A stretch of 64,000 nt of DNA from an uncultured Clostridia bacterium (lineage in GTDB: Bacteria > Bacillota > Clostridia > TANB77 > CAG-508). The translations under genes were made by a program, and so were the position numbers. Where the stretch lies: contig CAKPMJ010000002.1 of assembly GCA_934167965.1 (NCBI GenBank), forward strand, positions 90,907 through 154,906, read 5' to 3'. Positions 1 to 64,000 of this stretch are shown here, piece by piece. The notes beneath the pieces are model-generated. The model was not told where the DNA came from. It made no database searches and saw nothing but the letters and a program-made list of their open reading frames with translations. Position 1 is the stretch's first letter; every line of letters starts with the position of its first letter.

Positions 1-991
1 CTCCTTTTTTCGAGCACGACCTTTTAATTATAACATTTTTTTCACGTTTTGTCAAATTTTTGACATTTATTGTCACTTCTCCCATTTCATCAGTTCTATA
101 AATTTGTATATTTTTTGCCTCTAAATCTTGTATTGTAATGTCTGCTGGATGCCCAAATTTGTTGTCTTTTCCCACTCCAATTAATGCATATTTTGGATTA
201 ACTGCATTTATAAAATCTATTGTAGATGATGTTTTTGATCCATGATGAGCAACCTTTAAGACAGTTGATTTTAACAGATTCTTATATTTAACTATAATTG
301 CTTTTTCTGCAATTTCTTCAATATCTCCTGTAAATAATATAGAAAATCTTTTATGCACCAATTTACAAACTAACGAATTATTATTAATAGCATTTTGAGT
401 AATTATATTATCTGAGTCTGGCCATAAAACATCAAAATATAAATCTCTTTCTATACTAATTCTACTTCCTGCTTCTACAATTTTTACTTTAATATTTTTC
501 TCTTTTATTATATTAACAAATTTCTTATAATTATCATTTTCTTCATATTGTTTTCCAATAATTACATTTTGAACCTTCATTTCTTGCATAATATAAAGTA
601 AACCTTGACAATGATCTGTATCAAAATGACTTATAATTATATAATCAATTTTTCTTATCCTCCTTGCAAGTAAATATGGCATCAAAGTTTTTTCTCCTAC
701 ATTATAGTCGCCAAGTTCTGTACCTCCTCCGTCAATTAAAATTTTTTTATTTAGTGGTGTTATTATCAAAGTAGAATCCCCTTGACCTACATCTATAAAA
801 TATATCCTTAAATTTTTTGGTACTATTGCTATAATAAAAGAACATATACATATTATACATATAGTACTTATCACTTTATTTTTATTTTTTCTATACTTAT
901 ATTTAGCTAAACTCACTAGGTTTCTTATTCTTTGATAAAAAACTGATGGATTTTTTTCTTTATATACTGAGAATAAAAAATTTCCGAATTA
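1..991 (-). pseudogene. comEC: ComEC C-terminal metallo-beta-lactamase domain segment, partial (runs off the window start). It is in a different reading frame from the upstream ComEC ORF, so ComEC is frameshifted here or the sequence has an error.
   Basis: Hand translation of the minus strand gives ...IYFIDVGQGDSTLIITPLNKKILIDGGGTELGDYNVGEKTLMPYLLARRIRKIDYIIISHFDTDH..., with the MBL motifs DVGQGDS and HxHxDH. Its codon phase differs from ORF 960..2435. This frame has a stop near 989-991. Confidence 0.6.
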
Positions 992-2435
992 AAATTATGA
1001 TATAATAAATAATTATTTCTAATATTGATGGGGTAATGAGATATGTACTACTAAAAGGTAACTTAGCTCCCATTTTAGAAATTTCTAATACCAACCTTAT
1101 AACAAATTCTAAAATTTTTATATATAAACATTTTATTATTCCTAATTCAAAAAAACTTAAAATAATAAATATAAAGCATAAAATTATTACTGGTCCAATT
1201 ATAAATCCTACCAATATACTTATAATTAGACTGGATATAGCTAATTTATTAAAATAAATTACCATTATTGGAATTATGAATAACATTGCCGAAACTGTGA
1301 CTGACTTTGTATTTTTATATAACAATATAATGCCTATTGTCCCAGCATAAGAGAGTAATACACTTGTGCTTTTTATTAAAAATGGATTACATATTAGCAA
1401 TACTAAAGCAGATAATGCAATGTTATTCCATGTATCATTTTTTCTATGAATTACTCCTGATAAAATTGCTATAATTCTCATAATTCCTGCTCTTACTACT
1501 GATGGCAAACATCCTGTTAAAAAGACGTAAAAAATAAGAATTATGCTAGTTCCTATCTTTGATTTTCCTTTTCCTATTATTTTATCTAATATCCAGCCAA
1601 CAAAAAATATTATATATCCAACATGTAATCCCGATATTGCTAAAACATGCGATATATTGCTATCCTGAAAATCTTGTTTTACTTCTTTACTAATATCATT
1701 TGTATCACCTAATGTTAACCCCAATAACATACTTGATATTTCTTTATTAAGTAAGCTTTGCACTCTATTTTTTATACTTAAAGTTATATTATTTAAAATT
1801 TTTAATGGTGAATTTCTAGCTTCTTCTATATCAATTACATTTTTTAGTTCTAGAGTTCCATAAATCTTTTTTGTCTTTAAATATTCTTTATAATCAAAAC
1901 CTTTATAATTTCTTCTTGAAGTTGGTTCCTTAAAAATTCCATTAATTTTTATTTGCTGCCCATAATTTAATTCATCTATTTTTTGCTTTTTATTTATACT
2001 TAAAATTAAATAAGTGTTTTTATATACTCTACTATTATTTACTGATTTAACTTTTATTTTATATACATCTTTATTTTGTTTTTCTTCTACATTGCTTATA
2101 ACAACTGCCTCTACAATCACCTCTTTATTATTAAAATTAACATATAAATTTTGGTATTTGTTATTTTGAAATATTGTTATTGAATTTGAAATCACTGAAC
2201 TAATAATTATTATTTTTAATACTTTTGATGTGAATATAATTTTTAAATATCTACTATATCTCTTAAATGATACTAGTTTAAATTTTGATTTTTTTACTTT
2301 TTTATTTTTATTAACTATATTGATTAAATATATAACCAGATATAAAAAGACTATACTGATTTTACAGTATAGCCCCAATATTATTCCTATTATATATCCA
2401 ATTACACAACTTATAATTGGTCTTACTTCTAACAT
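960..2435 (-). CDS. comEC: ComEC/Rec2 DNA internalization channel protein: N-terminal DUF4131 plus competence domain. The C-terminal MBL domain is out of frame (see 1..991).
   Basis: Polytopic membrane protein with a competence-domain signature (LLGLTLGDTNDISKEVKQDFQDSNISHVLAISGLHVGYIIFFVGWIL). Confidence 0.75.
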   Translation of the reverse strand: MLEVRPIISCVIGYIIGIILGLYCKISIVFLYLVIYLINIVNKNKKVKKSKFKLVSFKRYSRYLKIIFTSKVLKIIIISSVISNSITIFQNNKYQNLYVNFNNKEVIVEAVVISNVEEKQNKDVYKIKVKSVNNSRVYKNTYLILSINKKQKIDELNYGQQIKINGIFKEPTSRRNYKGFDYKEYLKTKKIYGTLELKNVIDIEEARNSPLKILNNITLSIKNRVQSLLNKEISSMLLGLTLGDTNDISKEVKQDFQDSNISHVLAISGLHVGYIIFFVGWILDKIIGKGKSKIGTSIILIFYVFLTGCLPSVVRAGIMRIIAILSGVIHRKNDTWNNIALSALVLLICNPFLIKSTSVLLSYAGTIGIILLYKNTKSVTVSAMLFIIPIMVIYFNKLAISSLIISILVGFIIGPVIILCFIFIILSFFELGIIKCLYIKILEFVIRLVLEISKMGAKLPFSSTYLITPSILEIIIYYIIILIRKFFILSI

Positions 2436-2443
2436 TTTTCTCC

Positions 2444-3853
2444 TTAATCTATTATTCTTCTTGCTGTAATATAAGTTTTTTTGTAATAGCTATTTGATAA
2501 AGATGTTATTATAATTCCTTTTTTAGGATTTGCAGCATGTATGAAATTATTTCCCCCTATATATATTCCTACATGTCCTGAAAAACATACAAGATCCCCT
2601 GCTTTCAAGTTTGCTTTTTTCACTTCTTTACCATTACTTCTTTGCCCACCTGATGTTCTACTTAAAGAATATCCAAAATGTTTATATACATATGATGTAA
2701 ATCCTGAACAGTCAAATGTATCAGGTCCTGCAGTTCCATATACATATTTATGTCCTAAATATTTTTTTGCATATTCTACAACTTTTGCACCTGTAACACT
2801 ATTGTTGTCTTCTTTCTTACTTTCAGTTTTATTTTTAATTTTACTCTCTTTCTTTTCTTCTTTTTTGTTTTCAGCTTTTGCGTCTTTTTCTTCCTTTTTT
2901 TCTTCTTTTTGATCTTTTGGTTCTATTTCCGGAGTTCTATCATTCTCTAGGCTTCTTGATGATACTTCTTCTACCTTTTTGTTTGATAAATATTCAGTTG
3001 ATATATATCCTGTAAGATTTCCAATTTTTACTTTACTCCATGTATTGTCTACTTTTTCTATTACTGTAACTTCTGTATTTCTTAATAATTGATCCATTAT
3101 TTCAGAAGTTGTATTTGCTTCTCTTCTTAAATTAACTGTCTTAGAACTTATATACATTTTTTTAGTTTGTGTTGTTTTGCTTTCTTCTTTTTTAGTTTCT
3201 TCCTTTTTTTCCTCTTTCTTAGTTTCTGTTTTCTCCTCTTTCTTTTCTTCTGTTTTTGGTTCTGCTTCTGGTTCATTATTTGCAATATTATTTTCTAAGT
3301 TAGTTTTTATCACCCAACCACTTTGCTTATCTGATTCTACATAGCACCAGTTTCCTAATATTTCAGAGATTGTTACATCACTATTTTTAGATATATTTTC
3401 TACTTTGCTTGAGTTAATTAGTGGTAATATTCTTATCTCTATTTTTCTTGATACTTTTATTGTGTTTCCTTCTTTTATTTCAACCTTTTGAGAAGTGTTA
3501 TCCACATTTTCTTCTACTTTTGTTGATTTTTCTACTGTTTCCTCTTTTTTTTCTTCTGTTTTAGTTTCTTCTTTTTTGGCTACTGATAATAAATCGTTTC
3601 TAATATATCCTTCATACTCTAATCCATTTGACTTGTATTTTACTTTATACCATTCTCCTTCTTCTCCAAGTATCTCTACTTTTTTATTTTTAGATATAGA
3701 TACTACTGTTTCTGAACTTGTTGATGCCTTCTGTCTTATTCTTGTTGAATCATTTTTTGTTTTTCCTTCAGTAGCAGCATATACTTGTGTATTTATTAAT
3801 ATTAATCCTATGTAAATTATTACTGATATTATTATCAATTTTATTTTTTTCAT
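2444..3853 (-). CDS. Secreted NlpC/P60 (C40) cell-wall peptidase with SH3b-like repeats and a Glu/Lys-rich linker
   Basis: N-terminal signal peptide; C-terminus reads ...GHKYVYGTAGPDTFDCSGFTSYVYKHFGYSL...GDLVCFSGHVGIYIGGNNFIHAANPKKG (Cys-His catalytic core of NlpC/P60). Confidence 0.8.
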   Translation of the reverse strand: MKKIKLIIISVIIYIGLILINTQVYAATEGKTKNDSTRIRQKASTSSETVVSISKNKKVEILGEEGEWYKVKYKSNGLEYEGYIRNDLLSVAKKEETKTEEKKEETVEKSTKVEENVDNTSQKVEIKEGNTIKVSRKIEIRILPLINSSKVENISKNSDVTISEILGNWCYVESDKQSGWVIKTNLENNIANNEPEAEPKTEEKKEEKTETKKEEKKEETKKEESKTTQTKKMYISSKTVNLRREANTTSEIMDQLLRNTEVTVIEKVDNTWSKVKIGNLTGYISTEYLSNKKVEEVSSRSLENDRTPEIEPKDQKEEKKEEKDAKAENKKEEKKESKIKNKTESKKEDNNSVTGAKVVEYAKKYLGHKYVYGTAGPDTFDCSGFTSYVYKHFGYSLSRTSGGQRSNGKEVKKANLKAGDLVCFSGHVGIYIGGNNFIHAANPKKGIIITSLSNSYYKKTYITARRIID

Positions 3854-3980
3854 AATCTACTCCTATTATATTTTTTAATAGTATTAGTATATACTTTTTA
3901 ACAAAAATTGTCAATGTTTTTTGAAACAAAAATATAATAAACACTACATAGCTATTTAAAGCATCTGTAGTGTTTTTATA

Positions 3981-4793
3981 TTATGCACTCTTAAGTTCTA
4001 ATCTTAGCTTATCAGCAATCATAGCAATGAACTCGCTATTTGTAGGCTTACCCTTTGCTGCTGATACTGTATAACCAAATATATTCTCCATTATAGTTGG
4101 TTCTCCTCTGCCCCAAGCAACTTCTATTGCATGGCGAATTGCACGTTCTACTCTTGATGGAGTAGTGCTAAATTTTTGAGCAATTTGTGGATATAAACTT
4201 TTAGTAATCTGATTTATTACATCAATATCATTTATAACCATAATTATAGCTTCTCTTAAGTACTGATATCCTTTTATATGTGCTGGTACACCAACTTCAT
4301 GAATCATGTTGGTAACCAAGGCTTCTAAATTCTCGTTTCCTTTCATGTTATTTATTTCTATGTATGATCTTTGAGTTGTTTCCCTTGAAATGAAATTATT
4401 ATTAGGCATTGGTCTAAAGTTTTTAATTTCTCTAATTCTCCTAATTAATAATTCAATGTCAAAAGGTTTTACTACATAGTATTCTGCTCCTAACGCAATT
4501 GCTTTTTGCGTTATTTTGTCTTGACCGACTGCTGATAACATAATGCAAATTGGCTTTTTTATTACATTACTATTATTGATTCTTTCTAAAACTCCTAGTC
4601 CATCTAAATGTGGCATTATTACATCTAATATTGCTACATCTGGTGATAATTCTTTCACTTTTTCTACAGCTTCTACTCCATCTTTTACCATTCCTACAAT
4701 TTCCATATCCTCTTCATTTTCTAGATATGTTGCAAGAGTTCTACTAAACTCTTCATTGTCATCTGCAATTAATACCGTAATTTTCTCTTTCAC
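3981..4793 (-). CDS. spo0A: Stage 0 sporulation protein A (Spo0A)
   Basis: Receiver domain (LIADDN...D56-like) plus the Spo0A-specific C-terminal domain: [14 protein letters not shown]...[19 protein letters not shown]...[17 protein letters not shown]. Confidence 0.95.
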
Positions 4794-4924
4794 AGTTTTA
4801 TCCTCCTATAAAATATTTGTAAAAATAATTGGAAATTTTTTACAATTTTAATTATAGTATATTATTTTATAAAATGCAATAGTTTTTTGGAATTTTTTTC
4901 CATTTATTATCAAAATTACATATA

Positions 4925-4960
4925 AAAAAACCTTACAGCGTTAATACTGTAAGATTTTAA
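4925..4960 (-). terminator. Rho-independent terminator downstream of clpX
   Basis: Hairpin CTTACAG-N-CTGTAAG followed by a T-run on the minus strand. Confidence 0.5.
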
Positions 4961-4976
4961 ATATTATTAATATTAT

Positions 4977-6302
4977 CTATGCTGTTTCCTTTTTTTGTTT
5001 TGGCTTTACTTTGTTAATCTTTTTTGTATTGTCTTTTTGAACTCGAGTTCCATCAATAACTACTTCCGGTTTAGAATTATTTAAAACTGTGTCTTTATTT
5101 ACTGTACATTTTGCTATTTGTCGATTTGATGGTATTTCAAACATAATGTCAGTCATTATTTCTTCTATAATAGAGCGAAGTCCTCTTGCTCCTGTATTAC
5201 GCTCTATTGCCTTACCAACTATTGCATCTATAGCATCATCAGTAAATTCAAGTTCTACATTATCAAATTCAAATAATTTTTTATATTGTTTAATCAAAGA
5301 ATTTTTAGGTTCAACTAAGATTCTTGCTAATGCTTCTCTATCTAGCTCTTTAAGTGTTCCTATTATAGGAAGTCTTCCTATAAATTCTGGAATTAAACCA
5401 AATTTTAATAAATCTTGTGGTAATAATTGTTCAAATATTTCATATTTTCCAATATCTTTTTTGCTTTCTATCTCTGCAGTAAATCCTATTGTCTTTTTAC
5501 CTGTTCTATCTCTTATAATGTTCTCTAATCCTTCAAATGCCCCACCACAGATAAATAATATATTTTCTGTGTTTATTTGAAGCATTTCTTGATGAGGATG
5601 TTTTCTTCCTCCTTGTGGTGGTACTGAAGCAACTGTTCCTTCTATTATTTTAAGTAATGCTTGTTGTACCCCTTCTCCACTAACATCTCTTGTTATTGAT
5701 GGATTTTCTGATTTTCTTGTTATTTTATCAATTTCATCTATATATACTATTCCTTTTTCTGCTTTTGATATATCTCCATCAGCTGCTTGAATAAGTTTTA
5801 GAAGTATGTTTTCTACATCTTCTCCTACATATCCTGCCTCTGTTAAAGTTGTAGCATCTGCTATTGCAAATGGTACATTTAATATCTTAGCTAAAGTGCT
5901 TGCTAATAGTGTTTTTCCACAACCAGTTGGTCCTAACAATAATATATTACTTTTATGGATTTCAACATCATCTTTTTCTTTTGATTTTTCTTCATGACTT
6001 ATTCTTTTATAATGATTATACACTGCAACAGACAATATTTTCTTTGCCTTTTCTTGCCCTATTACATAATCATCTAATATCTTTTTTATTTCTTCAGGAC
6101 TTGGAATTTTTTGCTCTTGTTGTTCATCATAATCTTCATCATAATACTCATCTATTCCGTCATTTTCTAATATCCCTTGACACAAATTTATACATTCATT
6201 ACAAATATATACTCCTGGTCCTGCAATTATCTTTTTTACACTTTCTTGTGGTAAACCACAGAAAGAACATCTTACATTTTTAGGTTCATTACTCTTTGCC
6301 AT
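4977..6302 (-). CDS. clpX: ATP-dependent Clp protease ATP-binding subunit ClpX (Lys-rich C-terminal tail)
   Basis: N-terminal C4 zinc-binding motif (CSFCG...CNEC), Walker [15 protein letters not shown], and the ClpX IGF-loop region. Confidence 0.95.
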
Positions 6303-6313
6303 AGATTTCTCCT

Positions 6314-6919
6314 TTATTTTCTATTTACTAGTATTTCATCTATCAAACCATATTCCAATGCTTCTTCAGCCGTCATATAGTGATCTCTTTCTGTATCTTC
6401 CATTACTCTTTCTATAGGTTGACCTGTTCTATCACTTAATATTTTTGTTAATCTTTCTCTCGTTTTTATCATTTGCTCTGCATGGATTTTAATATCTGTT
6501 GTTTGACCTGATATTCCATTTCCACCAATTAATGGTTGATGTATTAGAATTTCTGCATTTGGTGTTGCATATCTTTTTCCTTTTGTACCATTTGCTAATA
6601 GTACCGCCCCAAAACTAGCTGCTAATCCTAAACAAATTGTTTTTACTGGACATTTTATATAATTCATTGTGTCAACTATTGCTAATCCATCTGTTACACT
6701 TCCTCCAGGTGAATTTATATATAAACTTATTTCTTTATCTGGATCTTCTGATTCTAAGAATAACATTTGTGCAACTATTAAACTAGATGTAGTTGCATTT
6801 ACGTCCTCTCCTAAAAAAATTATTCTATCTTTTAATAATCTAGAGAATATATCATATGATCTTTCTCCTTTACTTGTTTGCTCTATTACATAAGGTACTA
6901 AACTGTCTTGTTCTCTCAT
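6314..6919 (-). CDS. clpP: ATP-dependent Clp protease proteolytic subunit ClpP
   Basis: ClpP family sequence (IIFLGEDVN...[16 protein letters not shown]...). Confidence 0.95.
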
Positions 6920-7004
6920 AATTTTTTATTCCTCCTTGAAATTTTTATTAAAAATAGGGAACTTAAAAATATATTTCATTTTTTAACCTCCCTTTTTACT
7001 TTTA

Positions 7005-8339
7005 TTATTCTGATTTTTTAGCTTTGCTTTCTGTTTTGGTTGTCTTTTTTGCTACTGCTTTTTTTACTTTAGAATTTTCAACTAGCAAGTCTATTGCTTT
7101 TTCATTTTCTATTCCTTGTTTTATGTAATTTTTTATATTTTCATTTTCTAATAATTCTTCTGGTTTTTTACCATAGTTTTTAGCCATTTCTTCTATTTTT
7201 GCTTTTACTTCATCTTCTGTTGCTTCTATTTTTTCTGCTTTTATTATAGCTTCTAATGCTAATCTTGATTTTATAGCTTCAATTGCTTGAGGTTCATATT
7301 CTTTTCTGAATTCTTCTTCTGTTTTATTTAACATTTGTAGATATTGTTCTAATTTTAGTCCTTGATATGACATTCTTTGTTCCATATCTTTAACCATATT
7401 ATCTACTTCCATTTCAATCATTCCTGATGGAATATCTGCTTTTAATTCATCACATACTACTTTTAATACAGCATCTTGTTTTTCATATTTTTCTCTATCT
7501 GCATTTTGTTTTTCTAGTTTTTCTTTTATGCTGTCTTTTAATTCTTTTATTGTATCAAATTCACTAACATCTTTAGCAAATTCATCATCTAATTCTGGTA
7601 ATTCTTTCTTCTTTATTTCATGAACTTTTACTTTAAATGTTGCATCTTTTCCAGCTAAATCTTTTGAAAAATATTCTTCTGGGAATTTAACTTTTATGTC
7701 TTTTTCTTCGTCTACTTTCATTCCTACTACTTGATCTTCAAATCCAGGAATAAATGATCCACTTCCTATTTCTAATTCATGATTTTCAGCTTTTCCACCT
7801 TCAAATGCAACTCCATCTACAAATCCTTCAAAATCTATAACTGCTATATTTCCATTTTCAACTGGTGTTTCAATACTTACAAGTCTTGCATTTTTTTCTT
7901 GCATTTGCTTTATTTCATTATCAATGTCTTCAGCTTTTACATTATACTCTATTTTTGGTATTTCTATACCTTTATAGCTTCCTAATTCTACTTCTGGCTT
8001 TGTTTGTACTGTTGCAGTAAATACTAGGTCTTGTCCTTTTTCCATTGTTATTATATCTATTTGTGGCTTGCTTACAGCTTCTATTTTATTTTCTTCTAAT
8101 GCTTTTTCATATTCATCTGGTACTAATTCATTGAAAGCATCTTCATAGAATATTTCTTTTCCATAATATTTTTCTACTATATTTTGTGGTGCTTTTCCTT
8201 TTCTAAATCCTGGTATATTAAAATATTTTGCGCTTTGGAAATATACCTTTTTTATAGCTTCATTAAATTTTTCAGCTTCTATTTCTATTTTTAATTTTAC
8301 TTCATTTGCATTTTGTGTTTTTTCTACTTTACACTTCAT
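7005..8339 (-). CDS. tig: Trigger factor (ribosome-associated PPIase chaperone)
   Basis: 444 aa; trigger-factor N-terminal ribosome-binding region (GFRKGKAP), and the tig-clpP-clpX gene order. Confidence 0.9.
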   Translation of the reverse strand: MKCKVEKTQNANEVKLKIEIEAEKFNEAIKKVYFQSAKYFNIPGFRKGKAPQNIVEKYYGKEIFYEDAFNELVPDEYEKALEENKIEAVSKPQIDIITMEKGQDLVFTATVQTKPEVELGSYKGIEIPKIEYNVKAEDIDNEIKQMQEKNARLVSIETPVENGNIAVIDFEGFVDGVAFEGGKAENHELEIGSGSFIPGFEDQVVGMKVDEEKDIKVKFPEEYFSKDLAGKDATFKVKVHEIKKKELPELDDEFAKDVSEFDTIKELKDSIKEKLEKQNADREKYEKQDAVLKVVCDELKADIPSGMIEMEVDNMVKDMEQRMSYQGLKLEQYLQMLNKTEEEFRKEYEPQAIEAIKSRLALEAIIKAEKIEATEDEVKAKIEEMAKNYGKKPEELLENENIKNYIKQGIENEKAIDLLVENSKVKKAVAKKTTKTESKAKKSE

Positions 8340-8515
8340 TTAAAATCTTCCTTTCACTGTGTTAAAATTTTGTATTTTCAATAATACGCTTAATTATTAT
8401 ATCATATTTTTGGTAAATTGCAACAAATTTTCAATATTTTTTTGATTTTGTCTTGTATTTTTTTTGATTTTGTGATAAACTTATTGTTAGTCAGTTTTAT
8501 TTTAGAATTTAGGAG

Positions 8516-8728
8516 GTGCAATTTATCATGGCTAAATGCGCAATTTGTGAAAAAGAACCAGTTGTTGGTAACAAACTTAGCATTACTCGTTCTCATATAA
8601 GTAAAAGAACTTCTCGTACATGGAAACCTAACTTAAGAAGTGTTAAAGCTGAAATTAATGGAGAAGTTAAAAGAATACATGTATGTGCTAAATGTTTAAA
8701 AAATGGAAAAGTTAACAGAGTATCATAA
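8516..8728 (+). CDS. rpmB: 50S ribosomal protein L28
   Basis: MAKCAICEKEPVVGN...SHISKRTSRTWKPNL...VCAKCLKNGKV matches the L28 family; RBS AGGAGG upstream. Confidence 0.9.
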   Translation: MQFIMAKCAICEKEPVVGNKLSITRSHISKRTSRTWKPNLRSVKAEINGEVKRIHVCAKCLKNGKVNRVS

Positions 8729-8730
8729 TA

Positions 8731-8766
8731 AAAAATGAGATTTTTTAGAAATCTCATTTTTTATTT
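8731..8766. terminator. Bidirectional intrinsic terminator (rpmB and the convergent small genes)
   Basis: AAAAATGAGATT-loop-AATCTCATTTTTT, with A-run and T-run flanks. Confidence 0.7.
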
Positions 8767-8858
8767 TATTCTTTTATTCCAAATAATAATTTTACAATTC
8801 CCCTCAAGGCTTTGGGAACTTTTTTTACAACAATAGTCATCTATGTACCCTCCTCTTC

Positions 8859-9008
8859 TTAGCATGTAAGCCACATACATCCAACAATAGCTATTGCTAG
8901 ACCTATTATAAATAGCCACCCTGCAATTGGAAGTAAAAGTACTAACAATATTCCTAGTCCTAATCCTATAAAACATACACCTATTGTTTTTCTAAATGCC
9001 TTAAACAT
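8859..9008 (-). CDS. Small hydrophobic membrane protein (49 aa), absent from the ORF track. A 24-aa basic ORF with its own GGAGGG RBS follows at ~8768..8840.
   Basis: Hand translation MFKAFRKTIGVCFIGLGLGILLVLLLPIAGWLFIIGLAIAVVGCMWLTC; RBS GGAGG 8 nt upstream of the ATG. The alternative frame in the ORF track (8761..8976) reads as low-complexity nonsense. Confidence 0.45.
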   Translation of the reverse strand: MFKAFRKTIGVCFIGLGLGILLVLLLPIAGWLFIIGLAIAIVGCMWLTC

Positions 9009-9132
9009 TCTATTACCTCCAATCTTTTTTATTATATTATATTGTTTTTTGTAATTTTATGTTCCCTTTTTTATTAACATATTAAAAATCCCATCTATGA
9101 TGATGGGATTTCCTTCAAAGAAATTATCTAGT

Positions 9133-9471
9133 TTAAAGAAATACTCTATACTTAATTGGATAATATTTTATATCATATTTATCTAAGGTTTTCAGCTGAT
9201 CTTTCTTTAGATTCCTAACAATTGTATCTCTCCCTTTTTTATGAGCAAAATGAATATCTTTTAAAATCCCATTTACATTTTTAGGATTTCTGAAATATTT
9301 TGTTTCAATAAGATATAATTCTACTGAAATATCATATCCTAATTGAAAAAGATATTCTCTTTCCTCTGTTGAAAGACTCCACGTTACATACTTTCTTCCT
9401 TTTGCCTTCCGCAACTCTAGTTCTTTTTTTAATTTGTGTAAGTGATATTGTTTTCGCTTCATTCCCTTCAC
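9133..9471 (-). CDS. Hypothetical basic protein (112 aa), possibly a PD-(D/E)xK-like fold
   Basis: ORF with no recognisable family; D-x7-E-x-K arrangement (YDISVELYLIETK). Confidence 0.4.
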   Translation of the reverse strand: MKGMKRKQYHLHKLKKELELRKAKGRKYVTWSLSTEEREYLFQLGYDISVELYLIETKYFRNPKNVNGILKDIHFAHKKGRDTIVRNLKKDQLKTLDKYDIKYYPIKYRVFL

Positions 9472-9622
9472 TCCTTTAAAATATTCTTTGAAGTTAAATT
9501 AAACTAGATATTCGTATTATAACATACATGTCGAATTATGTAAATATTTATAATGTTTTTTGTTGTAAGAAAATATAATTTATGTTATAATTTTTTTAGT
9601 ATATAAAAATGGAGGGTTTAAT

Positions 9623-10261
9623 TTGAAAAAAGAAGAAACTAATAACTTAATTGATATTTTAAGAAAAACATATCCTGAAGCCAAATGCAGCCTTGATTTT
9701 ACAACTCCATTCGAATTAGTTGTTGCTGTAATGTTATCTGCTCAATGTACTGATGAAAGAGTAAATTTAACAACGCCTACACTATTTGCAAAATGTAAAA
9801 CTATTCAAAACTTTGCAAACATAGATTTAACTGAACTTGAAAATATTATTCACCCTTGTGGATTCTATAAAAATAAGGCAAAAAATATAAAAAAATGTGC
9901 AACTCAGGTTTTAGAAAATTTTAACGGCAAAGTTCCTTGCAATATGGATGATTTATTAACTCTAGCTGGAGTTGGTAGGAAAAGTGCAAATGTTATTTTA
10001 TTAGAAGTATTTGGAATAGCAAATGGGATTGCTGTAGATACACATTGTAAGAGAATTTCTAATAGAATTGGTTTGTCTAATCAAACTAATCCATCTAAAA
10101 TAGAACAAGATTTATTAAAACAAATTGACAAAGTTAACTTAAAAGATGTTAATCATTTATTCATTTGGCATGGAAGATATTGTTGTACTGCAAGAAATCC
10201 TAAATGTGATATTTGCTCTATACGTTCTTTTTGTAAAACATTAAAAAAAGATGAACATTAA
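9623..10261 (+). CDS. nth: Endonuclease III (DNA glycosylase/AP lyase, HhH-GPD, 4Fe-4S)
   Basis: HhH motif LLTLAGVGRKSANVIL, catalytic region IAVDTHCKRISNRIGL, C-terminal Cys cluster CCTARNPKCDICSIRSFC. Confidence 0.9.
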   Translation: MKKEETNNLIDILRKTYPEAKCSLDFTTPFELVVAVMLSAQCTDERVNLTTPTLFAKCKTIQNFANIDLTELENIIHPCGFYKNKAKNIKKCATQVLENFNGKVPCNMDDLLTLAGVGRKSANVILLEVFGIANGIAVDTHCKRISNRIGLSNQTNPSKIEQDLLKQIDKVNLKDVNHLFIWHGRYCCTARNPKCDICSIRSFCKTLKKDEH

Positions 10262-11193
10262 CGTTCATCTTTTTCACCTAGTATTTTTTTTTTATATTCT
10301 TCATTTACTTTTATAATCTGCATTAGTATTTCTTTTTCTTCTTCACTAATTGTTCTTCCATTAAATAATTCCTTTATAGAATTAACCTTTTCTATAAATC
10401 CATCATTTGCAATTCTTTCATCTTCTTTTCTTCCACCTAATACTGCAAACTTTGAACTTCTAAACCTACCTAATTCTTTTTCTGTACTGTCATATATTTT
10501 TACCGGTTGGTTTGGCATAGTCCCTCTTTTATATATTTCAATAACATCAACTATTCCTGATTTTTCAATTTTGTCTATAGTTTTAGGCATCTCATCATAA
10601 GTCTCATAAAAATGACTTAATGTAACTAATCTTCCCCAGCCTTTAGTTGCAACTTGTGCTTCATACCTTTCTAATATTGAGTGTAAACAATTTAATTCAT
10701 GTACTGCCATTCCTCTAACTGTAACATGATATCCTTGCATCTTTTCTTTTATTGTATCTAAAATTCTAGCGTTTCTTCCTGTTCCTTCAAATATAACATT
10801 ATATCCTTGTTTTAATGCTTCATCAAATAATGCACTTGTCCATGTATTACTTTCTTGATCTGTTACTTTTGTATAATACTCTGGATATAATTTTGCAATT
10901 TCATCTATCTTAGGATGAAAAGGTTTTAATTCGTCACTATTTATTATTACAACATTGTTATCTTCAAATTGTTCTTGTCCATATCCATTTAAACCTGTTT
11001 TTCCTGATGCCGGTGGAGCTATATCTATTATTGCTCTCGGATTTTCTACAGGATATTTATCAAATAGCATTATCATTTTTATTTTTTCTTCTATTTCTTT
11101 ATGTTCTTCATCTGAAAGTTTGTACTTTTTCTTTACTGTTTCTAAATCTTCATTCATTTTTCTTAATTCCTTTCTTTGCCTAAACATTGTCAT
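10258..11193 (-). CDS. Zeta-toxin family P-loop kinase (PezT/zeta, UNAG-kinase-like)
   Basis: Walker A APPASGKTG; co-linear similarity to zeta/PezT blocks (VVIINSDELKPFHP; GYNVIFEGTGR; QGYHVTVRGMA; LHSILERYE). Confidence 0.7.
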   Translation of the reverse strand: MTMFRQRKELRKMNEDLETVKKKYKLSDEEHKEIEEKIKMIMLFDKYPVENPRAIIDIAPPASGKTGLNGYGQEQFEDNNVVIINSDELKPFHPKIDEIAKLYPEYYTKVTDQESNTWTSALFDEALKQGYNVIFEGTGRNARILDTIKEKMQGYHVTVRGMAVHELNCLHSILERYEAQVATKGWGRLVTLSHFYETYDEMPKTIDKIEKSGIVDVIEIYKRGTMPNQPVKIYDSTEKELGRFRSSKFAVLGGRKEDERIANDGFIEKVNSIKELFNGRTISEEEKEILMQIIKVNEEYKKKILGEKDER

Positions 11194-11461
11194 ATTTTTG
11201 TTTTATTTCTGGTCCATATTCTCTAATTATTTTATCTATCGTTTCTTCATCACCTGAGTACATTTTTGTTCTTTCTTCTAAGAGTTTTTTCATTTGATCA
11301 TCATCTACACTATAACCTTCCTTAGAAAGATTAGCTATTTTAGCTGATATAACTTCTATTGCTACTTCTAATTTAGTATTTTTTGTCATTTTATTAATAT
11401 CTACCATATTTGCATCTTCCTTTCTTAAAGGATTATAACACTTTTCTTTTATTTTGTACAT
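11180..11461 (-). CDS. Putative epsilon-like antitoxin partner of the zeta-family kinase (93 aa, acidic, helical)
   Basis: Small ORF immediately upstream, overlapping the zeta gene start by 14 nt (operon arrangement typical of epsilon/zeta and PezAT). No direct sequence signature; assignment is by context. Confidence 0.4.
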   Translation of the reverse strand: MYKIKEKCYNPLRKEDANMVDINKMTKNTKLEVAIEVISAKIANLSKEGYSVDDDQMKKLLEERTKMYSGDEETIDKIIREYGPEIKQKYDNV

Positions 11462-11527
11462 ACTTTCCTTGATTTTTTAGTTATAATCCTATATAATATT
11501 CACATAATCAGATTATGGAGGTAAAAA

Positions 11528-12919
11528 ATGACAAAAACAACAATAAAAAATTTATTTAAAAATACACATGACTATGAAAATAAAGAAGTCCAAATTGAAG
11601 GATGGGTAAAAACTTTAAGAGATTCTAAGACATTTGGGTTTATAGAATTAAATGATGGTACATTTTTTAAAAATGTCCAAATAGTAATAAGTGACAAACT
11701 AAATAATTTTAAAGATTTAGTAAAACTTTCTATTTGTTCTTCCATTAAAGTTACTGGAACTTTAGTAGTAACAGAAAATGCTAAACAACCATTTGAAATA
11801 CAAGCTACAAATGTGGAAATTCTAAATATTTGTGATAGTTCATATCCTTTGCAAAAAAAGAAACATAGTTTTGAATATTTAAGAACAATATCACATCTTC
11901 GTCCTCGTGCAAATACTTTCTATGCTGTATTCAGAGTACGTAGTGTACTTTCTTATGCAATTCATAAATTTTTTCAAGATAAAGGGTTCGTATATGTTCA
12001 CACACCAATCATAACTTCTAGTGATGCTGAAGGTGCAGGAGAAATGTTTAATGTTAATTCATTTGATTTATCAAATATACCATTAGATGATAAAAATAAA
12101 ATAGATTATTCTAAAGATTTCTTTGGAAAACCTGCTCATTTAACTGTAAGTGGTCAATTAGATGTTGAAACTTATGCTTCTGCATTTAGAAATGTCTATA
12201 CTTTTGGTCCAACTTTCAGAGCAGAAAATTCAAATACAGTAAAACATGCTGCAGAATTTTGGATGATTGAACCAGAAATATGTTTTGCTGACTTACAAGA
12301 TGATATGGATTTAGCAGAAGAAATGATTAAATACATTTTTTCTTATGTTATAGAAAACTGTCCAGAAGAAATGGAATTCTTTAATAAATTTATTGACACA
12401 TCACTTTTAGAAAGATTAAATCATGTTATAAATTCTGACTTTGCTAGGATTTCTTATACTGATGCAGTTAAAGAGTTAGAAAAACATAATGATAAATTTG
12501 AATATAAAGTTTCTTGGGGTATTGATTTACAAACAGAACATGAGAGATACTTATGTGAAGAAATATTCCATAAACCTGTATTTGTTACAGATTATCCTAT
12601 GGATATAAAGGCCTTTTATATGAAACAAAATCCAGACGGCAAAACAGTTGCCGCAGCCGATTTACTTGTTCCTGGTATAGGTGAAATTATCGGTGGAAGT
12701 CAAAGAGAAGAAAATTATGATAAATTACTAAATAGAATGAAAACTTTAAATATGAATTTAGATGAATATTGGTGGTACCTAGATTTAAGAAGATATGGTA
12801 GTGTTCCTCATTCAGGATTCGGTCTTGGATTTGAAAGAGCTATTATGTATTTAACTGGAATGCAAAACATAAGAGATGTTATACCATTCCCTAGAACTCC
12901 AAAGAATTGTGAATTTTAA
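11528..12919 (+). CDS. asnS: Asparagine--tRNA ligase
   Basis: Class IIb aaRS with N-terminal OB fold and motifs ([23 protein letters not shown]); 463 aa. Confidence 0.95.
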
Positions 12920-12935
12920 AAATATTAAACATATA

Positions 12936-12966
12936 AAAGAAACCTTACATAGTAAGGTTTCTTTTC
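12936..12966. terminator. Bidirectional intrinsic terminator between the convergent asnS and ftsZ
   Basis: AAGAAACCTTAC-ATAG-TAAGGTTTCTTTTC. Confidence 0.75.
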
Positions 12967-12971
12967 ATTTA

Positions 12972-14087
12972 TTATAAACTTTTATTTTTATTCTTTCTTA
13001 GGAAAGAAGGTATATCTAAATCATTTTGTGAATTATTCATGTCTTGGCTTGATGGAATTGAATTTATTTTCTTTTCCCATGTTTTAGAAACTAAGTTATC
13101 AACTCTTTTGCTGTTAGCTGATTCATCTTCAAATCCTGTTGCAATAACAGTAATTTGAATTTCATCTTTCATTTCAGGATCTATAACTGTACCAAATATA
13201 ATATTAGCTTCTGGATCTACACTGCGTTGAACAAGTTCAGCAGCTGTGTTTACTTCTTGAAGTCCTAAATCTTCTCCACCAGTAATATTTATAATAACAC
13301 CTCTAGCTCCTTCTATTGTTGTTTCTAGTAATGGACTTTGAATTGCTTGTTTTGCTGCATCTTCTGCTTTATTTTCTCCTGATGCTCTACCAATTCCCAT
13401 ATGTGCCATTCCTGTATTTAACATGATTGTTTTTACATCTGCAAAGTCAAGGTTTACTGTACCAGTTACAGTGATTAAATCTGATATTCCTTGTACACCT
13501 TGTCTTAAAATATCGTCTGCCATCATAAATGCTTCTGCCATTGATGTTTTTCTGTCTATAACTTGAAGTAGTTTGTCATTTGGTATTACTATTAAAGTAT
13601 CTACTTTTCCTTTTAAACTTTCTATTCCACGTTCTGCTTGTGCTAAACGTTTCTTTCCTTCAAATGTAAATGGTTTTGTAACAACTGCTATTGTTAGTAT
13701 TCCCATTTCTTTTGCTAATCCTGCAACTATTGGTGCTGCTCCTGTACCTGTTCCTCCACCCATTCCGGCTGTAACAAATACCATATCTGCTCCTCTAATT
13801 GCTTCTGTTATTTCTGTTTTGCTTTCTTCTGCTGATTGAGCTCCAATGTCAGGGTTTGCTCCTGCACCTAATCCTCTAGTAATTTTTTCTCCTATTTGGA
13901 TTTTTGTACTAGCTTTTGATTTTTGTAATGCTTGTCTATCTGTGTTTACAGCTATAAAGTCTACATTTTTTATTCCTAATTCTAGCATTCTGTTTACTGC
14001 GTTATTTCCTGCACCACCTACACCTATTACTTTTATTGTAGCAGCTCCATCTTTCATTGTTAAATTTTCATCATCAAAATCCATCAT
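12972..14087 (-). CDS. ftsZ: Cell division GTPase FtsZ
   Basis: Tubulin signature GGGTGTG ([15 protein letters not shown]) and T7 loop; 371 aa. Confidence 0.97.
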
Positions 14088-14205
14088 AAATGATTTTCCT
14101 CCCTTTCATGTTGGGAAGCTATTATTTTCTTCAATTGTCCCAACTTATATATAATAATATTAAAATTAAAAACTTTTTTATTGGCTTTTACAGCCCTTTT
14201 ATGTA

Positions 14206-15435
14206 TTAACTATAGAAAAATTCTTTTACTCTTGACATTAGAACTTTCCAAACACTTTCTTTTGTGTTTGTGTCTATTTTGCTAGATACATTTTTTGTAA
14301 ATGGTCTTGCAGCTATGTATCTTATTAATGCATAACATGTCCTAAATTCTGTTTTTACAGTACTAACTGCTCTTCCTGTAGATACTTTTACTGGTATATT
14401 TAAAGCAATTTTACCTGCTACATCACTTTTGCTTATATTGGTTATTCCTTGACCTGTTAATACTACATTATTTATTTTTGATTTTATGCCTTCATTTGTT
14501 ATTGCTTTATTTACTAAAGAGAATATTTCTTCTATTCTTGCTTCCATTATTTCAATTAGTTCTGAGCTTTTTATTACCTTACTTCTACTCTCATCTCTAC
14601 ATGTATTTAACATTATTTCATTATCATTATCTATAAATGATTTTAATGCTAGTCCATATTGTCTCTTTAATTTATCGGCTTCTTCTGTTGATATACCTAA
14701 TACTACTGAAATATCACTTGTTATATTGTCTCCACCTAAAGGTATTGTATTAGTATATATCATTCTATTTCCTTCAAAAACACCAATATCAGTATTTCCA
14801 GCTCCAACGTCTAATAACATTACATTGTCATGCAATTCATTTTTATCAAGTACTAAATTTCTCTCTGCAAGTGTTACAGGAACTATACCATCTATTTCTA
14901 TTCCAGCCTTCTTAAATATACCTGCTAATTTTCTTGTATATTCTCTTTCTGCTAATAGAACTTCTGCATTTATACTAAAACTTCCACATAAATTTCCTAC
15001 CGGATCTGTAGTTACGTTGCCATTGTCTAGCACAACTTCATTTATTGATATATCTATTATAGTTTGATTTTCTGGAACTTCGATGTCTTTTACTTGCATT
15101 ATTGCATTTTGTAAATCTTTTTGAGTTACTCCTGTTAACTTGTCTTTTACTTCTTTTGTGACATTATTTTGGACTATTGTTACATATTTACCTGGAATAG
15201 TTACATAAGCTGAGTTTATTTTTAATCCTGTTTCTTCTTCTGCTTCTTTTATAGTTTTAGAGATGCTTAAACTGATATCATCTTCATTGACTATTTTACC
15301 TTTTTTCAATCCGTTACATTTATAAGAGGTATTACATATTACTTCTATTTGTCCAAAGTTATTTACTTCTCCTAATATAGTGCAAACTTTGGTCGTTCCA
15401 ATGTCAATACCTACTATGATATCACCTATTGCCAA
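14206..15435 (-). CDS. ftsA: Cell division protein FtsA
   Basis: Actin-like ATPase (VGIDIGTTKV..., LLDVGAGNTDIGVF), immediately upstream of ftsZ. Confidence 0.9.
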   Translation of the reverse strand: MAIGDIIVGIDIGTTKVCTILGEVNNFGQIEVICNTSYKCNGLKKGKIVNEDDISLSISKTIKEAEEETGLKINSAYVTIPGKYVTIVQNNVTKEVKDKLTGVTQKDLQNAIMQVKDIEVPENQTIIDISINEVVLDNGNVTTDPVGNLCGSFSINAEVLLAEREYTRKLAGIFKKAGIEIDGIVPVTLAERNLVLDKNELHDNVMLLDVGAGNTDIGVFEGNRMIYTNTIPLGGDNITSDISVVLGISTEEADKLKRQYGLALKSFIDNDNEIMLNTCRDESRSKVIKSSELIEIMEARIEEIFSLVNKAITNEGIKSKINNVVLTGQGITNISKSDVAGKIALNIPVKVSTGRAVSTVKTEFRTCYALIRYIAARPFTKNVSSKIDTNTKESVWKVLMSRVKEFFYS

Positions 15436-15567
15436 GTTAATTCCTCCATTTTTTTATGATTTTTTATATATTATTATATATTACATTTTAAGATAAATGT
15501 CAAGTAATTTTGTAATATTTTTGAAATATTTTTGTAATAGTTTTGTAATATGCTTTTTTACTTTTTT

Positions 15568-15939
15568 CTACAGCTCTTTCTCCTTGCGTTTTTGCAACTT
15601 TTGTGACCATTTATCTATGTAATATTTTCTTATAATTGTTAGGTTTATAAACATTCTTCCTACAAATACCACTATAGTAGCTAAATAAACATCCACATTT
15701 AACTTATTTCCTAAATATGTTAATAATATTGCCAATATTGAATTACAAAAGAAACCTGATATAAATACTTTAAAATCAAATTCTGATTTTAATACACCTG
15801 TAATTCCTCCAAATACAGAATCCAATGCTGCAATTATTGCTATTGCTAAATAACTTGAATATGAATATGATATTATTGGTAAATTAATACCTATTAATGC
15901 TCCTAAAATACATCCTATTAAAATTGCTATTAAAACCAT
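15568..15939 (-). CDS. sbp: Small basic protein Sbp (DUF1290 membrane protein of the ftsA-upstream cluster)
   Basis: 123-aa polytopic membrane protein with a basic C-terminus, in the conserved ylxW-ylxX-sbp-ftsA-ftsZ context. Confidence 0.6.
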   Translation of the reverse strand: MVLIAILIGCILGALIGINLPIISYSYSSYLAIAIIAALDSVFGGITGVLKSEFDFKVFISGFFCNSILAILLTYLGNKLNVDVYLATIVVFVGRMFINLTIIRKYYIDKWSQKLQKRKEKEL

Positions 15940-15957
15940 TTTCTTTCATCCTTTCTT

Positions 15958-16656
15958 TTATTTACTTTTCATATATTTTGTAGACATATCTCCTTGATAT
16001 TTAGTAATTTTTACTTTATTTTTTTCTTCAACTGTCACAGTATGACCTACTGCTTGTAATTTTTCAATATATCCATCTTTTCCTACTAAAGCACTTTTTA
16101 AATAATCTTGATCCCCAATTGCTTTTATCTCATAAGGAGATGATATCCTTTGACTATTTACTTTTATAAATGTTTGTATGTATGCAAAATCGGTTTTATT
16201 TACTACTCTTTGACCATTTACTGATATAGCATCTGCTCCAGCATCTCTTAAATAATTTACTATTCTTAACAAAACATTAGCATCAATACTTTCAGTAGAT
16301 TCTGATGTTTCCTTTAATGTTATAATTATTCCTTTTCCTTCAACATCCGTCTGACCTAAAGCCTCTTTTAGTTTTTGTAATTCTTCTTCTAAATTTGCTT
16401 TTGATTTTTCATCTGAATTTGACTCTTCTTTATATTTATTCAAAGTTGCTGAAACTTCTTCATATTTTGATTGTGCTTCTGTATATTTTGTTTTCCAATT
16501 TACAAGTTCTGTTTGTAAATCTGCTTCTCTCATTTTATCTATAGCTGTTACATCTGTTTCATGAACTACTTTAAATTGCATAAATATAATCATAGATAAA
16601 ACAAAACATGCAATTCCTGTTGTTACTGTCATTATTATTGTTCCTTTTTTCTTCAT
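15958..16656 (-). CDS. DUF881 (YlxW/YlxX-like) division-associated membrane protein
   Basis: N-terminal TM, coiled coil, and a DUF881-like C-terminal domain (LLRIVNYLRDAGADAISVNGQRVV...SPYEIKAIGD). Confidence 0.65.
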   Translation of the reverse strand: MKKKGTIIMTVTTGIACFVLSMIIFMQFKVVHETDVTAIDKMREADLQTELVNWKTKYTEAQSKYEEVSATLNKYKEESNSDEKSKANLEEELQKLKEALGQTDVEGKGIIITLKETSESTESIDANVLLRIVNYLRDAGADAISVNGQRVVNKTDFAYIQTFIKVNSQRISSPYEIKAIGDQDYLKSALVGKDGYIEKLQAVGHTVTVEEKNKVKITKYQGDMSTKYMKSK

Positions 16657-16674
16657 AGCTCTCCTCCAATATTA

Positions 16675-17388
16675 TTATTTTGATGTGCTTTTTGCAGTTT
16701 TAAAACTTATTACTCCTGTATATTTAGGTATTGTTAAATTTTTAGCCTTTTTTAAATCTGTTTTTATTGTATATCCTTCTAAAAATTCTTTTAAATATCC
16801 TCCTGGTCTATTTAATGTTGCCATTTGTTCTGGAAGCCCTATTGCATTTATTACAAATGGAGAACTTGTTTTTTCTCCATTTATTGTTATAACATTTCCA
16901 TCACACATTATTGATGTTGTTGATACTATTCTATGTCCATTTACTTCAATCGCTTCTGCACCAGCATTTTTAAGTTCATTTACTATATATAGTATATCTA
17001 AATCATGTATTAACAAATCTTCTGGATTTAATGTGTTTGCTGTAGCTTTTCCATCTTCAACTGTTACTGTAACTCCCTGTCCTGTAACATCTGTTGAACC
17101 TAATAGCATATTGCATTTCTTTATTTCTTTTTCTAAATTTTCTAATTCCTTATTGTTACTTGATACATTTTGTCTAACTTGCTCAAGTTCTTTTTCTGCT
17201 CTTGTCAACATATAATATGTGTTATCATATTTTTCTTTAGTTTTTAAAACTTGATCCTTTAATTCTGTTACTTTGTTATTTCCTAAAGTTGTTCCATTAT
17301 TCATTACAGTTTTTACCTGTACACATATTGCAATTGTTAATATTAAACACATTATGCCTAATATTAAGGCTTGAATTTTTTTACTCAT
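16675..17388 (-). CDS. DUF881 (YlxW/YlxX-like) division-associated membrane protein, paralog
   Basis: Same architecture (LYIVNELKNAGAEAIEVNGHRIV...SPFVINAIG). Confidence 0.65.
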   Translation of the reverse strand: MSKKIQALILGIMCLILTIAICVQVKTVMNNGTTLGNNKVTELKDQVLKTKEKYDNTYYMLTRAEKELEQVRQNVSSNNKELENLEKEIKKCNMLLGSTDVTGQGVTVTVEDGKATANTLNPEDLLIHDLDILYIVNELKNAGAEAIEVNGHRIVSTTSIMCDGNVITINGEKTSSPFVINAIGLPEQMATLNRPGGYLKEFLEGYTIKTDLKKAKNLTIPKYTGVISFKTAKSTSK

Positions 17389-18160
17389 TTTTTTCTCCTT
17401 CCTCTATCACTTGTTCTCTAAAATATGGTTTAAATCCTTCACTTATATTTCCATTTACAAATATTATTCCTGGATTTTTCTTTTCCTCTTTTAACATTGT
17501 TTGGATATATAATATTTTGTTGTTTAAATTAGTACCATCTCCTAGATATATATACTTATTTTCTTTTTTTAGATATAATTTGTATTCATTCGGTTCTTTA
17601 ATATCTATTGAAGTTATTAAATTTTCTATTTCAATAGTTTTGGCTGATTCCATTATTTTAAGTACAGTATTTAATTTGGTTAAATCATTTTTATTTAATC
17701 TTTTTCCATTTAATAATTCATCTTGTGATGTCTCTATTCCATCTATAATAGGAACATTTTCTTTTTGACTTGAATTTTCTAATATATATCCTTGATTATC
17801 AATATATATATATCCATCTATAAGTTTTATTTGATATGCTACTTCTCTTTCTTGAATATCAATTTCAACTGTTCCTGGTAAATTTCTTTTTATTATAACT
17901 TTTTTTATATAAGAATTTTCTTGTATTTTTTTTATTATTTTTGATTTCTTGTTTCTAAATATGTTTTCTCCTTCACTTAATCCTGAAAGGCTTATTATTG
18001 TTTCTGCTTCTACTTTATTATTTCCTTTTACTTCTATTTTTGTTATATTAAATATTGGTGTTATTAATGAAAATACGACTATTGCTATTATAATAAATAT
18101 TAATAATATAAATTTTCTTAGTCCTGTTTTTTTTCTCTTCTTTTTTATATTTTTTTTCAT
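17381..18160 (-). CDS. divIB: Cell division protein DivIB/FtsQ (POTRA domain)
   Basis: Basic N-terminus, single TM, then POTRA-like KIEVKGNNKV...; position in the dcw-like cluster. Confidence 0.7.
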   Translation of the reverse strand: MKKNIKKKRKKTGLRKFILLIFIIIAIVVFSLITPIFNITKIEVKGNNKVEAETIISLSGLSEGENIFRNKKSKIIKKIQENSYIKKVIIKRNLPGTVEIDIQEREVAYQIKLIDGYIYIDNQGYILENSSQKENVPIIDGIETSQDELLNGKRLNKNDLTKLNTVLKIMESAKTIEIENLITSIDIKEPNEYKLYLKKENKYIYLGDGTNLNNKILYIQTMLKEEKKNPGIIFVNGNISEGFKPYFREQVIEEGEKNE

Positions 18161-18337
18161 TTTACCACCCCTTTGTAAGGATTTTTATAGATATTGATTG
18201 CTCTCATTTTTCGGCAATTTATATTTTACTATGAAATCATTAAAATATCAAGATTTTATTGAAAAAAGTTGCAGTAATTTTGTTTACACGACACAAAAGA
18301 AGAATGTAATTTTCAAACATTCTTCTTTTAATTTATT

Positions 18338-19360
18338 CTATTGTAAGTCGTTTACCTCTGAAATAGTAACTCCTGTATAAAAATGTTTAATAATATCTTC
18401 ATAATTACTTCCATTTTTAGCCATACTATCTGCGCCTGTTTGACTCATTCCTACTCCATGGCCATAACCTATAACAGAAAATATAACATCATCATTTTCT
18501 ATTTTTACAGTAAAATTAGCCGACTTTACCCCTAATAAACTTCTTGCTTCTGTTCCAGCAATTTGTATATTTCCAAATTTTATAGTTTTAACTCTTCCTC
18601 CACTTGTATAGTCAATAATTTTAATTGCCTCTTTGTCTTTAAAATCGATTTTTATATCATTATGTTTTTCTTTTAATTTTTTTATTAAATCATCTTTTGA
18701 TAATTTAACCTCTGAACTATATTGGGAATACTCCGTCTCGCCTGCTGTTTCAACACTTTGCAAATATGGAAAATTGCTTCCTCCCCATACATCTGCAACC
18801 GCCTCTGTTTTTCCTCCACTATTTGAGTGAAAAAACGCATCTATTGGTTTATTTTTATATGTAATAATTTTTCCTGATGTACTGTTTACTGCTTCAGTTA
18901 TCTTTTTCCAGTTACTTTCTCTTACATCTTCTTTCCATTTTTTCAGCCTATCTTCTTTAGATATCCACGCTTGACAACAAGCATAGTTATCACAAATATT
19001 TGCATCTTTATGTCTTTTTTTGCCATTCATAATTTGATATAATGTATATGTACGTGATACGACAGCTTGGGCTTTCAATGCTTCTATGTCATAACTTGCA
19101 GGCATCTCTGCTGATACTGTTCCATACAAATATTCATCAAATGGTACTTCTTCTATTTTTTCAGTAGCAGTATGATATAGTTTTATAGTTTTGTATTTTG
19201 AATAATTATATGTAGCTTCTTCTTGCTTACTTTCTTCTACTTTCTGTTCCTCTTTTACCTCTTCTTTTTTGTTTTCTTTTACAGTCCTTTTTGTACATAT
19301 TGCAGGCAAAACAAATATAATTATTAAAAAAATGGCAAAATATTTTAAATATTTTTTCAA
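18338..19360 (-). CDS. spoIID: Stage II sporulation protein D (SpoIID lytic transglycosylase family)
   Basis: SpoIID family motifs (ANICDNYACCQAW; GYGHGVGMSQTGADSMAKNG). Confidence 0.85.
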   Translation of the reverse strand: MKKYLKYFAIFLIIIFVLPAICTKRTVKENKKEEVKEEQKVEESKQEEATYNYSKYKTIKLYHTATEKIEEVPFDEYLYGTVSAEMPASYDIEALKAQAVVSRTYTLYQIMNGKKRHKDANICDNYACCQAWISKEDRLKKWKEDVRESNWKKITEAVNSTSGKIITYKNKPIDAFFHSNSGGKTEAVADVWGGSNFPYLQSVETAGETEYSQYSSEVKLSKDDLIKKLKEKHNDIKIDFKDKEAIKIIDYTSGGRVKTIKFGNIQIAGTEARSLLGVKSANFTVKIENDDVIFSVIGYGHGVGMSQTGADSMAKNGSNYEDIIKHFYTGVTISEVNDLQ

Positions 19361-19395
19361 AACAAATCTCCTCTGTCAAAAGTCTTACTATAATA

Positions 19396-20121
19396 CTATG
19401 AGACAAGTTCAGTTTTCATTCCATTTAAAATCTTTTTTTCAATTCTTGATACTTGAACTTGCGAGATTCCCAATATTTTAGCCACTTCTGTTTGAGTTTT
19501 GTTTTTGTAAAATCTAAGCAAAATTATCTCCTTATCTCTGCTATCTAAATCCTCAATTAGTCTTTGTATAGTAATTTTGTCTATTATTAGCCCTGCCTCA
19601 TCTTGATCAGTTGATAAAGTATCTATTATACTTAAAGATTTATTTGATTTTTCACTATCATATACACTTTCTTCTATTGATTCCGTTAGCCTTCCTATTT
19701 CCATCGCCATTGCAATTTCTTCTTTAGGTATTTTTAATATTTCTGATATTTGCAATAAATTTAATTCTTTACCTTGTTTTAAGTACTCTTTTTGAATCTC
19801 TGCTATTTTAGTATTCAATTCTCTTAAACTTCTACTAACTTTTACAGGTCCATCATCTCTTAAAAATTTTTTTATTTCTCCTAATATATATGGAACTGCA
19901 TAAGTAGAAAGTTTGACATCAAAATCAGAATCAAACCTCCTTATTGCTTTTATAAATCCTAAACAACCAATTTGGTATATATCTTCTTTGTCATACCCTC
20001 TTCCTAAAAATCTTTTTACTATACTCCAAATAAGCCCTTGATTATTCTCTACTAATTTCGCCATCTCATCTTTGTCACCATTTTGTGCCTTTTTTATAGT
20101 TTCAATACTGTTTTCATGCAA
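19396..20121 (-). CDS. sigF: Sporulation sigma factor SigF
   Basis: Sigma-70 regions 2-4; directly downstream of spoIIAA-spoIIAB. Confidence 0.85.
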   Translation of the reverse strand: MHENSIETIKKAQNGDKDEMAKLVENNQGLIWSIVKRFLGRGYDKEDIYQIGCLGFIKAIRRFDSDFDVKLSTYAVPYILGEIKKFLRDDGPVKVSRSLRELNTKIAEIQKEYLKQGKELNLLQISEILKIPKEEIAMAMEIGRLTESIEESVYDSEKSNKSLSIIDTLSTDQDEAGLIIDKITIQRLIEDLDSRDKEIILLRFYKNKTQTEVAKILGISQVQVSRIEKKILNGMKTELVS

Positions 20122-20127
20122 ATCCTT

Positions 20128-20619
20128 TTACCCCCTTAGAGCTTCCTCTAAAGTTACAGGCATATTATCTTCTTCTTCAGTTTTCTTTATTTTTTTCTTC
20201 ATAGTAACTTTAGTACCTAATCCTAATATAGATTCTACTTCAAGTTCATCCATAAAACTTTCCATTATTGTAAATCCCATTCCTGATCTTTCTAAGTTTG
20301 GTTTAGTTGTATACAATGGTTGTTTTGCCATATCTATGTCTTCTATTCCTTTTCCATTATCAGATACTTTTATCATTATTTCATTATCAGTTATTTTACA
20401 AACTACTGTAACTAATCCTAAGCCATCTTCATACCCATGTACTATTGAATTTGTAACCGCTTCTGATACAGCTGTCTTTATATCTGATAACTCCTCTATT
20501 GTTGGGTCTAATTGTGATACAAATGCTGCAACACTGATTCTTGCAAATGCTTCATTATTTGACTTACTTATAAATTCTAATTTCATTTCATTTTCTGTAA
20601 TTTTATTTTTTATACTCAT
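20128..20619 (-). CDS. spoIIAB: Anti-sigma F factor SpoIIAB (GHKL serine kinase)
   Basis: HATPase_c motifs ([11 protein letters not shown]; DNGKGIED; [13 protein letters not shown]). Confidence 0.9.
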
Positions 20620-20984
20620 AAGTTTACTACCTCCTTTTTCTTTTCATTTGAAATTACCTTTTTCATTTTTTCATCTAAGTCTATTTCTGGAATTATCTTC
20701 AATACTCCACTCATAGCAAATATTTTTCTCACGCTATCTGTTAAATTTGCTATACTCATTTTTCCACCAAGCATATTTGTTTCTTTATATCTACCTATTA
20801 CCATTCCTATTCCTGCACTGTCCATGAAAGTAACACGATCAAAATCAAATATAACTTCTCTAGGCATAAATCTTTCAATTTCATAATCAGCTTTCCTCCT
20901 TATTTCTTTTACACTACATTCATCTATTTCCTCATTTATTTTAAATATGAGTAACTTGTCCTGTTTATAGTATCTCGTCTCCAT
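20616..20984 (-). CDS. spoIIAA: Anti-sigma F factor antagonist SpoIIAA (STAS domain)
   Basis: STAS fold with phosphorylatable Ser in the [12 protein letters not shown] context; 4-nt overlap with spoIIAB. Confidence 0.9.
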
Positions 20985-21035
20985 TTTTTCCTCCTTTGAG
21001 TTTTTATTTAAGTGTATTGTAATACTTAAAATTGA

Positions 21036-21072
21036 AAAAGACTGTCGAAACCTGACAGTCTTTTAATTTTTT
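21036..21072. terminator. Intrinsic terminator hairpin between the yunB-like gene and the spoIIA operon
   Basis: AAAAGACTGTC-GAAACC-TGACAGTCTTTT followed by a T-run. Confidence 0.7.
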
Positions 21073-21793
21073 ATTCTAATGTTTCTAATACCTCATTTTT
21101 ACCTTCTAATCCTTCTAAATTATAATAAGTATTTGGTATTTCCCCTACAATTACATTTTCTGCTAACAGTACCTGATTATAAATTCTATCTTCTATTGTA
21201 GAAAAAGGTGTTAATATATTAACCTTACATTCGATATTTAAATACACTCTATGTAATGTATGATTTATGCTTTGTTCTATAAATTCACTTTTTAAGTCTG
21301 TATCTACACTTCCTACTGTTGCAATTTTTAAGTTTACTTTTGGTCCTGAACCTGCAAGCATTTTTATACCTGTTGCACTTCCTAGTGATATTTTTATATT
21401 TTCATCTGCTGTGTCATTTAATCTCTTTTGTATATTTAAAGCAATATCTGATGTTATTTCATTTATTGTTAAAATATTTGCACTAACCATTTGTATTTTA
21501 TCATTTTCATCTTTTTGTATTGTAAAAAATTGATCATAACTATATCTTTTCATTACCACGGTTGACTCTTCATTAGTTATATGTGTAGCTATTGATTTTG
21601 CCTCATCTTTGCATATTGTTTCAAATATTGGATCAATAGACCTCCATATTAAATAACATGTACAAAAAGCTACTATTACTACGCCACACAGTGGAGTTAT
21701 TTTTTTAATTTTTTGCTTAAATCTACTATTCCCTTTTGGACTTAAACAAAATCTTTTTCTAGAATAGATCTTATAGTTTTTAGGATCAGACAT
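21071..21793 (-). CDS. Sporulation protein YunB-like
   Basis: 240 aa, N-terminal TM; resemblance to the YunB family; 8-nt overlap with the upstream LysM gene. Confidence 0.5.
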   Translation of the reverse strand: MSDPKNYKIYSRKRFCLSPKGNSRFKQKIKKITPLCGVVIVAFCTCYLIWRSIDPIFETICKDEAKSIATHITNEESTVVMKRYSYDQFFTIQKDENDKIQMVSANILTINEITSDIALNIQKRLNDTADENIKISLGSATGIKMLAGSGPKVNLKIATVGSVDTDLKSEFIEQSINHTLHRVYLNIECKVNILTPFSTIEDRIYNQVLLAENVIVGEIPNTYYNLEGLEGKNEVLETLE

Positions 21794-23348
21794 TTACAGT
21801 TTCTTTCCTATTAGTATAACTAAATTTTGGAATATATAATTTATTTCCACTATATATTACATCTGGATTTTCTATACCATTCATTCTTACTATTTCATCA
21901 ACTGTAGTTCTAAATCTCTTAGCTATTTTCCACAATGTATCACCTGGTTGAATAATATATAAAATCAAACTATCGTATTCCATATTTACATCTCTGTTTT
22001 CTTGTATTTCTATATTGTCAATAATTGATATACTTGTATTTCTGTTTAAGCTCATATCAAATCCCATATCAATATTGCATTCTATTTCTCCATTACTCTT
22101 TACATCAAATTTTTGGTTGTTTATCATTACTTTTGTATCTACATTTATTTGGTCATTTGATATTGGATTTTCAACTGCAAATTCAAATGGTATTTTTGAT
22201 ATTTTACTATTTACGCTGTTGCTTTCTTGCATAAAGATAAAGTTTAATACCAATTCACCTTCATAAGTTATTTTTGATGTTGTTATTTTTTCATTATTTA
22301 TCAAAGGTCTTACTTCTACATCTAAAAGATTTCCTTCTTTAATCTCTGGTATGTTTGCTTTACTTGTTACTGTAAATTCTTTGCTTTTTGATGTTCTATC
22401 TGTTAATGTTGTTATTTTCCTTTGATTAAATCCTAATTCCATTGTTGGGCTATATAAATCTTGTATTATATTTATTTCTTTTTTCTGGAATGCCATACAT
22501 GTTACTTCCAATTCTACTTCTACATATATTGAATGCTCTTCTACTGAATTTGGTCTTATTTGCATATTTTTTATTTCATAATTCACATTACAATTATCAT
22601 CTTCTGATACATCTGGCATATCTACAAATCCTACTGCTGGTATTCTTCCCGTTACAGTATTTATTCTATTATCTTCTGTTAGATACATTATTTTTATATC
22701 AACTTCTGATTTTGTTAAAACTTTATTGTAACTAATTTTTGTATCACTTTCTACTAGGTTTATATCTGTTTTTAATATTTCTGCTAATTCGTCTTGACTA
22801 TCTATGTTGAATGTCTCTTTTGCATATATTTTTGTGTCACCACTTCCAACTAATGAATTTATTGTAAAATTTTTGTCTAGTGTTTGTATATTTTCTACAT
22901 TGTTAATTTGATTTATTATTGCAACATCTTCATTTGAATATAATTTTATATTTACTTCTAAACCAACTTTTATATTTATCTTTCTTCCATTTAATACCTT
23001 ACATTCCATGTCTTTAATTGTGACACATGTTATTGCTCTCATTCCTTCTCTACATCCTGGTACTGCAATAGCTTGTGAGAAACTTAAATTTGCTGTTAAG
23101 CCTCTTAGATTGTCTTCTTTACTGTCAGGAAGATACATTATATATGTATTTATATCTCCATCTATTTTTACCTTGTCTTCCATAACTTCTTTTTTGTATA
23201 TACATACATTTCCATTAAGATTTATAGTATTTAAGATGTCCGGTTTTGAATCAGGAACAATCATATCCTCTTCTACAAATACTAGTTCTTTCTTTTCACA
23301 TACCAACTTATTTATACATAAGTTATCTCTGCTTACTTCTACCTCCAT
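21786..23348 (-). CDS. SipL/SpoVID-like spore morphogenetic protein (DUF3794 repeats plus C-terminal LysM)
   Basis: C-terminal LysM (YIIQPGDTLWKIAKRFRTTVDEIVRMNGIENPDVIYSGNKLYIP); ~520 aa, like Clostridial SipL. Confidence 0.5.
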   Translation of the reverse strand: MEVEVSRDNLCINKLVCEKKELVFVEEDMIVPDSKPDILNTINLNGNVCIYKKEVMEDKVKIDGDINTYIMYLPDSKEDNLRGLTANLSFSQAIAVPGCREGMRAITCVTIKDMECKVLNGRKINIKVGLEVNIKLYSNEDVAIINQINNVENIQTLDKNFTINSLVGSGDTKIYAKETFNIDSQDELAEILKTDINLVESDTKISYNKVLTKSEVDIKIMYLTEDNRINTVTGRIPAVGFVDMPDVSEDDNCNVNYEIKNMQIRPNSVEEHSIYVEVELEVTCMAFQKKEINIIQDLYSPTMELGFNQRKITTLTDRTSKSKEFTVTSKANIPEIKEGNLLDVEVRPLINNEKITTSKITYEGELVLNFIFMQESNSVNSKISKIPFEFAVENPISNDQINVDTKVMINNQKFDVKSNGEIECNIDMGFDMSLNRNTSISIIDNIEIQENRDVNMEYDSLILYIIQPGDTLWKIAKRFRTTVDEIVRMNGIENPDVIYSGNKLYIPKFSYTNRKETVNV

Positions 23349-23464
23349 ATTTACCTCCTACATTTTTGTTTATACAAATATATGTGAAAAAGATTTTTTT
23401 AGTACAAAAAAACAAAATTAATTATGATTTTTACATAATTAATTTTGTTTAATTTCAATTTATT

Positions 23465-23932
23465 TTAGTAGTTATTTTGTACAGAGCCTTTGCAATTGCA
23501 TATATGTTGTATTGTATTACATACATCTTGTTGTCCTAATTTTTTATCATTTTGAGCTAAATTTCCCATTGTTAATATTCCTACCATTTTATTGTTTTCA
23601 TCTAATACGGGTACTCTTCTTACTTGAAAACTAGCCATTGTGCTTTGAGCATCACACATATCTTCTTCACATCCACATGTACATACATTTTTTGTCATTA
23701 TATCACTTACTGGTGTATTTTTAGAGTCTTTATTACATGCAACAGTACGTAGTACTATGTCTCTATCTGTTAATATTCCCACTACTTTTTTATCTTCATC
23801 ACATACTGGTATACATCCTATATGATTTTCACACATTATTCTTGCTGCATCATATACTTTGCAATCAGGCTTTACAAAACATACATCATGACACATACAT
23901 TCTTTTACTTTCATTTTTGATTCCCCTTTCAT
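23465..23932 (-). CDS. CBS-pair domain protein, unusually cysteine-rich (>=14 Cys)
   Basis: Two CBS motifs (GCIPVCDEDKKVVGILTDRDIV; RRVPVLDENNKMVGILTMGNL) with CxC/CxxC clusters. Confidence 0.7.
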   Translation of the reverse strand: MKGESKMKVKECMCHDVCFVKPDCKVYDAARIMCENHIGCIPVCDEDKKVVGILTDRDIVLRTVACNKDSKNTPVSDIMTKNVCTCGCEEDMCDAQSTMASFQVRRVPVLDENNKMVGILTMGNLAQNDKKLGQQDVCNTIQHICNCKGSVQNNY

Positions 23933-24052
23933 TTTTTATATATTTTTATTTTTTACATTTATTTTTTATATATTCATTTTTTATTTTGTAAAAAATTTAC
24001 TTTTTAAAGATAAAAAAAAGAAATTAGAATTTTATCTAACTTCTTAAAAATC

Positions 24053-24265
24053 TTATGCAAGACCATATTTCTTTTTAAATTTATCAGCTCTACTTCCTGC
24101 TGTATCTTGTCTCATTAAGTTTCCTGTCCAGAATGGATGACATTTTGAACATATATCAACTTTTATATCTTTTTTTGTTGAACCAACTTTCATTACATTT
24201 CCACAAGCACATGTAATTGTTGTTTCTTCATATGCTGGATGTATTCCTTCTTTCATGTAATTCAC
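24053..24265 (-). CDS. rpmE: 50S ribosomal protein L31 (start most likely at MKEGIHP)
   Basis: GIHPAYEETTITCACGN...CSKCHPFWTG matches the L31 zinc-ribbon family. Confidence 0.9.
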   Translation of the reverse strand: MNYMKEGIHPAYEETTITCACGNVMKVGSTKKDIKVDICSKCHPFWTGNLMRQDTAGSRADKFKKKYGLA

Positions 24266-24334
24266 CTCTTTCTACCTACTGTTTTTTAGACTGTTATTTT
24301 CTATGTTACCATATTTTATGAATTTTTTCAAGTA

Positions 24335-24508
24335 TTATTTTATTACGTTTTCTTCTTTTTCATACTTGTATTCTTCATACATGTATTGAGCAGAAGATCT
24401 TAGTTCTTTATTAAGAGACACTTTATTAACAAGTTTAATACATACATTGAATAAACATGCTAATATTAATATTACTAAACATACTTTTTTCCATATTTTA
24501 GCTAACAT
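24335..24508 (-). CDS. Small membrane protein (57 aa), not in the ORF track
   Basis: RBS AAGGAG 9 nt upstream; MLAKIWKKVCLVILILACLFNVCIKLV... has one TM plus an acidic/Tyr-rich tail. Confidence 0.35.
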   Translation of the reverse strand: MLAKIWKKVCLVILILACLFNVCIKLVNKVSLNKELRSSAQYMYEEYKYEKEENVIK

Positions 24509-24734
24509 ATAACTTCTCCTTTTTTTTACTACATATTACATTATACTATTTTTTTCAAATTTGTCAAGTGTTTAGCAAGTTTTGATAGCATAAATTTTCA
24601 GTAGGATTTCTCTTTTATAAAATTGTGAAACTATTTCTGCTGTTGAAATTCGAATTTCTAATTTAATTTTATATTTTTATCTTAATTTTTCTGTATTTTT
24701 AGAGTTCACTTAATAAACCTTTTTTAGACTATTT

Positions 24735-25601
24735 TCAAAATATCATATTTCCCTTATCTCTTATCTTCATTCTGTATTCATTTATTTTATATCCACAAAA
24801 ATTTACTCCTTGTTTTCCTTTAAATATTTGTGTTTTTTTATTTAATTCTAACTGTAATTTTTCTTTTAAAAATTTTGTTATTTGCTCTAGTGCATTTTTT
24901 GCCTCCTGTTTTGTTTCTACAATTAATACACTGTCATCTAAATACCTCGCATAATATTTTATATGTAATTTATGTTTTACAAATTGGTCTATTTCATTTA
25001 AATAAATATTTCCAAACATTTGAGATGTATAATTTCCTATTTCTAATCCTTTTTTTCTGGACTGTGAATATAATATTTCTTTTATAAGCCATATTATTTT
25101 TTTGTCTTTTATTTTTCTTTCTATTATTTCTAATAATATTTTTTTATTTATATTATCGAAATATTTGGCTACATCCATTTTTAATATATAATAATTTTTC
25201 CATTTATTTTTTGCTTTTTTCATACATGATTGTACATACAATGCTGCTCTATGCATTCCCCTTCCTTTTAAACAAGCATAAGAATTACTTATAAACGTTG
25301 GTACAAATGCTGGTTCTAAAAAGTTATCTACTAACCATCTATGTACTATTCTGTCTATATACCTAGATTTTTCTATTTTTCTTATTTTAGGTTCTGTTAC
25401 ATAAAATACTGTATATCCTCCATGTTTATATGTCATATCTTTTAATTTTTTATATAAATACATTATATATTCTTCTTGTTTTAAATAAAAATTTATATTT
25501 TCTATTCTATATCCTTTTCCCTTTTTAGATTTTATGTGTGCATCCATTAATTTTTCATAACTTAATTTTTTGTCATATTCATTTCTTATTGTCTTTGGCA
25601 T
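24735..25601 (-). CDS. Diversity-generating retroelement (DGR) reverse transcriptase
   Basis: RVT_1 domain with YARYLDD (YxDD) and the DGR-specific motif-4 variant LEIGNYTSQMFGNIYLNEID (IGxxxSQ instead of QGxxxSP). No maturase or endonuclease domain; N-terminus ...EPKIRKI...DRIVHRWL is typical of bRT-like RTs. Confidence 0.8.
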   Translation of the reverse strand: MPKTIRNEYDKKLSYEKLMDAHIKSKKGKGYRIENINFYLKQEEYIMYLYKKLKDMTYKHGGYTVFYVTEPKIRKIEKSRYIDRIVHRWLVDNFLEPAFVPTFISNSYACLKGRGMHRAALYVQSCMKKAKNKWKNYYILKMDVAKYFDNINKKILLEIIERKIKDKKIIWLIKEILYSQSRKKGLEIGNYTSQMFGNIYLNEIDQFVKHKLHIKYYARYLDDSVLIVETKQEAKNALEQITKFLKEKLQLELNKKTQIFKGKQGVNFCGYKINEYRMKIRDKGNMIF

Positions 25602-25962
25602 AATATTTTAATAATCCCCCTATTATTTTTCCTATTTCATATATCTGTTCTATTGCAATATTAAATTTTTTATTATCTATCCATCTGTTTTTATACATTA
25701 TTCTTAAAAATATTCGTTGAGTATTAAGCTCTGCATCTATTGCATTTATTATATTTAGACAATCTTTTGTTTCTTGTATTTTGCTTATATATAATACATC
25801 TTTTATCATTTTGTACATACTTGTTTTATATTCTGTCCCTATACTGAACTTTTCTATTCTTGGTATTTTTATTATTAAATTAATCATATATTCTACGTAT
25901 TTTTCTGTTTTAGGTATTAATATTAATTTATTTTCTTTTTCCTTATTCAATCTATTCACCAA
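25579..25962 (-). CDS. Avd-like accessory variability determinant (four-helix-bundle protein, PF05635-like)
   Basis: 127-aa basic helical protein overlapping the RT start by 23 nt. It resembles the four-helix-bundle/23S-IVS protein family (…AELNTQ…EIGKIIGGLLKYY). Confidence 0.65.
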   Translation of the reverse strand: MVNRLNKEKENKLILIPKTEKYVEYMINLIIKIPRIEKFSIGTEYKTSMYKMIKDVLYISKIQETKDCLNIINAIDAELNTQRIFLRIMYKNRWIDNKKFNIAIEQIYEIGKIIGGLLKYYAKDNKK

Positions 25963-26161
25963 CTTCTATCTCTAAATATCTTTCTAATGCAATTTCATAA
26001 TTCGTTTTTTCTTTGTGAATATTTTTAAGACATTCACTACATTTTTTATTTAATAATACCGCATCTTCTCCTATTGCAATATAAAATGCACCACATGATA
26101 CTAATATTATTTCATTTATATATATTTCTTTTAGTTTTAATATCATTTCATAAAAATTCAT
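25952..26161 (-). CDS. Small hypothetical ORF (69 aa) between the DGR target and avd
   Basis: ORF only; overlaps the avd start; function unknown. Confidence 0.3.
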   Translation of the reverse strand: MNFYEMILKLKEIYINEIILVSCGAFYIAIGEDAVLLNKKCSECLKNIHKEKTNYEIALERYLEIEVGE

Positions 26162-26288
26162 CTTTTATCATTCCTTTCTTTCTAAAAAAGGTGATATGCT
26201 ATTTTTTTGAACAAAAAAATAGCACACCACGCTAGTGGTGCACCACGCTAATTGCATTCGCTAATTATTATTAGCTTCTAATTTCCTA

Positions 26289-26373
26289 TATTTTCATAGC
26301 AATAGCCTTTTCTAGGTTATCGCTTTTAGAGTTCAGACCTACTTTATATAAAGTGTGAGGCGAGTAGAATAGT
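26289..26373 (-). repeat. Conserved post-VR element (IMH-like GC-rich block CTCGCCTCACAC, stop codon, 3' UTR), copy 1. The other copy, with one mismatch, is at 55861..55945.
   Basis: Direct comparison of the two loci. Confidence 0.7.
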
Positions 26374-27589
26374 TGGTGCTAGTATAGAGTGGACCGTCGT
26401 CGCTGCGAAGGCTAGGTGAATTGCTAATGCCGTGAAAACCACCACTGTAAGTACGACTGTAAGTGCTGTACGCCTCTAATGTCCACTCTAAACTATTTCC
26501 CAATAAATCATATATATTATTTAACTTATCTGTTGATACTGTTCCTGTTTTTCGCGTTGTATTTCTACTTGTTTTTACTCCTTCTAAATTTTTTGGAGTA
26601 GTTGATGTTACATCTATTCCATTTCCTTGCATCCACATCATCATTTGATCATATTGACTTCCCCATATCATACTACTTCCTACTACATTTGTTAATTTAT
26701 TTTTTCCACTATATTCTTTATCTTTTTGATATAATCCATACCATGTATTTGCACTACTAGTTTGCGCTGTTGCTGAAGTTGCTCCTGATACTGATTGGGC
26801 ATTTTTGGATGTTTCATTTAAACTAGTTTCATATCTTCCTACATAAAATCCTTTATTTTTTCCTACATATTTTATCATCTCATCAAATTCATTTTGTAAT
26901 TGTGTTTTCCACTTAGTTAGTATTTCTTCATCTGTTCCATTTAATCCTACTATATTTTTTAATAATCCAATTCCTTTTGTATCATCTCCTGTTACAGCAT
27001 CTCCAATTGTTGGATTTGATAAATAATCTGGTTCTCTCCTTCCTGTCACACTTGTCAATGCCATTATTCCTGATGTTTCTGTCCAGTTTAATGCTGTATA
27101 TCCACCTGAAGTAAAATCATAAAGTTTTCCTAGTTTCTTTCCTTCTGCATTTGTACCATACATTTTACTTACATCTTTTACTGGTACCCATACAAATTCA
27201 CTATTATCTGGGGCTACTACTACTATTCCTTTTTTTACTTCTGTTGGTGAATCTTCTTTTATTTTAAATCCTACTGGCACTACTATAGTTTCTCCATTAT
27301 CATCTTGTAATTTTGCTTTTCTTCCTTCTATAATTTTATTTTTATTGTCTTTTACCTTTCCTAAATTTCCTGTACTTTCCTCCATTAAGATTTCTAGATC
27401 TGTTAAGTCTTCTGTTTCATTTGCTTGTGCTTGCTCTGTTTTTGTTTTAGCCTCTGCTGCCTTTTTTAATATTCCATTCTCTCCTGATAGCATTGCTATT
27501 GCTACTCCTGCTAATATCAATAACACTATTATTGTTATTACTAGTGCTATTAATGTTATACCTTTGCTGGTATTTAATCTTTTTGTCAT
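26339..27589 (-). CDS. DGR target protein 1: pilin-like N-terminal signal/anchor plus C-terminal FGE-sulfatase/CLec-fold domain carrying a variable region
   Basis: N-terminus KGITLIALVITIIVLLILAGVAIAMLSGENGIL (type IV pilin/pseudopilin-like class III signal). C-terminus FYVGRYETS...NTWYGLYQ...SSMIWGSQYDQMMMW...NIYDLLGNSLEWTLE...RGG (FGE-sulfatase/CLec motifs). Its 3' end is a VR relative to the paralog at 55911..57149. Confidence 0.8.
   Translation of the reverse strand: MTKRLNTSKGITLIALVITIIVLLILAGVAIAMLSGENGILKKAAEAKTKTEQAQANETEDLTDLEILMEESTGNLGKVKDNKNKIIEGRKAKLQDDNGETIVVPVGFKIKEDSPTEVKKGIVVVAPDNSEFVWVPVKDVSKMYGTNAEGKKLGKLYDFTSGGYTALNWTETSGIMALTSVTGRREPDYLSNPTIGDAVTGDDTKGIGLLKNIVGLNGTDEEILTKWKTQLQNEFDEMIKYVGKNKGFYVGRYETSLNETSKNAQSVSGATSATAQTSSANTWYGLYQKDKEYSGKNKLTNVVGSSMIWGSQYDQMMMWMQGNGIDVTSTTPKNLEGVKTSRNTTRKTGTVSTDKLNNIYDLLGNSLEWTLEAYSTYSRTYSGGFHGISNSPSLRSDDGPLYTSTNYSTRLTLYIK
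26374..26510 (-). other. DGR variable region VR1 at the 3' end of target 1
   Basis: Locally GC-richer segment. It aligns gap-free with 55946..56080 and differs at 32 of 98 core positions, while both flanks are identical. Confidence 0.75.
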
Positions 27590-28111
27590 ATCGTTAATCT
27601 CCTTTCATTTTTTTCTAAAGTTTTGTAATTTTTTTAATTTTATTTTTATGTTTTTATTTTATTTAATAATAAAATTTTGTATTTTTTTATTCAAAATAAA
27701 TAATAGTTTATTGAACTATTCAGCAAAGATATTTAATTTTCAATGTGCTATTATTCATTTTTTCCTAAAAATTTACACGTTTATTATAGCATAGGGATTT
27801 TTATTTTTCAACCATTTTTAACAATTTATTTTTGCCTTACAAACTACATTTTACTTTTACTATTTACCAAATTTATTTTTATTTGCCATCTTTTTATTTT
27901 CTGATTTTACTCTCCGTACATATCTTTTCCACTCACATTATAATTGGTCATTTCTGTCGCTAAATTTTTTTCTGCTATTGTTAATGTTGGTAAAAAATCT
28001 GCAAGTGATCTATTTTCTTTTATTCCATATCTTGTCATCAACATATAAGTCTTCGATTTCTCTTTTGGCTCCCTTAGCTAAATTTATCTTTTATATCCAA
28101 GTTGCTCTTGA

Positions 28112-29860
28112 TCATTTCTTTGCTAATATTTTTTCAAATTCTTTAAATCTTTTTACTTTTTGAGTAGTAGTCTTTTCAAGTGGCTCAGTTGTTATTATTA
28201 ATTCTTTTATTCTCTTAAATACTGGTAAGCTCTTATTTATTTCTTTTATATCTTCCCATACCAAGTTTTTATATTCTTTTTCTGTTTTATCGCCGAATTT
28301 TTCTTTTATAATTTCTGGATCATATACTAATTTTATTCCTAGACTAATTTCTCCTTTTGTATTTTCTCTTGGATATAATATACTTTCTGTAACATAAGGT
28401 AATTTATTTACTAAGAATTCAATGTCACTTGGAAATACATTTTCACCATTTTTTAATACTATCACATCTTTCTTTCTTCCAGATATAAATAAATATCCAT
28501 CTTTATTATAGTATCCTAAGTCTCCTGTATGGAACCATCCATCTTTCATAACACTTTCTGTTGCTTCTGGGTTCTCATAATATCCAAGCATAACATTAGG
28601 TCCTTTTACAACTATTTCTCCAACACCATTTTCATCAACATCTTCTAATTTTAATTCAACATTATATGGTGCCATTCCTACACTTCCTGGGCATTTTTGT
28701 TTATCTGTTTCAGCTGCAACTAATGGTGATGTTTCTGTTAAACCATATCCTTGAACTGTTTCTATACCAAAACTGTTGTATCCATCTATTACTTTTTTAT
28801 CCATTGCTGCTGCTCCAAAATATGCTATTCTTAAATTCCCTCCAAGTTGATCTAACACACTTTTAAATAATTTTCTTCTTACATCTATATGTAGTTTTAA
28901 TAATCCATTGGCTAATCCACTCATTGTATCAACTAGTTTTGCTTTTCCTTGATCTTCTATAGATTTTCTTATCTTTTTATATATTGTTTCTAATACTAAT
29001 GGTACAGCAACAAATACACTTACTTTATATTCTACTAAGTTCTTAGCAATATATTTTAATCCATCACAAAATGCTACTGTAACTCCACTATAAAATCCAT
29101 ATAAAAATGTTATTGTGCATTCAAATGTATGATGTAATGGTAAAAATGATAATAAGACATCATTATCATACATTTTAGACATCTTAGCCATAGCAATTAT
29201 ATTAGATGTAATATTTTTTTGTGATAACATTACACCTTTTGCCATGCTTGTTGTTCCTGATGTAAATATTAATATACTCATTTTATTGTTATCAATTTTC
29301 ACATCTGCATATCTATGGTCACCATCTTCTATTTTCTTCATTCCTTGTTCAACTAATTCTTTAAATGATAATATACCATTTTCCTCTTTTTTCAAGTCCA
29401 TATTTATATAGTATTTTATTGTTTCGTTTTCTTCTCTTATACTATTGAAAACTTCGTTATATTTATTTTCATATATAACAGCATCAACTTTACTTCTTTC
29501 AATTAGATTTTTTATTTCTTGTTCTGGTAATGCTTTATCTAATGGCACTACTACCATATTAGATGTTGTTATTGCAAAATAACTTTCACACCATTCATAT
29601 CTATTATTTCCTATTAATGCAATTTTTTTATTTTCCAATCCTAATTCAAGTAACATTGTTCCCAATGCTTCTACTTCTTTTTTTACCTCTGAATAAGTTT
29701 TTTCTATTACTTTTTGATTCTTCTTCCCTAAGTTTTCTTTAAACTTGTATGCTACATTATTTGGGTATGTTTCACAACTATGGTTTATTAACTCCCTAAA
29801 ATTATTAATTTCATAAACTTCATAAAGATTACTATTTAATTTTTTCATTTTTCCCTCCAT
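28112..29860 (-). CDS. AMP-dependent synthetase/ligase (long-chain acyl-CoA synthetase, FAA1-type)
   Basis: AMP-binding motifs (IFTSGTTSMAKGV; GYGLTETSP; TGDLGYYNKDGYLFISGRKKD; VKRFKEFEK). Confidence 0.85.
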   Translation of the reverse strand: MEGKMKKLNSNLYEVYEINNFRELINHSCETYPNNVAYKFKENLGKKNQKVIEKTYSEVKKEVEALGTMLLELGLENKKIALIGNNRYEWCESYFAITTSNMVVVPLDKALPEQEIKNLIERSKVDAVIYENKYNEVFNSIREENETIKYYINMDLKKEENGILSFKELVEQGMKKIEDGDHRYADVKIDNNKMSILIFTSGTTSMAKGVMLSQKNITSNIIAMAKMSKMYDNDVLLSFLPLHHTFECTITFLYGFYSGVTVAFCDGLKYIAKNLVEYKVSVFVAVPLVLETIYKKIRKSIEDQGKAKLVDTMSGLANGLLKLHIDVRRKLFKSVLDQLGGNLRIAYFGAAAMDKKVIDGYNSFGIETVQGYGLTETSPLVAAETDKQKCPGSVGMAPYNVELKLEDVDENGVGEIVVKGPNVMLGYYENPEATESVMKDGWFHTGDLGYYNKDGYLFISGRKKDVIVLKNGENVFPSDIEFLVNKLPYVTESILYPRENTKGEISLGIKLVYDPEIIKEKFGDKTEKEYKNLVWEDIKEINKSLPVFKRIKELIITTEPLEKTTTQKVKRFKEFEKILAKK

Positions 29861-30011
29861 ATTGTTTTATTTTTACTTATATACTTTAGCACAAATCTAT
29901 ATAAAAAATCAAGAAAATCTTATAATTTGCACATTCTACTTTTTTGTGGTATACTAGTAGAGTAAAAAATAGAATTCTACCCACAGTAGAATATGGAGGA
30001 AATATATTGTT

Positions 30012-30596
30012 ATGAGTGATTTAAAAGAAATTATTGCAACCAATATAACTAAGTTAAGAAAAAACCAAAAAATAACTCAAGTTCAATTTTCAAATGAATT
30101 AAATTATTCTGATAAAGCTGTTTCAAAATGGGAAAGAGCAGAATCTATCCCTGATATAATTGTTTTAAAACAAATTGCAGACTTTTTTGGAGTAACAGTT
30201 GATTTTTTATTAAATGAACATGATGAAAATGAAGAGTTGCCAAAAACTACTGAGAAAAAAAGTACTATAAATAAATTACCATTAACTCTTTTGTCTGTAT
30301 CTCCTGTATGGGCAATTGCATGCCTTATATTTACTTTAATTGCTCTTTTTAAAAATCTATATATTTGGCCTATATTTTATGTTTGTGTTCCAATTACATT
30401 GCTATTATTTATTATTTTTAATAGTATATGGGGAGATAGAAAGAGAAATTATTTCATAATCTCTGCTTTTATATGGTCTATACTTATTTGTTTATACATA
30501 ATTTTTATAAATTATAATAATATATGGCAAATTTTTATTTTAGGAATACCAGCTCAAATTATAATATGGCTTTGGTCTAGATTAAAGAAAAGATAA
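30012..30596 (+). CDS. XRE-family HTH regulator with C-terminal transmembrane segments
   Basis: HTH_3 (ITQVQFSNELNYSDKAVSKWERAESIPDIIVLKQIADFFGVTVDFLL) followed by ~4 TM helices. Palindrome GTAGAATTCTAC sits in its promoter region (29968-29990). Confidence 0.75.
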   Translation: MSDLKEIIATNITKLRKNQKITQVQFSNELNYSDKAVSKWERAESIPDIIVLKQIADFFGVTVDFLLNEHDENEELPKTTEKKSTINKLPLTLLSVSPVWAIACLIFTLIALFKNLYIWPIFYVCVPITLLLFIIFNSIWGDRKRNYFIISAFIWSILICLYIIFINYNNIWQIFILGIPAQIIIWLWSRLKKR

Positions 30597-30639
30597 TTAT
30601 TAAATGTTTTTAACATCTAATAATTATCTTTTTTAAATT

Positions 30640-31401
30640 TTACTCATAATCTACAACATTTATCCATTTGCTTAGAAATTCTTGTTCTTCTTCTTTTCCT
30701 TTAGACATTTGAGTTGCAGCAACTATAGGAATCCATCTTTGAATATTTGATTTTGCAATTCCTGTTTTTTCTGAAAATAAATTAATATATTTTTCAGCTA
30801 ATTCAGTCTGTCCTTCAATAGATAGTATTAAAAATGTTCTTGCTGCATCTGCTGATGCATTTCCTTGTGTTACATGCGCCCAGTCTATTACATAAGCTTC
30901 TCCATTATCTTTTATAATTATGTTACTTGGATTAAAATCTCCATGGCATAGTTTAGTGTGATTTTTCATTCCTTCTAATCTTTGTAATAATTCATATTTT
31001 GTATTATCATCAATATTTTTAGCATCATTTAGTTTTCTTCTAAATTTGTCTTTAGTTCTATTTAATAATGTAACTGTATTTGATAATATCTTCATTTGAA
31101 TATCAACAAAAAGATTTAGATATTCTCCCTCTTTTTCTGGATGTTCACTCATTAATTTATCAAGTGGAGTTCCCTCTATATGTTCTGATACTAATGCCCA
31201 TCTATTGTCTATTTTAGTTACTTCTAATAGTTTTGGTACATTTAATTCTGTCCCCTCTTCCACTCTTGCTTGATTTAAAGCCTCATTTAATATATCAGCT
31301 TTTGAATAATTTTCTATAAATAATTTTATAGTTTTATCATTATCTTTGTAAACTGTTTTTGTTTTTCTTTCTACTATTGGATTATTTAAATTATAATTCA
31401 T
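30640..31401 (-). CDS. Phosphotransferase (APH/choline-kinase-like) family protein
   Basis: Catalytic loop HGDFNPSNIII and DWAHV (HGD..N...D). Confidence 0.7.
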   Translation of the reverse strand: MNYNLNNPIVERKTKTVYKDNDKTIKLFIENYSKADILNEALNQARVEEGTELNVPKLLEVTKIDNRWALVSEHIEGTPLDKLMSEHPEKEGEYLNLFVDIQMKILSNTVTLLNRTKDKFRRKLNDAKNIDDNTKYELLQRLEGMKNHTKLCHGDFNPSNIIIKDNGEAYVIDWAHVTQGNASADAARTFLILSIEGQTELAEKYINLFSEKTGIAKSNIQRWIPIVAATQMSKGKEEEQEFLSKWINVVDYE

Positions 31402-31421
31402 ATCTTTTCTTCCTTTCTAAT

Positions 31422-34025
31422 TTATTCTCCATAATATGCTTTTAAATACATTTCTTTAATCTCACTAATCAATGGATATCTAGGGTTAGCACCAGTACAT
31501 TGATCGTCAAATGCCTGTTCTGACATTTCATCAAGTTTTTCTAGGAAGTATTTTTCATCAACACCATAATCTTTAATAGTCTTCTTAATTCCAATTTTCT
31601 CTTTCAATTCATCAATAGCTTTAATTAAGTTTTCCAAACTTTCTTCATCGTTTGCTCCACCCATTCCTAAGTTTTCAGCAACTTCTGCATATCTTCTTAA
31701 TGTATGTGGGTGATCATATTGTGGAAATGTTCCCATTTTACTTGGTACTTCAGCACTATTAAATCTTAAAACTAAATCTATCATTAATGCATTTGCAATT
31801 CCATGTGGTATATGATGGAAAGCTCCAAGTTTATGTGCCATAGAGTGGCATACTCCTAAAAATGCATTTGCGAACGCCATACCTGCCATTGTAGCTGCAT
31901 TTGCCATTTTTTCTCTTGCTTCTGGATCATTTGCTCCATTTTCATATGCTCTTGGTAAATACTTAAATATATTCTTTAATGATTCAATAGCTAATCCATC
32001 TGTATATTCTGTAGCCATCATTGATGCATATGCTTCTAAGCAGTGTGTAACTGCATCTATACCTGATGCTGATGTTAAACCTTTAGGTGCATTCATCATC
32101 ATATTGCAATCTACAATTGCCATTTTTGGTAGTAATTCATAATCTGCAAGAGGATATTTTGTTCCTGTCTTCTCATCTGTTATAACTGCAAAAGGTGTTA
32201 CTTCAGAACCTGTACCAGCTGATGTTGGAACAGCTATAAAATATGCTTTTTCACCCATTTTAGGGAAAGTATATACTCTCTTTCTGATATCCATAAATCT
32301 CATTGCCATATCTAAGAAGTCAACTTCAGGATGTTCATACATAACCCACATAATTTTACCAGCATCCATTGCAGAGCCTCCACCAACTGCAATTATTGCA
32401 TCTGGTTTAAATTCATTCATTGCTCTTGTTCCTTCTATTGCACAACTAAGTGTAGGATCAGGTTCAACATTTGAAAATGTTGTGTGTTCAATTCCTAATT
32501 CATCTAATTTATCTGTTATAGGTTTTGTATAACCATTTTGGAATAAGAATGTATCTGTTACTATAAATACCTTTTTCTTATCCATTACATTTTTTAATTC
32601 TTCTAAGGCTACAGGTAAGCAACCTCTTTTTATATATACCTTTTCAGGTGCTCTAAACCAAAGCATATTTTCTCTCCTTTCAGCAACTGTTTTTATATTT
32701 ACTAAATGTTTTATTCCTACATTTTCTGATACTGAGTTTCCTCCCCATGAACCGCAACCAAGTGTTAATGATGGAGCTAATTTAAAGTTATATAAATCTC
32801 CTATCCCACCTTGTGATGATGGAGTATTTATAAGTACTCTACATGTTCTCATATTACTATAGAATTTTTCGATTTTTTCTTTGCCTGAAATTGTATCAAC
32901 ATATAATGATGATGTATGTCCTAATCCTCCATCATTTATTAAATGTGCTGCTTTTCCTATTGCATCATCAAAATCTTTAGCTCTATACATTGCAAGAACC
33001 GGTGATAATTTTTCATGTGCAAATTCTTCTGAAAGTTCTACACTTTCAACCTCTCCAATTAATATTTTTGCATTTTCTGGAACATTGACTTCTGCTAATG
33101 CTGCTATTGTATGTGCTTTTTGTCCAACTATTTTCGCATTTAATGCTCCATTTATAATTATTGTTTTTCTTACTTTTTCTGTTTCTTCAGGATTTAAGAA
33201 ATAACATCCTCTTTTTTCAAATTCTTTTTTTACTTCATCATAAATTTTATCTAACACAATTACTGACTGTTCAGATGCACAAATCATACCATTATCAAAT
33301 GTTTTTGAGTGTATTATTGAGTTTACTGCTAAAATTATATTTGCTGATTCATCTATTACAGCTGGTGTATTTCCTGCACCAACTCCAAGTGCTGGCTTTC
33401 CACTTGAATATGCTGATTTTACCATACCTGGTCCACCTGTTGCCAAAATTGTATCAGCTGATTGCATTAATGTATTTGTAAGTTCAAGTGATGGTACATC
33501 TATCCATGCAATTATTCCTTCTGGAGCTCCAGCTTCTACTGCTGCTTCTAAAACTATTTTTGCAGCTTCAATAGTTGAATTTTTTGCTCTTGGATGTGGA
33601 CTTATTATAATTCCATTTCTTGTTTTTAAACAAATTAATGTTTTAAATATTGCTGTTGATGTTGGATTTGTTGTTGGTATAACTGCTGCAATTACACCTA
33701 TTGGTTCTAAGACTTTTTTTATACCATAATAAGTATCCTCTTCAACTACTCCACATGTTTTTTCATTTTTATACTTGTTGTAGATATATTCAGATGCATA
33801 ATGATTTTTTATTATTTTATCTTCTACAACACCCATTCCAGTTTCCTCTACTGCCATCTTAGCTAATGGAATTCTAGCTTTATTTGCTGCAATCGCAGCA
33901 GCTTTAAAAATTTCATCAACTTTTTCTTGTGAAAATTTTGCAAACTCTTCTTGTGCCATTCTAACTTTTGCGATAGTTTCTTGTAATCTGTCTACACTAT
34001 CTACGATTTCGTACTCTTTACTCAT
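31422..34025 (-). CDS. adhE: Bifunctional aldehyde/alcohol dehydrogenase AdhE
   Basis: 867 aa: N-terminal ALDH domain, C-terminal Fe-ADH domain (GGGSAMDAGK..., HxxxH iron site). Confidence 0.95.
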   Translation of the reverse strand: MSKEYEIVDSVDRLQETIAKVRMAQEEFAKFSQEKVDEIFKAAAIAANKARIPLAKMAVEETGMGVVEDKIIKNHYASEYIYNKYKNEKTCGVVEEDTYYGIKKVLEPIGVIAAVIPTTNPTSTAIFKTLICLKTRNGIIISPHPRAKNSTIEAAKIVLEAAVEAGAPEGIIAWIDVPSLELTNTLMQSADTILATGGPGMVKSAYSSGKPALGVGAGNTPAVIDESANIILAVNSIIHSKTFDNGMICASEQSVIVLDKIYDEVKKEFEKRGCYFLNPEETEKVRKTIIINGALNAKIVGQKAHTIAALAEVNVPENAKILIGEVESVELSEEFAHEKLSPVLAMYRAKDFDDAIGKAAHLINDGGLGHTSSLYVDTISGKEKIEKFYSNMRTCRVLINTPSSQGGIGDLYNFKLAPSLTLGCGSWGGNSVSENVGIKHLVNIKTVAERRENMLWFRAPEKVYIKRGCLPVALEELKNVMDKKKVFIVTDTFLFQNGYTKPITDKLDELGIEHTTFSNVEPDPTLSCAIEGTRAMNEFKPDAIIAVGGGSAMDAGKIMWVMYEHPEVDFLDMAMRFMDIRKRVYTFPKMGEKAYFIAVPTSAGTGSEVTPFAVITDEKTGTKYPLADYELLPKMAIVDCNMMMNAPKGLTSASGIDAVTHCLEAYASMMATEYTDGLAIESLKNIFKYLPRAYENGANDPEAREKMANAATMAGMAFANAFLGVCHSMAHKLGAFHHIPHGIANALMIDLVLRFNSAEVPSKMGTFPQYDHPHTLRRYAEVAENLGMGGANDEESLENLIKAIDELKEKIGIKKTIKDYGVDEKYFLEKLDEMSEQAFDDQCTGANPRYPLISEIKEMYLKAYYGE

Positions 34026-35475
34026 GTTGTTTTTCCTCCTTATTTTTTTTATTGTTTAAATTATATAACTTTATTGAATTTTGGATATCTTGCTCTTTAG
34101 CTTGTTTTCCAAATTTATCAATTTCTACAACATTTTTTGGCCCATGATGTATGCATAACGCTCCATTTAAGCATCCACCATCACATGCCATTCCTTCAAA
34201 GAAATTGTTTAGTGATTTACCCATTTTTAGTTTTAATAAATTTACTTTGCATTCTGTAATACCGTTCATTGCAACAGGTTTAATATCATCTATATCAAAA
34301 TATTCTTTTGCAACACTTTCAATTCCTTGTGATATTCCTCCTGACTTTGCAAATATTCTACCATAAAATGATGCATTATTCAAAACAGTTTCTTCCAATT
34401 TTTCCATATTTATTTCTTTAGCATCTAAAAATGCTTGTAATTCTTCGAATGATATAACTGTATCAATTGCTCCTTTTGTTTTTTCTAGTTTATACTCCAT
34501 TTTTTTACTTGTACATGGACCTATAAATATAACTTTTGCTGTTGGATCTGACTCTTTTATAAGTTCACCTGTATATACCATTGGAGATACAGAACTTGAT
34601 ATGTACTTTTTTAGTTCTGGAAAATTTTTTTCCACATACATTACAAAAGATGGACAACAAGATGTTGTTAATATTCCTTTTTCTTTGAATTCTTCTGCTT
34701 CATGATATAGTGTTATATCTGCACCAAGTGCCGCTTCTACAACCTGATGAAATCCTAGTTTCATTATTCCAGTAACTACTTGTTCTGGTTTTACATTTTC
34801 AAATTGTCCTGCTATTGATGGTGCTATAACTGCATATACTTTATAATTTTTATTATTGTCAGATTTTCTTAGTATATCTATTGCATCTAATATATTAGAT
34901 TTATCTGATATTGCTCCAAATGGACATTGATATACACACGCTCCGCATGATATACATTTATCATTATCAATTTTAGCTTTTTTATTTTCATCAATTGAGA
35001 TTGCATCAACTTTACATGCTTTTATACATGGTCTTTCTTGCTTTATTATTGCCGAATATGGACAAACTGTGGTACACTTACCACATTCTACACATTTTTC
35101 CTTATTAATGCAAGCCTTATGATTAATTATTGAAATTGCACCTCTAGGACATACTTCTACACATCTATGTACTAAACATCCTCTACATGCTGGTGTAACA
35201 TACATTCCCTCTGTTGGACATTCATCACACGCTATGTCTATTACTTCAACAGAATTAGGATTTTCTTTATTTCCTCCTAAAGCTAAAGTTACTCTTTCTT
35301 CTATGATTGCTCTATCTTTATATACACAACAACGAGCAATAGGTTTTGGTCCTGGTGATATTTTCTTTGGTATATCTTTATAGCAGGAAACTAAGTCGTC
35401 ATTATATGCTTTTTTTATTATTTCTTTCAGCACATCATATTTCAATTGCTGCACATAAGTATCAAATTTATTCAT
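34018..35475 (-). CDS. [FeFe]-hydrogenase-like protein (HfsD-like: 4Fe-4S ferredoxin domains plus H-cluster domain)
   Basis: Multiple CxxCxxCxxxCP motifs. H-cluster motifs P1 TSCCPSF, P2 GPCTSKKME, P3 EGMACDGGCLNG. 8-nt overlap with adhE. Confidence 0.75.
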   Translation of the reverse strand: MNKFDTYVQQLKYDVLKEIIKKAYNDDLVSCYKDIPKKISPGPKPIARCCVYKDRAIIEERVTLALGGNKENPNSVEVIDIACDECPTEGMYVTPACRGCLVHRCVEVCPRGAISIINHKACINKEKCVECGKCTTVCPYSAIIKQERPCIKACKVDAISIDENKKAKIDNDKCISCGACVYQCPFGAISDKSNILDAIDILRKSDNNKNYKVYAVIAPSIAGQFENVKPEQVVTGIMKLGFHQVVEAALGADITLYHEAEEFKEKGILTTSCCPSFVMYVEKNFPELKKYISSSVSPMVYTGELIKESDPTAKVIFIGPCTSKKMEYKLEKTKGAIDTVISFEELQAFLDAKEINMEKLEETVLNNASFYGRIFAKSGGISQGIESVAKEYFDIDDIKPVAMNGITECKVNLLKLKMGKSLNNFFEGMACDGGCLNGALCIHHGPKNVVEIDKFGKQAKEQDIQNSIKLYNLNNKKNKEEKQHE

Positions 35476-35488
35476 TGCAACACTTCCT

Positions 35489-36650
35489 TTAATAATATTT
35501 AACTTCTATTCTTTTTCCCATTAATTTCAAGTTTTCTGAAAGTTTTTCTACTAATTTAAACTTTAATGTACTGTCTATTGGTAATCCTGTATGAGCTTCA
35601 TTTACTGCTTGACCAACAAAAAAATGTACATCTGTTGCCTGTTCAAACAAAAAATTTGCAAGTTGTGAAGCTCCATCTTTTTTTAAGAAATTTTTTGGTA
35701 TATCACTATCTATTTTCAAATATTCTTCTGATAGTTCAATTAATTTTCTTATTGTCAATACTCCCTCTGTTGTTAAATCAATTCCCTTTATATAACCGAT
35801 TGGTGGAATCTCGCTGTCTATATAATTAAAATCTGTTTCTACTTTTTCTCCTAAATAATCTGCTACTATTTGAGATGTTGTTCCTCCACATACAATCCTA
35901 ATTCCCTTATTTTCCAAAAAGTCTTCAACATATTTTCCACAATCTTCTCTTCTTACAGGTGGTCCAATCATAATGTTTACTTGACTTTCTTTTCTTATTT
36001 TAATTGCTGCAACTGTAGTATCATCTCCTGGTTCTCCCATATAGAGAGATTCACTTGAACTTGCTAAAACATTTGCAATACATCTAGCCGACATTTTTGA
36101 ATTTATATTTTCTTTTAGATATTCTATAATATCTTCTCTCTGCCAACCCAAGTTTAATGTCTTACCAATTCCTGCATGTGGTACTCCATCTGACATAAGT
36201 AGTATAACATCTTGATCTTTTAAATTTAAATTAGTTTTATATATTTTTTTATTTAATATATTTAATTCTTTTCTCTCTAATTCTCTTGGTACTCCATTGC
36301 TTAAAAAAATGCATTTAGGATTATCAAACTCAAACATAAATCCTTTTCCATCATTATTTATATGAATTACAGAAAATGTTGAATATGCAACTCCTCTTTC
36401 CTTACAGACTGGCAATGTTTGTGCAATTGTTTCTATACACTCTTCCATAGGAATATCATTAGATACCATCGTACTTAATATTTTAGATGTTAATGTTGCT
36501 AAAATATTTGCTTTTACTCCGGCTCCCTAATCCATCTGCTAATACTAGAGTTGTATATTCACCTTTTTTTACAATGGAAACCATATCTCCACATAATTCT
36601 TCTCCAAATTTATTAAATGAAGTATAACCATATTCAAGAAAAAGTCCCAT
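35489..36650 (-). pseudogene. PP2C/SpoIIE-type serine phosphatase (HfsC-like) interrupted by a +1 frameshift near 36520-36530
   Basis: N-terminal 55 codons start at ATG 36650 (TAATG-coupled to the upstream gene) and read ...CGDMVSIVKKGEYTTLVLADGLGS. After one extra C/G in the run CCGGCTCCC, the frame continues as GVKANILATLTSKILSTMVSNDIP... into ORF 35489..36469. Confidence 0.6.
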
Positions 36651-38350
36651 TATTTTTCTCCTTTATTCTCATCACTTAAAGTTTTTCTTAAATTTACTAA
36701 TGCAACTTTAGCTTCTGCTGTTGTTTCTCCCAAAAGTGATGCTATTTCTTGTGCTACTCTCATTTGTTTTTTTATTACTTCATCAGTAGTAGCAATTGTT
36801 TCTAATTTTACTTCTTTTAATTTTTCATCATAATTTACTTTATCAGTTATATCTTTTAAAATAGCAAACATCATATTATGATTTTCCATATGAGTAATTG
36901 ATAATTCAACATATGAATTTGTTTTTGAAATTTTCACTTGTTTAGAATATATATTTTTTTGTTCTGATAGTGCTTCTATAAAATCAATACTATCTTCTAC
37001 ACAATTTAATATACATGTTTTTTTAGGTCTAAAACCACTTATTCCTAATAAGGCTTTTGCTTTATTATTTATATCAATTATATTAAATTCTTTATCTATT
37101 ACAACAATTCCATTTGGGCTATTTTTTATAATCTCATAAGACATGTTTTCAGCTCTTTCTCTCATGTATGGTAAGCACATCTCTATATCTGCATATCCAT
37201 TTATTACAGCCCATGCCTTTTCTCTACATGTTGAATAACCACAAGCTCCACAGTTTAGTTCATCTTCTCTTGAATATTTTCCTGTTCTTTCTAAGACCTC
37301 TTTTATTTGTTCTTCTGTAGGTTCAATATCTTCTAGTTCTTTCATATTGTGATTATGACTTATATCAATTTTCTCTATATTTTCTCTTTTTACTTCTTCA
37401 TTTATTAATGCATTATTTTTTACATAATTACGAACTTTAGAGTTAGCTGTTATCGCAGTGTTATCTTTATTTAAACTACATGGTCCATTTATACATGAAG
37501 ATTGACATGTATTTAATTCAAGAAATACATTTTCCAAATTATCTATTTCTGCAAGTGTTTGCTTACATCTCTCTACTCCATCTACTGCTATATATTCATA
37601 TCCATCTGCAAGTTCTTTAAAAGATTTTATTATTCCTCTGCTTATTGGAAAAAATCTTGCTTTATTCCAACTAGCTTCTGTATTTGCATTAATTTCTTGT
37701 ATATTTATATTATATTCTTCAAATAAGCTTAATAAATCTTCAAAAGTCAATACTCCATCTATTAAACCTGACTCTTTTGCTTCTTTTTTCTTGGCTATAC
37801 AAGGTCCAATAAATACTATTTTACAGTCAGGATTTTCTTTTTTTAATAGCTTTGCATGAGCTATTGCAGGTGAATCAACTGGTGCTAAATATTTAAGAGC
37901 ATTTGGATAGTATAAGCTAATCATATTATTTACAGCTGGGCAACAAGAAGTTATAAAATTTTTATATTTCTTTTCTTTTAGTATTTTTTCATATTCTTCT
38001 ATAACTAGTTCTGCTCCTCTTGCAGTTTCTTCTGCAAAAGCAAAACCAACCTGTTTTAAAGCTTCATTAAATCCAGCAAAATTATTTAAATTAAAACTTG
38101 ATATAAATGATGGTGCAACACTTGCTATTACTTTATTATTTTTTAGAAGCCCTTTAACATCTTCTAATTCACTATGTACTTTTTTTGCATTTTGTGGACA
38201 AATTAATGTACATCTCCCACATAAAATACATCTTTCTTCTATAATTTTTGCTTGATTTTCTTCTATTTTTATTGCTTTAACAGGACAATTTTTTAAGCAT
38301 TTATAACAATTCTTACACTTAGCTTCTTTAAATTCTAAATACTTTAACAT
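36650..38350 (-). CDS. Sensory [FeFe]-hydrogenase-like protein with C-terminal PAS domain (HfsB-like, group C/D putative H2 sensor)
   Basis: N-terminal Fe-S Cys motifs; H-cluster-like motifs SCCPAVNNM and GPCIAKKKE; C-terminal PAS-like region. Confidence 0.7.
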   Translation of the reverse strand: MLKYLEFKEAKCKNCYKCLKNCPVKAIKIEENQAKIIEERCILCGRCTLICPQNAKKVHSELEDVKGLLKNNKVIASVAPSFISSFNLNNFAGFNEALKQVGFAFAEETARGAELVIEEYEKILKEKKYKNFITSCCPAVNNMISLYYPNALKYLAPVDSPAIAHAKLLKKENPDCKIVFIGPCIAKKKEAKESGLIDGVLTFEDLLSLFEEYNINIQEINANTEASWNKARFFPISRGIIKSFKELADGYEYIAVDGVERCKQTLAEIDNLENVFLELNTCQSSCINGPCSLNKDNTAITANSKVRNYVKNNALINEEVKRENIEKIDISHNHNMKELEDIEPTEEQIKEVLERTGKYSREDELNCGACGYSTCREKAWAVINGYADIEMCLPYMRERAENMSYEIIKNSPNGIVVIDKEFNIIDINNKAKALLGISGFRPKKTCILNCVEDSIDFIEALSEQKNIYSKQVKISKTNSYVELSITHMENHNMMFAILKDITDKVNYDEKLKEVKLETIATTDEVIKKQMRVAQEIASLLGETTAEAKVALVNLRKTLSDENKGEK

Positions 38351-38366
38351 ATTAATGACCTCTTCT

Positions 38367-38609
38367 TTAAATTTTATTTATTATTTGTTCATTAAATATT
38401 TTTTCTATATTTTCTGGACTTACATTTGATACAAGTTCATCATCAATCTTCATTGAAACACCATTTGAACAATTACCTAAACAAAAACTTGCTTTTAGTT
38501 CTATTTTATCTTCTAGTTCTTTTTCTTCTATCAAAGACTTTAATTTCTGTATTACATCATATGAACCTTTTAAATGACATGAACTTCCAACACATACCTT
38601 TATTTCCAT
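38367..38609 (-). CDS. Thioredoxin-like [2Fe-2S] ferredoxin (HfsA/NuoE-like)
   Basis: 80 aa with four Cys (CVGSSC...CLGNC). Confidence 0.6.
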   Translation of the reverse strand: MEIKVCVGSSCHLKGSYDVIQKLKSLIEEKELEDKIELKASFCLGNCSNGVSMKIDDELVSNVSPENIEKIFNEQIINKI

Positions 38610-38612
38610 TTT

Positions 38613-39236
38613 CTATACTCCTTTTTCCTTTAAATTTTTTAATAATACTAATAATGAAGCTGATAAATCTTCATTTTTTATTACTATATTTTCTGGTACT
38701 TTCAAATTTACTGGTGCAAAATTCCATATAGCCTTTATTCCACATTTTATCATTTTATCACATACTTCTTGTGCCGCTTCTTTAGGAACTGTTATTATAC
38801 CAATATGTATATTCATTCTTTTTATTAAATTCTCCATTTTATCTATGTAAAATGTTTTTTTATTATCACATTTTGATTTGTCTATGTCAAATGCTATTAA
38901 AATATTAGTGTTATTCTCAAAACCTTTATAATTCATTAATGCTTGTCCTAATTTTCCTGCTCCAACTATTATTGCATCTGTCATATTATTTAGATTTAAG
39001 AACTCTTCCATGTCTAAAATTAAGTTTTTAGTACAAAATCCTATTCCTGGTTTTCCATCACTTTTACTTACTAATGCTAAATCTTTTCTTACTTGTATTG
39101 GATTTAAATTTAATTCTTTTGCTATTGCAGTTGACGATATTAATTCTACTCCATTTTCCTTTTTATCTTTTAAAACTCTTAGATATTTAGGAAGTCTTTT
39201 TAAACTCGCTTGTGAAATATATTGATTATCTTCCAT
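38613..39236 (-). CDS. rex: Redox-sensing transcriptional repressor Rex
   Basis: N-terminal winged helix (LKRLPKYLRVL) and Rossmann NADH-binding motif IVGAGKLGQAL. Confidence 0.9.
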   Translation of the reverse strand: MEDNQYISQASLKRLPKYLRVLKDKKENGVELISSTAIAKELNLNPIQVRKDLALVSKSDGKPGIGFCTKNLILDMEEFLNLNNMTDAIIVGAGKLGQALMNYKGFENNTNILIAFDIDKSKCDNKKTFYIDKMENLIKRMNIHIGIITVPKEAAQEVCDKMIKCGIKAIWNFAPVNLKVPENIVIKNEDLSASLLVLLKNLKEKGV

Positions 39237-39420
39237 GCAAGCCTCCTCGATATTTTTTTATCGATTTAATATTAACATATGTATAATTTTTTTTCAACAT
39301 TTTTCGCATATATTTTAGTCAATTTTTTTCCATACATACAATAAAAATAGAGAATTCAAAAATTTATTTTCAAATTCTCTATTTTCAGTAGCCTCCTATC
39401 AAATCATCCTCTATGCATAT

Positions 39421-40110
39421 TTAATTATTTTCTTGTATTTTATATTGGCTAATATCAGGCTCTACAAATATACTATCATCTACATTGTCAAATTCATAAT
39501 AATATTCTGCAACTATTGCTTCTTCTGTTCCATCTTCTTTTACCGAGTATCCATTATTTGCTTTTAATGTAAGACCTGTTTGCTTTTGTATATATGCATT
39601 ATCTGCTATTAATGATTGAACAAAGTAACACTCTTTTCCTTCATATTTTACAGTTTTTATTTTACTCATAGCAGCTAATTTAAATAAACTCCATAAATTA
39701 TTCTCATAATCAAATCCCATAATCATAATTTGAGATTGTACTTCATCCTTATTAGCACCTAGCATCGCTATTTTAGAATCTTCAACATCTATATAAGTAT
39801 TTACTGTGTCTCCTTTGGTATATTGCATTAACTTTCTATTTTTACCTGTGTCTTTTTCTTTTAAAGTATATATCATCAAAGCATTCTCATCTTTTAAATA
39901 AAACTCTGTCATACCTCCAGAATTATTTACAATTTTTTCATAATGATTATTACTATTTATGTACTTTGAAACTTTATTGTTTAAATCTCTAATTATAATC
40001 ATCTTCCTAATTGTTATTGCTAAAAAAATAATTATCGCAATTAATATAAATAATAAAATAATTTTCAATACTTTCTTTTTATTCATATAAATTCCTCCTT
40101 TTCTAAGCAA
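39421..40110 (-). CDS. Hypothetical membrane-anchored protein
   Basis: N-terminal TM; no recognisable domain. Confidence 0.5.
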   Translation of the reverse strand: MLRKGGIYMNKKKVLKIILLFILIAIIIFLAITIRKMIIIRDLNNKVSKYINSNNHYEKIVNNSGGMTEFYLKDENALMIYTLKEKDTGKNRKLMQYTKGDTVNTYIDVEDSKIAMLGANKDEVQSQIMIMGFDYENNLWSLFKLAAMSKIKTVKYEGKECYFVQSLIADNAYIQKQTGLTLKANNGYSVKEDGTEEAIVAEYYYEFDNVDDSIFVEPDISQYKIQENN

Positions 40111-40298
40111 CCTTGCAATTCTGAGCTATTATATAATCTTTAGACCATTGGCTTTTCGTCATAAACTTTCATTTACTTTGCTTTTTAACCTATTTCTATT
40201 ATACCATATTTTAGCTTTTTTTTGCAAATGAGAACTTTTCTATAATAAAAAAAGTGAATTTCTGTTAATACAGTTTTTCACTTTTTTCTTAATTTACT

Positions 40299-40835
40299 TT
40301 ATGAAATTTTATTTACATTACTTAAGAATATTATGCTTTCTATAATATCCAAAACAGCATATATTAGAACTAATGCACCTATAGTTGCAATAACAATACC
40401 TGATGTGCATACTGTATATATACCACATATTAGCATTAATACAGCTATAATCAAACTATATATCCATGTTTTTGTGTACATGTCTTTTAATTTAAATGAT
40501 ATATTCATCCTTATTATAGAACTATATATTATCCATATTCCTATTAACACTCTAAATATTGCTCCTATTTGAGTACCATATACCATAACTATAATTCCTA
40601 ATATTGCTGTAATAAATCCATATGCCATATCATAATTATAAAAGTTATATTCTCCTCTATTTTTGATATCAATTATAACTTTATATAGACCAATTAAAAT
40701 TAGCAATATACCTATCACATATGATATAGCCTTTACAATTCCTTCTGGGTTTGTAATTAATAAAATTCCCAATACTGCAAATACGATTGATGCTAATAGT
40801 GATTCCCATCCTGCTTTCTTTAATATTTTTTCCAT
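40299..40835 (-). CDS. DUF308/HdeD-like small polytopic membrane protein
   Basis: 178 aa, 6 predicted TM helices with a repeat structure. Confidence 0.5.
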   Translation of the reverse strand: MEKILKKAGWESLLASIVFAVLGILLITNPEGIVKAISYVIGILLILIGLYKVIIDIKNRGEYNFYNYDMAYGFITAILGIIVMVYGTQIGAIFRVLIGIWIIYSSIIRMNISFKLKDMYTKTWIYSLIIAVLMLICGIYTVCTSGIVIATIGALVLIYAVLDIIESIIFLSNVNKIS

Positions 40836-40910
40836 AAATCATCCCTCCTATTTTGTATATTTATCATACTTTTGTGAATTTTATATGAATTTTTAGTAAA
40901 TTTTGTTATT

Positions 40911-42146
40911 TTAATTGTTTTTATCTTTATATACTTTAACTATATCTTTAAAACTCATTTTTGTACCATAATTTAAAATAGCATTTGAATATATTTTTAT
41001 AGTTACTTTTGATATTACTAATATTGTAACAATAAGTACTGCTATTGATATTAAAACATCTGTATTACTTGCTAATCCCATCATTATTCTAAATGGCATA
41101 CAAAATGGTGATGATATTGGAAATATTGAAGCAAATACATTAAGATTGCTTGTAGGATTCATCATTGTGAAATATGATAAATAGAATCCAATTACGGCAA
41201 GCATTGCTACTGGTCCATTTGCAGATTGTATATCTTCTGGCTTTGCTACAGTAGAACCTGTTAATGCATATAATAATGCATAAGTTAAATATCCTAATAT
41301 AAAATATAAAACTGTAATTACTCCTAAATATGGAGTTATTGCTGACATATCTAATATTGAATCTATCATTTCTGGTTCTAAGCATGTTTTTGCACAAATA
41401 AGTGCTACTCCAACTAAAATCACCATTTGCAATAATCCAACTAATCCAATTCCTATTGTTTTACCCAATACAATAGTTTTAGGAGTTGTTGATGTTACAA
41501 GTGTTTCTATAATTTTTGACGTTTTTTCTGTTGTTATTGAACTTGAAACTTGGTATGCACAAAAATATATTGCATAAAATAGTACAATAGATAGCAACAT
41601 CATTGCAAAAACATTCCCTTTAGCTTCTTTTTCTTCTGTTTGCTCTAATGAAAATTCAAAGTCTGGAGTAATTGATTTTAGCTGTTCTTCAGTTAATCCT
41701 AGTTTACTTATTTGTAAATTAGAATATATTGTATTTATTGATGTAACTATATCTTCTGGCACTTCTGTCATCATTGTTGAACTTTTTACTATATATCTTA
41801 CTTTTACTTTTTCATCTTGTTTTTCTATTATTATTGCTGATTCAATATCTTCATTGTCTATTTTTTGTTTTATTTGCTCATATGATTCTTTTGATATTTC
41901 TATTTCATATCCTGTATCCATATCTTTTAAGCTCTCAAGAGCACCTTCAAAAATGTTATTTTCATCTACTATAACAAGTTTATCACCAGTACTTTCTCCT
42001 TTAACAGCCTTTAAAATATTTGGAATATTAAAACCAATAATTATCATTATTAGAAAAATGATAGTTGAAATTATAAAAGATTTTCTTTTTACCATATCTT
42101 TCATTGTAAAATTCATTACTGTTAATAAATCTCTCATGTTATTCAC
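40911..42146 (-). CDS. ABC-2 family transporter permease
   Basis: N-terminal TM, large extracytoplasmic loop, C-terminal 5 TM; overlaps the ATPase gene. Confidence 0.7.
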   Translation of the reverse strand: MNNMRDLLTVMNFTMKDMVKRKSFIISTIIFLIMIIIGFNIPNILKAVKGESTGDKLVIVDENNIFEGALESLKDMDTGYEIEISKESYEQIKQKIDNEDIESAIIIEKQDEKVKVRYIVKSSTMMTEVPEDIVTSINTIYSNLQISKLGLTEEQLKSITPDFEFSLEQTEEKEAKGNVFAMMLLSIVLFYAIYFCAYQVSSSITTEKTSKIIETLVTSTTPKTIVLGKTIGIGLVGLLQMVILVGVALICAKTCLEPEMIDSILDMSAITPYLGVITVLYFILGYLTYALLYALTGSTVAKPEDIQSANGPVAMLAVIGFYLSYFTMMNPTSNLNVFASIFPISSPFCMPFRIMMGLASNTDVLISIAVLIVTILVISKVTIKIYSNAILNYGTKMSFKDIVKVYKDKNN

Positions 42147-43056
42147 CTACCTTTTCTATAAAGATATCATTTAATGTTGGTTTCATTATTTCAAACTTAT
42201 TTACTGTTACTTCATTTTTAACAAGTTCTTTTAGAAGTTCGTGAGCCTGATTTTCATTCTCTATTTTTATTATATAGTCATTATTGTTATTAATCTCTTT
42301 TTCTAATTTTAATTTTTCAATATATGTATCTATTTGTTCATTTGTTTGTATCTTAAGTCTATTAGCTGGATATCCTTCTTTAATTTTTCTTAAATTTCCT
42401 TGTAATACAGTTTTACCTTTATTTAATATTAATATATCACTGCAAAACTGTTCTATTGTTGACATTTGATGTGCTGACATTATTACATATTTTTGATTTT
42501 CAACCAATTCAATTATTATATTTTTTAATAATTCTGTATTTACAGGGTCTAATCCACTAAATGGTTCATCCAAAACAACCAATTCTGGATTATGTATTAC
42601 TGCAGTCATAAATTGGATTTTTTGTTGATTTCCTTTTGATAATTTCTCTGCAAGCATATCCATATATTCTTCAACTTTTAATTTATGTGCCCAATTCTTT
42701 ATTGATTTATCTGCATCTGTTTGGCTCATTCCTTTTAATTTTGCAAAATACATTAATTGGTCATATATCTTTACTTTTGGATATACTCCTCTTTCTTCTG
42801 GAAGATAACCAAAATTAACTGATTTTCTATCTACTTTTTTACCATTCCAGGTTATTTCTCCACTATCTTTTTTTATTATTCCAAGCAACATTCTTATAGT
42901 TGTTGTTTTTCCCGCTCCATTAGTTCCAAGAAGTCCAAAAACTCCCGGTTTTTCTAATGAAAATGAAATTCCATCTACTGCAGTTTTACCAATAAATGTT
43001 TTAGAAACATTCTCTAAAATTAATCCCATTTTATTTATTCTCCTATTAACCAACAA
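42139..43056 (-). CDS. ABC transporter ATP-binding protein (with C-terminal extension domain)
   Basis: Walker A GTNGAGKTT, signature LSKGNQQK, Walker B VVLDEP. Confidence 0.9.
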   Translation of the reverse strand: MLVNRRINKMGLILENVSKTFIGKTAVDGISFSLEKPGVFGLLGTNGAGKTTTIRMLLGIIKKDSGEITWNGKKVDRKSVNFGYLPEERGVYPKVKIYDQLMYFAKLKGMSQTDADKSIKNWAHKLKVEEYMDMLAEKLSKGNQQKIQFMTAVIHNPELVVLDEPFSGLDPVNTELLKNIIIELVENQKYVIMSAHQMSTIEQFCSDILILNKGKTVLQGNLRKIKEGYPANRLKIQTNEQIDTYIEKLKLEKEINNNNDYIIKIENENQAHELLKELVKNEVTVNKFEIMKPTLNDIFIEKVGE

Positions 43057-43687
43057 AATTACTTCCTAACCATATTCTTGATATAAGATCTATAGAAAAT
43101 AAGGTTAAAGTACTTATTGCCAAGGTATTTACTACTTTTTTATTATTTAATACAAATCTATTTAACATTGGTTGCATCCAATATATGGATATAAGTGCAA
43201 TAATCCCAAACTTTGCATCTGGTATTAGTGCTATTCTTCCTTGAAAGTTCATGAAATTCTCGCTATAATCCCATAATGTTTTAAAGTTTCCTCCGTTGTA
43301 ATCAATTATATATGTTGTTGCTAATTCTACTGCTGTTGCCAATATACATGATTCTAAATATATAATTAATGGTCTAATATTTACTTTTCCAATTTTTATT
43401 GGCTTATTCTTTGTTCTATAAAATATTATTGTTATTAGTAAACCTCCAACTCCATAAATAGGTAGCCATGGTCCAAATAAAAATCCTCTATTTAAAAGTT
43501 GATGTTCTTCTACTACAAAAACAATTCCTTCATATATCCATCCAACTATGCAATATATTATAAAAAATATAAATATATCTCTTATTACTTCAACTTTTTT
43601 CATTTTTGAAAAATCTATACCAAAATTAAATATCTCGTTTATCCCCATTTTTATTCTCCGTTTCTTGTTACATTTTCTATTCAACAT
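43046..43687 (-). CDS. Putative ABC-transporter type IV membrane protein (CmpB/DUF1113-like)
   Basis: WIYEGIVFVVEEHQLLNRGFLFGPWLPIYGVGG matches the family core. Confidence 0.55.
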   Translation of the reverse strand: MLNRKCNKKRRIKMGINEIFNFGIDFSKMKKVEVIRDIFIFFIIYCIVGWIYEGIVFVVEEHQLLNRGFLFGPWLPIYGVGGLLITIIFYRTKNKPIKIGKVNIRPLIIYLESCILATAVELATTYIIDYNGGNFKTLWDYSENFMNFQGRIALIPDAKFGIIALISIYWMQPMLNRFVLNNKKVVNTLAISTLTLFSIDLISRIWLGSNFVG

Positions 43688-44468
43688 TTACACCTTTTTT
43701 TATTATCTTACTTCCAATTATATAATAAATCAATATATATACCAAATATAATATAATTCCTCCATGCATCATAAGTTGAATTGTATCTTTATTTGGTAAC
43801 TCCACTGTATCAAATAAATTCATTATATTGCTATTAAATAATCCTGCCACAAATAGCAATAATAAAGTAGTAATACTCATTACCATAAAAGCACAAAATC
43901 CATATATAACAGATTTTACTATTCTTTTATTGTTTGACTTATGTCCTAATACAATTCCTAAATACCCTGCAATTAAAATAAATGTAAATTCTAATATCAA
44001 TATCACTGCTATTACAATTACTAATATGTTTATATTAATTTCTAGTATTGATGCAACTGGTGTAAGTATTCCTTTAATTATTTCAATATTGTTTTTTGTT
44101 CCATATCCTATTGCAATACATATAAATATTACCACAAATGAAGTTATTATTGCAATAAAACCAGACAAAACTTTTGATAAAAATATTGTTTTATTTTTTA
44201 CAGGTAATGTATGAGTTAAATAAGATTCATCTTTGTATACATTTCTCACTAATCTAACCCAACATCTCATAAAATTATTTATTATGATATTAAACATCAT
44301 AGCTATTGATATACCATAGCATACTTGTGTTACAATATTAAATATTATAGAATTTTCTATATTACTTAGTCCTCTTGCTATTCCTGAAAAAACTAATCCT
44401 AAAATATAGAAAATAATTAATGGTTTATATATCCATTTTAAATCATATTTCATTAATTTTCCTAGCAT
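43677..44468 (-). CDS. ABC-2 family permease (YtrC/D-like)
   Basis: 6-TM hydrophobic protein overlapping the upstream ATPase. Confidence 0.65.
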   Translation of the reverse strand: MLGKLMKYDLKWIYKPLIIFYILGLVFSGIARGLSNIENSIIFNIVTQVCYGISIAMMFNIIINNFMRCWVRLVRNVYKDESYLTHTLPVKNKTIFLSKVLSGFIAIITSFVVIFICIAIGYGTKNNIEIIKGILTPVASILEININILVIVIAVILILEFTFILIAGYLGIVLGHKSNNKRIVKSVIYGFCAFMVMSITTLLLLFVAGLFNSNIMNLFDTVELPNKDTIQLMMHGGIILYLVYILIYYIIGSKIIKKGVNVE

Positions 44469-45157
44469 TTAAAACACCTCCTAAATATTTCATCTATTGA
44501 TCCCTTTTCTTTTTCTCTTAATTCATCTGCTGGAGATGTTAATATAATTTCACCATTATTCATGAATATTACTTCATCTAATATTCTTTCTATATCAGCA
44601 ATTAAATGTGTTGATATAATTAAACTTGCACCTTCCTTAAAATTTGACAATATCGTATCTAAAATATAATCTCTTGTTGCAGGATCAACGCCTCCTAGCG
44701 GTTCATCTAATATGTACAAGTCCGCTTCTCTACTCATTACTAGAACCAATTGTAGTTTTTCTTGCATACCTTTAGACATTTTCGAAATTTTCTTATTTAT
44801 GTCCAAATTCAAATCCTTTAATAATTTCTTTGCTTTATTACTATCAAAATTATCATAAAAATCCTCAAAAAATTTAAACACTTCTGATATTTTCATATCT
44901 TTGTCTAAATATGTTCTTTCTGGTAAATATGATATAATTTTTTTGGAGTTTACACCCGGTTTTTCACCATTTATATAAATCTCGCCACTTGTAGGTATTA
45001 GTAAATCATTAATTAATTTTATAAGTGTTGATTTTCCTACACCATTCATTCCTAAAAGACCTATAATTTTGCCTCTTTCAATCTTCAAGTTTATGTCTTT
45101 TAAAATTGGAGTATTATCAAAATTTTTACACAAGTGCTTACATTCTAATAATTCCAT
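44462..45157 (-). CDS. ABC transporter ATP-binding protein
   Basis: Walker A GMNGVGKST, signature MSKGMQEK, Walker B ILDEP. Confidence 0.9.
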   Translation of the reverse strand: MELLECKHLCKNFDNTPILKDINLKIERGKIIGLLGMNGVGKSTLIKLINDLLIPTSGEIYINGEKPGVNSKKIISYLPERTYLDKDMKISEVFKFFEDFYDNFDSNKAKKLLKDLNLDINKKISKMSKGMQEKLQLVLVMSREADLYILDEPLGGVDPATRDYILDTILSNFKEGASLIISTHLIADIERILDEVIFMNNGEIILTSPADELREKEKGSIDEIFRRCFKC

Positions 45158-45158
45158 A

Positions 45159-45563
45159 CTATTTTCCTCCTAATTCCTGCAAGCAGTGGATAGCCTCTTC
45201 TTTACCAAATCCTATATTTTTCATTCCTTCTAGGTAATTTTCTATTTTTTCTTTTGCCAATTTTCGTTTTATCTCTTCAATTAATTCATCATTATTTGTT
45301 ACAAATTTTCCATTGGTTCTTTCAGTGTAAAGTAATCCTTCATTTTCAAGTTCTGTTAATGCTTTTTGCATTGTATTTGGATTTACTCTTGCTGTAAGTG
45401 CTAGCTCTCTTACAGACGGAATTCGTTCTCCCTTTTTTAACTCACCAGATACAATTTGTATTCGCAACATTTCTACTAATTGAATATAAATTGGCCTTTC
45501 ATCATCAAAAATATATTTCACAATATCTATCCTTTCTATTATTGTATTACTTGCATAATACAA
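45159..45563 (-). CDS. GntR-family (YtrA-subfamily) transcriptional regulator
   Basis: Winged HTH (ERIPSVRELALTARVNPNTMQKALTELENEGLL); short C-terminus typical of YtrA; leads the ABC operon. Confidence 0.85.
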   Translation of the reverse strand: MYYASNTIIERIDIVKYIFDDERPIYIQLVEMLRIQIVSGELKKGERIPSVRELALTARVNPNTMQKALTELENEGLLYTERTNGKFVTNNDELIEEIKRKLAKEKIENYLEGMKNIGFGKEEAIHCLQELGGK

Positions 45564-45613
45564 TAATACTATTTTGTGTTTTAATTGTCAATATTTTATT
45601 TGAATTTTTTTAA

Positions 45614-45642
45614 GTTGTCAAAAAGGAACGTCCCCATTGACA
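45614..45642. repeat. 29-nt palindromic motif, copy A: TTGTCAAAAAGGAACGTCCCCATTGACAA
   Basis: 7-nt inverted arms TTGTCAA/TTGACAA around a 15-nt asymmetric core. Other copies at 57180..57208 and 49616..49682; degenerate copy at ~50829..50851. Confidence 0.7.
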
Positions 45643-45861
45643 ATAAGTTTGTATCTCACCAATCCCTTTTTCTATGTATTGCCTAACTTCATTATTTTCA
45701 ATATTCATTTTTTTGTAAGCATCAAATATCAAATTATATATTTCTTGTTTTGACTTATTTTTAAATTTCTCATATATATTTTGTACATCATTCAAATCTA
45801 ATTTTAATTCTAAATAATCTCTACCTGCTAATATACATCCTATTGCCTGTACTAAAACAAT

Positions 45862-45897
45862 ACAAAAAAGACTAACTTTTGAAGTTAGTCTTACTTA
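45862..45897 (-). terminator. Intrinsic terminator downstream of gene 45902..47005
   Basis: AAGACTAACTT-CAAA-AGTTAGTCTT plus a T-run (minus-strand orientation). Confidence 0.6.
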
Positions 45898-45901
45898 TTT
45901 T

Positions 45902-47005
45902 TTATTTTTCTATATATCCTTTTATTGACTTAGTATACATGTCATCTGTTATTGATTGATATTTCTTTCCATCATAATCATCTGTAAATCCATTATATGC
46001 TTTATAAACATCTCCTGTTTCTGTATTATATACTCTTTCATATCCTAAAGTTGCATCACTTTGTTTTTGACTCATTATATCATAAGAAGCATTTCTTGAT
46101 TCCCATGAAGACATTATACTATCTGTCATCTGATTACATATATTTCTAACATTTTGGAAATTTTTCATTACAGCATCTTCTTGGCTATAAAATTGATTTA
46201 CAAATGTATCTGTAAATTGTAAAGATGATGACATCTTATTTAAAACACTTTCCCAATTTATTAGTTCATCTTTTGGAGCTGTAATAAACATTGTATTATA
46301 TACATTTAAATAATATATATCTATTTTCTTTCCTGAGAAAACGTTTTCTTGAACATAATATGGTCCCGCATCATATACATATGCAGTAAATATTCCTTCT
46401 GCTTCTCTTCCATTTTCATTCTTAAAAGTTGCTCTTAATATATCTCCATCATTTATTGGAGATTTACCAATCTTTTCTGTTACTTTAAAATTAGTTAATG
46501 TTGGAAATGTAAATTCAGCTGTATTATTTACTGGTCCTAATTCATTAAATATCTTATAAAAACCTTCTGTAGTTTTTTCCGATATTACTGGATTTTTTGC
46601 AAATATACTATCTGGATAATATTTATTTTGAAAGTCTTTAGCATCTTGTGATTTGTTATATCCTTCTGTTTTCATATTAAAGAAAAATTGATATGCAGTA
46701 TCTTTTGGATTATATACCTTAATAGTATAATGTATACAATCTCCTATTACTTGAGTCTCCCATCCTTCTGGTATATCCATTGATACTAACCCATTATTAA
46801 AGTTAGTATATTTAATACTTGCAGTTTCACTTTCTTTTATTTTTACATCTTCTTTTTTAGAAAAAATACCACTACTTTTTGAAGATCCATTTTCATTCTC
46901 ATTTTTATTATTTTTTATAACTATCCCCCCTATAATACAAATTACTAAAATAATTGCTATACTTGCAATTATTAACAATACTTTTTTGTTTTTTATTTTT
47001 TCCAT
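45902..47005 (-). CDS. Hypothetical N-terminally anchored extracellular protein (367 aa)
   Basis: N-terminal TM/signal anchor; no C-terminal sorting signal; unknown domain. Confidence 0.5.
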   Translation of the reverse strand: MEKIKNKKVLLIIASIAIILVICIIGGIVIKNNKNENENGSSKSSGIFSKKEDVKIKESETASIKYTNFNNGLVSMDIPEGWETQVIGDCIHYTIKVYNPKDTAYQFFFNMKTEGYNKSQDAKDFQNKYYPDSIFAKNPVISEKTTEGFYKIFNELGPVNNTAEFTFPTLTNFKVTEKIGKSPINDGDILRATFKNENGREAEGIFTAYVYDAGPYYVQENVFSGKKIDIYYLNVYNTMFITAPKDELINWESVLNKMSSSLQFTDTFVNQFYSQEDAVMKNFQNVRNICNQMTDSIMSSWESRNASYDIMSQKQSDATLGYERVYNTETGDVYKAYNGFTDDYDGKKYQSITDDMYTKSIKGYIEK

Positions 47006-47009
47006 ATCA

Positions 47010-47768
47010 CTATTCCTCCTCTATTATTTTTTTAGCATGTACTACCACTCTATACTTGTTATTATTAGCACATGTTGACAATGTTAAAATAGAATCTTTT
47101 TTTGATACATCTATTTTAAAATCTTTGATACTTCTTTCTTTTATAGTTTGTATAAATTTCTCAAACTCACTATCATTTTTAAATTCAGTCTTAATATAAT
47201 AATCTTCTTCCTCTATCTTATAAATAGAAAATATTTGATATATATCATTTTGCTTCTCTGTATTAAGTATAATTTTTTCATTTTCTTTATTATTATACCA
47301 CTCCGATTTTAAAACTTTTTTCAAACTTCCAAACATTGAATTATCTCTTCTATTATGCCCATAAATCACAATATTTTTGTCTGTATTATCAAATTTATTT
47401 TTGTAGTCAGCAAAAATCCAACCGGCCGAGTTTATTTTTTTATTAAAACTATGTGTTAAATAAAATTCATTGTCTTTTGCCCTTACAATAGGATATTCAA
47501 TATTTGTATTATTTACTTTAATCCATGCAATAGTGTCATCATTTTGTTCTTTTAGTGATTTAAAATTTATATTATATTTTTCTTTTCCTTCATCAGAATT
47601 ATCATTTTCAACAATTACTGAATTATTTATTTGCCCCATTATATCATTACTCTCATTATTCTCTTTATACCATTTGTATATTTTTCCTTCTGAATATACT
47701 AACATACAAAATAATATCAAATAAATAAGTATATATTTTTTCTTCATCAAAACTCCCTTTCTCCACAT
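47010..47768 (-). CDS. srtB: Class B sortase (SrtB)
   Basis: Catalytic His in IYGHN and Cys in TLSTC; N-terminal signal anchor; size and motifs match SrtB. Confidence 0.8.
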   Translation of the reverse strand: MWRKGVLMKKKYILIYLILFCMLVYSEGKIYKWYKENNESNDIMGQINNSVIVENDNSDEGKEKYNINFKSLKEQNDDTIAWIKVNNTNIEYPIVRAKDNEFYLTHSFNKKINSAGWIFADYKNKFDNTDKNIVIYGHNRRDNSMFGSLKKVLKSEWYNNKENEKIILNTEKQNDIYQIFSIYKIEEEDYYIKTEFKNDSEFEKFIQTIKERSIKDFKIDVSKKDSILTLSTCANNNKYRVVVHAKKIIEEE

Positions 47769-47805
47769 ATATATTTTATCATATTATTTTTTATTTTTCA
47801 CGTTT

Positions 47806-47834
47806 TTACCAATATTTCCGTGACTCTTTGGTAA
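47806..47834. promoter_or_regulatory. Inverted repeat TTACCAA-N15-TTGGTAA in the promoter region of the double-HTH regulator, followed by TATAAT at ~47845
   Basis: Same 7-N15-7 geometry as the repeated palindromic motif, different sequence. Confidence 0.35.
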
Positions 47835-47895
47835 TTGATTTTTTTATAATTATGTGCTATATTATACCCATATAAATTTAACTTTGGAGGTTATT

Positions 47896-49617
47896 ATGAC
47901 TTTTTGTGAACAATTAAACAAATATATAGAACAAATCAACTGCTCTTCTCAAGAGCTAGTAACAGCTTCAGAACTTTCATCTACCGTTATTAGCCGTTAT
48001 CGTAAAGGTGATAGAACACCAAATATAAAAAGTAAACAATTAAAACAATTAGCAGATGGATTATACAAACTTAGCAATGAAAAAAATATCAATTTATCTA
48101 AAGATGAAATATATAATTCTTTAGCTAATACTTTAAATGATATTACTATTGATTTTGAGCAACTAAGCCAAAACTTTAATGAAATTATTTCAACACTAAA
48201 TATTAGCATTGCCGACTTGTCTCGTTTTATGGGATATGACTCTTCTTTTATTTCTAAAATTCGTACTGGAAGTAGAAATCCCTCAAAACCTCAAGACTTT
48301 ATAACATCAGTTTGCAATTTTATTGTAACAAAATATAACTCTGAAAGTGATAAAAAGACAATCTCTCTTCTTATTGGCTGTAAATTAGAAGACCTAAAAA
48401 ATGACTCAGCTTATCTTGAAAAACTAACTAATTGGTTTTCTACTAATTCGTCATTATCTAAAGTTGGTAATTTTTTAAATAACTTGAATGATTTTGATCT
48501 AAATGAATATATAAAAGCAATTCACTTTGATGAAATGAAAGTTCCTTTTGTTCCATTTTATAAATCTGGAACAAAAAATTATTATGGAATTGAGGAAATG
48601 AAAAAAGGTGAAATAGACTTTTTCAAAGCTACTGTCCTTTCTAAATCAAATGAACCTATTTTTATGTGTAGTGATATGCCAATGGAAGATATGGCTAAAG
48701 ATGTTGATTTTGGCAAAAAGTGGATGTTTGCCATTGCAATGACTTTAAAGAAAGGACTGCACTTAAATATAATTCATAACCTTGACCGACCATTTAATGA
48801 AATGATGCTTGGTCTAGAAAGTTGGATTCCTATTTATATGACAGGACAAGTTTCTCCTTATTACCTAAAAGGTATACAAAATTCAGTTTATTGTCACTTA
48901 AATTACGTGTCAGGTGTTGCTGCACTTACTGGAGAATGTATAAGTGGTTATCATAATAGTGGAAAATACTTTTTAACAAGCAATAAAGCAGATGTCTCAT
49001 ACTATCAAACTAAATCTAAAAATTTACTTAATATTGCTAAACCTCTTATGGAAATCTACAGATCAGAATCAAAAAATGCTTTTATAGCATTTATGTCTGC
49101 AAATGCTAAACTTAATGGAACACGTAGAAGAATCTTATCTTCTTTGCCAATTCAAACCATTTCAGATGAATTACTATTAAAAATTTTAAAACGAAATAAC
49201 GTAAATGATAATGATATAAAAAATATAATGGATTCTATAAAAGAACAAAAACAAATCATTCAAACAATACTAAAAAATAATACAATTGAAGATGAAATAT
49301 CAGAAATTTCTAAGGAAGATTTTGATAATTGTACTCCTACTCTTTCTCTTTCAAATTGTTTTTATGAAAATAAAGTTTATTATAATTATGAAGAATATTT
49401 AGAACATTTAAATTTAACTAAAGATTTTGAAAAAAGTAATAAAAATTATAAATTATCTACCAATTATAAACATACTTTTAGGAACATACAAATTCACATA
49501 TCTGAAAATAATTGGGTTATGATTTCTAAAGACAATTGCCCTTCTATACATTTTGTAATACAACATCCTAAACTTAGAGATGCAATTGAAAACTTTATTC
49601 CACCTGTAGTTGAATAA
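47896..49617 (+). CDS. Large transcriptional regulator with two N-terminal XRE-type HTH domains. Probable true start is ATG 47896; the ORF track starts it at 47854.
   Basis: RBS GGAGG at 47886-47890. Two HTH-like segments (QELVTASELSSTVISRYRKGDRTP and IADLSRFMGYDSSFISKIRTGSRNP) followed by ~450 aa of unknown domain. Confidence 0.6.
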   Translation: MTFCEQLNKYIEQINCSSQELVTASELSSTVISRYRKGDRTPNIKSKQLKQLADGLYKLSNEKNINLSKDEIYNSLANTLNDITIDFEQLSQNFNEIISTLNISIADLSRFMGYDSSFISKIRTGSRNPSKPQDFITSVCNFIVTKYNSESDKKTISLLIGCKLEDLKNDSAYLEKLTNWFSTNSSLSKVGNFLNNLNDFDLNEYIKAIHFDEMKVPFVPFYKSGTKNYYGIEEMKKGEIDFFKATVLSKSNEPIFMCSDMPMEDMAKDVDFGKKWMFAIAMTLKKGLHLNIIHNLDRPFNEMMLGLESWIPIYMTGQVSPYYLKGIQNSVYCHLNYVSGVAALTGECISGYHNSGKYFLTSNKADVSYYQTKSKNLLNIAKPLMEIYRSESKNAFIAFMSANAKLNGTRRRILSSLPIQTISDELLLKILKRNNVNDNDIKNIMDSIKEQKQIIQTILKNNTIEDEISEISKEDFDNCTPTLSLSNCFYENKVYYNYEEYLEHLNLTKDFEKSNKNYKLSTNYKHTFRNIQIHISENNWVMISKDNCPSIHFVIQHPKLRDAIENFIPPVVE

Positions 49618-49682
49618 GAGTGTCAAATGGGACGTTCCTTAATGACAATATATTGTCATTAAGGAACGTCCCATTTGACACT
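49616..49682. repeat. Perfect 67-nt palindrome made of two inverted copies of the 29-nt motif (GAGTGTCAAATGGGACGTTCCTTAATGACAATAT|ATATTGTCATTAAGGAACGTCCCATTTGACACTC)
   Basis: Read directly from the sequence; lies between convergent genes and may also act as a bidirectional terminator. Confidence 0.8.
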
Positions 49683-49690
49683 CTCTAACA

Positions 49691-50443
49691 TTAAATTCTA
49701 GTAGCCATAAGTATCTTTAATATTTTCTCCTTTGGGGTAAACACTTTATATTTAATAAAGTATTTCTGAATTGGATTGAAAAATGTATCTAATAACAAAA
49801 TATCTTTTATCCTAAATTTCACTCCTTTTCTTTCTAAATAGTCACATGTAAATAATTTACATCCTATACATTTAGCATCACATGTATAATTTTCCTTATT
49901 TAAATACTCACACAATACTAATTTTGTTAATGGTCCTAAACATTTTATTCTAAAATGGTGACAACATCCAGTTAATGATTTGGCATTTCTTTTTTCTCCA
50001 CATTTATTATTTTGAAAATCACACAGATTTTTTCCATAAAAGTGGCTGTCTAAATAGTTGCATACTGTATCATAAATATAATTGTATCTATTGTAACACT
50101 TATCATAAAAAATTGCATTTATACCATTAATAAAGTCTTTATGAAATATGTTGTTTTCATCATAATTTAATACATAGCCTATTATTATTTTATTATCTTC
50201 TTCTACACCTATCTTCACTTTTTGATGTAAAATCTTTGTTTTTACTTTAAGTAGTTTTCTTAACAACTTTTTATATTCTTTTTCATTAAATGTTCTAAAA
50301 TTTATTCTCAGTGTAAGTACACTTTTATTTTTTATTTCATTTGTACTAAAATTTATGATATCTATACTTCTTTCTTTGTTTTTTTCTTTATTATCCATAA
50401 TCTTCAAGTAATATTCATTATCTAGTTCTATATATTTTTCCAT
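49691..50443 (-). CDS. Hypothetical protein with a Cys-rich C-terminal half (CCHH..C..C..CxxC)
   Basis: ORF; no recognisable family; possible metal-binding protein. Confidence 0.45.
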   Translation of the reverse strand: MEKYIELDNEYYLKIMDNKEKNKERSIDIINFSTNEIKNKSVLTLRINFRTFNEKEYKKLLRKLLKVKTKILHQKVKIGVEEDNKIIIGYVLNYDENNIFHKDFINGINAIFYDKCYNRYNYIYDTVCNYLDSHFYGKNLCDFQNNKCGEKRNAKSLTGCCHHFRIKCLGPLTKLVLCEYLNKENYTCDAKCIGCKLFTCDYLERKGVKFRIKDILLLDTFFNPIQKYFIKYKVFTPKEKILKILMATRI

Positions 50444-50507
50444 ATGTTACCTCCTTTTTTATTATAACTCATAATTTGATTTTATTCAAGTATTTTTTTG
50501 TTTTTTA

Positions 50508-50536
50508 TTGACATAATATTTTATATATGGTATACT
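50508..50536 (+). promoter_or_regulatory. Near-consensus sigma-A promoter: TTGACA, 17-nt spacer, TGgTATACT (extended -10)
   Basis: Read from the sequence; about 50 nt upstream of the small ORF 50587..50760. Confidence 0.55.
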
Positions 50537-50586
50537 AATAGTATGATAATTTTATTATCAAATATTTCTGAAAGGAGGGTACTATT

Positions 50587-50760
50587 ATGGCATACAAAGA
50601 TAGTCAAGACTTCCGTAATGATTATCCTGGTGGATATTCAAAAAACGGCGATGTTTACGACGGCAATGACAATCGCGTTGGTTATGTAACTGGTGATGGT
50701 GATTATCGTATAAATAACGATAAAACCAACGATGGTCAACTGTACAGTAACAGAAAATAA
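50587..50760 (+). CDS. Small Gly/Asp/Asn/Tyr-rich hydrophilic protein (57 aa), not in the ORF track
   Basis: Strong RBS AAAGGAGGG; MAYKDSQDFRNDYPGGYSKNGDVYDGNDNRVGYVTGDGDYRINNDKTNDGQLYSNRK; followed by a strong terminator. Confidence 0.6.
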   Translation: MAYKDSQDFRNDYPGGYSKNGDVYDGNDNRVGYVTGDGDYRINNDKTNDGQLYSNRK

Positions 50761-50774
50761 GTAGTACCCCAAAT

Positions 50775-50818
50775 AACAAGACTGTTCAACAAATGTTGAA
50801 CAGTCTTGTTATTTTTTT
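50775..50818 (+). terminator. Intrinsic terminator (16-bp stem AACAAGACTGTTCAAC...GTTGAACAGTCTTGTT plus T7)
   Basis: Read from the sequence. Confidence 0.8.
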
Positions 50819-50898
50819 ATTAAAAGGTGCCAAAAGGAACATCCCTCTCGACCTTTCCATCAACACAAAAACCATCTCATTAAGAGATGGTTTAAATA

Positions 50899-50975
50899 TG
50901 GTGCTCCCTCAAGGATTCGAACCTTGGACCCACCGGTTATGAGCCGGTTGCTCTGACCAACTGAGCTAAGGGAGC
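50899..50975 (-). tRNA. tRNA with anticodon CAT (Met; could be tRNA-Ile2 after lysidine modification)
   Basis: Minus-strand cloverleaf GCTCCCT/TAGCTCAGTTGGTCAGAGC/AACCGGCTCATAACCGG/TGGGTC/CAAGGTTCGAATCCTTG/AGGGAGC-A-CCA, with encoded CCA. A terminator hairpin follows at 50865-50892. Confidence 0.85.
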
Positions 50976-51132
50976 AATTATTCACGACATTTAGTAGTAT
51001 ATATTATTTTTTTTGTTTTGTCAATAGTTTTTTTGTATTTTTTTGTTTATTTTGTTTTTATTTTATTAAAATATAACAATAGTTAATATATTAGCATTAA
51101 ACTAATATATTAACTATACATAAAAAACTAAA

Positions 51133-52065
51133 TTATATGTTTTCTCCTCTACCTTCTGGTAATGCATTACTTGGAAGTTCGATTCTAATTTTAATTCTAA
51201 ATACATAAGTTGCTGCTCTAACGATTTTGCTATTTTTAATTCTTTGCCATAATGATGGTTTAGCTTCAAATGTTGTTGCTTCTTGATATGCTTGTTGTTC
51301 TTCTTTCTCTGCAACTTCTGCTGCTACTACATTTTCTTGTTTTGCTTCTTCTTGTTTGTTTTCAACTGCTTCAACAGTCTGAACAGCTTGAGCATTTTCT
51401 TGAGCCATTGCTTCTTGTTCTTCAATAGCTTCTATTTGTTCTTCTGGTGTTGGTATTAATTTTAATGCATCTGCAATTTCAATTCCTATAAAACTTAATG
51501 CCTTAGAACTATCTTCTAATCTTTCCATATCTATTTCTATATGTAAATTAGACTCTAAATTATTTATTCTTGCTTTTAATAATTTAATAGAATCTAAATA
51601 ATTTTGTGATGTTTTTGTTTTGCATCTTCCTAAAGTATTTAAAGTTTCTATTATATCCTCAGAGAATTTTTCTGTTGCTGCTTCTATATCTTCTTTCCAT
51701 CCTTCTTCTTTGTTAGATACTTTTTCCACTAATTCTTTAAGCTCTGCTGCCAATGATATATTTTCTTCTCTTTGCTTAATTAATTCTTCTATTTTTTGAG
51801 TATTTTCTTCAAATTGTGTTGTAGCAAATTCAACTAAGCCATAAGCAGCTTTATATACACTTATAGGGAAATTTTTCTTTTTTGGATATTCTATTAAATA
51901 TGTTTTTATAGATTCAATTAGATCTTTGAAATATGTATCTTCTTCTAATTGAATTATTTGTTTTTTGCTGTTTGGATTTATTAATTTTTGTACTTTTTCT
52001 ATATTTGATAAAATCTTTTCTTCCGTAATTACCATCCTTACATTTACTATGCCAGATCTAGACAT
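51133..52065 (-). CDS. Hypothetical coiled-coil protein with a Glu/Ala/Gln-rich segment
   Basis: ORF only. Confidence 0.45.
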   Translation of the reverse strand: MSRSGIVNVRMVITEEKILSNIEKVQKLINPNSKKQIIQLEEDTYFKDLIESIKTYLIEYPKKKNFPISVYKAAYGLVEFATTQFEENTQKIEELIKQREENISLAAELKELVEKVSNKEEGWKEDIEAATEKFSEDIIETLNTLGRCKTKTSQNYLDSIKLLKARINNLESNLHIEIDMERLEDSSKALSFIGIEIADALKLIPTPEEQIEAIEEQEAMAQENAQAVQTVEAVENKQEEAKQENVVAAEVAEKEEQQAYQEATTFEAKPSLWQRIKNSKIVRAATYVFRIKIRIELPSNALPEGRGENI

Positions 52066-52210
52066 TGTAAACTTCCCTCCTTTGTTTCTAATTATTACAT
52101 TATATACTTTGATTATACAACATCTTACAAAAAACTACAAGCCATTTTCCGTAAGTTTTTATTTACATTTCTGTTACATAAATATTACAAAAATATTACA
52201 AGGATTCAAG

Positions 52211-53917
52211 TTATCCTTGTAATATTTTTTCCATCTCAACTTTTCTTTTTATTTTATGAGTTGTAGTCTTTTCAAACTCTTCATCTGTTATTAATAGATT
52301 TTTTATCCATTTATATTTTGGCATTGTTCTATTAACTACTTTTACTTCTTTCCATATAAGCTCTTTAATCTCATCTTCCGTAAGGTTTCCATATTTTTCT
52401 TGTATGTAATTTTTATCATATACAACCTTTACACTTACAGTTATGTCTTTATCCTTAAAATCTTCAGCACCATAAACCATTGATTCATCAACTAATGGAG
52501 AATTATTTAACAAAGTTTCTAGCTCTTCTGGATATACATTTTTTCCATTTGATAAAACAATAACAAATTTCTTTCTTCCTGAAATAAATATGTATCCATC
52601 TTTATCAATTTTTGCATAATCTCCTGTATGAAGCCATCCATCTTCTGTAAAAGCCTCTTTATTCGCTTCATCATCTCCAAAGTAACCTAGCATTACGCTA
52701 TCACCTTTTACAAGTAATTCGCCTACTCCTGTTTTTTCATCAACTTCATCTAATTTAACTTCTACACTTGGTAGTTTCTTTCCGATAGAGCCTATTCTTC
52801 TTTGATTTGTAAGCTCTGCTGCAATTACTGGTGATGTCTCTGTCAAACCATATCCTTGTAATAAATTAAATCCTAAGTCAAAAAATCCTTTTTCTACTTC
52901 TGGGCTTAAAGCTGCTCCTCCAGCAACCATAACCTTAATCTTTCCACCTAAGTTTTGATGAATATCTTTAAATAATCTTTTACGTACATCTATACCTACT
53001 TTAGATAAAATGTTGCTCATTTTTACTGCTGTTTTTACTGTTCCATCTTTACCTTTATCTTTTATTCCTTTTAGTAACTTTCCATACATTTTTTCATATA
53101 CAACTGGTACACAAATCATTGCAGTTATTCCAAATGTTTTCAATTCATCTGCAATATGTCTTACACCTTTAGAAAATACAATACTTGCTCCAATTGATAT
53201 TGGATATAAAAATCCTACTGTACATTCAAATGTATGATGTAATGGTAAAAATGATAATAATATATCTTCATCAGTAAGTTCAAAGGATTCTTGGATATCC
53301 ATAATATTAGTACATATATTTTTATGAGATAGCATTACTGCTTTTGATTTATTTGTTGTTCCTGATGTAAATAACATTATTCCCATTTCTTCGTTATTGA
53401 TTTCTGCATCTATAAATTCCTTATTTCCGCTATCTACTAATTCTTTTCCTTTTTCTAATATCTCTTTTAGAGAATATTTATCAAATACATGTTTTTCTAA
53501 ATCCATAGAAATAAAATATTTTAATTTTGAATCTCCCTTTTTTTGGATGTTTGCCATTGCCTCATCATATTTATTTGAATAGACTATAGCTTCAACTTCT
53601 GAACGCAAAATTAAACTTTCTATTTCATTTTCTGGTAATGCCTTATCTAAAGGTACAACTACACCAACTCCTGTAGCAATAGCAAGATATGCTAATTCCC
53701 ATTCATATCTGTTTTCACCTATTACAGCTATTCTTTTACCTTTTAAGCCCATTTCTATCATTGCAGTACCTAAATAATTTATTTCTTCTCTGAATTGTTT
53801 ATGTGTAATTTCTCTTACTCCAGATTTTTCTTGTAATAAATATGCTTTTTTGTCTCCATATTTTTCACCTGTCTGTTTTAACATATCTTTTAAATCTTTA
53901 AATTCCATAGTTCTCAT
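52211..53917 (-). CDS. AMP-dependent synthetase/ligase (long-chain acyl-CoA synthetase), paralog of 28112..29860
   Basis: LFTSGTTNKSKAV; GYGLTETSP; TGDYAKIDKDGYIFISGRKKF; C-terminal KIKRKVEMEK. Confidence 0.85.
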   Translation of the reverse strand: MRTMEFKDLKDMLKQTGEKYGDKKAYLLQEKSGVREITHKQFREEINYLGTAMIEMGLKGKRIAVIGENRYEWELAYLAIATGVGVVVPLDKALPENEIESLILRSEVEAIVYSNKYDEAMANIQKKGDSKLKYFISMDLEKHVFDKYSLKEILEKGKELVDSGNKEFIDAEINNEEMGIMLFTSGTTNKSKAVMLSHKNICTNIMDIQESFELTDEDILLSFLPLHHTFECTVGFLYPISIGASIVFSKGVRHIADELKTFGITAMICVPVVYEKMYGKLLKGIKDKGKDGTVKTAVKMSNILSKVGIDVRKRLFKDIHQNLGGKIKVMVAGGAALSPEVEKGFFDLGFNLLQGYGLTETSPVIAAELTNQRRIGSIGKKLPSVEVKLDEVDEKTGVGELLVKGDSVMLGYFGDDEANKEAFTEDGWLHTGDYAKIDKDGYIFISGRKKFVIVLSNGKNVYPEELETLLNNSPLVDESMVYGAEDFKDKDITVSVKVVYDKNYIQEKYGNLTEDEIKELIWKEVKVVNRTMPKYKWIKNLLITDEEFEKTTTHKIKRKVEMEKILQG

Positions 53918-55657
53918 TTATTCTGTTCCTTTCTCATTTTCCTGTTTTAATTTTAAATATCCCAATTCATTCCAACTATTATATGCTAAGTTCAATCTAA
54001 ATACAACTTTAGGTTTAGCTCCTGCTCTATTTTTATCAACAACACATGCATAATATCTAACATCAGGGTCATCAAATTTTTCTAAGTCATAAAATTTTGT
54101 ATCTACTTCTTTTAATGAATATTCATATTGGTCTAATGTGCTTCTTGGTATTTGTTTTATTAAACATAATGTATCTAATACCTCTTTTACTGTTCTACTA
54201 GCAGATAAATCATTTACATCTAAGTTTATAGGCAATGTTGCACTTTCTGTTAATTGAAGTGTTGACCCTATAAATATATTAAAGTCTTGCGCTAAATTTG
54301 ACAATATTGTTGCTGTTTTCTTTACCTCTTCTCCATTTCCAATATGTGCAGTATCTGTTTTTAATGTATCATAAAACATATATTGTATTTGTTCTTTATA
54401 ATAATAATTTTTTATTACTTTGCTTAATTCATCATTTGTATGATCTGTAATGTTTATAAAATATATTGCATTGTTTACTTGAGTATTTAACCAATCTGTA
54501 GCTTTCAATGTTTTATTAAAGTCTGATGAATATTTTTTTAATTTTTCTATAAACTCTGTTTGTGTTTCTTTTTTATTTCTTGCTATATAACCATTTTCGT
54601 CTATTTCTACATCATCTTTATTATCTGGTCTAAATTTTAATTCTAGTAATTCACCTTCGCTAATCTTTATTTTTTGTCCATGTATTTTTTGAATCTCTGG
54701 ATTATTTATAATTGTTGTAATCAAACATAGCTTCATTTTTTCTTCTGACATTTCATTTGAAATTACTAACACTTTCTTTTTATGTACAAAAGCAAGATAT
54801 GCGGCTAAATTTATTGTAAATCTACTTTTACCAGAGTTTGATGGCATTGCAAAAGCTGTTGTTTCTCCTCTTCTTATACCTTTAAACACACTTGATAATA
54901 TATTAAATGGTAAATTAAGACCTTTGGCTAAGTTATTTTCTCCTGCTGTCAAAAATTCTGTTATTCCTTCATTTAATACAGCTTGTTTAAATTTAGCTGT
55001 TACCTGTGCCTGATTCACTGCGCTTTCAACTTCCTCAATTGACATTTGGTCATATAATTCATAATTTACTATATCTACAATTTTATTTTGAATTGATTTT
55101 ATTGGTATTTCTAAATAACTTTTTCTTAATATAAATAATTTCTTTAGTTCAACATAAACTTTTTCAAAATCTATTCTTTCATTTTCGACTTTGTTTTTTA
55201 AATCTAATTTTAGTTGATATGACTCTTTTGTATCTTTTGCAAAATTATAATTTCTTTTTGCTTTTTCAGAGGCGTATTTATCACCTTCTGTAAATAAAAC
55301 ACTTTTATATAAATTTAATATCTCTTGATTTGCAAAATAATTTTCTTCAAATACAAAATAGTACATACTTATAGATTTAGGGTCATTCAACAAAAGTCCC
55401 ATATATTGCTCTTCAAGTTCTTCATTCATCAACGCATTTGGGTATATTTGCCCTTCTTCTGTTAAATAATCATCTTCTATTTTTTCCTCTTCTTCATCTG
55501 TTTTGTTTTCTTGTAATTTTTTTAATTCATATACTGCTTGCTCAACTTCATCGTTGTCTAACATTTCTTTTATCTCTTCTAATTTTTCTCTATTTCCCTT
55601 TGTTACAGGAATTGCTTTTAATAATTGATACATTTTTTCTTTTATTTCAGGATTCAT
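53918..55657 (-). CDS. Divergent DnaB-family helicase-like protein (N-terminal DnaB_N-like plus RecA-like C-terminal domain)
   Basis: YMGLLLNDPKSISMYYFVFEENYFAN (DnaB N-terminal pattern). Walker A-like GETTAFAMPSNSGKSRFTINLAAYLA. C-terminal VVDKNRAGAKPKVVFRL (DnaB KqRnGptG-like). Stop TAA abuts the ATG of the downstream ligase gene. Confidence 0.55.
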   Translation of the reverse strand: MNPEIKEKMYQLLKAIPVTKGNREKLEEIKEMLDNDEVEQAVYELKKLQENKTDEEEEKIEDDYLTEEGQIYPNALMNEELEEQYMGLLLNDPKSISMYYFVFEENYFANQEILNLYKSVLFTEGDKYASEKAKRNYNFAKDTKESYQLKLDLKNKVENERIDFEKVYVELKKLFILRKSYLEIPIKSIQNKIVDIVNYELYDQMSIEEVESAVNQAQVTAKFKQAVLNEGITEFLTAGENNLAKGLNLPFNILSSVFKGIRRGETTAFAMPSNSGKSRFTINLAAYLAFVHKKKVLVISNEMSEEKMKLCLITTIINNPEIQKIHGQKIKISEGELLELKFRPDNKDDVEIDENGYIARNKKETQTEFIEKLKKYSSDFNKTLKATDWLNTQVNNAIYFINITDHTNDELSKVIKNYYYKEQIQYMFYDTLKTDTAHIGNGEEVKKTATILSNLAQDFNIFIGSTLQLTESATLPINLDVNDLSASRTVKEVLDTLCLIKQIPRSTLDQYEYSLKEVDTKFYDLEKFDDPDVRYYACVVDKNRAGAKPKVVFRLNLAYNSWNELGYLKLKQENEKGTE

Positions 55658-55910
55658 ATTTTTTTTCCTCCTAGTATTTGTTCTTGCTTATTATATCATT
55701 TAGTTTTTTGTATTTCAAGTATTTTGTTAATAAATACTCCTGTATATATTTTTTTCATACTAATCTTGGTAAGCCTTTATTAACAAAAAAATTAGCCAAA
55801 ATCCTTAAATTTACTTTAAGAATTATTTGACTAATTTTTCCTTCTTTTATTAATTTTCTATATTTTCATAACAATAGCCTTTTCTAGGTTATCGCTTTTA
55901 GAGTTCAGAC

Positions 55911-57149
55911 CTACTTTATATAAAGTGTGAGGCGAGTAGAATAGTCGCTGCTAGTAAGGTACGGATGGTTGTTGGGGCGATTGCTAGGTGAAAAGCTAAG
56001 GCTGAAATAACCACCTCTGAGAGCACGACGGCTAGTGTAGTTCGCCTCTAATGTCCATTCATAACTATTTCCTAGTAAATCATATATATTGTTTAATTTA
56101 TCTGTTGAGACTGTTCCTGTTTTTCGTGTTGTATTTCTACTTGTTGTTACTCCTTCTAAATTTGTTGGAGTTTTTGATGTTACGTCTATTCCATTTTCTT
56201 GCATCCATATCATCATTTGATCATATTGACTTCCCCATATCATACTACTTCCTACTACATTTTTTATTTTATCTTGCCCACTATATTCTTTATCTTTTTG
56301 ATATAATCCATACCATGTATTTGCACTACTTGTTTCTGCTGTTGCCGATGCTACGCCAGATATTGATTGAGCATTTTTTGTTTCTGTGTTTAAACTTGTT
56401 TCATATCTTCCTACATAGAATCCTTTATTTTTTTCTACATATTTTATCATTTCATCAAATTCGTTTTGTAATTGTGTTTTCCATTTCGTTAGTATCTCTT
56501 CATCTGTTCCATTTAAACCTACTATACTTTTCAATAAAGCTATTCCTTTTGCATCATCCCCTGTTATTGCATCTCCATATGCTGTACTTGATAAATAGTC
56601 TGGCTCTCTGTAGTCTGTTGCACCTGTCCATTTCATAACTCCTGATGTCTCTGTCCAACTATTCGCTCTATATCCACTTGAAGTAAAGTTATAAAGTTTT
56701 CCTAGTTTCTTTTCTTCTGCATTTGTTCCATACATTTTACTTACATCTTTTACTGGCACCCATACAAATTCACTATTATCTGGTGCTACTACTACTATTC
56801 CTTTTTTTACTTCTGTCGGTGAATCTTCTTTTATTTTAAATCCTACTGGCACTACTATAGTTTCTCCATTGTCATCTTGTAATTTTACTTTTCTTCCTTC
56901 TATAACTTTATTTTTATTGTCTTTTACCTTTCCTAAGTTTCCTGTACTTTCTTCCATTAAAATTTCTAAATCTGTTAAGTCTTCTGTTTCATTTGTTTGT
57001 GCTTCTTCTGTTTTCATTTTAGCATCTGCAGCCTTCTTTAATATTCCATTTTCTCCTGATAGCATTGCTATTGCGACTCCTGCTAATATCAATAACACTA
57101 TTATTGTTATTACTAGTGCTATTAATGTTATTCCATTGTTTTTCTTCAT
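55911..57149 (-). CDS. DGR target protein 2 (paralog of 26339..27589) with a distinct C-terminal variable region
   Basis: Same pilin-like N-terminus (NGITLIALVITIIVLLILAGVAIAMLSGENGIL) and FGE/CLec domain. The C-terminal ~45 aa differ (…EANYTSRRALRGGYFSLSFSPSNRPNNHPYLTSSDYSTRLTLYIK). Confidence 0.8.
   Translation of the reverse strand: MKKNNGITLIALVITIIVLLILAGVAIAMLSGENGILKKAADAKMKTEEAQTNETEDLTDLEILMEESTGNLGKVKDNKNKVIEGRKVKLQDDNGETIVVPVGFKIKEDSPTEVKKGIVVVAPDNSEFVWVPVKDVSKMYGTNAEEKKLGKLYNFTSSGYRANSWTETSGVMKWTGATDYREPDYLSSTAYGDAITGDDAKGIALLKSIVGLNGTDEEILTKWKTQLQNEFDEMIKYVEKNKGFYVGRYETSLNTETKNAQSISGVASATAETSSANTWYGLYQKDKEYSGQDKIKNVVGSSMIWGSQYDQMMIWMQENGIDVTSKTPTNLEGVTTSRNTTRKTGTVSTDKLNNIYDLLGNSYEWTLEANYTSRRALRGGYFSLSFSPSNRPNNHPYLTSSDYSTRLTLYIK
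55946..56080 (-). other. DGR variable region VR2
   Basis: See VR1; mismatches are confined to this block. Confidence 0.75.
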
Positions 57150-57179
57150 ATTATTTCTTCCTTTCTTTATTTTTTATTA

Positions 57180-57208
57180 TTGTCAAAAATGAACGTCCCC
57201 ATTGACAA
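57180..57208. repeat. 29-nt palindromic motif, copy B (TTGTCAAAAATGAACGTCCCCATTGACAA), 30 nt upstream of the target-2 start codon
   Basis: 27/29 identical to copy A. Confidence 0.7.
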
Positions 57209-57324
57209 CTTTAATGCACCATAAAAAGACAATATAAACTTATCCAGTATCATAATACTTACCAGATAAGCCAATATTGCCTTTTTCACTATATATCTTA
57301 TTATTTATTTTTACTAAACTAATT

Positions 57325-57344
57325 GTGTGTGTGTGTGTGTGTGT
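57325..57344. repeat. (GT)10 dinucleotide microsatellite
   Basis: Read directly: GTGTGTGTGTGTGTGTGTGT, ~175 nt upstream of DGR target 2, between divergent genes. Confidence 0.9.
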
Positions 57345-57645
57345 ACAGCCTCAACGGTTCTAGCTTTTTTCATCTTTTACACCAACTTTCTACTTTATTC
57401 TTTTTATATTTTACTAAAACATCATTTTCTTGTAAATACTTTTTGCCAATTTATTTAAAAATTTGTATAATTTATAGTACACTAAAATTATAACTAACAT
57501 TAATTAATAAAATTCTGCAAAAATGTTTCAAAATTTTTCCAATAAATACATCTATAAATTATTGCAATTTCAATGATTTTGTAATATAATAGTTCTATAT
57601 AAATTTCATAAAATCATTATAAATTTTTTAGGAGGATGAAATTAT

Positions 57646-57987
57646 ATGTGTTGTCACAACAAACATTCAATTACAATTTTAAAAACACCATATGGTTATC
57701 TGACTAATACTGGCTTTACAGAAAATATCAATTCCCGGGATATTGTTGCTGTTTGGAGTAACAATTTAAAAGGCAAAAATAAAAAAAGACAGCTAAGATA
57801 TTTTTTTAAGCACTGTTTTCTTTCATCAAAAATAAAACAAGTATTAGAACAGGCTTGCCTTGATGAATGCATTATATGGGCGTTCGAATGTCCATATGCC
57901 AATTCCTGTTACTCTTGTTACAATTCTAAATATTGTAACTTCTGGAATGGCAATCGTGACAAACTTGAATTTACAAAATTAAATTAA
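57646..57987 (+). CDS. Small Cys-rich hypothetical protein (113 aa, 12 Cys)
   Basis: RBS AGGAGG 8 nt upstream; terminator directly downstream. Confidence 0.55.
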   Translation: MCCHNKHSITILKTPYGYLTNTGFTENINSRDIVAVWSNNLKGKNKKRQLRYFFKHCFLSSKIKQVLEQACLDECIIWAFECPYANSCYSCYNSKYCNFWNGNRDKLEFTKLN

Positions 57988-57997
57988 TTTTGTAAAT

Positions 57998-58031
57998 AAA
58001 GCTCATGTATAAAACATGAGCTTTATTTTTA
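57998..58031. terminator. Bidirectional intrinsic terminator (AAAGCTCATGT-ATAAA-ACATGAGCTTT plus T-run) between the Cys-rich gene and sigK
   Basis: Read from the sequence. Confidence 0.75.
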
Positions 58032-58730
58032 TTCTTCCATTTCTTCAGATAACTTGCTTATTGCTTTGCTTTCTATCCTTGATACATATGAACGAGAAAT
58101 TCCCATTGATTCAGCAATCTCATTTTGTGTTTTAGGTTTACTTCCGTTTAACCCAAACCTTAATTCTATAATAGTTTTCTCTCTATCCTTTAACACTTCC
58201 TTCATTTTTGCATATAATTTTTTAATTTTTAACTTTAAATCAACAACATCTTCTACACTTCTTTGATCATTTTCTAACACCTCTTCTAATGTAACCACAT
58301 TATCATCCTTATCTTTACCTACTGTATCATTTAAATAAACTTCTGCATTTAGTTTTTTTATAGATCTTAAATACATTAAAATCTCATTATCTATGCAACG
58401 TGAAACATATGTTGACAATCTTGCTCCTTTCTCAACGTTAAAACTATTAATTCCTTTTATTAATCCTATTGTACCTATTGATAATAAATCATCTTGATCA
58501 ACATTTGTATTAGCATATTTTTTACATACATGTGCAACTAGTCTTAAATTTTTTTCTATAAGTAAATTTCTTGCCTCCTCATCTCCTTGTGACATTTTTA
58601 TTAATGCGTTTTTTTCTTCTTCTGCAGATAATGGCTCTGGAAAGACTGTTGTTCCAGAAATATATCCTACTGCAAATATAGCAGTTTTTAAAAAGCTGAA
58701 AAACCCTGATAGACAAAGGCTAGATAACAT
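58029..58730 (-). CDS. sigK: Sporulation sigma factor SigK (pro-sigma-K with ~20-aa pro-sequence). The gene is intact, with no intervening element.
   Basis: Closest to sigma-K: YISGTTVFPEPLS (processing-site region), LRLVAHVCKKY, GTIGLIKGINSF, GISRSYVSRIESKA. RBS GGAGG precedes ATG 58730; the upstream in-frame Met at 58760 is unlikely. Confidence 0.8.
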   Translation of the reverse strand: MLSSLCLSGFFSFLKTAIFAVGYISGTTVFPEPLSAEEEKNALIKMSQGDEEARNLLIEKNLRLVAHVCKKYANTNVDQDDLLSIGTIGLIKGINSFNVEKGARLSTYVSRCIDNEILMYLRSIKKLNAEVYLNDTVGKDKDDNVVTLEEVLENDQRSVEDVVDLKLKIKKLYAKMKEVLKDREKTIIELRFGLNGSKPKTQNEIAESMGISRSYVSRIESKAISKLSEEMEE

Positions 58731-58875
58731 AAATGCACCTCCATTTTTTCTATAACACATTATATGCTTTAGAAAAATAAAAGTGCCTGACCATAAAAAA
58801 CTTTATTTTTTTCATATTCCCTTGAAATTATATCATAATCATGATATAATTTTCATACATTAAATAAAAGGAGGA

Positions 58876-59235
58876 ATGACTATGGCAGTTATAAGACCAT
58901 GCGCAGATTTAAGAAATAAATATAATGAAATCTCTAAAATTTGCCACCAAACTCAAAAACCTATATATATTACTAAAAACGGTACAAATGATCTGGTAGT
59001 TTTAAGTGATGAGGCTTATGAGGAAATCGTAAAATCAACACAAGAAAAAGTTGAAGAAAAAATTAAAAAACTTATTTCTAAACAATTTGATAAACATTAT
59101 AATGATTTTGAGCAATTTAAAAAAGACATTTTCAGGAAAATTGAACAATCCATTAAAGAAATAGAAAATGGTAATTGTATACCTATGGAAAACATCGTTG
59201 CAGAAATGGAGGAAATCTATGACTCCACTAAATAA
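58876..59235 (+). CDS. Phd/YefM-family type II antitoxin (with a longer C-terminal helical extension)
   Basis: N-terminus RNKYNEISKICHQTQKPIYITKNGTNDLVVLSDEAYEEI matches the Phd/YefM fold. Confidence 0.7.
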   Translation: MTMAVIRPCADLRNKYNEISKICHQTQKPIYITKNGTNDLVVLSDEAYEEIVKSTQEKVEEKIKKLISKQFDKHYNDFEQFKKDIFRKIEQSIKEIENGNCIPMENIVAEMEEIYDSTK

Positions 59236-59515
59236 ATACCAAATCTCTTGGTCTCCTCAAGCTTATAAAGATCTTAAGGAAATATATAATTATATTTCGA
59301 ATACTTTAAAAGAAAAAAACATAGCCAAAAAAATTACTAGTAAACTTTTAAAATCAATATTAAACTTGAGTTATCTACCAGAAAGATATCCAAAAATTTC
59401 AAATTTTAATGATAATAGCAAGAACATTCGAAAAATGCTGGTAGATAACTACATAATTATTTATGAAATTCATAATTTTACTCGGAAAAGTATTTATATT
59501 AAATATATTTCATAG
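59219..59515 (+). CDS. RelE/ParE-family type II toxin
   Basis: Start ATG 59219 with RBS GGAGG; overlaps the antitoxin by 17 nt; YQISWSPQAYKDLKEI...IRKMLVDNYIIIYEI pattern. Confidence 0.65.
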   Translation: MTPLNKYQISWSPQAYKDLKEIYNYISNTLKEKNIAKKITSKLLKSILNLSYLPERYPKISNFNDNSKNIRKMLVDNYIIIYEIHNFTRKSIYIKYIS

Positions 59516-59601
59516 TTTACAGGATTATTTTTCTAAATTATAATCAAAATCTTTAAATTTTTATAATCAATTTAGTTTAATTTTTATATTATATTCTTAT
59601 A

Positions 59602-59640
59602 AAATATTTTGCTAAAAAAATTCAGCAAAGTTCTAAACTT
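59602..59640. terminator. Intrinsic terminator hairpin after the TA operon, facing the convergent large gene
   Basis: ATTCAGCAAAGT-N-ACTTTACTGAAT plus a T-run. Confidence 0.5.
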
Positions 59641-59655
59641 TACTGAATTTTTATT

Positions 59656-62600
59656 TTATTTACTTATTTTCAAATCCAAAGAATTCGAAATATGATATTT
59701 TCCATCAACATTACTTACAATGTTTTCAAATTTATATTTGCCCTCATAAGCAACTATTAAAGGTATATATAACTTCTTACATTTTTTGGTCTTATACATT
59801 GTAATATAATCTATTCTGTTATTTACTAAATAATATTTATTATAATCATATTTGCCTTCTGCTAATCTTAAAGAATTTGGAAGTGCAATTCTTAATACTC
59901 CTTCAAAAGTACTATTGCATGTAACTTCAAGTGTAACGTTATTTCCTTTTTTCAAAGTTCCATTTAATTTTATTTTCATATCTTTTGATATGTTTTTGTT
60001 CTCAATATTATCTAAAGATGTTTGGTAATAATATGAAACCATTAAATCATTGCTTTCTGTCTCAAATTTTATTGTATCTAAATCTTCATTATTTATTGTA
60101 TAGGTTTTTACTTCCATTCCATTTACTGTAAGTGTCTCATTTAAGTTTTTGCTTACTATTTTTACATCTTCATTTTTGCTAATATCTTCTGAATTATTTT
60201 CAAAGAATGATAGTATAGCAAACCTTAAATACTCATCAGATGGATTTTTCTTTATTAATTCATTTATTTTCTTGGCTGCATCTTTTTTGTTTATAAATGT
60301 ATCAATTATAGCAATTATAGACTTGTATTCTTTCTTTTCCTTATCTGTTAATTTTATCTGCTTATACAATTCTTTTGCATTTTGGAAGTCACCTGTAAAT
60401 TCTAATGACAATGTTACTAACAATTTATCATAATTAGAGATGTCTTTTTCATCTTTTAAGTATAATAAATCTAATAATACTGATTCTTTATTTGCTGCTG
60501 CTAACAGATAATATTCAAATATATTTGCATCTTTTGAAAGTTGCTCTTTCTCTGTTAGTTTATCTCTGTTGAAGTAATCTATTGCATAATATGATGTTAA
60601 TGCTGAAAGCACTATATCTTCTTTTCCGTTCTCTAGGTTTTTTAAGTAATTATCTCCTTGATATTTTTCTATATCTATATAATTTATAGTATTTTTCTCA
60701 TTATAGTATTTATTTTTTATTTCTTGTACTTTGTTATATGCAATTTTAGTATCTAATCTATCTGTATTTGTTGATTCTATAAATTCAATATATTTTAAAT
60801 ATTGTTCCATATTTTTATTATAAACTTCTAATACTATTGGATTCTTAGATGGTTTTATCTCTGCATTGTTGTTTATACTTAATGTTTTTTTATCTTTTAC
60901 TTCTTGTGTAGATTCTACTACATTAAATTTATATTCTACTCCATCATTTAAATTATCATGTTTTCCTTTTATTGTTACAGTATATGTTCCATACTTTAAT
61001 TTTCCAAAATTTACTGTTGCTATTGAATTTGTATTTGCTGTTGTTTTTAATGTTTTATTTAATTCTTTTATTGTAAATTCATAATCAACTTTGTAATTTT
61101 GTTCTGCAACTGATGTAGCATTTAATACAACATCATCTGTAGTCTTTATGTTTCTTGGCTCTGTAAATTGTACAAAGAAATCCAGTTTAGAAACAATATC
61201 TTTTTTTCCTACTCCAACATATAGGTCTTTGTTTGCACTATGTGCTGTCACTGTATATGTTGTTACATTATCTGGAAGAGTAAATGTTACAGTTGCTATT
61301 CCTTTTGCATCTGTATTTACTGTCTCAAAACATGCCGTATCACCAAATTTTCCTCTTAATTGCCCGTCTCCGCCTCCGGCGCCTCCCATTGTTCCTTGTA
61401 AGTAATCATTATAGGTTGAATAATTATATACTGGATATAATCTATCTTCATATATTCTTTCCAATATATTTGTTTCATCTTCTCTTAATTCAAATATTGC
61501 CTTATTTACAACACTAACATTTACAGTTGTTTTTATTGGTTTATTTTTATTTGTTGTTTTTACAGTTAATGTTACTTTATCACCTGGTTTATATTGTTCC
61601 TTATCTGCTGTTATTTCTATATCTACTTTTCTATCTTCCTCTTTAAAGTCAAAATAATATACTGGCATTCTATAAAATTTTCCATTTACAAAATATGCTG
61701 ATGTCATTTTACATCCAGGAAAATCTTTATCTGTGAATGTATGTTTTATATCATTATTTGTGATTATACCTGTTGTAGTTATATCTTCTTTTAATACTAT
61801 TTTTAGTAATTTTCCATCATTGTTTATGTCTTTTATTCCATTCTCTGTACTTTCTGCTAAAGTGAAGTTTGCAGTATCTCCTATTGAAAATTTATAAGTT
61901 TCATTTTTTAAGAAATATCTATATATGTAATATGCTTCAGTATTTATTGCTTCTGAAAAATATCCGTCCCATATTATATCACTAAAATAGCTATATCCAA
62001 GAGTTCTATTTTCATGTTCTTGACCTATATAAATATATTCTATTTCCTCAATTTTTCTTCCTTGTCTGTCTTTATATTCAAATTCTATTTGATAATTATA
62101 TGTTATATCTTCTGTATCTTTTTTGTACTGTACTTTAGTTGTATCAAACTCTGCTGTTCCATTATTTGTTTTTAATTCTTCACTGTAAAGTGTTTTACTG
62201 TCTTTATCTTCATATTCATAAACTGGCTCTTTTTCTTTTGTATATTCATTGTATCTATACTCTGCAATCTTCCTTTCTCTTGTTTCTTCTACAATTTTTA
62301 TTTTTATATTTGTATCGTATTTTCCATCATATAATTTAGTTCTATCTTCTCCTGTCATTACATCCTTATCTTTTATTAATTTATTTAATGTAATTTTGCA
62401 CTTCTTATCTTTTGTTTCAGTTTGTGTATCAACATCTCTTGATAATGCACAAATAGTAAAATAATCTTCACTCTCTGTATCTACATATTCTTCAACATCT
62501 CCATTATATACAGCAACACTTTGATATGCTAAATATCTATCATATTTCTCTTTTTTTACTTTAAAGCTAAAATGAGCTATACCATTTTTGTTTGTTGTTG

Positions 62601-64000
62601 CTCTGTATTTTTTTCCTTCATAATCTACTACTACTGATTTATTTGGTACCATCAATCCTGTTATATGTGATACTTTTACATCAAACTCGAATTTATCACC
62701 CACATATGCATAATCTTTATTCATCATAATTTCATAAGTGTAATTTTTTAATTCATAGTTTTGTATAGTAAGTTGTCTATTTGCTATTGATGTATTTTTA
62801 TAATATAAAGATATGTGGCTGTAATCTTCTTCTGTATCCATATGGTTTTTAAGTTCTATTTTATAAGTAAATACTCCATTTTCATCTACTGTTACTTTCT
62901 GTTTACCCTCTTTATTTAGTTCAACATAGAATTCATCTTCTATTTTATCATAGAATAATTGCCTTGGTATAAATCCCCATACATTTATTGTATCTGTGTT
63001 TTTATAAAGAGGTCTATCTGTATAAATGTAAGCACTTGGATAATTTGATAATTCATAATTATATAATCCAACTACCAATTTTTGATCTTCATTTCCTATT
63101 TTTAAATATTTTATATTTTCAGATCCATCTAAAATATCATCAAATTTTGCAATACCATCATTATCTGTCTTTTCTTCTTTATCTAAATAATTTACTTTTA
63201 TATTTTTAGCTAAATTATCTCCTTCAGCTACCCATGCAAGAACATCTCTTTCTGTTTCTATTGCATAAGCTGATAATTTATTTATTTGTATAGGACAATT
63301 AAATATCTCTTTTCCTTTTGATGTTTTTACTATTGCTACATAATATCCTGTTTGTAAAGTCTTGTTTAGTTGTAAATAGTTTTTGCTAAATGATATTTTA
63401 TAATCTCCTAAACTTTTAGACTTACTAAAATCTTTTGTCTCTATGTATTCTATAAACTCATCAGCTGTATTAAATTGTTTTACTTCAACTTTAGACATTT
63501 TTATATCACTATTTACATATTCATTATATTCATAATAAATCTTTACTTCTTCATTTGGTTTATATGTGCTTACTCCATCCATTGAAACTGATCTATATTC
63601 ATACTTATCTGAAATATTATTTTCTTCATCTATTATAAAATTAAATATATAATCATTTTCTAAAGTTTCATCTCCGGCTTTTATTCCTTTGTTTATTTTA
63701 ACTACATATTTCTGACCTTTTGTTAGTTTCTTTTTAGGTGTAAATCTCCATATTTTACCTAAATGTTCCCACTTTCCATCAACTTTTGGTGATATACTAA
63801 CATTTTTCTTAATACTCTCTATATCTGCATAAGAAAATTTTAATTCTATTGTAGTATTTGGAGTTACTGTTTCTGCTCCATTATCTGGATAAGTGCTTAC
63901 AACACTCAATTTATTTGATGTTTGATAAGCCCAACTATCCTGTGTTATTTGGTCTTTTACATATTGTAATTTTACTATAGTATTATCTGGAATATTTTGT
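59656..64000 (-). CDS. Very large secreted alpha-2-macroglobulin-like protein (MG/Ig-like domain repeats; no CxEQ thioester motif seen). Probably 5'-partial: the frame is open to the window edge.
   Basis: >1417 aa. Big_5/SbsA-like Ig segment near the N-terminus (SVVSTYPDNGAETVTPNTTIELKFS). MG-domain-like LPDNVTTYTVTAHS (LPDxxTtWrv pattern). Confidence 0.5.
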   Translation of the reverse strand, partial: QNIPDNTIVKLQYVKDQITQDSWAYQTSNKLSVVSTYPDNGAETVTPNTTIELKFSYADIESIKKNVSISPKVDGKWEHLGKIWRFTPKKKLTKGQKYVVKINKGIKAGDETLENDYIFNFIIDEENNISDKYEYRSVSMDGVSTYKPNEEVKIYYEYNEYVNSDIKMSKVEVKQFNTADEFIEYIETKDFSKSKSLGDYKISFSKNYLQLNKTLQTGYYVAIVKTSKGKEIFNCPIQINKLSAYAIETERDVLAWVAEGDNLAKNIKVNYLDKEEKTDNDGIAKFDDILDGSENIKYLKIGNEDQKLVVGLYNYELSNYPSAYIYTDRPLYKNTDTINVWGFIPRQLFYDKIEDEFYVELNKEGKQKVTVDENGVFTYKIELKNHMDTEEDYSHISLYYKNTSIANRQLTIQNYELKNYTYEIMMNKDYAYVGDKFEFDVKVSHITGLMVPNKSVVVDYEGKKYRATTNKNGIAHFSFKVKKEKYDRYLAYQSVAVYNGDVEEYVDTESEDYFTICALSRDVDTQTETKDKKCKITLNKLIKDKDVMTGEDRTKLYDGKYDTNIKIKIVEETRERKIAEYRYNEYTKEKEPVYEYEDKDSKTLYSEELKTNNGTAEFDTTKVQYKKDTEDITYNYQIEFEYKDRQGRKIEEIEYIYIGQEHENRTLGYSYFSDIIWDGYFSEAINTEAYYIYRYFLKNETYKFSIGDTANFTLAESTENGIKDINNDGKLLKIVLKEDITTTGIITNNDIKHTFTDKDFPGCKMTSAYFVNGKFYRMPVYYFDFKEEDRKVDIEITADKEQYKPGDKVTLTVKTTNKNKPIKTTVNVSVVNKAIFELREDETNILERIYEDRLYPVYNYSTYNDYLQGTMGGAGGGDGQLRGKFGDTACFETVNTDAKGIATVTFTLPDNVTTYTVTAHSANKDLYVGVGKKDIVSKLDFFVQFTEPRNIKTTDDVVLNATSVAEQNYKVDYEFTIKELNKTLKTTANTNSIATVNFGKLKYGTYTVTIKGKHDNLNDGVEYKFNVVESTQEVKDKKTLSINNNAEIKPSKNPIVLEVYNKNMEQYLKYIEFIESTNTDRLDTKIAYNKVQEIKNKYYNEKNTINYIDIEKYQGDNYLKNLENGKEDIVLSALTSYYAIDYFNRDKLTEKEQLSKDANIFEYYLLAAANKESVLLDLLYLKDEKDISNYDKLLVTLSLEFTGDFQNAKELYKQIKLTDKEKKEYKSIIAIIDTFINKKDAAKKINELIKKNPSDEYLRFAILSFFENNSEDISKNEDVKIVSKNLNETLTVNGMEVKTYTINNEDLDTIKFETESNDLMVSYYYQTSLDNIENKNISKDMKIKLNGTLKKGNNVTLEVTCNSTFEGVLRIALPNSLRLAEGKYDYNKYYLVNNRIDYITMYKTKKCKKLYIPLIVAYEGKYKFENIVSNVDGKYHISNSLDLKISK

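Follow-up and report, generated by a model that had tools for sequence, protein, structure and literature searches.

A 29-nt REP-like hairpin repeat of gut Clostridia is probably the cognate DNA of a RAYT/TIRYT-type Y1 transposase

The stretch of DNA analysed here (the window, 64 kb in length) contains four full copies and one decayed copy of a 29-nt repeat, all of them within 12 kb (Table 1). In the window the motif has the form TTGTCAA...GGGACGTTCC...TTGACAA. Copy 1 is flanked by the upstream gene's terminator on one side and by the promoter region of a GntR-ABC operon on the other. Copies 2a and 2b form a perfect palindrome (two arms of 34 nt each, 100% complementary, with 0 nt between them) that lies tightly between the stop codons of a convergent gene pair. 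Copy 3, which differs from copy 1 by a single G>T change, ends 30 nt 5' of the ATG of a pilin-like gene (55911-57149).

A search for the 29-mer pattern, allowing 3 mismatches at most, gave 4 matches in the window, against 0.00 expected from 100 shuffles, and the 10-mer core gave 5 matches against 0.08 expected from shuffles. The covariance model recovered the four full copies at E values of 3e-11 to 4e-8 and yielded no other credible match in the window. A weight matrix made from 20 repeat copies was also scanned over the 64 kb, and the decayed copy (15.1 bits) was the sole further site at 5 bits or above. The shuffles and the covariance model together rule out chance as the source of the window copies. 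The repeated palindromic motif described in the initial annotation is therefore real, and so is the degenerate copy that it had placed near the tRNA-Met gene. The copy sequences given there were right, but the coordinates were offset by 1-2 nt (copy 1 had been put at 45614-45642), and the perfect palindrome, though present, is 68 nt long and not 67 nt at 49616-49682.

Table 1. Repeat copies and associated features in the 64-kb window
Feature	Position	Strand	Sequence or description	Score or context
Repeat copy 1	45615..45643	-	TTGTCAAAAAGGAACGTCCCCATTGACAA; minus strand = TTGTCAATGGGGACGTTCCTTTTTGACAA	covariance model 48.3 bits, E 3e-11
Repeat copy 2a	49620..49648	+	GTGTCAAATGGGACGTTCCTTAATGACAA	38.1 bits, E 3.6e-8
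Repeat copy 2b	49653..49681	-	inverted partner of 2a, 4 nt gap	pattern and covariance model
Decayed copy	50826..50854	-	AGGTCGAGAGGGATGTTCCTTTTGGCACC	3' of tRNA-Met and the tRNA-Met terminator
Repeat copy 3	57180..57208	-	TTGTCAATGGGGACGTTCATTTTTGACAA	covariance model 43.9 bits
Perfect palindrome, 68 nt	49617..49684	.	convergent doublet of copies 2a and 2b, REPIN/BIME-like	
Promoter-like site P1	45593..45621	-	TTGACA-17-TAAAAT; -35 hexamer = 3' arm of copy 1	11/12 consensus matches

None of the copies is followed by a T-run on either strand. Terminator-like sites were found in the scan at 45868-45892 and 50869-50893. As the former is the upstream gene's own terminator and no T-run is present, the earlier view, which set the motif apart from plain intrinsic terminators, holds. 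Copy 1 may have an effect on the promoter, possibly by donating a -35 box; the L019 allele, which does not carry the repeat, retains only the downstream site P2 (45563-45591). The copies were rejected as the operator of GntR, since this gene has a separate, better-placed operator-like palindrome at 45535-45560 (TATTGTATTA-N6-TAATACAATA, flanked by the -10 box and the ribosome-binding site). A link of copy 3 to the DGR was likewise discarded. The paralogous DGR target gene at ~27.6 kb has no copy upstream, so the nearness of copy 3 to the DGR target is incidental. Copy 3 may give the 5' region of the pilin-like gene a hairpin, and the 68-nt doublet may serve as a read-through barrier between the convergent genes.

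A motif search of the genome collection revealed the same motif in 15 stretches from 13 MAGs, usually with extra degenerate copies nearby. The hosts are numerous uncultured gut Clostridia plus a single Eggerthellaceae MAG, and the copies occur in intergenic DNA singly, as convergent doublets or in tandem clusters, beside housekeeping genes such as accD/accA, recA, recJ, hrcA, galE and cmk. A special tie of the motif to the present locus was thus not upheld, since it recurs in the intergenic DNA of other gut Clostridia. The proposal that it belongs to the accessory stretch flanking the tRNA was correct in that all window copies lie within 45.6-57.2 kb, but elsewhere the motif sits among housekeeping genes. 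Locally, copies can be dense (5 in 6.7 kb in L031; 6 in 6.7 kb in L014), while strict matches amounted to at most 2 per representative genome. A CRISPR array was considered and rejected: the window copies are kilobases apart or inverted, and the only tandem cluster is that of L014, with a period of ~38-40 nt and spacers of ~10 nt. The scan of viral contigs gave no match to the motif, and we therefore see no phage link. Searching the full text of the literature with the core sequences returned unrelated primers only. PDDEXK_2/Rpn-like genes were seen near the motif in L004, L009 and L019, cases too few to be told from chance.

The 29-nt motif has the length and shape of REP-type repeats (imperfect palindromes of 20-40 nt that form a stem-loop). 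Copy 1 is predicted to fold into a lower stem of 7 bp, a mismatch, an upper stem of 5 bp and a triloop. As DNA, single hairpins are only moderately stable (-3.3 to -5.4 kcal/mol), and the 68-nt doublet has a dG of -55 kcal/mol with RNA parameters and -37.5 kcal/mol with DNA parameters. When the 12 pairs were evaluated over 20 copies, 92.9% of the cells were paired, a level reached in 0 of 500 shuffles, and 13 double-change cells were seen versus 4.8 in the shuffles. In shifted register the pairing of the same copies fell to 48-64%. The hairpin thus covaries. The G10-U20 pair is conserved in 18 of the 20 copies. When 44-59 kb was scanned against Rfam with a permissive E-value, only the tRNA and, on the long palindrome, spurious microRNA-type matches came up.

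A Y1/HUH transposase gene is found next to these hairpins in related genomes, with one copy ~80-250 nt upstream on the strand of the gene and one inverted copy directly past the stop. In L005, for example, a 251-aa Y1_Tnp gene has TTGCCAAAAGGGACGTTCCTTTTTGGCAA upstream and the inverted TTGTCAGAAAGGAACGTCCCTTTTGACAA 4 nt past its stop. Seven more homologues that were independently fetched (41-47% identity, full length, with P0099 at 58% over 59% of the query) show the same bracket. Flanking inverted copies are seen in L005, L026-L034, L118 and L119, as well as in 33 of the 69 metagenome loci that could be evaluated on both sides (weight-matrix match upstream on the same strand and downstream inverted). 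Only ~12 matrix matches were found elsewhere in those metagenome loci. There were also 24 loci with no matrix match; 16 of the 23 evaluable ones carry flanking inverted 24-mers that match at 22-24 of 24 positions, and GGGAC or GGGTC is present in 14 of these 16. An upstream hairpin was found in 66 of 83 transposase loci (54 distinct sequences). As can be seen from these, there are ~20 unrelated stem types with compensatory changes, and yet the loop always starts with GGGAC(G), on its 5' side. The arms cannot be read as a conserved half-site: elsewhere they are swapped for unrelated self-complementary sequence while the GGGACG loop is kept.

No RAYT-like gene was detected by tblastn in the 64-kb window or in L001-L015, except for that of L005. 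The homologues P0099 and P0016, which were picked for their higher identity, come from other species and not from the window organism. As the gene of the window organism itself was not located, the repeat is linked to the enzyme by family and not by genome.

In the protein, H61-x-H63 (HUH) and Y121-I-H-N-N-P are invariant, the latter with the catalytic Tyr. The best NCBIfam model, REP_Tyr_transpos, scored 55-76 bits, under its curated cut-off of 80 bits, and the IS200 model matched only 4 of 5 proteins, at 18-27 bits. The sole PDB sequence match was 4ER8, which was also the top Foldseek match (model pLDDT 85.8); 4ER8 is E. coli TnpA_REP bound to a REP hairpin. The enzyme thus has the signature and fold of the RAYT type and is kin to TnpA_REP. 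Its C-terminal region gave sub-threshold Pfam matches to HTH_28 (E 0.003), HTH_11 and HTH_23 and no match to Bac_DnaA_C, and in the AF2 model this region (residues 187-250) is helical, with pLDDT ~90. Of 87 loci, 19 have the gene in a queA-tgt or dnaB-tilS context and 68 in neither of the two; such fixed synteny suggests a domesticated gene and not a hopping IS.

Inverted doublets of the REPIN/BIME kind were seen in the window (49617-49684), L031 (1440/1480), L004 (7024/7057), L003, L013 and L006/9/10. In all of these, as well as in L001 and L014, neighbouring copies of opposite orientation are convergent, which is also the polarity around the transposase gene. The repeat strand had a mixed relation to GC skew with no consistent trend, and a lagging-strand bias was not apparent.

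We also compared conspecific contigs at the repeat sites and observed polymorphism at 2 of the 4 sites. Of 9 related contigs, 8 carry copy 1; the exception is L019, which has 1.17 kb in its place. The doublet occurs as a 68-nt or a 50-nt allele; three related contigs have a perfect 50-nt palindrome, in which the same 9 nt are gone from both arms. The decayed copy has drifted in sequence between strains, and copy 3 is kept in L115 and L116. A comparison of strains for insertion, excision or inversion at these sites had been suggested earlier. The presence or length of copies does vary between strains, but inversion or excision between copies was seen in none of 10 or more conspecific contigs.

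Together, these observations make it quite probable that the 29-nt motif is a stem variant of a REP-like hairpin family, and that this family is the cognate DNA of a domesticated RAYT/TIRYT-type Y1/HUH transposase. The enzyme would be one of ~250 aa with a C-terminal helix-turn-helix, present in low-GC gut Clostridia. The copies would have been mobilised by this enzyme, which is presumably encoded in the window's own genome. In such a scheme, each copy would fold in transiently single-stranded DNA into a stem of 6-9 bp, whose sequence would be free to vary provided that pairing is kept, with a loop starting with the conserved GGGAC(G). The transposase would read the hairpin shape and the loop motif, and a single strand would be cut and rejoined. 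Over time, singlets, convergent doublets and clusters would be scattered into intergenic DNA. Several observations speak against this scheme: no RAYT-like gene lies in the window, the copy number appears low, a GT(A/G)G head is lacking, the RAYT model scores stay under the cut-off, single DNA hairpins have only moderate stability, and the repeat strand does not follow GC skew.

The initial annotation had proposed a recombinase or dimeric-regulator site from the arm-core-arm look of the motif. A substrate of a DNA-breaking and rejoining enzyme is indeed what it most likely is, but a hairpin-recognising HUH/Y1 enzyme specific for single strands is indicated and not a classical recombinase or a regulator. 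If the motif were the operator of a dimeric or tetrameric transcription factor (GntR or the 573-aa HTH protein) with a small regulon, the 7-nt arms would serve as half-sites separated by two helical turns, and the inverted repeat with its centre-to-centre spacing of ~22 bp, the position of copies 1 and 3 upstream of genes, the several copies elsewhere that lie 16-27 nt 5' of an ATG, and the promoter-like site overlapped by copy 1 would all fit. However, the arms are replaced while the asymmetric loop is kept, and a half-site would do the reverse. Copies are also located between convergent stops, within the accD-accA operon, right after stops and in tandem arrays; those upstream of genes occur in both orientations, and the downstream genes have no function in common. 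Neither a conserved half-site nor a coherent set of promoters was found, GntR has a palindrome of its own, and the Y1 transposase is the sole gene consistently beside the motif. An operator is thus highly improbable. We consider it just as improbable that the copies are core sites of a tyrosine or serine recombinase (att, dif or inverton-like) that inverts, integrates or excises the tRNA-flanking segment. The tRNA-Met gene is nearby and L011 has two copies directly 5' of an XerC-like integrase gene, but no integrase or invertase lies near the window copies, and gene order and orientation are kept wherever the conspecific contigs span copies. The scatter among housekeeping genes in other genomes, the stem covariation, which points to single-strand hairpin recognition, and a consistent partner that is an HUH enzyme and not an integrase further argue against it, and the features of att, dif, attC or inverton sites were not found.

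It appears unlikely to us that the element works chiefly as RNA, with a transcribed hairpin that would terminate, stabilise or protect mRNAs and with selection for this role as the cause of its spread. The minus-strand transcript does fold better (-11.0 vs -7.3 kcal/mol), owing to G-U pairs, and G10-U20 is widely retained. In addition, the 68-nt doublet is placed exactly between convergent genes, and classical REPs affect mRNA stability and termination (PMC3733652). The copies, however, have no T-run and genuine terminators lie nearby, both orientations relative to flanking genes occur, no Rfam family matches, and the fixed bracket around the transposase gene would be left unexplained. An RNA-level action is probably a secondary effect, compatible with the transposase explanation. 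Finally, the hairpins could be the ends of an autonomous IS of the IS200/IS605 type, with the solo copies as decayed remnants or PATE/MITE-like derivatives. This is suggested by the Y1_Tnp fold, by gene-flanking hairpins as in IS608 and ISDra2, and by the majority of loci that showed neither tested synteny context, but is very unlikely, as the same queA-tgt or dnaB-tilS slot is occupied in lineages whose proteins are only ~44% identical, both flanking hairpins are one sequence inverted and not distinct left and right ends, the RAYT model outscores the IS200 model, and viral contigs had no match.

The preferred explanation, a hairpin family read by a RAYT/TIRYT-type enzyme, places the motif in a known class of bacterial "junk" repeats, in this instance found in a lineage not yet described. 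The family is most like the "TIR" repeats of TIRtrons. The TIRtrons, or TIRYTs (TIR-associated tyrosine transposases, PMC3733652), are the subclass 2.1 TnpA_Y1 proteins of PMC6006769. TIRYT genes are flanked by partly self-complementary repeats that share GGGGWSAS and occur in dimers and clusters (Di Nocera et al. 2013, PMC3733652), and subclass 2.1 Y1 proteins have a C-terminal HTH (Quentin et al. 2018, PMC6006769). The clostridial system likewise has a RAYT-like Y1/HUH gene with inverted repeats at roughly fixed distances and a shared G-rich motif; its repeats can partly pair with themselves, occur as head-to-head dimers and in clusters and have an apparently low to moderate copy number, and its protein is longer than classical RAYTs, with a putative HTH-like extension at the C-terminus. 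Set against the published consensus GGGGWSAS, the clostridial motif is GGGGACG(G/T), with some copies having GGGACAGT or GGGGACAC, and differs at position 7, which is mostly G and not A. A further difference is that subclass 2.1 genes were reported to have no adjoining REP-like secondary structure (PMC6006769), whereas the clostridial genes are flanked by evident stem-loops whose stems covary extensively. An assignment to subclass 2.1 fits on domain layout and motif, not on phylogeny. The TIRtron work lists no examples from Firmicutes or Clostridia (PMC3733652), and Group 1 RAYTs occur in Clostridia with low-copy flanking 16-mers (PMC5581495).

The classical REP/RAYT systems of gamma-proteobacteria are defined by a GT(A/G)G head, and their REPs are present in 100 or more copies per genome. 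The clostridial repeats resemble them as short imperfect extragenic palindromes, in singlets and inverted doublets, that flank one Y1 transposase-like gene whose chromosomal context is stable, and 4ER8 is the best match in both sequence and fold. They differ in that the stem foot lacks a GT(A/G)G head (neither GTAG nor GTGG was found beside the copies) and that the conserved motif is located in the loop instead. Their stems are AT-rich and not GC-rich, their copy number appears far lower, and the protein has an extra C-terminal domain, with RAYT model scores under the cut-off. With IS200/IS605 elements (IS608, ISDra2 and PATE derivatives) they share a Y1 HUH enzyme and subterminal hairpins on single-stranded DNA (fold match at Foldseek E ~1e-5 to 1e-4). 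Unlike these elements, the clostridial gene is, as far as visible, neither multi-copy nor mobile, its left and right hairpins are one sequence inverted, and the IS200 model scores are low. The CGTC-tagged REP superfamily was also considered and rejected; its tag is an unpaired terminal tetranucleotide, on stems of 8-9 bp with loops of 4-5 nt, and it has no associated transposase (PMC3733652).

These results remove a false lead: neither the GntR-ABC operon nor the tRNA island nor the DGR target has a local regulatory or recombination signal in this motif. For the annotation of low-GC gut Clostridia they supply a recognisable repeat class, defined by the covariance model and by the rule of a 6-9 bp stem with a loop starting GGGACG. 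The stem covariation suggests that an HTH-bearing RAYT-like subclass does use hairpins, in contrast to Quentin et al. (PMC6006769), and the system is a tractable one for how Y1 enzymes read a loop instead of a stem foot. In addition, the repeats point to places where strains of an uncultured gut lineage differ structurally.

A wider reading, which we offer only tentatively and would not favour at present, is that gut Clostridia harbour a distinct, undescribed REP/RAYT branch that has occasionally spread to Actinomycetota. The signal recognised in this branch would no longer be a GTAG foot but a GGGACG loop on an arbitrary stem, the gene would be fixed at queA-tgt and dnaB-tilS, and the 9-nt loss would be a possible footprint. 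In the 50-nt allele this loss is symmetric, starting directly behind GGGAC in each arm of the doublet; it could be the footprint of processing by the enzyme in vivo.

We observed that the 29-nt repeat is real and non-random: in the window, the 29-mer pattern occurs at 4 sites against 0.00 expected, and its 10-mer core at 5 sites against 0.08 expected. The window has a G+C content of ~27%, and its minus strand holds most genes. The initial annotation had given the sequences and arrangement of the copies correctly, while its coordinates were 1-2 nt off; as it had also remarked, no T-run follows any copy. When a weight matrix derived from 20 copies was run over the whole 64 kb, the decayed copy was the only further site with at least 5 bits.

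Repeat copies and neighbouring features, in window coordinates
Feature	Position	Remark
Copy 1	45615-45643	TTGTCAAAAAGGAACGTCCCCATTGACAA
Copies 2a/2b (inverted doublet)	49620-49648 and 49653-49681	inside perfect 68-nt palindrome 49617-49684
Decayed copy	50826-50854	15.1 bits by the 20-copy matrix
Copy 3	57180-57208	one G>T change relative to copy 1
GntR start codon, most likely	45521	GTG, 120-aa product as called in related contigs; ORF list has TTG 45563
Inverted repeat (10 bp), minus strand	45535-45560	TATTGTATTA-N6-TAATACAATA
First promoter-like site	45593-45621	TTGACA-17-TAAAAT
Second promoter-like site	45563-45591
Terminator of 367-aa gene	45868-45892	stem plus T-run
Terminator-like hairpin	50771-50814	44 nt, 20 bp
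Paralogous stretches	26279-29554 and 52490-56150	70-85% identity
(AC)10 microsatellite	57324-57344	within a 19-codon ORF (MKKARTVEAVHTHTHTQLV)
Sigma-70-family gene	58029-58760	regions 2 and 4
Toxin-antitoxin pair	58876-59515	Phd/YefM-ParE type

We scanned a database holding one genome per species with the pattern TGTCA-N5-GAACGTCCC-N2-TTGACA. It matched 15 stretches in 13 MAGs (~1 chance match expected), 12 of them uncultured Clostridia or other Bacillota with 25-49% G+C and one an Eggerthellaceae with 65% G+C. Extra related copies, inverted or tandem, adjoined nearly all matches, and the flanking genes were housekeeping genes (recA, recJ, ychF, hrcA-grpE-dnaK, accD/accA, galE, cmk, fmt/def). 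The viral contig scan found no motif, and no Rfam family matched it. The Eggerthellaceae MAG, from a termite-gut sample, carries a perfectly palindromic version (GTGTCAATGGGGAACGTCCCCATTGACAC; contig L007, 233-261) with a partial copy beside it; either the motif occurs in more than one phylum or the contig was misbinned. Five tandem copies with a period of ~38-40 nt, four direct and one inverted, occupy a contig end (L014, 1-184), and a run of three direct copies was seen on L008.

At one matching locus, L005, the motif brackets a gene for a 251-aa protein with a Y1_Tnp (IS200-like) domain. The arms of the upstream copy (TTGCCAA/TTGGCAA) show a compensated change relative to TTGTCAA/TTGACAA, and the downstream copy is inverted and begins 4 nt past the stop. 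A protein search gave 451 homologues of ~250 aa. We fetched seven with their flanks (P0020, P0003, P0088, P0118, P0099, P0016 and L005 itself), and all shared one layout, with a hairpin ~80-140 nt upstream on the strand of the gene; most also carried an inverted copy, or two, at the stop codon or shortly after it. Clades differed in hairpin sequence (e.g. GTGGCAAAAGGGCCAGCCTTTTTTACCAC, GTTGTCAATAGGGACGCCCCTTTTTGACAAC). Scanning metagenomes with an alignment of 17 proteins yielded 80 more loci. Among the 69 loci having both flanks, 33 showed a same-strand upstream and an inverted downstream matrix match, with only ~12 matches elsewhere in these loci. For the 24 loci without a matrix match, flanking inverted 24-mers agreed at 22-24 of 24 positions in 16 of 23 evaluable cases, and GGGAC or GGGTC was present in 14 of these 16. 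Overall, 66 of 83 loci had an upstream hairpin (54 distinct sequences). These were built on ~20 unrelated stems, among them TGTCAA, TGCCAA, AGACAA, TGGAAA, GAACACTT, GAAACGTTT, GTGATTTC and TCAACCA, and the loop began with GGGAC in all 66, usually as GGGACG(G/T). The hairpin was absent from a subgroup whose C-terminus differs (L101, L103, L105-L111). A short G-rich box (GGGGC/GGGGA, then A/T) recurs between the hairpin and the start codon (5705-5750 in L005; about 2940-2990 in L026, L029, L031 and L033), possibly with a promoter or regulatory role.

The initial annotation had noted a resemblance of the motif to a recombinase or dimeric-regulator site. Across the 20 copies, 92.9% of cells were paired in the proposed 12-pair hairpin, and sliding the register cut this to 48-64%. 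Double-change cells numbered 13 against 4.8 in shuffles, with 0 of 500 shuffles scoring as high, and pairs 1-29 and 4-26 each occurred as three pair types. The GGGACG strand folds slightly better than the other strand because of G-T/G-U pairs (-11.0 vs -7.3 kcal/mol with RNA parameters, -5.4 vs -5.0 kcal/mol with DNA parameters). Oppositely oriented neighbouring copies were always convergent (window, L001, L003, L004, L006/9/10, L013, L014, L031), which is also the polarity around the transposase-like gene. As the stems are free and the loop is fixed, these sequence patterns argue for recognition of the repeat as a folded single strand rather than as duplex half-sites.

In the proteins, the HUH motif (H61, H63) and Y121-I-H-N-N-P are invariant. 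The best NCBIfam model was REP_Tyr_transpos at 55-76 bits, under its 80-bit cut-off, and of five proteins four matched the IS200 model, with only 18-27 bits. The sole PDB sequence match was 4ER8, E. coli TnpA_REP bound to a REP hairpin; it was also the best match of the AlphaFold model (pLDDT 85.8), with the transposase-hairpin complexes of IS608 and ISDra2 next in rank. The C-terminal ~60 residues are helical, with sub-threshold HTH matches only. The gene sits in the queA-tgt or dnaB-tilS gap in 19 of 87 loci; among these are lineages whose transposase-like proteins are ~44% identical, and QueA and Tgt 77-87%. A slot kept fixed despite such divergence is, at the level of gene order, what one would expect of a domesticated gene passed on vertically.

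Classical REPs combine GC-rich stems with a GT(A/G)G head, and were found with RAYTs only in gamma-proteobacteria (PMC2817692); the 29-nt motif, in contrast, lacks this head. In the work of Di Nocera et al., RAYT-like "TIRYT" genes have inverted repeats on both sides that share GGGGWSAS; some of these repeats are self-complementary, group into dimers and clusters and reach moderate copy numbers, and Firmicutes or Clostridia are not mentioned (PMC3733652). Quentin et al. assigned such proteins to subclass 2.1, whose members carry a C-terminal HTH; according to them, no REP-like structures adjoin these genes (PMC6006769). Bertels et al. note that Clostridia have Group 1 RAYTs, whose flanking 16-mers number ~12 copies per replicon (PMC5581495). 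By layout and motif, not by tree, the present family appears to fit subclass 2.1/TIRYT; its loop motif is GGGGACG(G/T). The stem-loop nature of its repeats, for which the evidence here is clear, adds to the published class. We consider it probable that the repeat is REP-like, a hairpin repeat of TIRtron type that belongs to a clostridial RAYT/TIRYT lineage. Its copies would then be mobilised by the transposase and might act at the RNA level. The search turned up no copy of this transposase gene from the organism itself, and none lies in the 64-kb window.

Copy 1 lies between the terminator of the 367-aa gene, upstream, and the GntR-ABC operon, downstream. The TTGACA of the first of two successive promoter-like sites comes from its 3' arm, and copy 1 may donate a promoter element. 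The 10-bp inverted repeat between the GntR -10 box and the ribosome-binding site is likely the autoregulatory operator of GntR. Since GntR has this palindrome of its own, the 29-nt motif is unneeded as its operator, and that candidate was rejected. A suggested link to the DGR target was not borne out either: copy 3 ends 30 nt upstream of the ATG of the pilin-like gene, but no copy lies upstream of its paralogue at 27.6 kb, and the nearness is therefore incidental. The paralogous stretches span an AMP-binding enzyme, a DnaB_C-like gene and the 3' part of the pilin-like (DGR target) gene, and only the second has a repeat upstream.

We also compared contigs from human-gut assemblies, Hadza ones among them, in which the neighbouring proteins are identical. 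Neither inversion nor excision was seen between copies in these conspecific contigs. Copy 1 was present in 8 of 9 contigs. The exception, L019, has ~1.17 kb in place of copy 1 (L019 2130-3290, compared with window 45593-45650). It contains a PDDEXK_2 (Rpn-like) gene and a remnant DUF6179-like ORF whose 3' end is intact, so the repeat allele is tied to a deletion or replacement. Rpn/YhgA-like genes also lie 0.2-2.3 kb from copies in L004 and L009. The doublet fills the whole gap between the stop codons of two convergent genes; its 68-nt form is shared with L017, and in L016 (5495-5538), L018 and L021 the palindrome is 50 nt long and still perfect. There both arms lack the same 9 nt (GTTCCTTAA / TTAAGGAAC), the deletion starting right behind GGGAC, and this symmetric loss suggests templated correction within the hairpin, or hairpin processing.

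Copy 3 was identical in L115 and L116. The (AC)10 microsatellite, which precedes copy 3 and the pilin-like gene by ~115 nt, was of equal length in the window and these two contigs, so phase variation was not seen. Close to tRNA-Met, a hairpin with T-runs on both sides resembles a bidirectional terminator; its sequence is not related to that of the repeat. Shortly beyond copy 3 lie the sigma-70-family gene and the toxin-antitoxin pair.

Follow-up and report, generated by a model that had tools for sequence, protein, structure and literature searches.

A perfect 68-nt palindrome between convergent genes of an uncultured Clostridia bacterium is probably a REPIN-like doublet of a short hairpin repeat

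A palindrome between two convergent stop codons

The window analysed here is a 64-kb stretch of DNA from an uncultured Clostridia bacterium, and the feature under study lies where two of its genes converge. On the plus strand, an HTH (Xre-type) regulator gene of 573 aa spans 47896..49617, with the ATG start that is also used in the gene calls of conspecific contigs; on the minus strand, a Cys-rich gene of 250 aa, without a family match, occupies 49691..50443. Their stop codons are 73 nt apart, and 68 nt of this gap are taken up by a perfect palindrome (49617..49684), the arms of which (49617-49650 and 49651-49684, 34 nt each) are 100% complementary with a spacer of 0 nt; the gap has room for no second hairpin. 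The first base of the palindrome is the final A of the TAA codon that ends the regulator gene (49615-49617), giving an overlap of 1 nt, and its 3' edge lies 6 nt from the stop codon (49691-49693) of the Cys-rich gene. The first-pass annotation had described a 33+1+33-nt inverted repeat at 49616-49682, starting 1 nt after the regulator stop and ending immediately before the stop of the Cys-rich gene; we find that the inverted repeat is indeed perfect, but its coordinates move by 1-2 nt, the central base disappears, the start falls on the stop codon itself and a short gap separates its end from the other stop.

The rarity ascribed earlier to palindromes of this length is borne out by the statistics. 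At the base composition of the window, the number of inverted repeats expected with arms of 34 nt or more is 3e-13, the longest arms in 30 first-order Markov simulations range from 9 to 14 nt, and the runner-up among the real inverted repeats of the window, a terminator stem, has an arm of 21 nt. The palindrome folds with a predicted energy of -38 kcal/mol as single-stranded DNA (z = -12.8) and -55.9 kcal/mol as RNA (z = -13.5). An Rfam search of the whole window returns only a tRNA and a c-di-GMP-I riboswitch, with no match at the palindrome.

The palindrome is present at the same place, wherever the region is covered, in eight conspecific contigs that come from metagenome samples assembled separately, and the presence/absence polymorphism among strains that the first-pass annotation proposed to look for is not seen among them. 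Among these contigs, two strain lineages that diverge by 1-1.5% over 6.1 kb can be told apart; within the palindrome they differ only at position 12 (T>G) and position 57 (A>C). Because these two positions are mirror images of each other, both strain alleles are perfect palindromes.

The hairpin unit and its distribution

Each arm of the palindrome is one copy of a hairpin unit of ~35 nt, with the stem [G/T]TGYCAAA and an apex of GGGACGTYC. The unit is near-symmetric, approximately gTTGTCAA-nn-GGGACGTTCC-nnn-TTGACAAc, and its stem, [G/T]TGYCAAA...TTTGRCA[A/C], covaries. Searching the window with the palindrome core reveals related sites at 45615-45641 and 57180-57206, and the pattern GTCAA-N2-GGGACGTTC-N5-TGACAA gives four matches in the window against 0 expected, two of which are the palindrome arms. 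A covariance model (R1) run over the 64 kb recovers the same four units and no other convincing match, so that the window holds three loci (four units), all extragenic, made up of one doublet and two singlets.

The left unit of the doublet, AGAGTGTCAAATGGGACGTTCCTTAATGACAATAT (49617..49651, plus strand), scores 37 bits with model R1 (E = 3e-8, model positions 1-35) and belonged to the training set of that model; the right unit (49650..49684, minus strand), likewise found with R1, is its exact reverse complement and overlaps it by 2 nt at the centre. The stem that each of these units could form on its own inside the palindrome is weak, ~5 bp as read by eye from the sequence. The first singlet, copy A (TTGTCAATGGGGACGTTCCTTTTTGACAA, 45612..45646, minus strand, 45.1 bits), lies upstream of a GntR(YtrA-like)/ABC-transporter operon, and its outer arm coincides with TTGACA, the predicted -35 hexamer. 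The second, copy C (TTGTCAATGGGGACGTTCATTTTTGACAA, 57177..57211, minus strand, 40.9 bits), precedes the start codon of a pilin-like gene (55911-57149, minus strand) by 28 nt. A possible decayed unit with core GGGATGTTCC and non-complementary arms adjoins a tRNA-Met gene (50822..50857, minus strand), with a weak score of 13.1 bits (E = 0.5).

We aligned 21 units for a test of the hairpin, and model R1 was built from that alignment. Paired cells make up 90.9% of the alignment, in which some units had been picked beforehand by an arm-complementarity filter, against 77.8% in shuffles, and none of 500 shuffles reaches the observed values; slid registers of the alignment are likewise far below the observed pairing. 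Both sides vary in eight of the 12 stem pairs, and all four Watson-Crick types turn up at one pair. Judged from this alignment, the combination of covarying stems and a constant apex is the pattern of a structure and not of half-sites.

The unit resembles a REP sequence in being a short imperfect palindrome (35 nt, with a 12-pair stem). According to Di Nocera et al. (2013, PMC3733652), one unpaired end of a REP bears a GTAG (or CGTC) tag; no GTAG stands at the stem foot of any aligned unit, and the CGTC/ACGT of the unit is part of the apex and not terminal. A coding reading, in which the unit would encode C-Q-W/M-G-R-S-F/L in one frame, was rejected, as stops precede copy C and units point either way with respect to genes. 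At copy A this frame supplies the end of an ORF of 61 aa, and after the regulator stop the unit is likewise in frame.

Among 185,579 species genomes (one genome per species), the exact pattern occurs at only seven loci, all in metagenome-assembled genomes (MAGs) of uncultured Clostridia with a GC content of 25-31% and none in the window's own species. The sites of the MAG units include recJ-relA, acetyl-CoA carboxylase subunit genes (named by eye from translations) and the region upstream of an epimerase gene. The units are mostly paired, 36-80 nt apart, and are surrounded by unrelated, also co-directional, housekeeping genes; some of their arms are altered in a complementary fashion, e.g., TTGCCAAAA...TTTTGGCAA. 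Searches of phage, plasmid and viral-contig collections with the palindrome or the motif give no match. Model R1 finds no unit in ~155 kb from four species with 70-74%-identical regulator orthologs, and the 10 kb to the left and right of these orthologs hold none. We consider the family to be probably a lineage-restricted REP/TIR of low-GC gut Clostridia.

Inverted pairs at three of the sister loci (L001, L007 and L026) fold into hairpins of 26-35 bp, with spacers of 42, 24 and 61 nt, respectively, and in L026 the doublet arms are perfect over 34 nt. All five independent inverted doublets, that of the window included, have the (+,-) arrangement. The window palindrome is the zero-spacer extreme of doublets that are spaced 24-61 nt elsewhere and, like its three sisters, corresponds to the REPIN arrangement of two inverted units that form a hairpin in single-stranded DNA.

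A Y1 transposase in relatives and the known systems

At one related locus, L002, two inverted units bracket a gene of 251 aa, the product of which matches Pfam Y1_Tnp (E = 1.6e-12) over residues 15-125. The best NCBIfam model for this protein is the REP-associated tyrosine transposase (REP_Tyr_transpos), at 66.6 bits relative to a curated cut-off of 80, compared to 23.9 bits for the IS200 model; matches in its C-terminal 104 aa are all sub-threshold (HTH_11, 22.1 bits; HTH_28, 19.9; HTH_23, 15.5), and a PDB sequence search with the protein gives no match. An NHxH (HUH) motif and YIHNNPxKA, which we take to be the motif that bears the catalytic tyrosine in RAYTs, are invariant in the transposase proteins.

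In all lineages that were looked up, a homolog of this protein (42-94% identity) is encoded between queA and tgt, and in eight relative lineages units lie on both sides of the Y1/HUH gene, mostly as a plain inverted pair with (+,-) again the commonest orientation. The stems differ among the queA-tgt lineages with base pairing preserved (GTGCCAAAAGGGACGTACC..., GTGGCAAAAGGGCCAGCC..., GTGACAAGAGGGGCGCCCC...). Three loci outside the model training (L035/36, L037/38 and L039) have flanking units with E-values of 1e-9 to 1e-11; they surfaced in look-ups for the window species' own transposase (P0128, P0138 and P0136), which returned other lineages only and not the gene of the species itself. No RAYT-like gene is found in the 64-kb window by tblastn, and the arrangement of a RAYT-type gene flanked by inverted units is therefore one seen in the relatives. 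A metagenome scan with the L002 transposase adds one short locus (L024, a JGI contig), where a homolog of 36% identity is flanked by inverted CACGGGGACGGAGG / GGGGACGG repeats. The flank motifs around the transposase genes as a whole are GGGACGTTCC, GGGACGTACC, GGGCCAGCC, GGGGCGMCCC, GGGGACGTCCC and GGGGACGG.

Several described systems share parts of this organization. A REPIN is a doublet of REPs in inverted orientation that folds into a hairpin and is related to the flanks of a RAYT gene; compensatory changes are common across the REPIN hairpin, and deletion of the spacer can yield long palindromes (Bertels & Rainey 2011, PMC3116915), a published outcome that fits the window copy. As in the REPIN/RAYT systems of Pseudomonas fluorescens SBW25 and the REP/BIME elements of E. 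coli, two short inverted units make up a long hairpin with compensatory changes, singlets occur beside doublets, and a cognate Y1 gene is flanked by the same units; the fixed chromosomal place of the transposase gene, as there, suggests vertical inheritance. The differences are that GTAG is missing here and conservation centres on the hairpin apex, GGGACGTYC, not on the stem foot, that the spacer is zero and the arms are perfect, that the host is one of the low-GC Clostridia and not a member of the Proteobacteria, that the copy number is apparently modest (three loci per 64 kb), and that the transposase has ~250 aa with a C-terminal extension. Within one genome, REPs have many scattered extragenic copies and REPINs form populations of near-identical doublets with a spacer; the 64 kb hold one doublet, without a spacer, and two singlets. 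Group 1 RAYTs have been reported in Clostridia (Bertels et al. 2017, PMC5581495).

In TIRYT elements the gene lies between inverted repeats with a G-rich motif in common, GGGGWSAS; these TIRs belong to families of moderate abundance, can in some cases be self-complementary and are frequently dimeric (Di Nocera et al. 2013, PMC3733652). A subclass 2.1 of TnpA_REP-like proteins, with a C-terminal extension of HTH type such as Bac_DnaA_C, HTH_23 or HTH_28, has later been equated with TIRYTs (Quentin et al. 2018, PMC6006769), and the present proteins may belong to it. With a RAYT-like Y1 protein, a C-terminal HTH-like extension (sub-threshold here) and inverted G-rich flanking repeats, TIRYT/TIRtron is the best overall fit among the known systems. 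The repeats nevertheless differ, with the consensus GGGGWSAS there and GGGGACGT/GGGACGTYC here (6/8 positions), and the flank motifs around the transposase genes are similar to that consensus and G-rich with no strict fit; the TIRYT examples described are mostly from Proteobacteria and Acidobacteria, whereas the present family is clostridial with its gene at queA-tgt.

IS200/IS605 elements offer a third comparison. Their TnpA is also a Y1 transposase, which acts on single-stranded DNA by "peel and paste", and they share with the present system the HUH/Y1 fold (Pfam Y1_Tnp), imperfect hairpins at the gene ends and the lack of a target-site duplication. Unlike in IS200/IS605, the protein here favours the RAYT model by the scores given above, and the gene stays at one place in eight sampled lineages while the short repeats, not the gene, are dispersed. 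The proposal in the first-pass annotation of a MITE-like, mobile insertion accordingly stands insofar as the palindrome belongs to a dispersed repeat whose relatives flank a Y1 gene, but it fails on the features that define a MITE: there are no DDE-type terminal repeats and no direct repeat at the flanks of the palindrome (GAATA/AGAG at the left edge, CTCT/CTAAC at the right), its 68 nt compare with 70-300 bp for MITEs, and the enzyme family associated with the unit is Y1/HUH, whereas a MITE needs a DDE-type IS.

Competing explanations and the history of the palindrome

We conclude that the palindrome is probably REPIN-like, i.e., that it consists of two inverted, abutting copies of a clostridial REP/TIR hairpin repeat of ~35 nt, and we weigh four other explanations against this one. 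The first is a bidirectional terminator that evolved in place, unrelated to mobile DNA. The position between convergent stops, the share of the gap taken up and the strong RNA hairpin are all those of an intrinsic terminator, and regulator orthologs elsewhere have one at the corresponding position, in that an ordinary stem-loop and T-run follow the gene in the species with 70-74%-identical regulators. There is, however, no T-run (U-tract) on either strand of the palindrome, the tails being CTAACATT (plus) and TATTCAAC (minus), and a terminator scan skips it, yet calls neighbouring gene ends (nine other terminators nearby); 34 perfect pairs, in a stem far longer than that of a terminator, exceed the need, and the sequence is shared with non-terminator sites, upstream of genes in copies A and C and flanking the Y1 gene in eight lineages. 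We judge an origin as a terminator unlikely, and termination may instead be a secondary effect of the repeat. The first-pass annotation had also raised the case of a terminator conserved at the same place in all relatives; the orthologs just mentioned have ordinary terminators and lack the unit. Comparison between species is limited to the regulator 3' end because the downstream genes are unrelated (BLASTP): the gene downstream in the nearest relatives is a different one, which leaves no empty orthologous site to compare, and a convergent gene of 243 aa at L016, considered as an ortholog of the Cys-rich gene, shows no similarity to it by BLASTP.

The palindrome could also be a double operator of a dimeric factor, either the YtrA-like GntR protein or the two-HTH regulator itself. 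YtrA-type regulators are known to use inverted repeats with long spacers, and the unit is near-symmetric over ~29 bp (TTGTCAA-N15-TTGACAA), with copy A overlapping the predicted -35 of the GntR operon and copy C close to a gene start on its 5' side. The palindrome itself lies at two 3' ends instead of a promoter, species that lack a unit in the 10 kb to either side still have an ortholog of the two-HTH regulator, and units bracket the transposase gene between queA and tgt and lie between co-directional housekeeping genes in the MAGs; moreover, it is the stems that covary and the apex that is constant. These observations make an operator somewhat less likely still than a terminator.

A recombination or replication element, as the first-pass annotation had envisaged, is very unlikely, whether as an att, dif or cer-like site, a single-strand origin or a prophage/island boundary by tRNA-Met. 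Long perfect palindromes can extrude cruciforms, the tRNA-Met gene is 1.2 kb away, and the Cys-rich gene is not conserved beside the regulator in related species, all of which would suit such a site; against this, no integrase, recombinase or replication gene adjoins the palindrome, the phage, plasmid and viral-contig searches are negative, we noticed no second copy of the tRNA 3' end as a direct repeat, and the repeat family alone accounts for the sequence completely. An assembly artefact, in the form of a chimeric fold-back, can be dismissed: such palindromes do break metagenome assemblies, and two contigs (L013 and L015) stop at or inside this one, but six other separately assembled contigs read through it into unique sequence on both sides, and two natural alleles exist.

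Returning to the REPIN-like explanation, a Y1 transposase that acts on hairpins in single-stranded DNA at replication forks would have spread the family, by analogy with IS200/IS605 and REP/RAYT. The zero-spacer palindrome may have come from a doublet, or from fold-back copying of one unit together with a few flanking bases, and its perfection may be kept by template switching or gene conversion within the palindrome and/or by selection for the hairpin. Once transcribed, the hairpin would act as a 3'-end barrier for both mRNAs, blocking read-through and stopping exonucleases, and here would replace the ordinary terminator that follows the regulator gene in related species. REPs in enterobacteria have been reported to serve in this way, as a block to read-through or a stop to 3' exonucleases. 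Because the palindrome has no T-run, a two-way barrier or terminator role, the latter also suggested in the first-pass annotation, is something that we can only reasonably infer.

The clostridial family and its queA-tgt location are undescribed in the literature open to search. On about even odds, we propose that they represent an undescribed REPIN-RAYT system of uncultured low-GC gut Clostridia, with the transposase at queA-tgt, a constant apex, stems that coevolve with the enzyme, and doublets that collapse to perfect palindromes with concerted arms. If true, this would extend the picture of REPINs as vertically inherited replicators to the Firmicutes and would provide a natural 68-bp perfect palindrome that is stably kept between genes. 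The analysis accounts for a conspicuous stretch of sequence by an ordinary type of bacterial repeat and not by a special site, and it yields a searchable definition of a REP/REPIN-type family of gut Clostridia in the form of a unit, a covariance model, a transposase and its queA-tgt location.

The two arms of the palindrome also have in common a few bases that lie beyond the conserved unit, namely AGAG on the outer side and ATA on the inner. Given two substitutions, we estimate the chance of a mirror-image complementary pair, such as that which separates the two strain lineages, at roughly 1/67 x 1/3, or ~0.5%. Read from the sequences of the two alleles, the shared outer and inner bases and the mirrored changes point to arm-to-arm copying at the locus, not to two insertions. 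Template switching within quasi-palindromes is a known mechanism of such copying, and selection for the hairpin is an alternative source of concerted arms. With its two perfect alleles, the palindrome is a small natural example of concerted arm evolution.

The transposase locus in relatives

We find that queA (Queuosine_synth) and tgt (TGT) bracket a RAYT/TIRYT-like Y1 transposase gene in eight of the eight lineages looked up (loci L002 and L025-L039 from other genomes or metagenomes, e.g., L025 8881-12725), and that the encoded proteins share 42-94% identity; this constancy of position across such a range of identities suggests that the gene is domesticated and vertically inherited, at a fixed chromosomal site. 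A box, TAG(T)GGGGC, is conserved in all lineages between the left ~35-nt hairpin unit and the transposase start codon, 15-20 nt past the former and 30-40 nt ahead of the latter (L025 ~9965-9975; equivalent position in L026, L029, L032, L035 and L037), and could function as a promoter, leader or cleavage guide. The transposase gene is followed by a 255-261-aa ORF without a family match in L002/L025 and L037/L038. Elsewhere in L037, between clpC and pnp, a (+,-) unit pair encloses rpsO (ribosomal protein S15; 2647-3350), so that a housekeeping gene appears to have been captured within a repeat doublet.

Single REP copies and their surroundings

In REP copy A (window 45612-45646, minus strand) the outer arm contains a perfect TTGACA, followed after 17 nt by TAAAAT, giving a promoter-like site (45593-45621, minus strand) that matches the sigma-70 consensus at 11 of 12 positions, so that the repeat may donate a -35 box. 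A second promoter-like site lies in tandem with this one, upstream of the GntR/ABC operon. REP copy A also holds the end of a 61-aa ORF (45610-45795, minus strand; C-terminus ...CQWGRSFLTT, then stop), which resembles the in-frame reading of the 68-nt palindrome past the regulator stop, ECQMGRSLMTIYCH followed by a stop codon; we judge this similarity to be a coincidence of repeat sequence, because REP copy C (57177-57211, minus strand) is outside any ORF. Beside copy C is a (GT)10 microsatellite (57326-57345), upstream of a pilin-like gene with an N-terminal methylation motif (55911-57149, minus strand); it is possibly a phase-variation tract.

The palindrome and neighbouring features

The palindrome (49617-49684) is an assembly breakpoint, as the ends of two conspecific metagenome contigs, L013 and L015, fall exactly at or inside it. 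The preceding 573-aa HTH regulator (47896-49617, plus strand) is a member of an unnamed and very large family (7,625 of 8,000 scored candidates match). Many gut Clostridia carry orthologs that are 70-74% identical to it, and in some lineages a sortase gene adjoins.

Three successive hairpins (50771-50893) lie downstream of tRNA-Met (50899-50975, minus strand): a terminator hairpin (50869-50893), then what may be a decayed REP-like unit (50822-50857), and finally a perfect 21-nt inverted repeat flanked on both sides by T-runs (50771-50814). A c-di-GMP-I riboswitch (40103-40191, minus strand; 45.1 bits versus a gathering score of 35) is found directly upstream of a 229-aa ORF (39421-40110).

What the first reader, a model, noticed from the sequence alone, without database searches (positions are those of the whole stretch)
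55911..57149. Second, remote DGR target paralog ~30 kb from the RT cassette
A 412-aa paralog of the cassette-linked target sits 28 kb away with a different VR but identical IMH-like and 3' elements. DGRs acting in trans on remote targets are known but uncommon. With one RT and two targets carrying identical recognition elements, one TR would diversify two surface proteins.
Basis: seen in the sequence. Interest (0 to 1): 0.65.

Follow-up and report, generated by a model that had tools for sequence, protein, structure and literature searches.

The report
Remote target of a decayed DGR
The second gene copy is real and carries the marks of a hypermutation system (a diversity-generating retroelement, DGR), but the local machinery has lost its template and part of its enzyme, so both variable regions now look frozen.

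Summary
ORF 55911-57149 (-) encodes a 412-aa paralog of the cassette-linked target at 26339-27589 (83% aa identity). DNA identity is 90% in the gene body, 68% in the last ~100 nt, and 100% over a 74-nt block covering the end of the variable region (VR), the stop codon and a 3' hairpin.

It is a DGR-type target. The predicted fold matches the DGR variable proteins Mtd, TvpA and TaqVP. Of 32 VR1/VR2 differences, 27 fall where a relative's template repeat (TR) has adenine.

The proposed mechanism, one RT and one TR diversifying two proteins, is not supported for this genome:
- The RT is cut at residue ~285 (288 aa, against 336-337 aa in over 100 homologs).
- The MutS-like accessory ORF is shortened.
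- In every relative examined the TR lies just 3' of the RT. Here the TR and its conserved flanking elements are missing from the window and from the 15 kb of scaffold read beyond its target-2 end.
- Neither VR shows a VR-only variant in public assemblies.
- A third paralog just outside the window has a frameshifted VR.

Best reading: a non-adjacent target of a decayed DGR. An intact DGR elsewhere in the genome acting in trans is not excluded. This is a known kind of system, of modest interest.

The parts
55911..57149 (-). Target 2: 412-aa pilin-like protein. It has an N-terminal hydrophobic helix with a weak prepilin N-methylation motif and a C-terminal CLec/FGE-fold domain ending in the VR.
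   Evidence: ORF. 83% aa identity to target 1. Pfam N_methyl E=0.002, below the curated cut-off. AlphaFold2 pLDDT 90.9. Foldseek hits to Mtd 1yu0/1yu4, TvpA 2y3c, TaqVP 5vf4 and FGE.
55924..56046 (-). VR2: 123 nt homologous to the TRs of relatives. Variable positions are 55946-56042. G+C is 51%, against 31% in the gene body.
   Evidence: 32 differences from VR1; 27 lie where the L001 TR has A (Fisher p=2.5e-9) and 30 of 32 are at codon positions 1 or 2.
55872..55945 (-). 74-nt block identical to 26300-26373. It holds the invariant 3' end of the VR with the G+C-rich core CGCCTCACAC (IMH-like), the last codons, the stop and the 3' UTR.
   Evidence: The same block is conserved in other paralogs (L017, L019, L029, L043).
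55870..55896 (-). Candidate 3' hairpin AGCGATAACC-TAGAAAA-GGCTATTGTT, about 15 nt after the stop codon.
   Evidence: Predicted in all four copies folded, but weak (z -0.3 to -2.8). Sequence conserved among paralogs.
26339..27589 (-). Target 1: the cassette-linked 416-aa paralog.
26352..26474 (-). VR1.
26300..26373 (-). Copy of the identical 74-nt IMH-like/stop/3' block at target 1. Hairpin at 26298-26324.
25952..26161 (-). Shortened MutS-like (MSL) accessory ORF: 69 aa, against 117-145 aa in relatives. Only the first ~45 residues align.
   Evidence: Pfam MutS_I E=8.7e-5. Alignments. 132 aa in L042.
25579..25962 (-). Avd accessory gene, 127 aa.
   Evidence: PF22296 bAvd E=8e-17. NF033474 DivGenRetAVD E=9e-19, below its curated cut-off.
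24735..25601 (-). DGR-type reverse transcriptase, truncated: 288 aa against 336-337 aa. IGNYTSQ and YLDD motifs are present; the C-terminal ~50 residues, including the conserved AGHLGYIKYAN motif, are missing.
   Evidence: RVT_1 E=2e-19. Homolog lengths. Alignment.
24735..24750 (-). Deletion or rearrangement breakpoint. Homology to intact cassettes stops at about 24745. Relatives continue with the RT 3' end, the TR, a conserved RNA-like element and an 82-aa ORF; the window continues with unrelated sequence leading to a 57-aa ORF and rpmE.
   Evidence: The same junction is present on 13 contigs from several samples.

Best explanation
Target 2 is a genuine non-adjacent DGR target. It is one of at least three paralogous pilin-like CLec-fold surface proteins on this chromosome.

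Its C-terminal VR was written in the past by mutagenic retrohoming: error-prone cDNA copied from a TR, with template adenines randomised, replaced the VR, guided by the shared G+C-rich IMH-like block and perhaps the 3' hairpin. VR1 and VR2 came from the same type of TR.

In this lineage the cassette has since decayed. A deletion removed the last ~50 codons of the RT, the TR, its conserved flanking RNA element and a downstream 82-aa ORF. The MutS-like accessory gene is also shortened.

With no template and a crippled RT nearby, the VRs are now fixed alleles.

Shown: the paralogy, the fold, the adenine-site bias, the truncations, the absence of a TR from the window, and the invariance of the VRs in public assemblies.

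Inferred: that the truncated RT is inactive, that no intact DGR exists elsewhere in the genome, and the pilin-like surface localisation.
For: - Fold: AlphaFold2 model at pLDDT 90.9, with Foldseek hits to the DGR variable proteins Mtd, TvpA and TaqVP.
- Adenine bias: 27 of 32 VR1/VR2 differences lie at adenine positions of the TR of a relative whose RT is 94% identical (p=2.5e-9); 30 of 32 are at codon positions 1 or 2.
- Shared origin: VR1 and VR2 share 8 non-adenine differences from that TR, so both were last written from another, common TR type.
- RT length: 288 aa against 336-337 aa in almost all of the 120 listed homologs.
- Canonical layout: in the six relatives whose sequence downstream of the RT was read, the TR lies directly 3' of a full-length RT, between conserved flanks.
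- Break: window homology stops at about 24745.
- No TR in the window: fixed-position scan best 51/103, against 103/103 for the VRs themselves; adenine-tolerant Smith-Waterman background at most 42, against 284 for self; both TR flank motifs absent at up to 3 mismatches. None in the 15 kb of scaffold read beyond the window end.
- The truncated RT is real: the exact 288-aa protein occurs on 13 contigs from several samples.
- VR1 is unchanged on two contigs retrieved through the RT rather than through the target (L011, L012).
- Targets 1 and 2 are singleton 90% clusters, seen on 4 and 8 contigs. The next relative of target 2 is only 85% identical, so no VR-only variants exist among about 15 billion proteins.
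- In sister paralog clusters, members differ at 1-4 residues (one by a 6-residue deletion), always outside the VR.
- The third paralog has a +1 frameshift inside its VR that has not been overwritten.
Against: - Only about 80 kb of a 372-kb scaffold, from a larger genome, was inspected. A second intact DGR could exist elsewhere.
- The 74-nt 3' block is 100% identical between copies whose bodies differ by 10%. That implies recent function or continuing selection on the recognition elements.
- Related contigs carry A-type and B-type VRs side by side (L017), so lineages with two TRs probably exist.
- Metagenome assemblies report consensus sequence, so low-frequency VR variants within samples would be missed.
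- The retrievals through the exact target proteins are biased towards identical VRs.
- L028 shows a different allele at what appears to be the target 2 locus.
- The cognate TR was never found, so the adenine bias rests on related TRs, not the cognate one.
Confidence: 0.68

Rival explanations
1. The system is alive in trans. An intact DGR elsewhere in the same genome (full-length RT, Avd and a TR of the right type) supplies mutagenised cDNA that homes into VR1, VR2 and the other paralogs through their shared IMH-like block. The truncated cassette in the window is then just a dead duplicate.
For: The 3' recognition block is perfectly conserved despite 10% body divergence. Paralogs at other loci have no RT within 6-10 kb, so trans action is or was the norm in this family. 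An RT that is 94% identical, with a TR, exists in a different gene context (L001) and could be a second cassette of the same species. About 10% of DGR-bearing genomes have several DGRs, and remote targets are documented (PMC5758913).
Against: VR1 and VR2 keep 8 shared non-adenine differences from the only close TR found (L001), so that TR has not rewritten them. No VR-only variants of any close paralog appear in public data. The frameshift in the third paralog's VR persists across several clusters of 387-aa proteins. L001 comes from samples other than those that yielded the window lineage.
Confidence: 0.2
2. Variation in this family now comes mainly from gene conversion or allele swapping among the paralogous loci, as in pilin antigenic variation. 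The old DGR-written VRs would serve as a stored repertoire.
For: L028 has flanks with 0 differences over 4.4 kb, yet its target gene differs at 135 positions across body and VR and is 99% identical to the paralog at another locus. P0139 combines a different body with a C-terminal third identical to target 1. P0130 and P0250 share body and VR but have the N-termini of different locus types. P0133 and P0135 show the same pattern.
Against: Every one of these mosaics could be a chimeric metagenome contig joined across repeats longer than the assembler's k-mer: a 74-nt exact block within about 1.3-1.6 kb repeats of 87-90% identity. L028 ends inside the gene. No long-read or isolate evidence is available.
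Confidence: 0.1
3. There is no DGR involvement. The two genes are ordinary paralogs whose C-termini diverged by point mutation under diversifying selection, or the second copy is an assembly artefact.
For: No cognate TR could be shown.
Against: Differences are concentrated at positions that are adenine in related TRs (p=2.5e-9) and at codon positions 1 or 2. The VR has 51% G+C in a 27% G+C genome. An Avd and a DGR-type RT sit next to target 1. The fold is CLec. The copies differ by 11% and recur with distinct flanks in independent assemblies.
Confidence: 0.02

Closest known systems
DGRs with non-adjacent or remote target genes (Treponema denticola TvpA family; 45 of 372 curated DGRs in Wu et al. 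2018, PMC5758913)
   Same: Paralogous CLec-fold targets are scattered away from the RT. Each ends in a VR followed by the same recognition sequence, and all derive from one TR type.
   Different: Here the RT is truncated and no TR is present, so the trans relationship is historical or depends on an element not seen. Membership as a target of a functioning DGR could not be shown.
MSL-containing DGR architecture (Architecture D of Wu et al. 2018): target - MSL - avd - RT - TR
   Same: The gene order target - MutS-like - Avd - RT is identical to that of relatives L025 and L042, which carry the TR after the RT.
   Different: In the window the MSL is 69 aa instead of 117-145 aa, the RT is 288 aa instead of 336-337 aa, and the TR plus its 3' conserved element are deleted.
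Bordetella phage BPP-1 Mtd/IMH paradigm (Guo et al. 2011, PMC3240598)
   Same: A G+C-rich block is shared by VR and TR, followed by sequence that differs between VR (TTTATATAAAG) and TR (CTAATACAAAT), as with IMH and IMH*. A hairpin lies 3' of the VR. The fold is CLec.
   Different: The hairpin is weak, A/T-rich and about 30 nt from the G+C block. No function was tested. The target is a cellular pilin-like protein, not a phage tail fibre.
Pilus-associated DGR targets (Bacteroides type V pilus adhesins, bioRxiv 10.1101/2024.11.15.621889; rare 'GspG-type pilin' VR-bearing domains, PMC11661182)
   Same: The diversified ligand-binding domain is attached to a pilus-type anchoring module.
   Different: Here the N-terminus resembles a type IV (class III signal) pilin and lacks the usual Glu5. 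The match to the Pfam motif is below threshold.

Membership tests
DGR target gene (variable protein) | VR at the C-terminal end of a C-type-lectin/FGE-type fold | tested here: met
   Model pLDDT 90.9. Foldseek PDB hits to Mtd 1yu0/1yu4, TvpA 2y3c, TaqVP 5vf4 and FGE, E 2.5e-4 to 1.3e-3. The VR occupies residues ~370-403 of 412.
DGR target gene (variable protein) | A cognate TR in the same genome that differs from the VR only at TR adenines | tested here: not met
   No TR in the window or in L043. Against a related TR (L001), 22-23 of 49 adenine positions differ, but so do 9-13 of 74 non-adenine positions. The rest of the genome could not be searched.
DGR target gene (variable protein) | Differences between VR copies concentrated at TR-adenine positions and at codon positions 1 and 2 of AAY codons | tested here: met
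   27 of 32 differences at adenine positions of the L001 TR, Fisher p=2.5e-9; 30 of 32 at codon positions 1 or 2.
DGR target gene (variable protein) | Conserved IMH-type element at the 3' end of the VR and a nearby hairpin | tested here: inconclusive
   The 74-nt block is identical in both copies and conserved in other paralogs. The G+C core CGCCTCACACT is shared with relatives' TRs and followed by VR-specific versus TR-specific sequence. The hairpin prediction is weak. Function was not tested.
Functional DGR cassette | Full-length DGR-clade reverse transcriptase | tested here: not met
   The IGNYTSQ and YLDD motifs are present, but the protein stops at 288 aa. Homologs are 336-337 aa with a conserved C-terminal region.
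Functional DGR cassette | Accessory protein Avd | tested here: met
   PF22296 at 62 bits, above the cut-off of 40. NF033474 at 67.7 bits, below its cut-off of 80.
Functional DGR cassette | TR adjacent to the RT with its flanking RNA elements | tested here: not met
   Present in L001, L023, L025, L026 and 12 metagenome loci. Absent from the window.
Functional DGR cassette | Ongoing diversification of the VR in populations | tested here: not met
   Identical VRs on all contigs of this lineage, including two found through the RT. Both targets are singleton clusters. Variation in sister clusters lies only outside the VR. The test uses consensus assemblies, not reads.
Type IV pilin-like protein | Class III signal peptide / N-terminal methylation motif followed by a hydrophobic alpha-1 helix | tested here: inconclusive
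   Pfam N_methyl at 18 bits, below the cut-off of 21.2. Weak profile hits to geopilin and MshA N-termini, E 0.07-0.3. The model has long N-terminal helices at residues 6-31 and 36-69. Position +5 is Ala, not Glu.

The most novel reading that the evidence does not exclude
After losing its TR and RT, this Clostridia lineage may keep a repertoire of at least 3-5 DGR-written, pilin-like CLec genes. It could shuffle them between loci by gene conversion, which would be a hand-over from retroelement-driven to recombination-driven surface variation. Alternatively, the perfectly conserved 3' block means the orphan targets are still serviced in trans by an unseen DGR.
Probability: 0.15. Interest if true: 0.6.

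Novelty: new member of a known kind. Interest (0 to 1): 0.3.

Why it matters
Non-adjacent DGR targets are under-counted because metagenome surveys only look next to the RT (PMC8144416), so each verified case helps. This case is also a caution: an RT, an Avd and VR-like paralogs together do not make a working DGR. The RT length and the presence of a TR must be checked. The locus is a dated snapshot of DGR decay, with frozen VRs, a frameshifted VR and cassette remnants. It also adds a type IV-pilin-like anchoring module to the list of DGR-diversified proteins in gut Clostridia. None of this changes current understanding of how DGRs work.

Tried and rejected
- TR search in the window, four ways, all negative: exact or 3-mismatch patterns, a fixed-position scan, adenine-tolerant local alignment and TR-flank motifs.
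- One scan of species-representative genomes with a VR/TR pattern gave only two loci, neither from the window's species. The organism could not be named and the rest of its genome could not be searched.
- A scan of metagenome contigs with the conserved TR 3' flank gave 12 TRs, none cognate for VR1 or VR2.
- Sequence search against PDB chains found only weak pilin N-terminus hits. The fold search was needed to show the CLec fold.
- Rfam found no known RNA in the target leaders or 3' regions.
- A possible link to the TANB77 'pilin-like' proteins (PMC11680825) was dropped. Those proteins are 143-236 aa, and nothing ties them to this family.
- L028 was first read as evidence that VR2 varies between strains. 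That reading was set aside because the differences span the whole gene and match a paralog at another locus, so gene conversion or a chimeric contig explains it better than DGR activity.

Full report
**Observation**

ORF 55911-57149 (-) encodes 412 aa. It aligns over its whole length with the 416-aa ORF 26339-27589 (-) at 83% aa identity. A self-comparison of the window shows one long repeat, 55851-57138 = 26279-27566, at 88.9% identity.

The divergence is uneven:
- gene body: 89.8% identity (111 mismatches in 1088 nt; 46 codons differ synonymously, 45 non-synonymously)
- variable stretch of 101 nt: 68% identity
- last 35 coding nt: 100% identity

The exact run is 74 nt long, 26373->26300 = 55945->55872. 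It extends 39 nt past the stop codon and is followed by one mismatch and 13 more identical nt. The VR-like stretch has 50-51% G+C, against 31% in the gene body and 27% in the window.

The 'assembly duplicate' way out is excluded, because both copies recur with their own flanks in independent assemblies.

**What the protein is**

The N-terminus, KGITLIALVITIIVLLILAGVAIAML, resembles a prepilin N-methylation signal. The match is below Pfam's threshold, and there are weak profile hits to pilin N-termini.

An AlphaFold2 model built on 50 homologs is confident (pLDDT 90.9). Its best structural matches in the PDB are the DGR variable proteins Mtd (1yu0, 1yu4), TvpA (2y3c) and TaqVP (5vf4), together with the formylglycine-generating-enzyme family. 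This is the C-type-lectin/FGE fold typical of DGR targets.

In an alignment of 22 close homologs the scaffold residues are constant, and residues ~370-403 are hypervariable.

**The cassette**

Next to target 1, on the minus strand, lie:
- a 69-aa ORF with a MutS domain I match (25952-26161)
- an Avd (25579-25962; PF22296; NF033474 below its cut-off)
- an RVT_1 reverse transcriptase (24735-25601)

The RT carries the DGR-type IGNYTSQ and YLDD motifs, but it is only 288 aa. Almost all of the 120 homologs listed are 336-337 aa, including one at 94% identity. They share a conserved C-terminal segment (...KRKLKKKV...AGHLGYIKYAN...) that the window protein lacks.

**Where the TR should be**

In the closest relative (L001) the TR lies 20 nt after the RT stop and aligns with both window VRs. 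The same layout holds in L023, L025, L026 and L042. In those relatives and in 12 further metagenome TRs, the TR sits between two strongly conserved flanks, TAGGGATAAATCGAAAGG on the 5' side and CACTCTAATACAA...ATACAGTAAAAGTATTAGTATTAAAGAG on the 3' side. In five relatives an 82-95-aa ORF follows the TR.

Homology between the window and L001 stops at about window 24745, inside the RT 3' end. What follows in the window is unrelated sequence leading to a 57-aa ORF and rpmE.

No TR is present anywhere in the window:
- pattern searches at up to 3 mismatches find only the two VRs
- a fixed-position scan gives at most 51/103, against 103/103 for the VRs
- adenine-tolerant local alignment gives at most 42, against 284 for self
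- both TR flank motifs are absent
- the 82-aa ORF is absent

The exact 288-aa RT with this junction occurs on 13 contigs from several samples and assemblers. The truncation is therefore a property of the lineage, not an assembly error.

The MSL ORF is also shortened: 69 aa against 117-145 aa, with only the first ~45 residues alignable.

**Were the VRs written by a DGR?**

Yes, on indirect evidence. VR1 and VR2 differ at 32 of 123 aligned positions. Of these, 27 are adenines in the L001 TR (Fisher p=2.5e-9), and 30 of 32 are at codon positions 1 or 2.

Against that TR, both VRs also show 9-13 non-adenine mismatches, 8 of which they share with each other and with a further paralog (L017_416). 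A neighbouring paralog (L017_412) fits the L001 TR with only 4 such mismatches.

So VR1 and VR2 were last written from a common TR type that is related to, but distinct from, the one recovered. That TR was not found in any collection searched.

The VR/TR boundary looks like an IMH/IMH* pair. CGCCTCACACT is common to VRs and TRs. It is followed by TTATATAAAG in VRs and CTAATACAAAT in TRs.

A hairpin, AGCGATAACC-TAGAAAA-GGCTATTGCT, is predicted about 15 nt after the stop in every copy, but it is energetically weak.

**Is diversification going on?**

The available population evidence says no.
- The window is 100% identical to scaffold_10 (371,860 bp) of ENA assembly ERZ28614304.
- The exact target 2 protein is on 8 contigs. 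These include strains whose flanking genes differ by 1-2%, yet they show no difference at all between 55575 and 57338. Amino-acid identity is by construction in this look-up; nucleotide identity is not.
- VR1 is identical on two contigs retrieved through the RT rather than through the target (L011, L012).
- Both targets are singleton clusters at 90% identity among about 15 billion proteins. The next relative of target 2 is only 85% identical. VR-only variants would be about 95% identical, so they do not exist in the data.
- In the clusters of sister paralogs, members differ at 1-4 residues (one by a 6-residue deletion), always outside the VR, while the VRs are identical.

A third paralog lies on the same scaffold about 5.5 kb beyond the window end (L043:10001-11164). 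It has a +1 frameshift inside its VR that truncates it to 387 aa. It is followed by a ~57-nt remnant of the MSL gene, which marks a second decayed cassette. Active retrohoming would be expected to overwrite such a frameshift.

**Counter-evidence and limits**

- Only about 80 kb of the scaffold was read, and the species was not found among the representative genomes. An intact DGR elsewhere in the genome cannot be excluded.
- The perfect conservation of the 74-nt 3' block, in copies whose bodies differ by 10%, argues that the recognition elements were in use until recently or still are.
- Further paralogs without a nearby RT occur in the same samples: one at a locus next to Zip and dockerin-like genes (L019, L029) and one next to gyrB (L017). 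Action in trans was evidently normal in this family.
- One contig found through the exact DnaB-like neighbour (L028) carries a different allele at the target 2 position. Its differences span the whole gene, and it is 99% identical to the paralog of another locus. This points to gene conversion or a chimeric contig across the shared repeat, not to DGR activity. I could not decide between those two.

**Comparison with what is known**

- Non-adjacent and remote DGR targets are documented: 45 of 372 curated DGRs have them, with up to seven in Treponema (PMC5758913).
- The MSL accessory gene and the avd-RT-TR order are described architectures.
- Metagenome surveys state that they miss such targets (PMC8144416).
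- Pilus-linked targets are known for Bacteroides type V pili. 'GspG-type pilin' VR-bearing domains are only 'scarcely represented' in one survey (PMC11661182).

This is therefore a new member of a known kind. Two mildly unusual points are the pilin-like anchor and the clear state of decay.

**Verdict**

The paralog and its identical 3' elements are real and DGR-derived. The proposed present-day mechanism is not supported by the window, because the linked cassette lacks a TR and a complete RT and the VRs look frozen.

| Reading | Confidence |
|---|---|
| Decayed DGR with fossil targets | about 0.68 |
| Trans-acting intact DGR elsewhere | about 0.2 |

Interest: 0.3.

Noticed in passing
L043:10001-11164 (same scaffold, about 5.5 kb beyond window position 64000): A third paralog (387 aa) whose VR carries a +1 frameshift and a premature stop. 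It is followed by a ~57-nt remnant of the MSL gene, which marks a second, more decayed cassette. Truncated 387-aa versions occur in several clusters.
   Followed up: partly
window 57324-57343 (-), within the leader 57150-57420: A (CA)10 dinucleotide tract lies inside a mini-ORF (MKKARTVEAVHTHTHTHN) about 175 nt upstream of target 2. Strains differ here by a 6-nt indel (57339-57344). A paralog leader (L029) has a long (GA)n tract at the same place. This is a possible phase-variable or leader-peptide element.
   Followed up: no
L028:1-1000 versus window 55871-56713: A contig whose flank is identical to the window for 4.4 kb, but whose target gene is a different allele across body and VR and is 99% identical to the paralog of another locus (L029). 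This is either gene conversion between paralog loci or a chimeric assembly. Similar mosaics are P0139, P0133/P0135 and P0130/P0250.
   Followed up: partly
L001:1449-1697, L042:9372-9620, L023:2313-2564, L025:3341-3628, L026:1815-2069: A conserved 82-95-aa ORF (MNICFL.GKI...YNE.ADYCY...) directly follows the TR in all five relatives. It has no Pfam hit on record. It may be an undescribed accessory gene of this DGR clade. It is absent from the window.
   Followed up: partly
L001:1280-1345 and 15 other loci: The ~70 nt 3' of the TR (CACTCTAATACAA..TTTCAGATTATATATTT.AAGGAATATATACAGTAAAAGTATTAGTATTAAAGAG) are nearly invariant across TRs whose template sequences differ widely. This is probably the structured part of the DGR RNA used for priming.
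   Followed up: no
window 40103-40191 (-): A c-di-GMP-I riboswitch (Rfam RF01051, 45 bits against a gathering score of 35) lies upstream of the ORF ending at 39421.
   Followed up: no
window 28112-29860 (-) and 52211-53917 (-): Paralogous AMP-binding (acyl-CoA synthetase-like) genes, 72-79% nt identity, lie next to target 1 and near target 2 respectively. This suggests an older, larger segmental duplication.
   Followed up: no
window 57169-57208 and 45604-45643: A 41-nt repeat (90% identity) contains the palindrome TTGTCAA-N16-TTGACAA. It sits just upstream of target 2 and of a GntR-family regulator gene. It may be a shared operator or promoter element.
   Followed up: no
window 49617-49684: A perfect 68-nt palindrome lies between the convergent ORFs 47854-49617 (+) and 49691-50443 (-). 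It is probably a bidirectional terminator.
   Followed up: no
window 58876-59515 (+): Two overlapping ORFs at 58876-59235 and 59168-59515, between sigK and the large 1417-aa ORF. The matching genes in L004 carry Pfam hits to PhdYeFM antitoxin (weak) and ParE toxin, so this is probably a toxin-antitoxin pair.
   Followed up: no

Follow-up and report, generated by a model that had tools for sequence, protein, structure and literature searches.

The question raised by this locus is what a perfect dinucleotide repeat is doing between two divergent genes, and which of these genes, if either, its length might control. The window (the whole 64-kb stretch of DNA that was analysed) is chromosomal DNA of a bacterium, with a GC content of approximately 27%. 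The original prediction for this site was that a perfect (GT)10 tract lies about 175 nt upstream of a gene termed DGR target 2 and about 300 nt upstream of a divergent Cys-rich gene, and that changes in repeat number could switch target 2 by altering promoter spacing or DNA topology. The position of the tract and both distances were borne out, as detailed below. The mechanism that emerged probably differs from the spacing and topology idea and is more specific, comprising the reading frame of a short leader and a terminator. The tract is likely to be the hypermutable element of a phase-variable transcription attenuator that would operate by translation-dependent antitermination.

Position, rarity and length of the repeat tract

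The tract and its immediate neighbours are as follows.

57325 to 57344, minus strand: hypermutable tract (AC)10, equivalent to (GT)10 on the plus strand, encoding the His-Thr repeats of the leader.
55911 to 57149, minus strand: target 2, the putative controlled gene, 412 aa, with a pilin-like N-terminal helix and a variable C-terminal block at approximately 55951-56062.
57562 to 57590, plus strand: promoter-like site (TTGCAA-17-TATAAT) proximal to the divergent Cys-rich gene, located beyond the tract and not part of the switch.

Read on the plus strand, the region around the tract is actaaactaatT(GT)10Acagcctcaacggttctagc, with (GT)10 at exactly 57325-57344; the (TG)10T register of the same tract occupies 57324-57344. 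From the tract it is 175 nt to the start codon of target 2 (412 aa; 55911-57149, minus strand) and 302 nt to the ATG of the 113-aa Cys-rich ORF (57646-57987, plus strand). The tract is the sole dinucleotide repeat of at least seven units in the 64-kb window, the runner-up being (AT)6, and the observed number of GTGTGTGTGT matches was reached in 0 of 100 dinucleotide-preserving shuffles. The tract was thus confirmed and is not a product of chance.

For the comparison of tract lengths, contigs were collected by searching for exact matches to target 2, to the Cys-rich protein and to two close variants of the latter. The contigs of the species complex are L001-L010, L087-L088 and L114-L127, and the relatives of the window all come from human-gut metagenomes. 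Alleles were counted on metagenome contigs with near-identical flanks, giving 18 non-redundant complete tracts including that of the window. Two contigs each have n = 7, n = 8 and n = 9, ten have n = 10, and one each has n = 16 and n = 19. Seven further contigs of the species complex break off within the tract.

The variation is confined to the repeat to a marked degree. In an 838-nt alignment of related contigs the tract is the sole indel, accompanied by three SNPs. One haplotype with identical flanks is present with n = 8, 9 and 10, and an identical 412-aa protein is encoded on contigs with n = 10 or n = 7. Such tracts had been expected to be prone to slippage, and the comparison across related metagenome contigs was positive, with lengths of 7 to 19 units; an invariant length, which would have spoken against the original prediction, is therefore not what these genomes have. 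Together these data support the tract as a hypermutable contingency repeat. The contigs broken within it (the seven above, plus five of eight in the sister species described below) suggest that its length is also heterogeneous within samples.

Leader, hairpin and proposed switch

The elements between the tract and target 2, and those upstream of the tract on the same strand, are listed in the order in which they would be transcribed.

57408 to 57436, minus strand: sigma-70-like promoter, TTTACA-17-TAAAAT, 10 of 12 matches, approximately 35 nt upstream of the leader ATG.
57380 to 57383, minus strand: weak Shine-Dalgarno sequence, GGTG, 6 nt before the leader ATG.
57314 to 57373, minus strand: leader ORF at n = 10, MKKARTVEAVHTHTHTQLV followed by a stop, 19 aa; the stop ends 11 nt past the tract.
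57345 to 57363, minus strand: box CTAGAACCGTTGAGGCTGT, directly 5' of the tract, codons A-R-T-V-E-A-V; this served as a search handle.
57240 to 57313, minus strand: leader extension, ending ...ISLVKINNKIYSEKGNIGLSGKYYDTG and a stop, open to the ribosome at n = 0 mod 3 alone (for example 9 or 12).
57223 to 57286, minus strand: intrinsic-terminator-like hairpin, comprising an A-tract, a 26-bp interrupted stem and a T-run (GUCUUUUU).
57169 to 57208, unstranded: D8 motif TTGTCAATGGGGACGTTCATTTTTGACAA, dispersed, between the hairpin and the target 2 ribosome-binding site.

The minus-strand order is leader, hairpin, D8, ribosome-binding site and target 2. At n = 10 the leader reads MKKARTVEAV(HT)3QLV and then stops, starting from an ATG at 57373-57371. 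The position of the leader stop depends on n. At n = 7 or 10 it lies 11 nt beyond the tract, and at n = 8 or 11 it lies 6 nt beyond. At n = 9 or 12 the frame remains open for 27 more codons and closes at a TAA (57242-57240) that sits in the 3' arm of the hairpin. The stops of the three frames end 6, 11 and 85 nt past the tract, and the hairpin occupies positions 39-102 past it (core 43-98). All three frames are closed at or before 57240, 91 nt short of the target ATG at 57149; because all of them stop before the target gene, any effect of the tract on this gene must be indirect.

The hairpin at 57223-57286 has a predicted folding energy of -26.9 kcal/mol (z -5.49), and none of 200 shuffled sequences folded equally well. 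It is AU-rich, and a simple terminator scan made no call there because of its 10-nt loop and few G-C pairs. No known RNA family was found for the leader in Rfam, searched with the whole window at the gathering threshold, with 57050-57650 at E ≤ 10 and with six related loci. An alternative antiterminator pairing was not identified at the leader.

From this arrangement we infer the transcription start, translation of the leader, the function of the terminator and the direction of the switch, as follows. The promoter at approximately 57436-57408 (minus strand) would start an mRNA whose first ORF is the short leader (ATG 57373) containing (AC)n. Slipped-strand mispairing would alter n and shift the leader reading frame. 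In two of the frames the ribosome would stop 6 or 11 nt past the tract, about 28-33 nt before the hairpin base; this early release would allow the hairpin to form, and most transcripts would end before the pilin-like gene (OFF or low). With n a multiple of 3, the ribosome would read to the stop inside the hairpin, folding would be prevented, and RNA polymerase would continue into target 2 (ON). The window state (n = 10) and most assembled states are predicted to be OFF, and only n = 9 (2 of 18 contigs) is predicted to be ON. ON/OFF control of a pilin-like DGR-target paralog, as first suggested for this tract, is the most likely role, here predicted from frame geometry.

Lengths of the n = 1 mod 3 class (7, 10, 16, 19) are found in 14 of the 18 species-complex contigs. 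The ON/OFF model, in which n = 2 mod 3 is OFF to the same degree, leaves this excess unexplained; the excess hints at an extra layer of selection on the leader frame. The weak Shine-Dalgarno sequence of the window (GGTG) counts against the switch model; the leader Shine-Dalgarno at other loci is AGGAG or GGAGG. A further point against it is that coupling between transcription and translation may be poor in Firmicutes, and antitermination by ribosomes could be weakened accordingly.

Recurrence of the layout in other loci

In a sister species (Cys-rich ortholog 63% identical), the leader has (AG)10 at the orthologous site, reading (CT)10 on the plus strand. The tract is followed by the same hairpin, and five of the eight contigs end in the tract. 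The leader C-terminus, GNIGLSGxYYDTG followed by a stop, is conserved in this species in the n = 0 mod 3 frame only; the loci that keep it are L012, L110 and L089. The exact right flank was found at one locus in JGI metagenomes, in an unrelated genomic context, where it lies inside a small ORF ending at a hairpin and T-run.

GTDB genomes were scanned with the pattern ACAGCCNCAANNGTTCTAG. This gave 62 matches, mostly plain chance matches in unrelated phyla, and the window's own species was not among them. In 14 of the 62 the box abuts (GT)8-19 or (AT)9, and all 14 lie in MAGs of uncultured Clostridia (human, rabbit, rumen). Copies of box plus tract occur several per genome, with up to four in one. 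An upstream ATG lies a few codons before the box in each complete (AC)n or (AG)n copy; a -10-like element and a ribosome-binding site accompany it in the copies sampled. The (AT)9 copy (L081) has no upstream ATG, and L033 is cut at the box. A scan of viral contigs for tract plus box gave zero matches; within that collection there is no sign of a phage-borne element.

The stop layout recurs with the repeat. In 14 (AC)n or (AG)n loci with a hairpin, early stops are present in two frames, mostly 6-36 nt past the tract; in L030 they lie at 51 and 62 nt. The stop of the n = 0 mod 3 frame, which runs on for 40-133 nt, falls within the hairpin and T-run, or else 8 nt short of it or 14 nt past it. A strong hairpin and T-run was found at the end of the long frame in 13 of 15 loci with sequence beyond the tract, the exceptions being L032 and L081. 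Most loci with downstream sequence have a pilin-like gene 110-160 nt past the tract. The downstream gene has a strong ribosome-binding site 40-70 nt further on and, in most loci, a gene start reading ...GITLIALVITIIVLLILAG...

This layout recurs in at least nine sequence-dissimilar groups of uncultured gut Clostridia. Eight groups besides that of the window have hairpins, and the hairpin sequences are wholly different between groups. Using composition-matched shuffling, the joint probability that the n = 0 mod 3 frame is open to within 12 nt of the hairpin in nine groups was approximately 8e-8, a figure that overstates independence because the loci share ancestry near the tract.

A box-free search was also carried out, starting from homologs of the target 2 protein. 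It recovered a third chromosomal context (L110-112), with a leader containing (AC)14 or (AC)10, and a fourth (L089, homolog P0038), with (AC)3A10 at the tract position. With its homopolymer A10, L089 has the same hairpin and the same layout with one long frame. The repeat leader was absent in three other groups of target 2 homologs in this search. Box counterparts found without the pattern read AKSLVRV in L110, AENLAGV in L089 and PRIVEAV in L114 (a close strain). The box is thus only loosely to moderately conserved, and its invariance in the genome scan is an ascertainment effect because the search pattern fixed it.

The box, as ARTxxAV, was separately considered as a functional peptide or RNA element; this was dropped, the copies found without the pattern being divergent.

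In L078 (Lapin-012__bin16), tandem genes at 4827-6047 and 3186-4433 (both minus strand) each follow their own (AC)n, with n = 11 and n = 10, respectively. The first gene is a pilin-like paralog, an identity read for that gene only. Such an arrangement would allow the neighbours to switch independently.

Alternative explanations

The same frame geometry would also fit frame-dependent control by another route, namely mRNA stabilisation by ribosomes, Rho-type polarity or translational coupling instead of terminator melting. L032 also speaks for this: its long frame fuses to the pilin ORF and no clear terminator is present, and the family may therefore include classical intragenic switches. In 13 of 15 loci, however, a strong hairpin and T-run are placed exactly at the long-frame end, and the genes beyond are equipped with strong ribosome-binding sites of their own, another 40-70 nt downstream. 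Control by these routes is considered unlikely.

Similarly improbable is a reading in which the tract phase-varies a small protein with its own function, the hairpin just ends the small gene, and target 2 is expressed independently. It draws on the N-terminal motif (A/S)RT(L/V/I)xAV, which is present in many copies. The recurrence of this motif is nevertheless largely ascertainment, as the pattern-free copies (AKSLVRV, AENLAGV, PRIVEAV) differ from it, and the tails of the long frame are unrelated between groups. In L082 (12/12 consensus), L110 and L046 the only same-strand promoter-like site is upstream of the leader, with none between hairpin and gene.

The promoter reading, in which tract length alters the geometry of one or both divergent promoters through spacing, topology or Z-DNA, did not hold up and is now regarded as very improbable. 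The tract does lie in a divergent intergenic region, and (GT)n is able to form Z-DNA. In the scan for promoter-like sites, however, no -35/-10 pair brackets 57325-57344; a second plus-strand site at 57443-57471 lies, like that at 57562-57590, on the Cys-rich gene side of the tract. The Cys-rich gene also keeps its promoter where the module is missing. Target 2, its leader and the leader promoter (approximately 55740-57540, a 1.8-kb module) are absent in L020 and L021, where the Cys-rich protein is 96% identical and a DnaB-like gene abuts the retained Cys-rich promoter; the module is therefore an insertion/deletion polymorphism. Many homologous leaders lie outside divergent regions, and (AG)n or poly-A takes the same spot in homologous loci. 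Z-DNA potential is not conserved because neither of these is an alternating purine-pyrimidine sequence. What is conserved is instead hypermutability together with reading frame.

A neutral microsatellite with no regulatory role is hardly credible, given hypermutable tracts of differing sequence at the same codon position in many loci, a stop codon layout conserved in all three frames, and the frame bias among observed lengths.

Comparison with known systems

The attenuator reading has a close analog in Streptococcus gallolyticus. There, GCAGA repeats in the leader ORF of pil1 and pil3 set the distance between leader stop and terminator, a stop at least 28 nt before the terminator giving low expression and a stop within or beside it giving high expression, a logic that was proven experimentally (Danne et al. 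2014, PMC3894217). As in pil1/pil3, the repeat here is inside a leader ORF with an upstream promoter-like site and Shine-Dalgarno sequence, and a stem-loop terminator, here predicted, lies between the leader and surface-appendage genes. Frame sets the leader stop either far from the hairpin or in or beside it, here in nine groups; short leaders ending about 28 nt or more upstream would spare the terminator, and long ones with their end in or beside the hairpin would eliminate it. Repeat number varies between populations in both systems (here n = 7-19, and 14 versus 10 in L110-112), and the majority state is low or OFF, for the present locus by prediction.

The two systems share no sequence homology and are analogs, not homologs. 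The repeat unit here is a dinucleotide (AC, AG, AT) or poly-A and not GCAGA. Two frames are short here and only n = 0 mod 3 is long, whereas pil1 has a short reference frame and acquires long leaders by out-of-frame changes. The genes downstream here encode type IV pilin-like, DGR-style variable proteins of the FGE-sulfatase/C-type-lectin type, and those of pil1/pil3 encode sortase-assembled pili. The hosts also differ: the switch in uncultured gut Clostridia, promoter-like site and Shine-Dalgarno sequence included, is known from sequence, and that of S. gallolyticus from experiment.

Amino-acid-sensing leader-peptide attenuation is established for the trp and his operons (summarised in PMC3894217). 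The likeness is that the position of a ribosome on a leader ORF decides the fate of a terminator, and that codons (His and Thr here) are repeated. The signal here would be the frame, which is genetic, unlike tRNA charging, and (AG)n (Glu-Arg) or (AT)n (Tyr-Ile) stands in for His-Thr in homologous loci.

Two further classes of repeat-driven switch were compared. In Helicobacter pylori, outer-membrane protein genes undergo intragenic phase variation through CT repeats in the 5' part of their coding sequence. The window resembles these genes in having a dinucleotide repeat close to the start of a reading frame, with an ON logic of one frame in three; unlike them, the window has its repeat in a separate leader ORF, and in-frame fusion was seen only in L032. 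In promoter-spacer SSR switches (TA repeats of Haemophilus hif, Neisseria opc and porA, Mycoplasma vlp) an intergenic repeat likewise lies upstream of a surface-protein gene. The window tract differs in being downstream of the candidate promoter and inside an ORF, and not between -35 and -10.

Literature searches returned no further repeat-in-leader attenuator besides that of S. gallolyticus, and none in Clostridia or beside DGR-type targets. Whether the loci described here constitute an undescribed, multi-copy family of repeat-in-leader attenuators in uncultured spore-forming gut Clostridia is put at an even chance. Every copy in such a family would act on its own as the gate of a single pilin-like, DGR-type hypervariable surface protein, tandem paralogs would be switched separately, and the repeat would have arisen anew at the same codon on several occasions (as AC, AG, AT or poly-A). 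If so, these cells would combine stochastic ON/OFF choice, DGR-style diversification and cassette-like allele replacement.

As the S. gallolyticus switch is the single experimentally studied case of phase variation by leader repeat and terminator in the literature searched, an independent, non-homologous, multi-copy family in human and animal gut Clostridia would, if confirmed, mark this arrangement as a general solution and not a curiosity. A switch placed before a DGR-diversified fold suggests two stacked layers, one governing whether the protein is made and the other which variant is made. Surface variation in two layers bears on how gut commensals escape phages or immunity. The value of n mod 3 would also provide a simple sequence rule by which ON and OFF states could be read straight from metagenomes.

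Target 2, the DGR and the surrounding region

The N-terminus of target 2 scored 21.1 bits against PF07963 (gathering cutoff 21.2), with Ala and not Glu at position +5. One homolog was named a GspH-family protein by its source, and another (L065) carries an FGE-sulfatase domain (PF03781), the usual fold of DGR variable proteins. Target 2 itself has no above-threshold domain in Pfam or NCBIfam, and a relative of solved structure was also not found.

Target 2 is a paralog of target 1, a 416-aa gene adjoining the reverse transcriptase (RT) and bAvd. RT (RVT_1, PF00078) and bAvd (PF22296) are located at 24735-25962, 30 kb from target 2. Differences between the variable repeats (VRs) of targets 1 and 2, VR1 and VR2, are concentrated in approximately 112 nt near the 3' end, at codon positions 1-2 and in the manner of AAC codons, and both are followed by an identical 60-nt 3' flank. 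A template repeat matching VR1 or VR2 was not found in the 64 kb by blastn, local alignment or an adenine-tolerant scan; it may be placed outside the window, or the DGR may be defunct. The designation of the gene as a DGR target is therefore only partly verified: VR-type variation relative to target 1 and the presence of RT and bAvd 30 kb away agree with it, and the missing template repeat in the window does not.

The RT of the cassette beside target 1 (24735-26340) is only 288 aa in length.

At the locus orthologous to 55911-57149, L001 and L004 have the leader and the first 37 residues unchanged. Beyond them comes a different body of 466 aa, which has a VR-like end of its own; the 3' flank after it is again nearly identical. 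This pattern is cassette-like allele replacement at the locus.

A gene for a SigK-like sporulation sigma factor adjoins the locus. The 113-aa Cys-rich protein, which is always encoded beside the SigK-like gene, has just three cluster-level homologs among 5.8 billion proteins. The Cys-rich ORFs at 57646-57987 (plus strand) and 49691-50443 (minus strand) gave no Pfam match, and the first was also without an NCBIfam match. A c-di-GMP-I riboswitch was identified at 40103-40191 (minus strand), scoring 45.1 bits (gathering score 35); the gene downstream of it encodes a membrane-anchored protein of approximately 221 aa with no assigned function.

D8 motif and other structured segments

D8 is a dispersed 29-nt motif, TTGTCAATGGGGACGTTC(A/C)TTTTTGACAA, which also occurs in L012, L110 and L090-L093. 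One copy in the window (45604-45643) precedes a short gene for a GntR (YtrA-like) regulator, 45 nt upstream of its promoter. Another site (49630-49695) comprises two inverted copies forming a perfect 33-bp palindrome, with convergent genes on either side. In a homolog without the repeat leader, D8 directly follows the promoter -10. D8 may be an operator or RNA element for the pilin-like gene family, and its location between hairpin and gene may add a separate, second layer of control. Pairing between the box and D8 was considered and rejected, with only 4 bp found by eye.

A second conserved structured segment, without an Rfam match, lies between the leader terminator and the downstream operon in L077 (1550-1720) and L011 (1-110). 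It is a long inverted repeat, CTTAAGTCTATGT...ACATAGACT(A/T)AAG, with GGGG/CCCC flanks.
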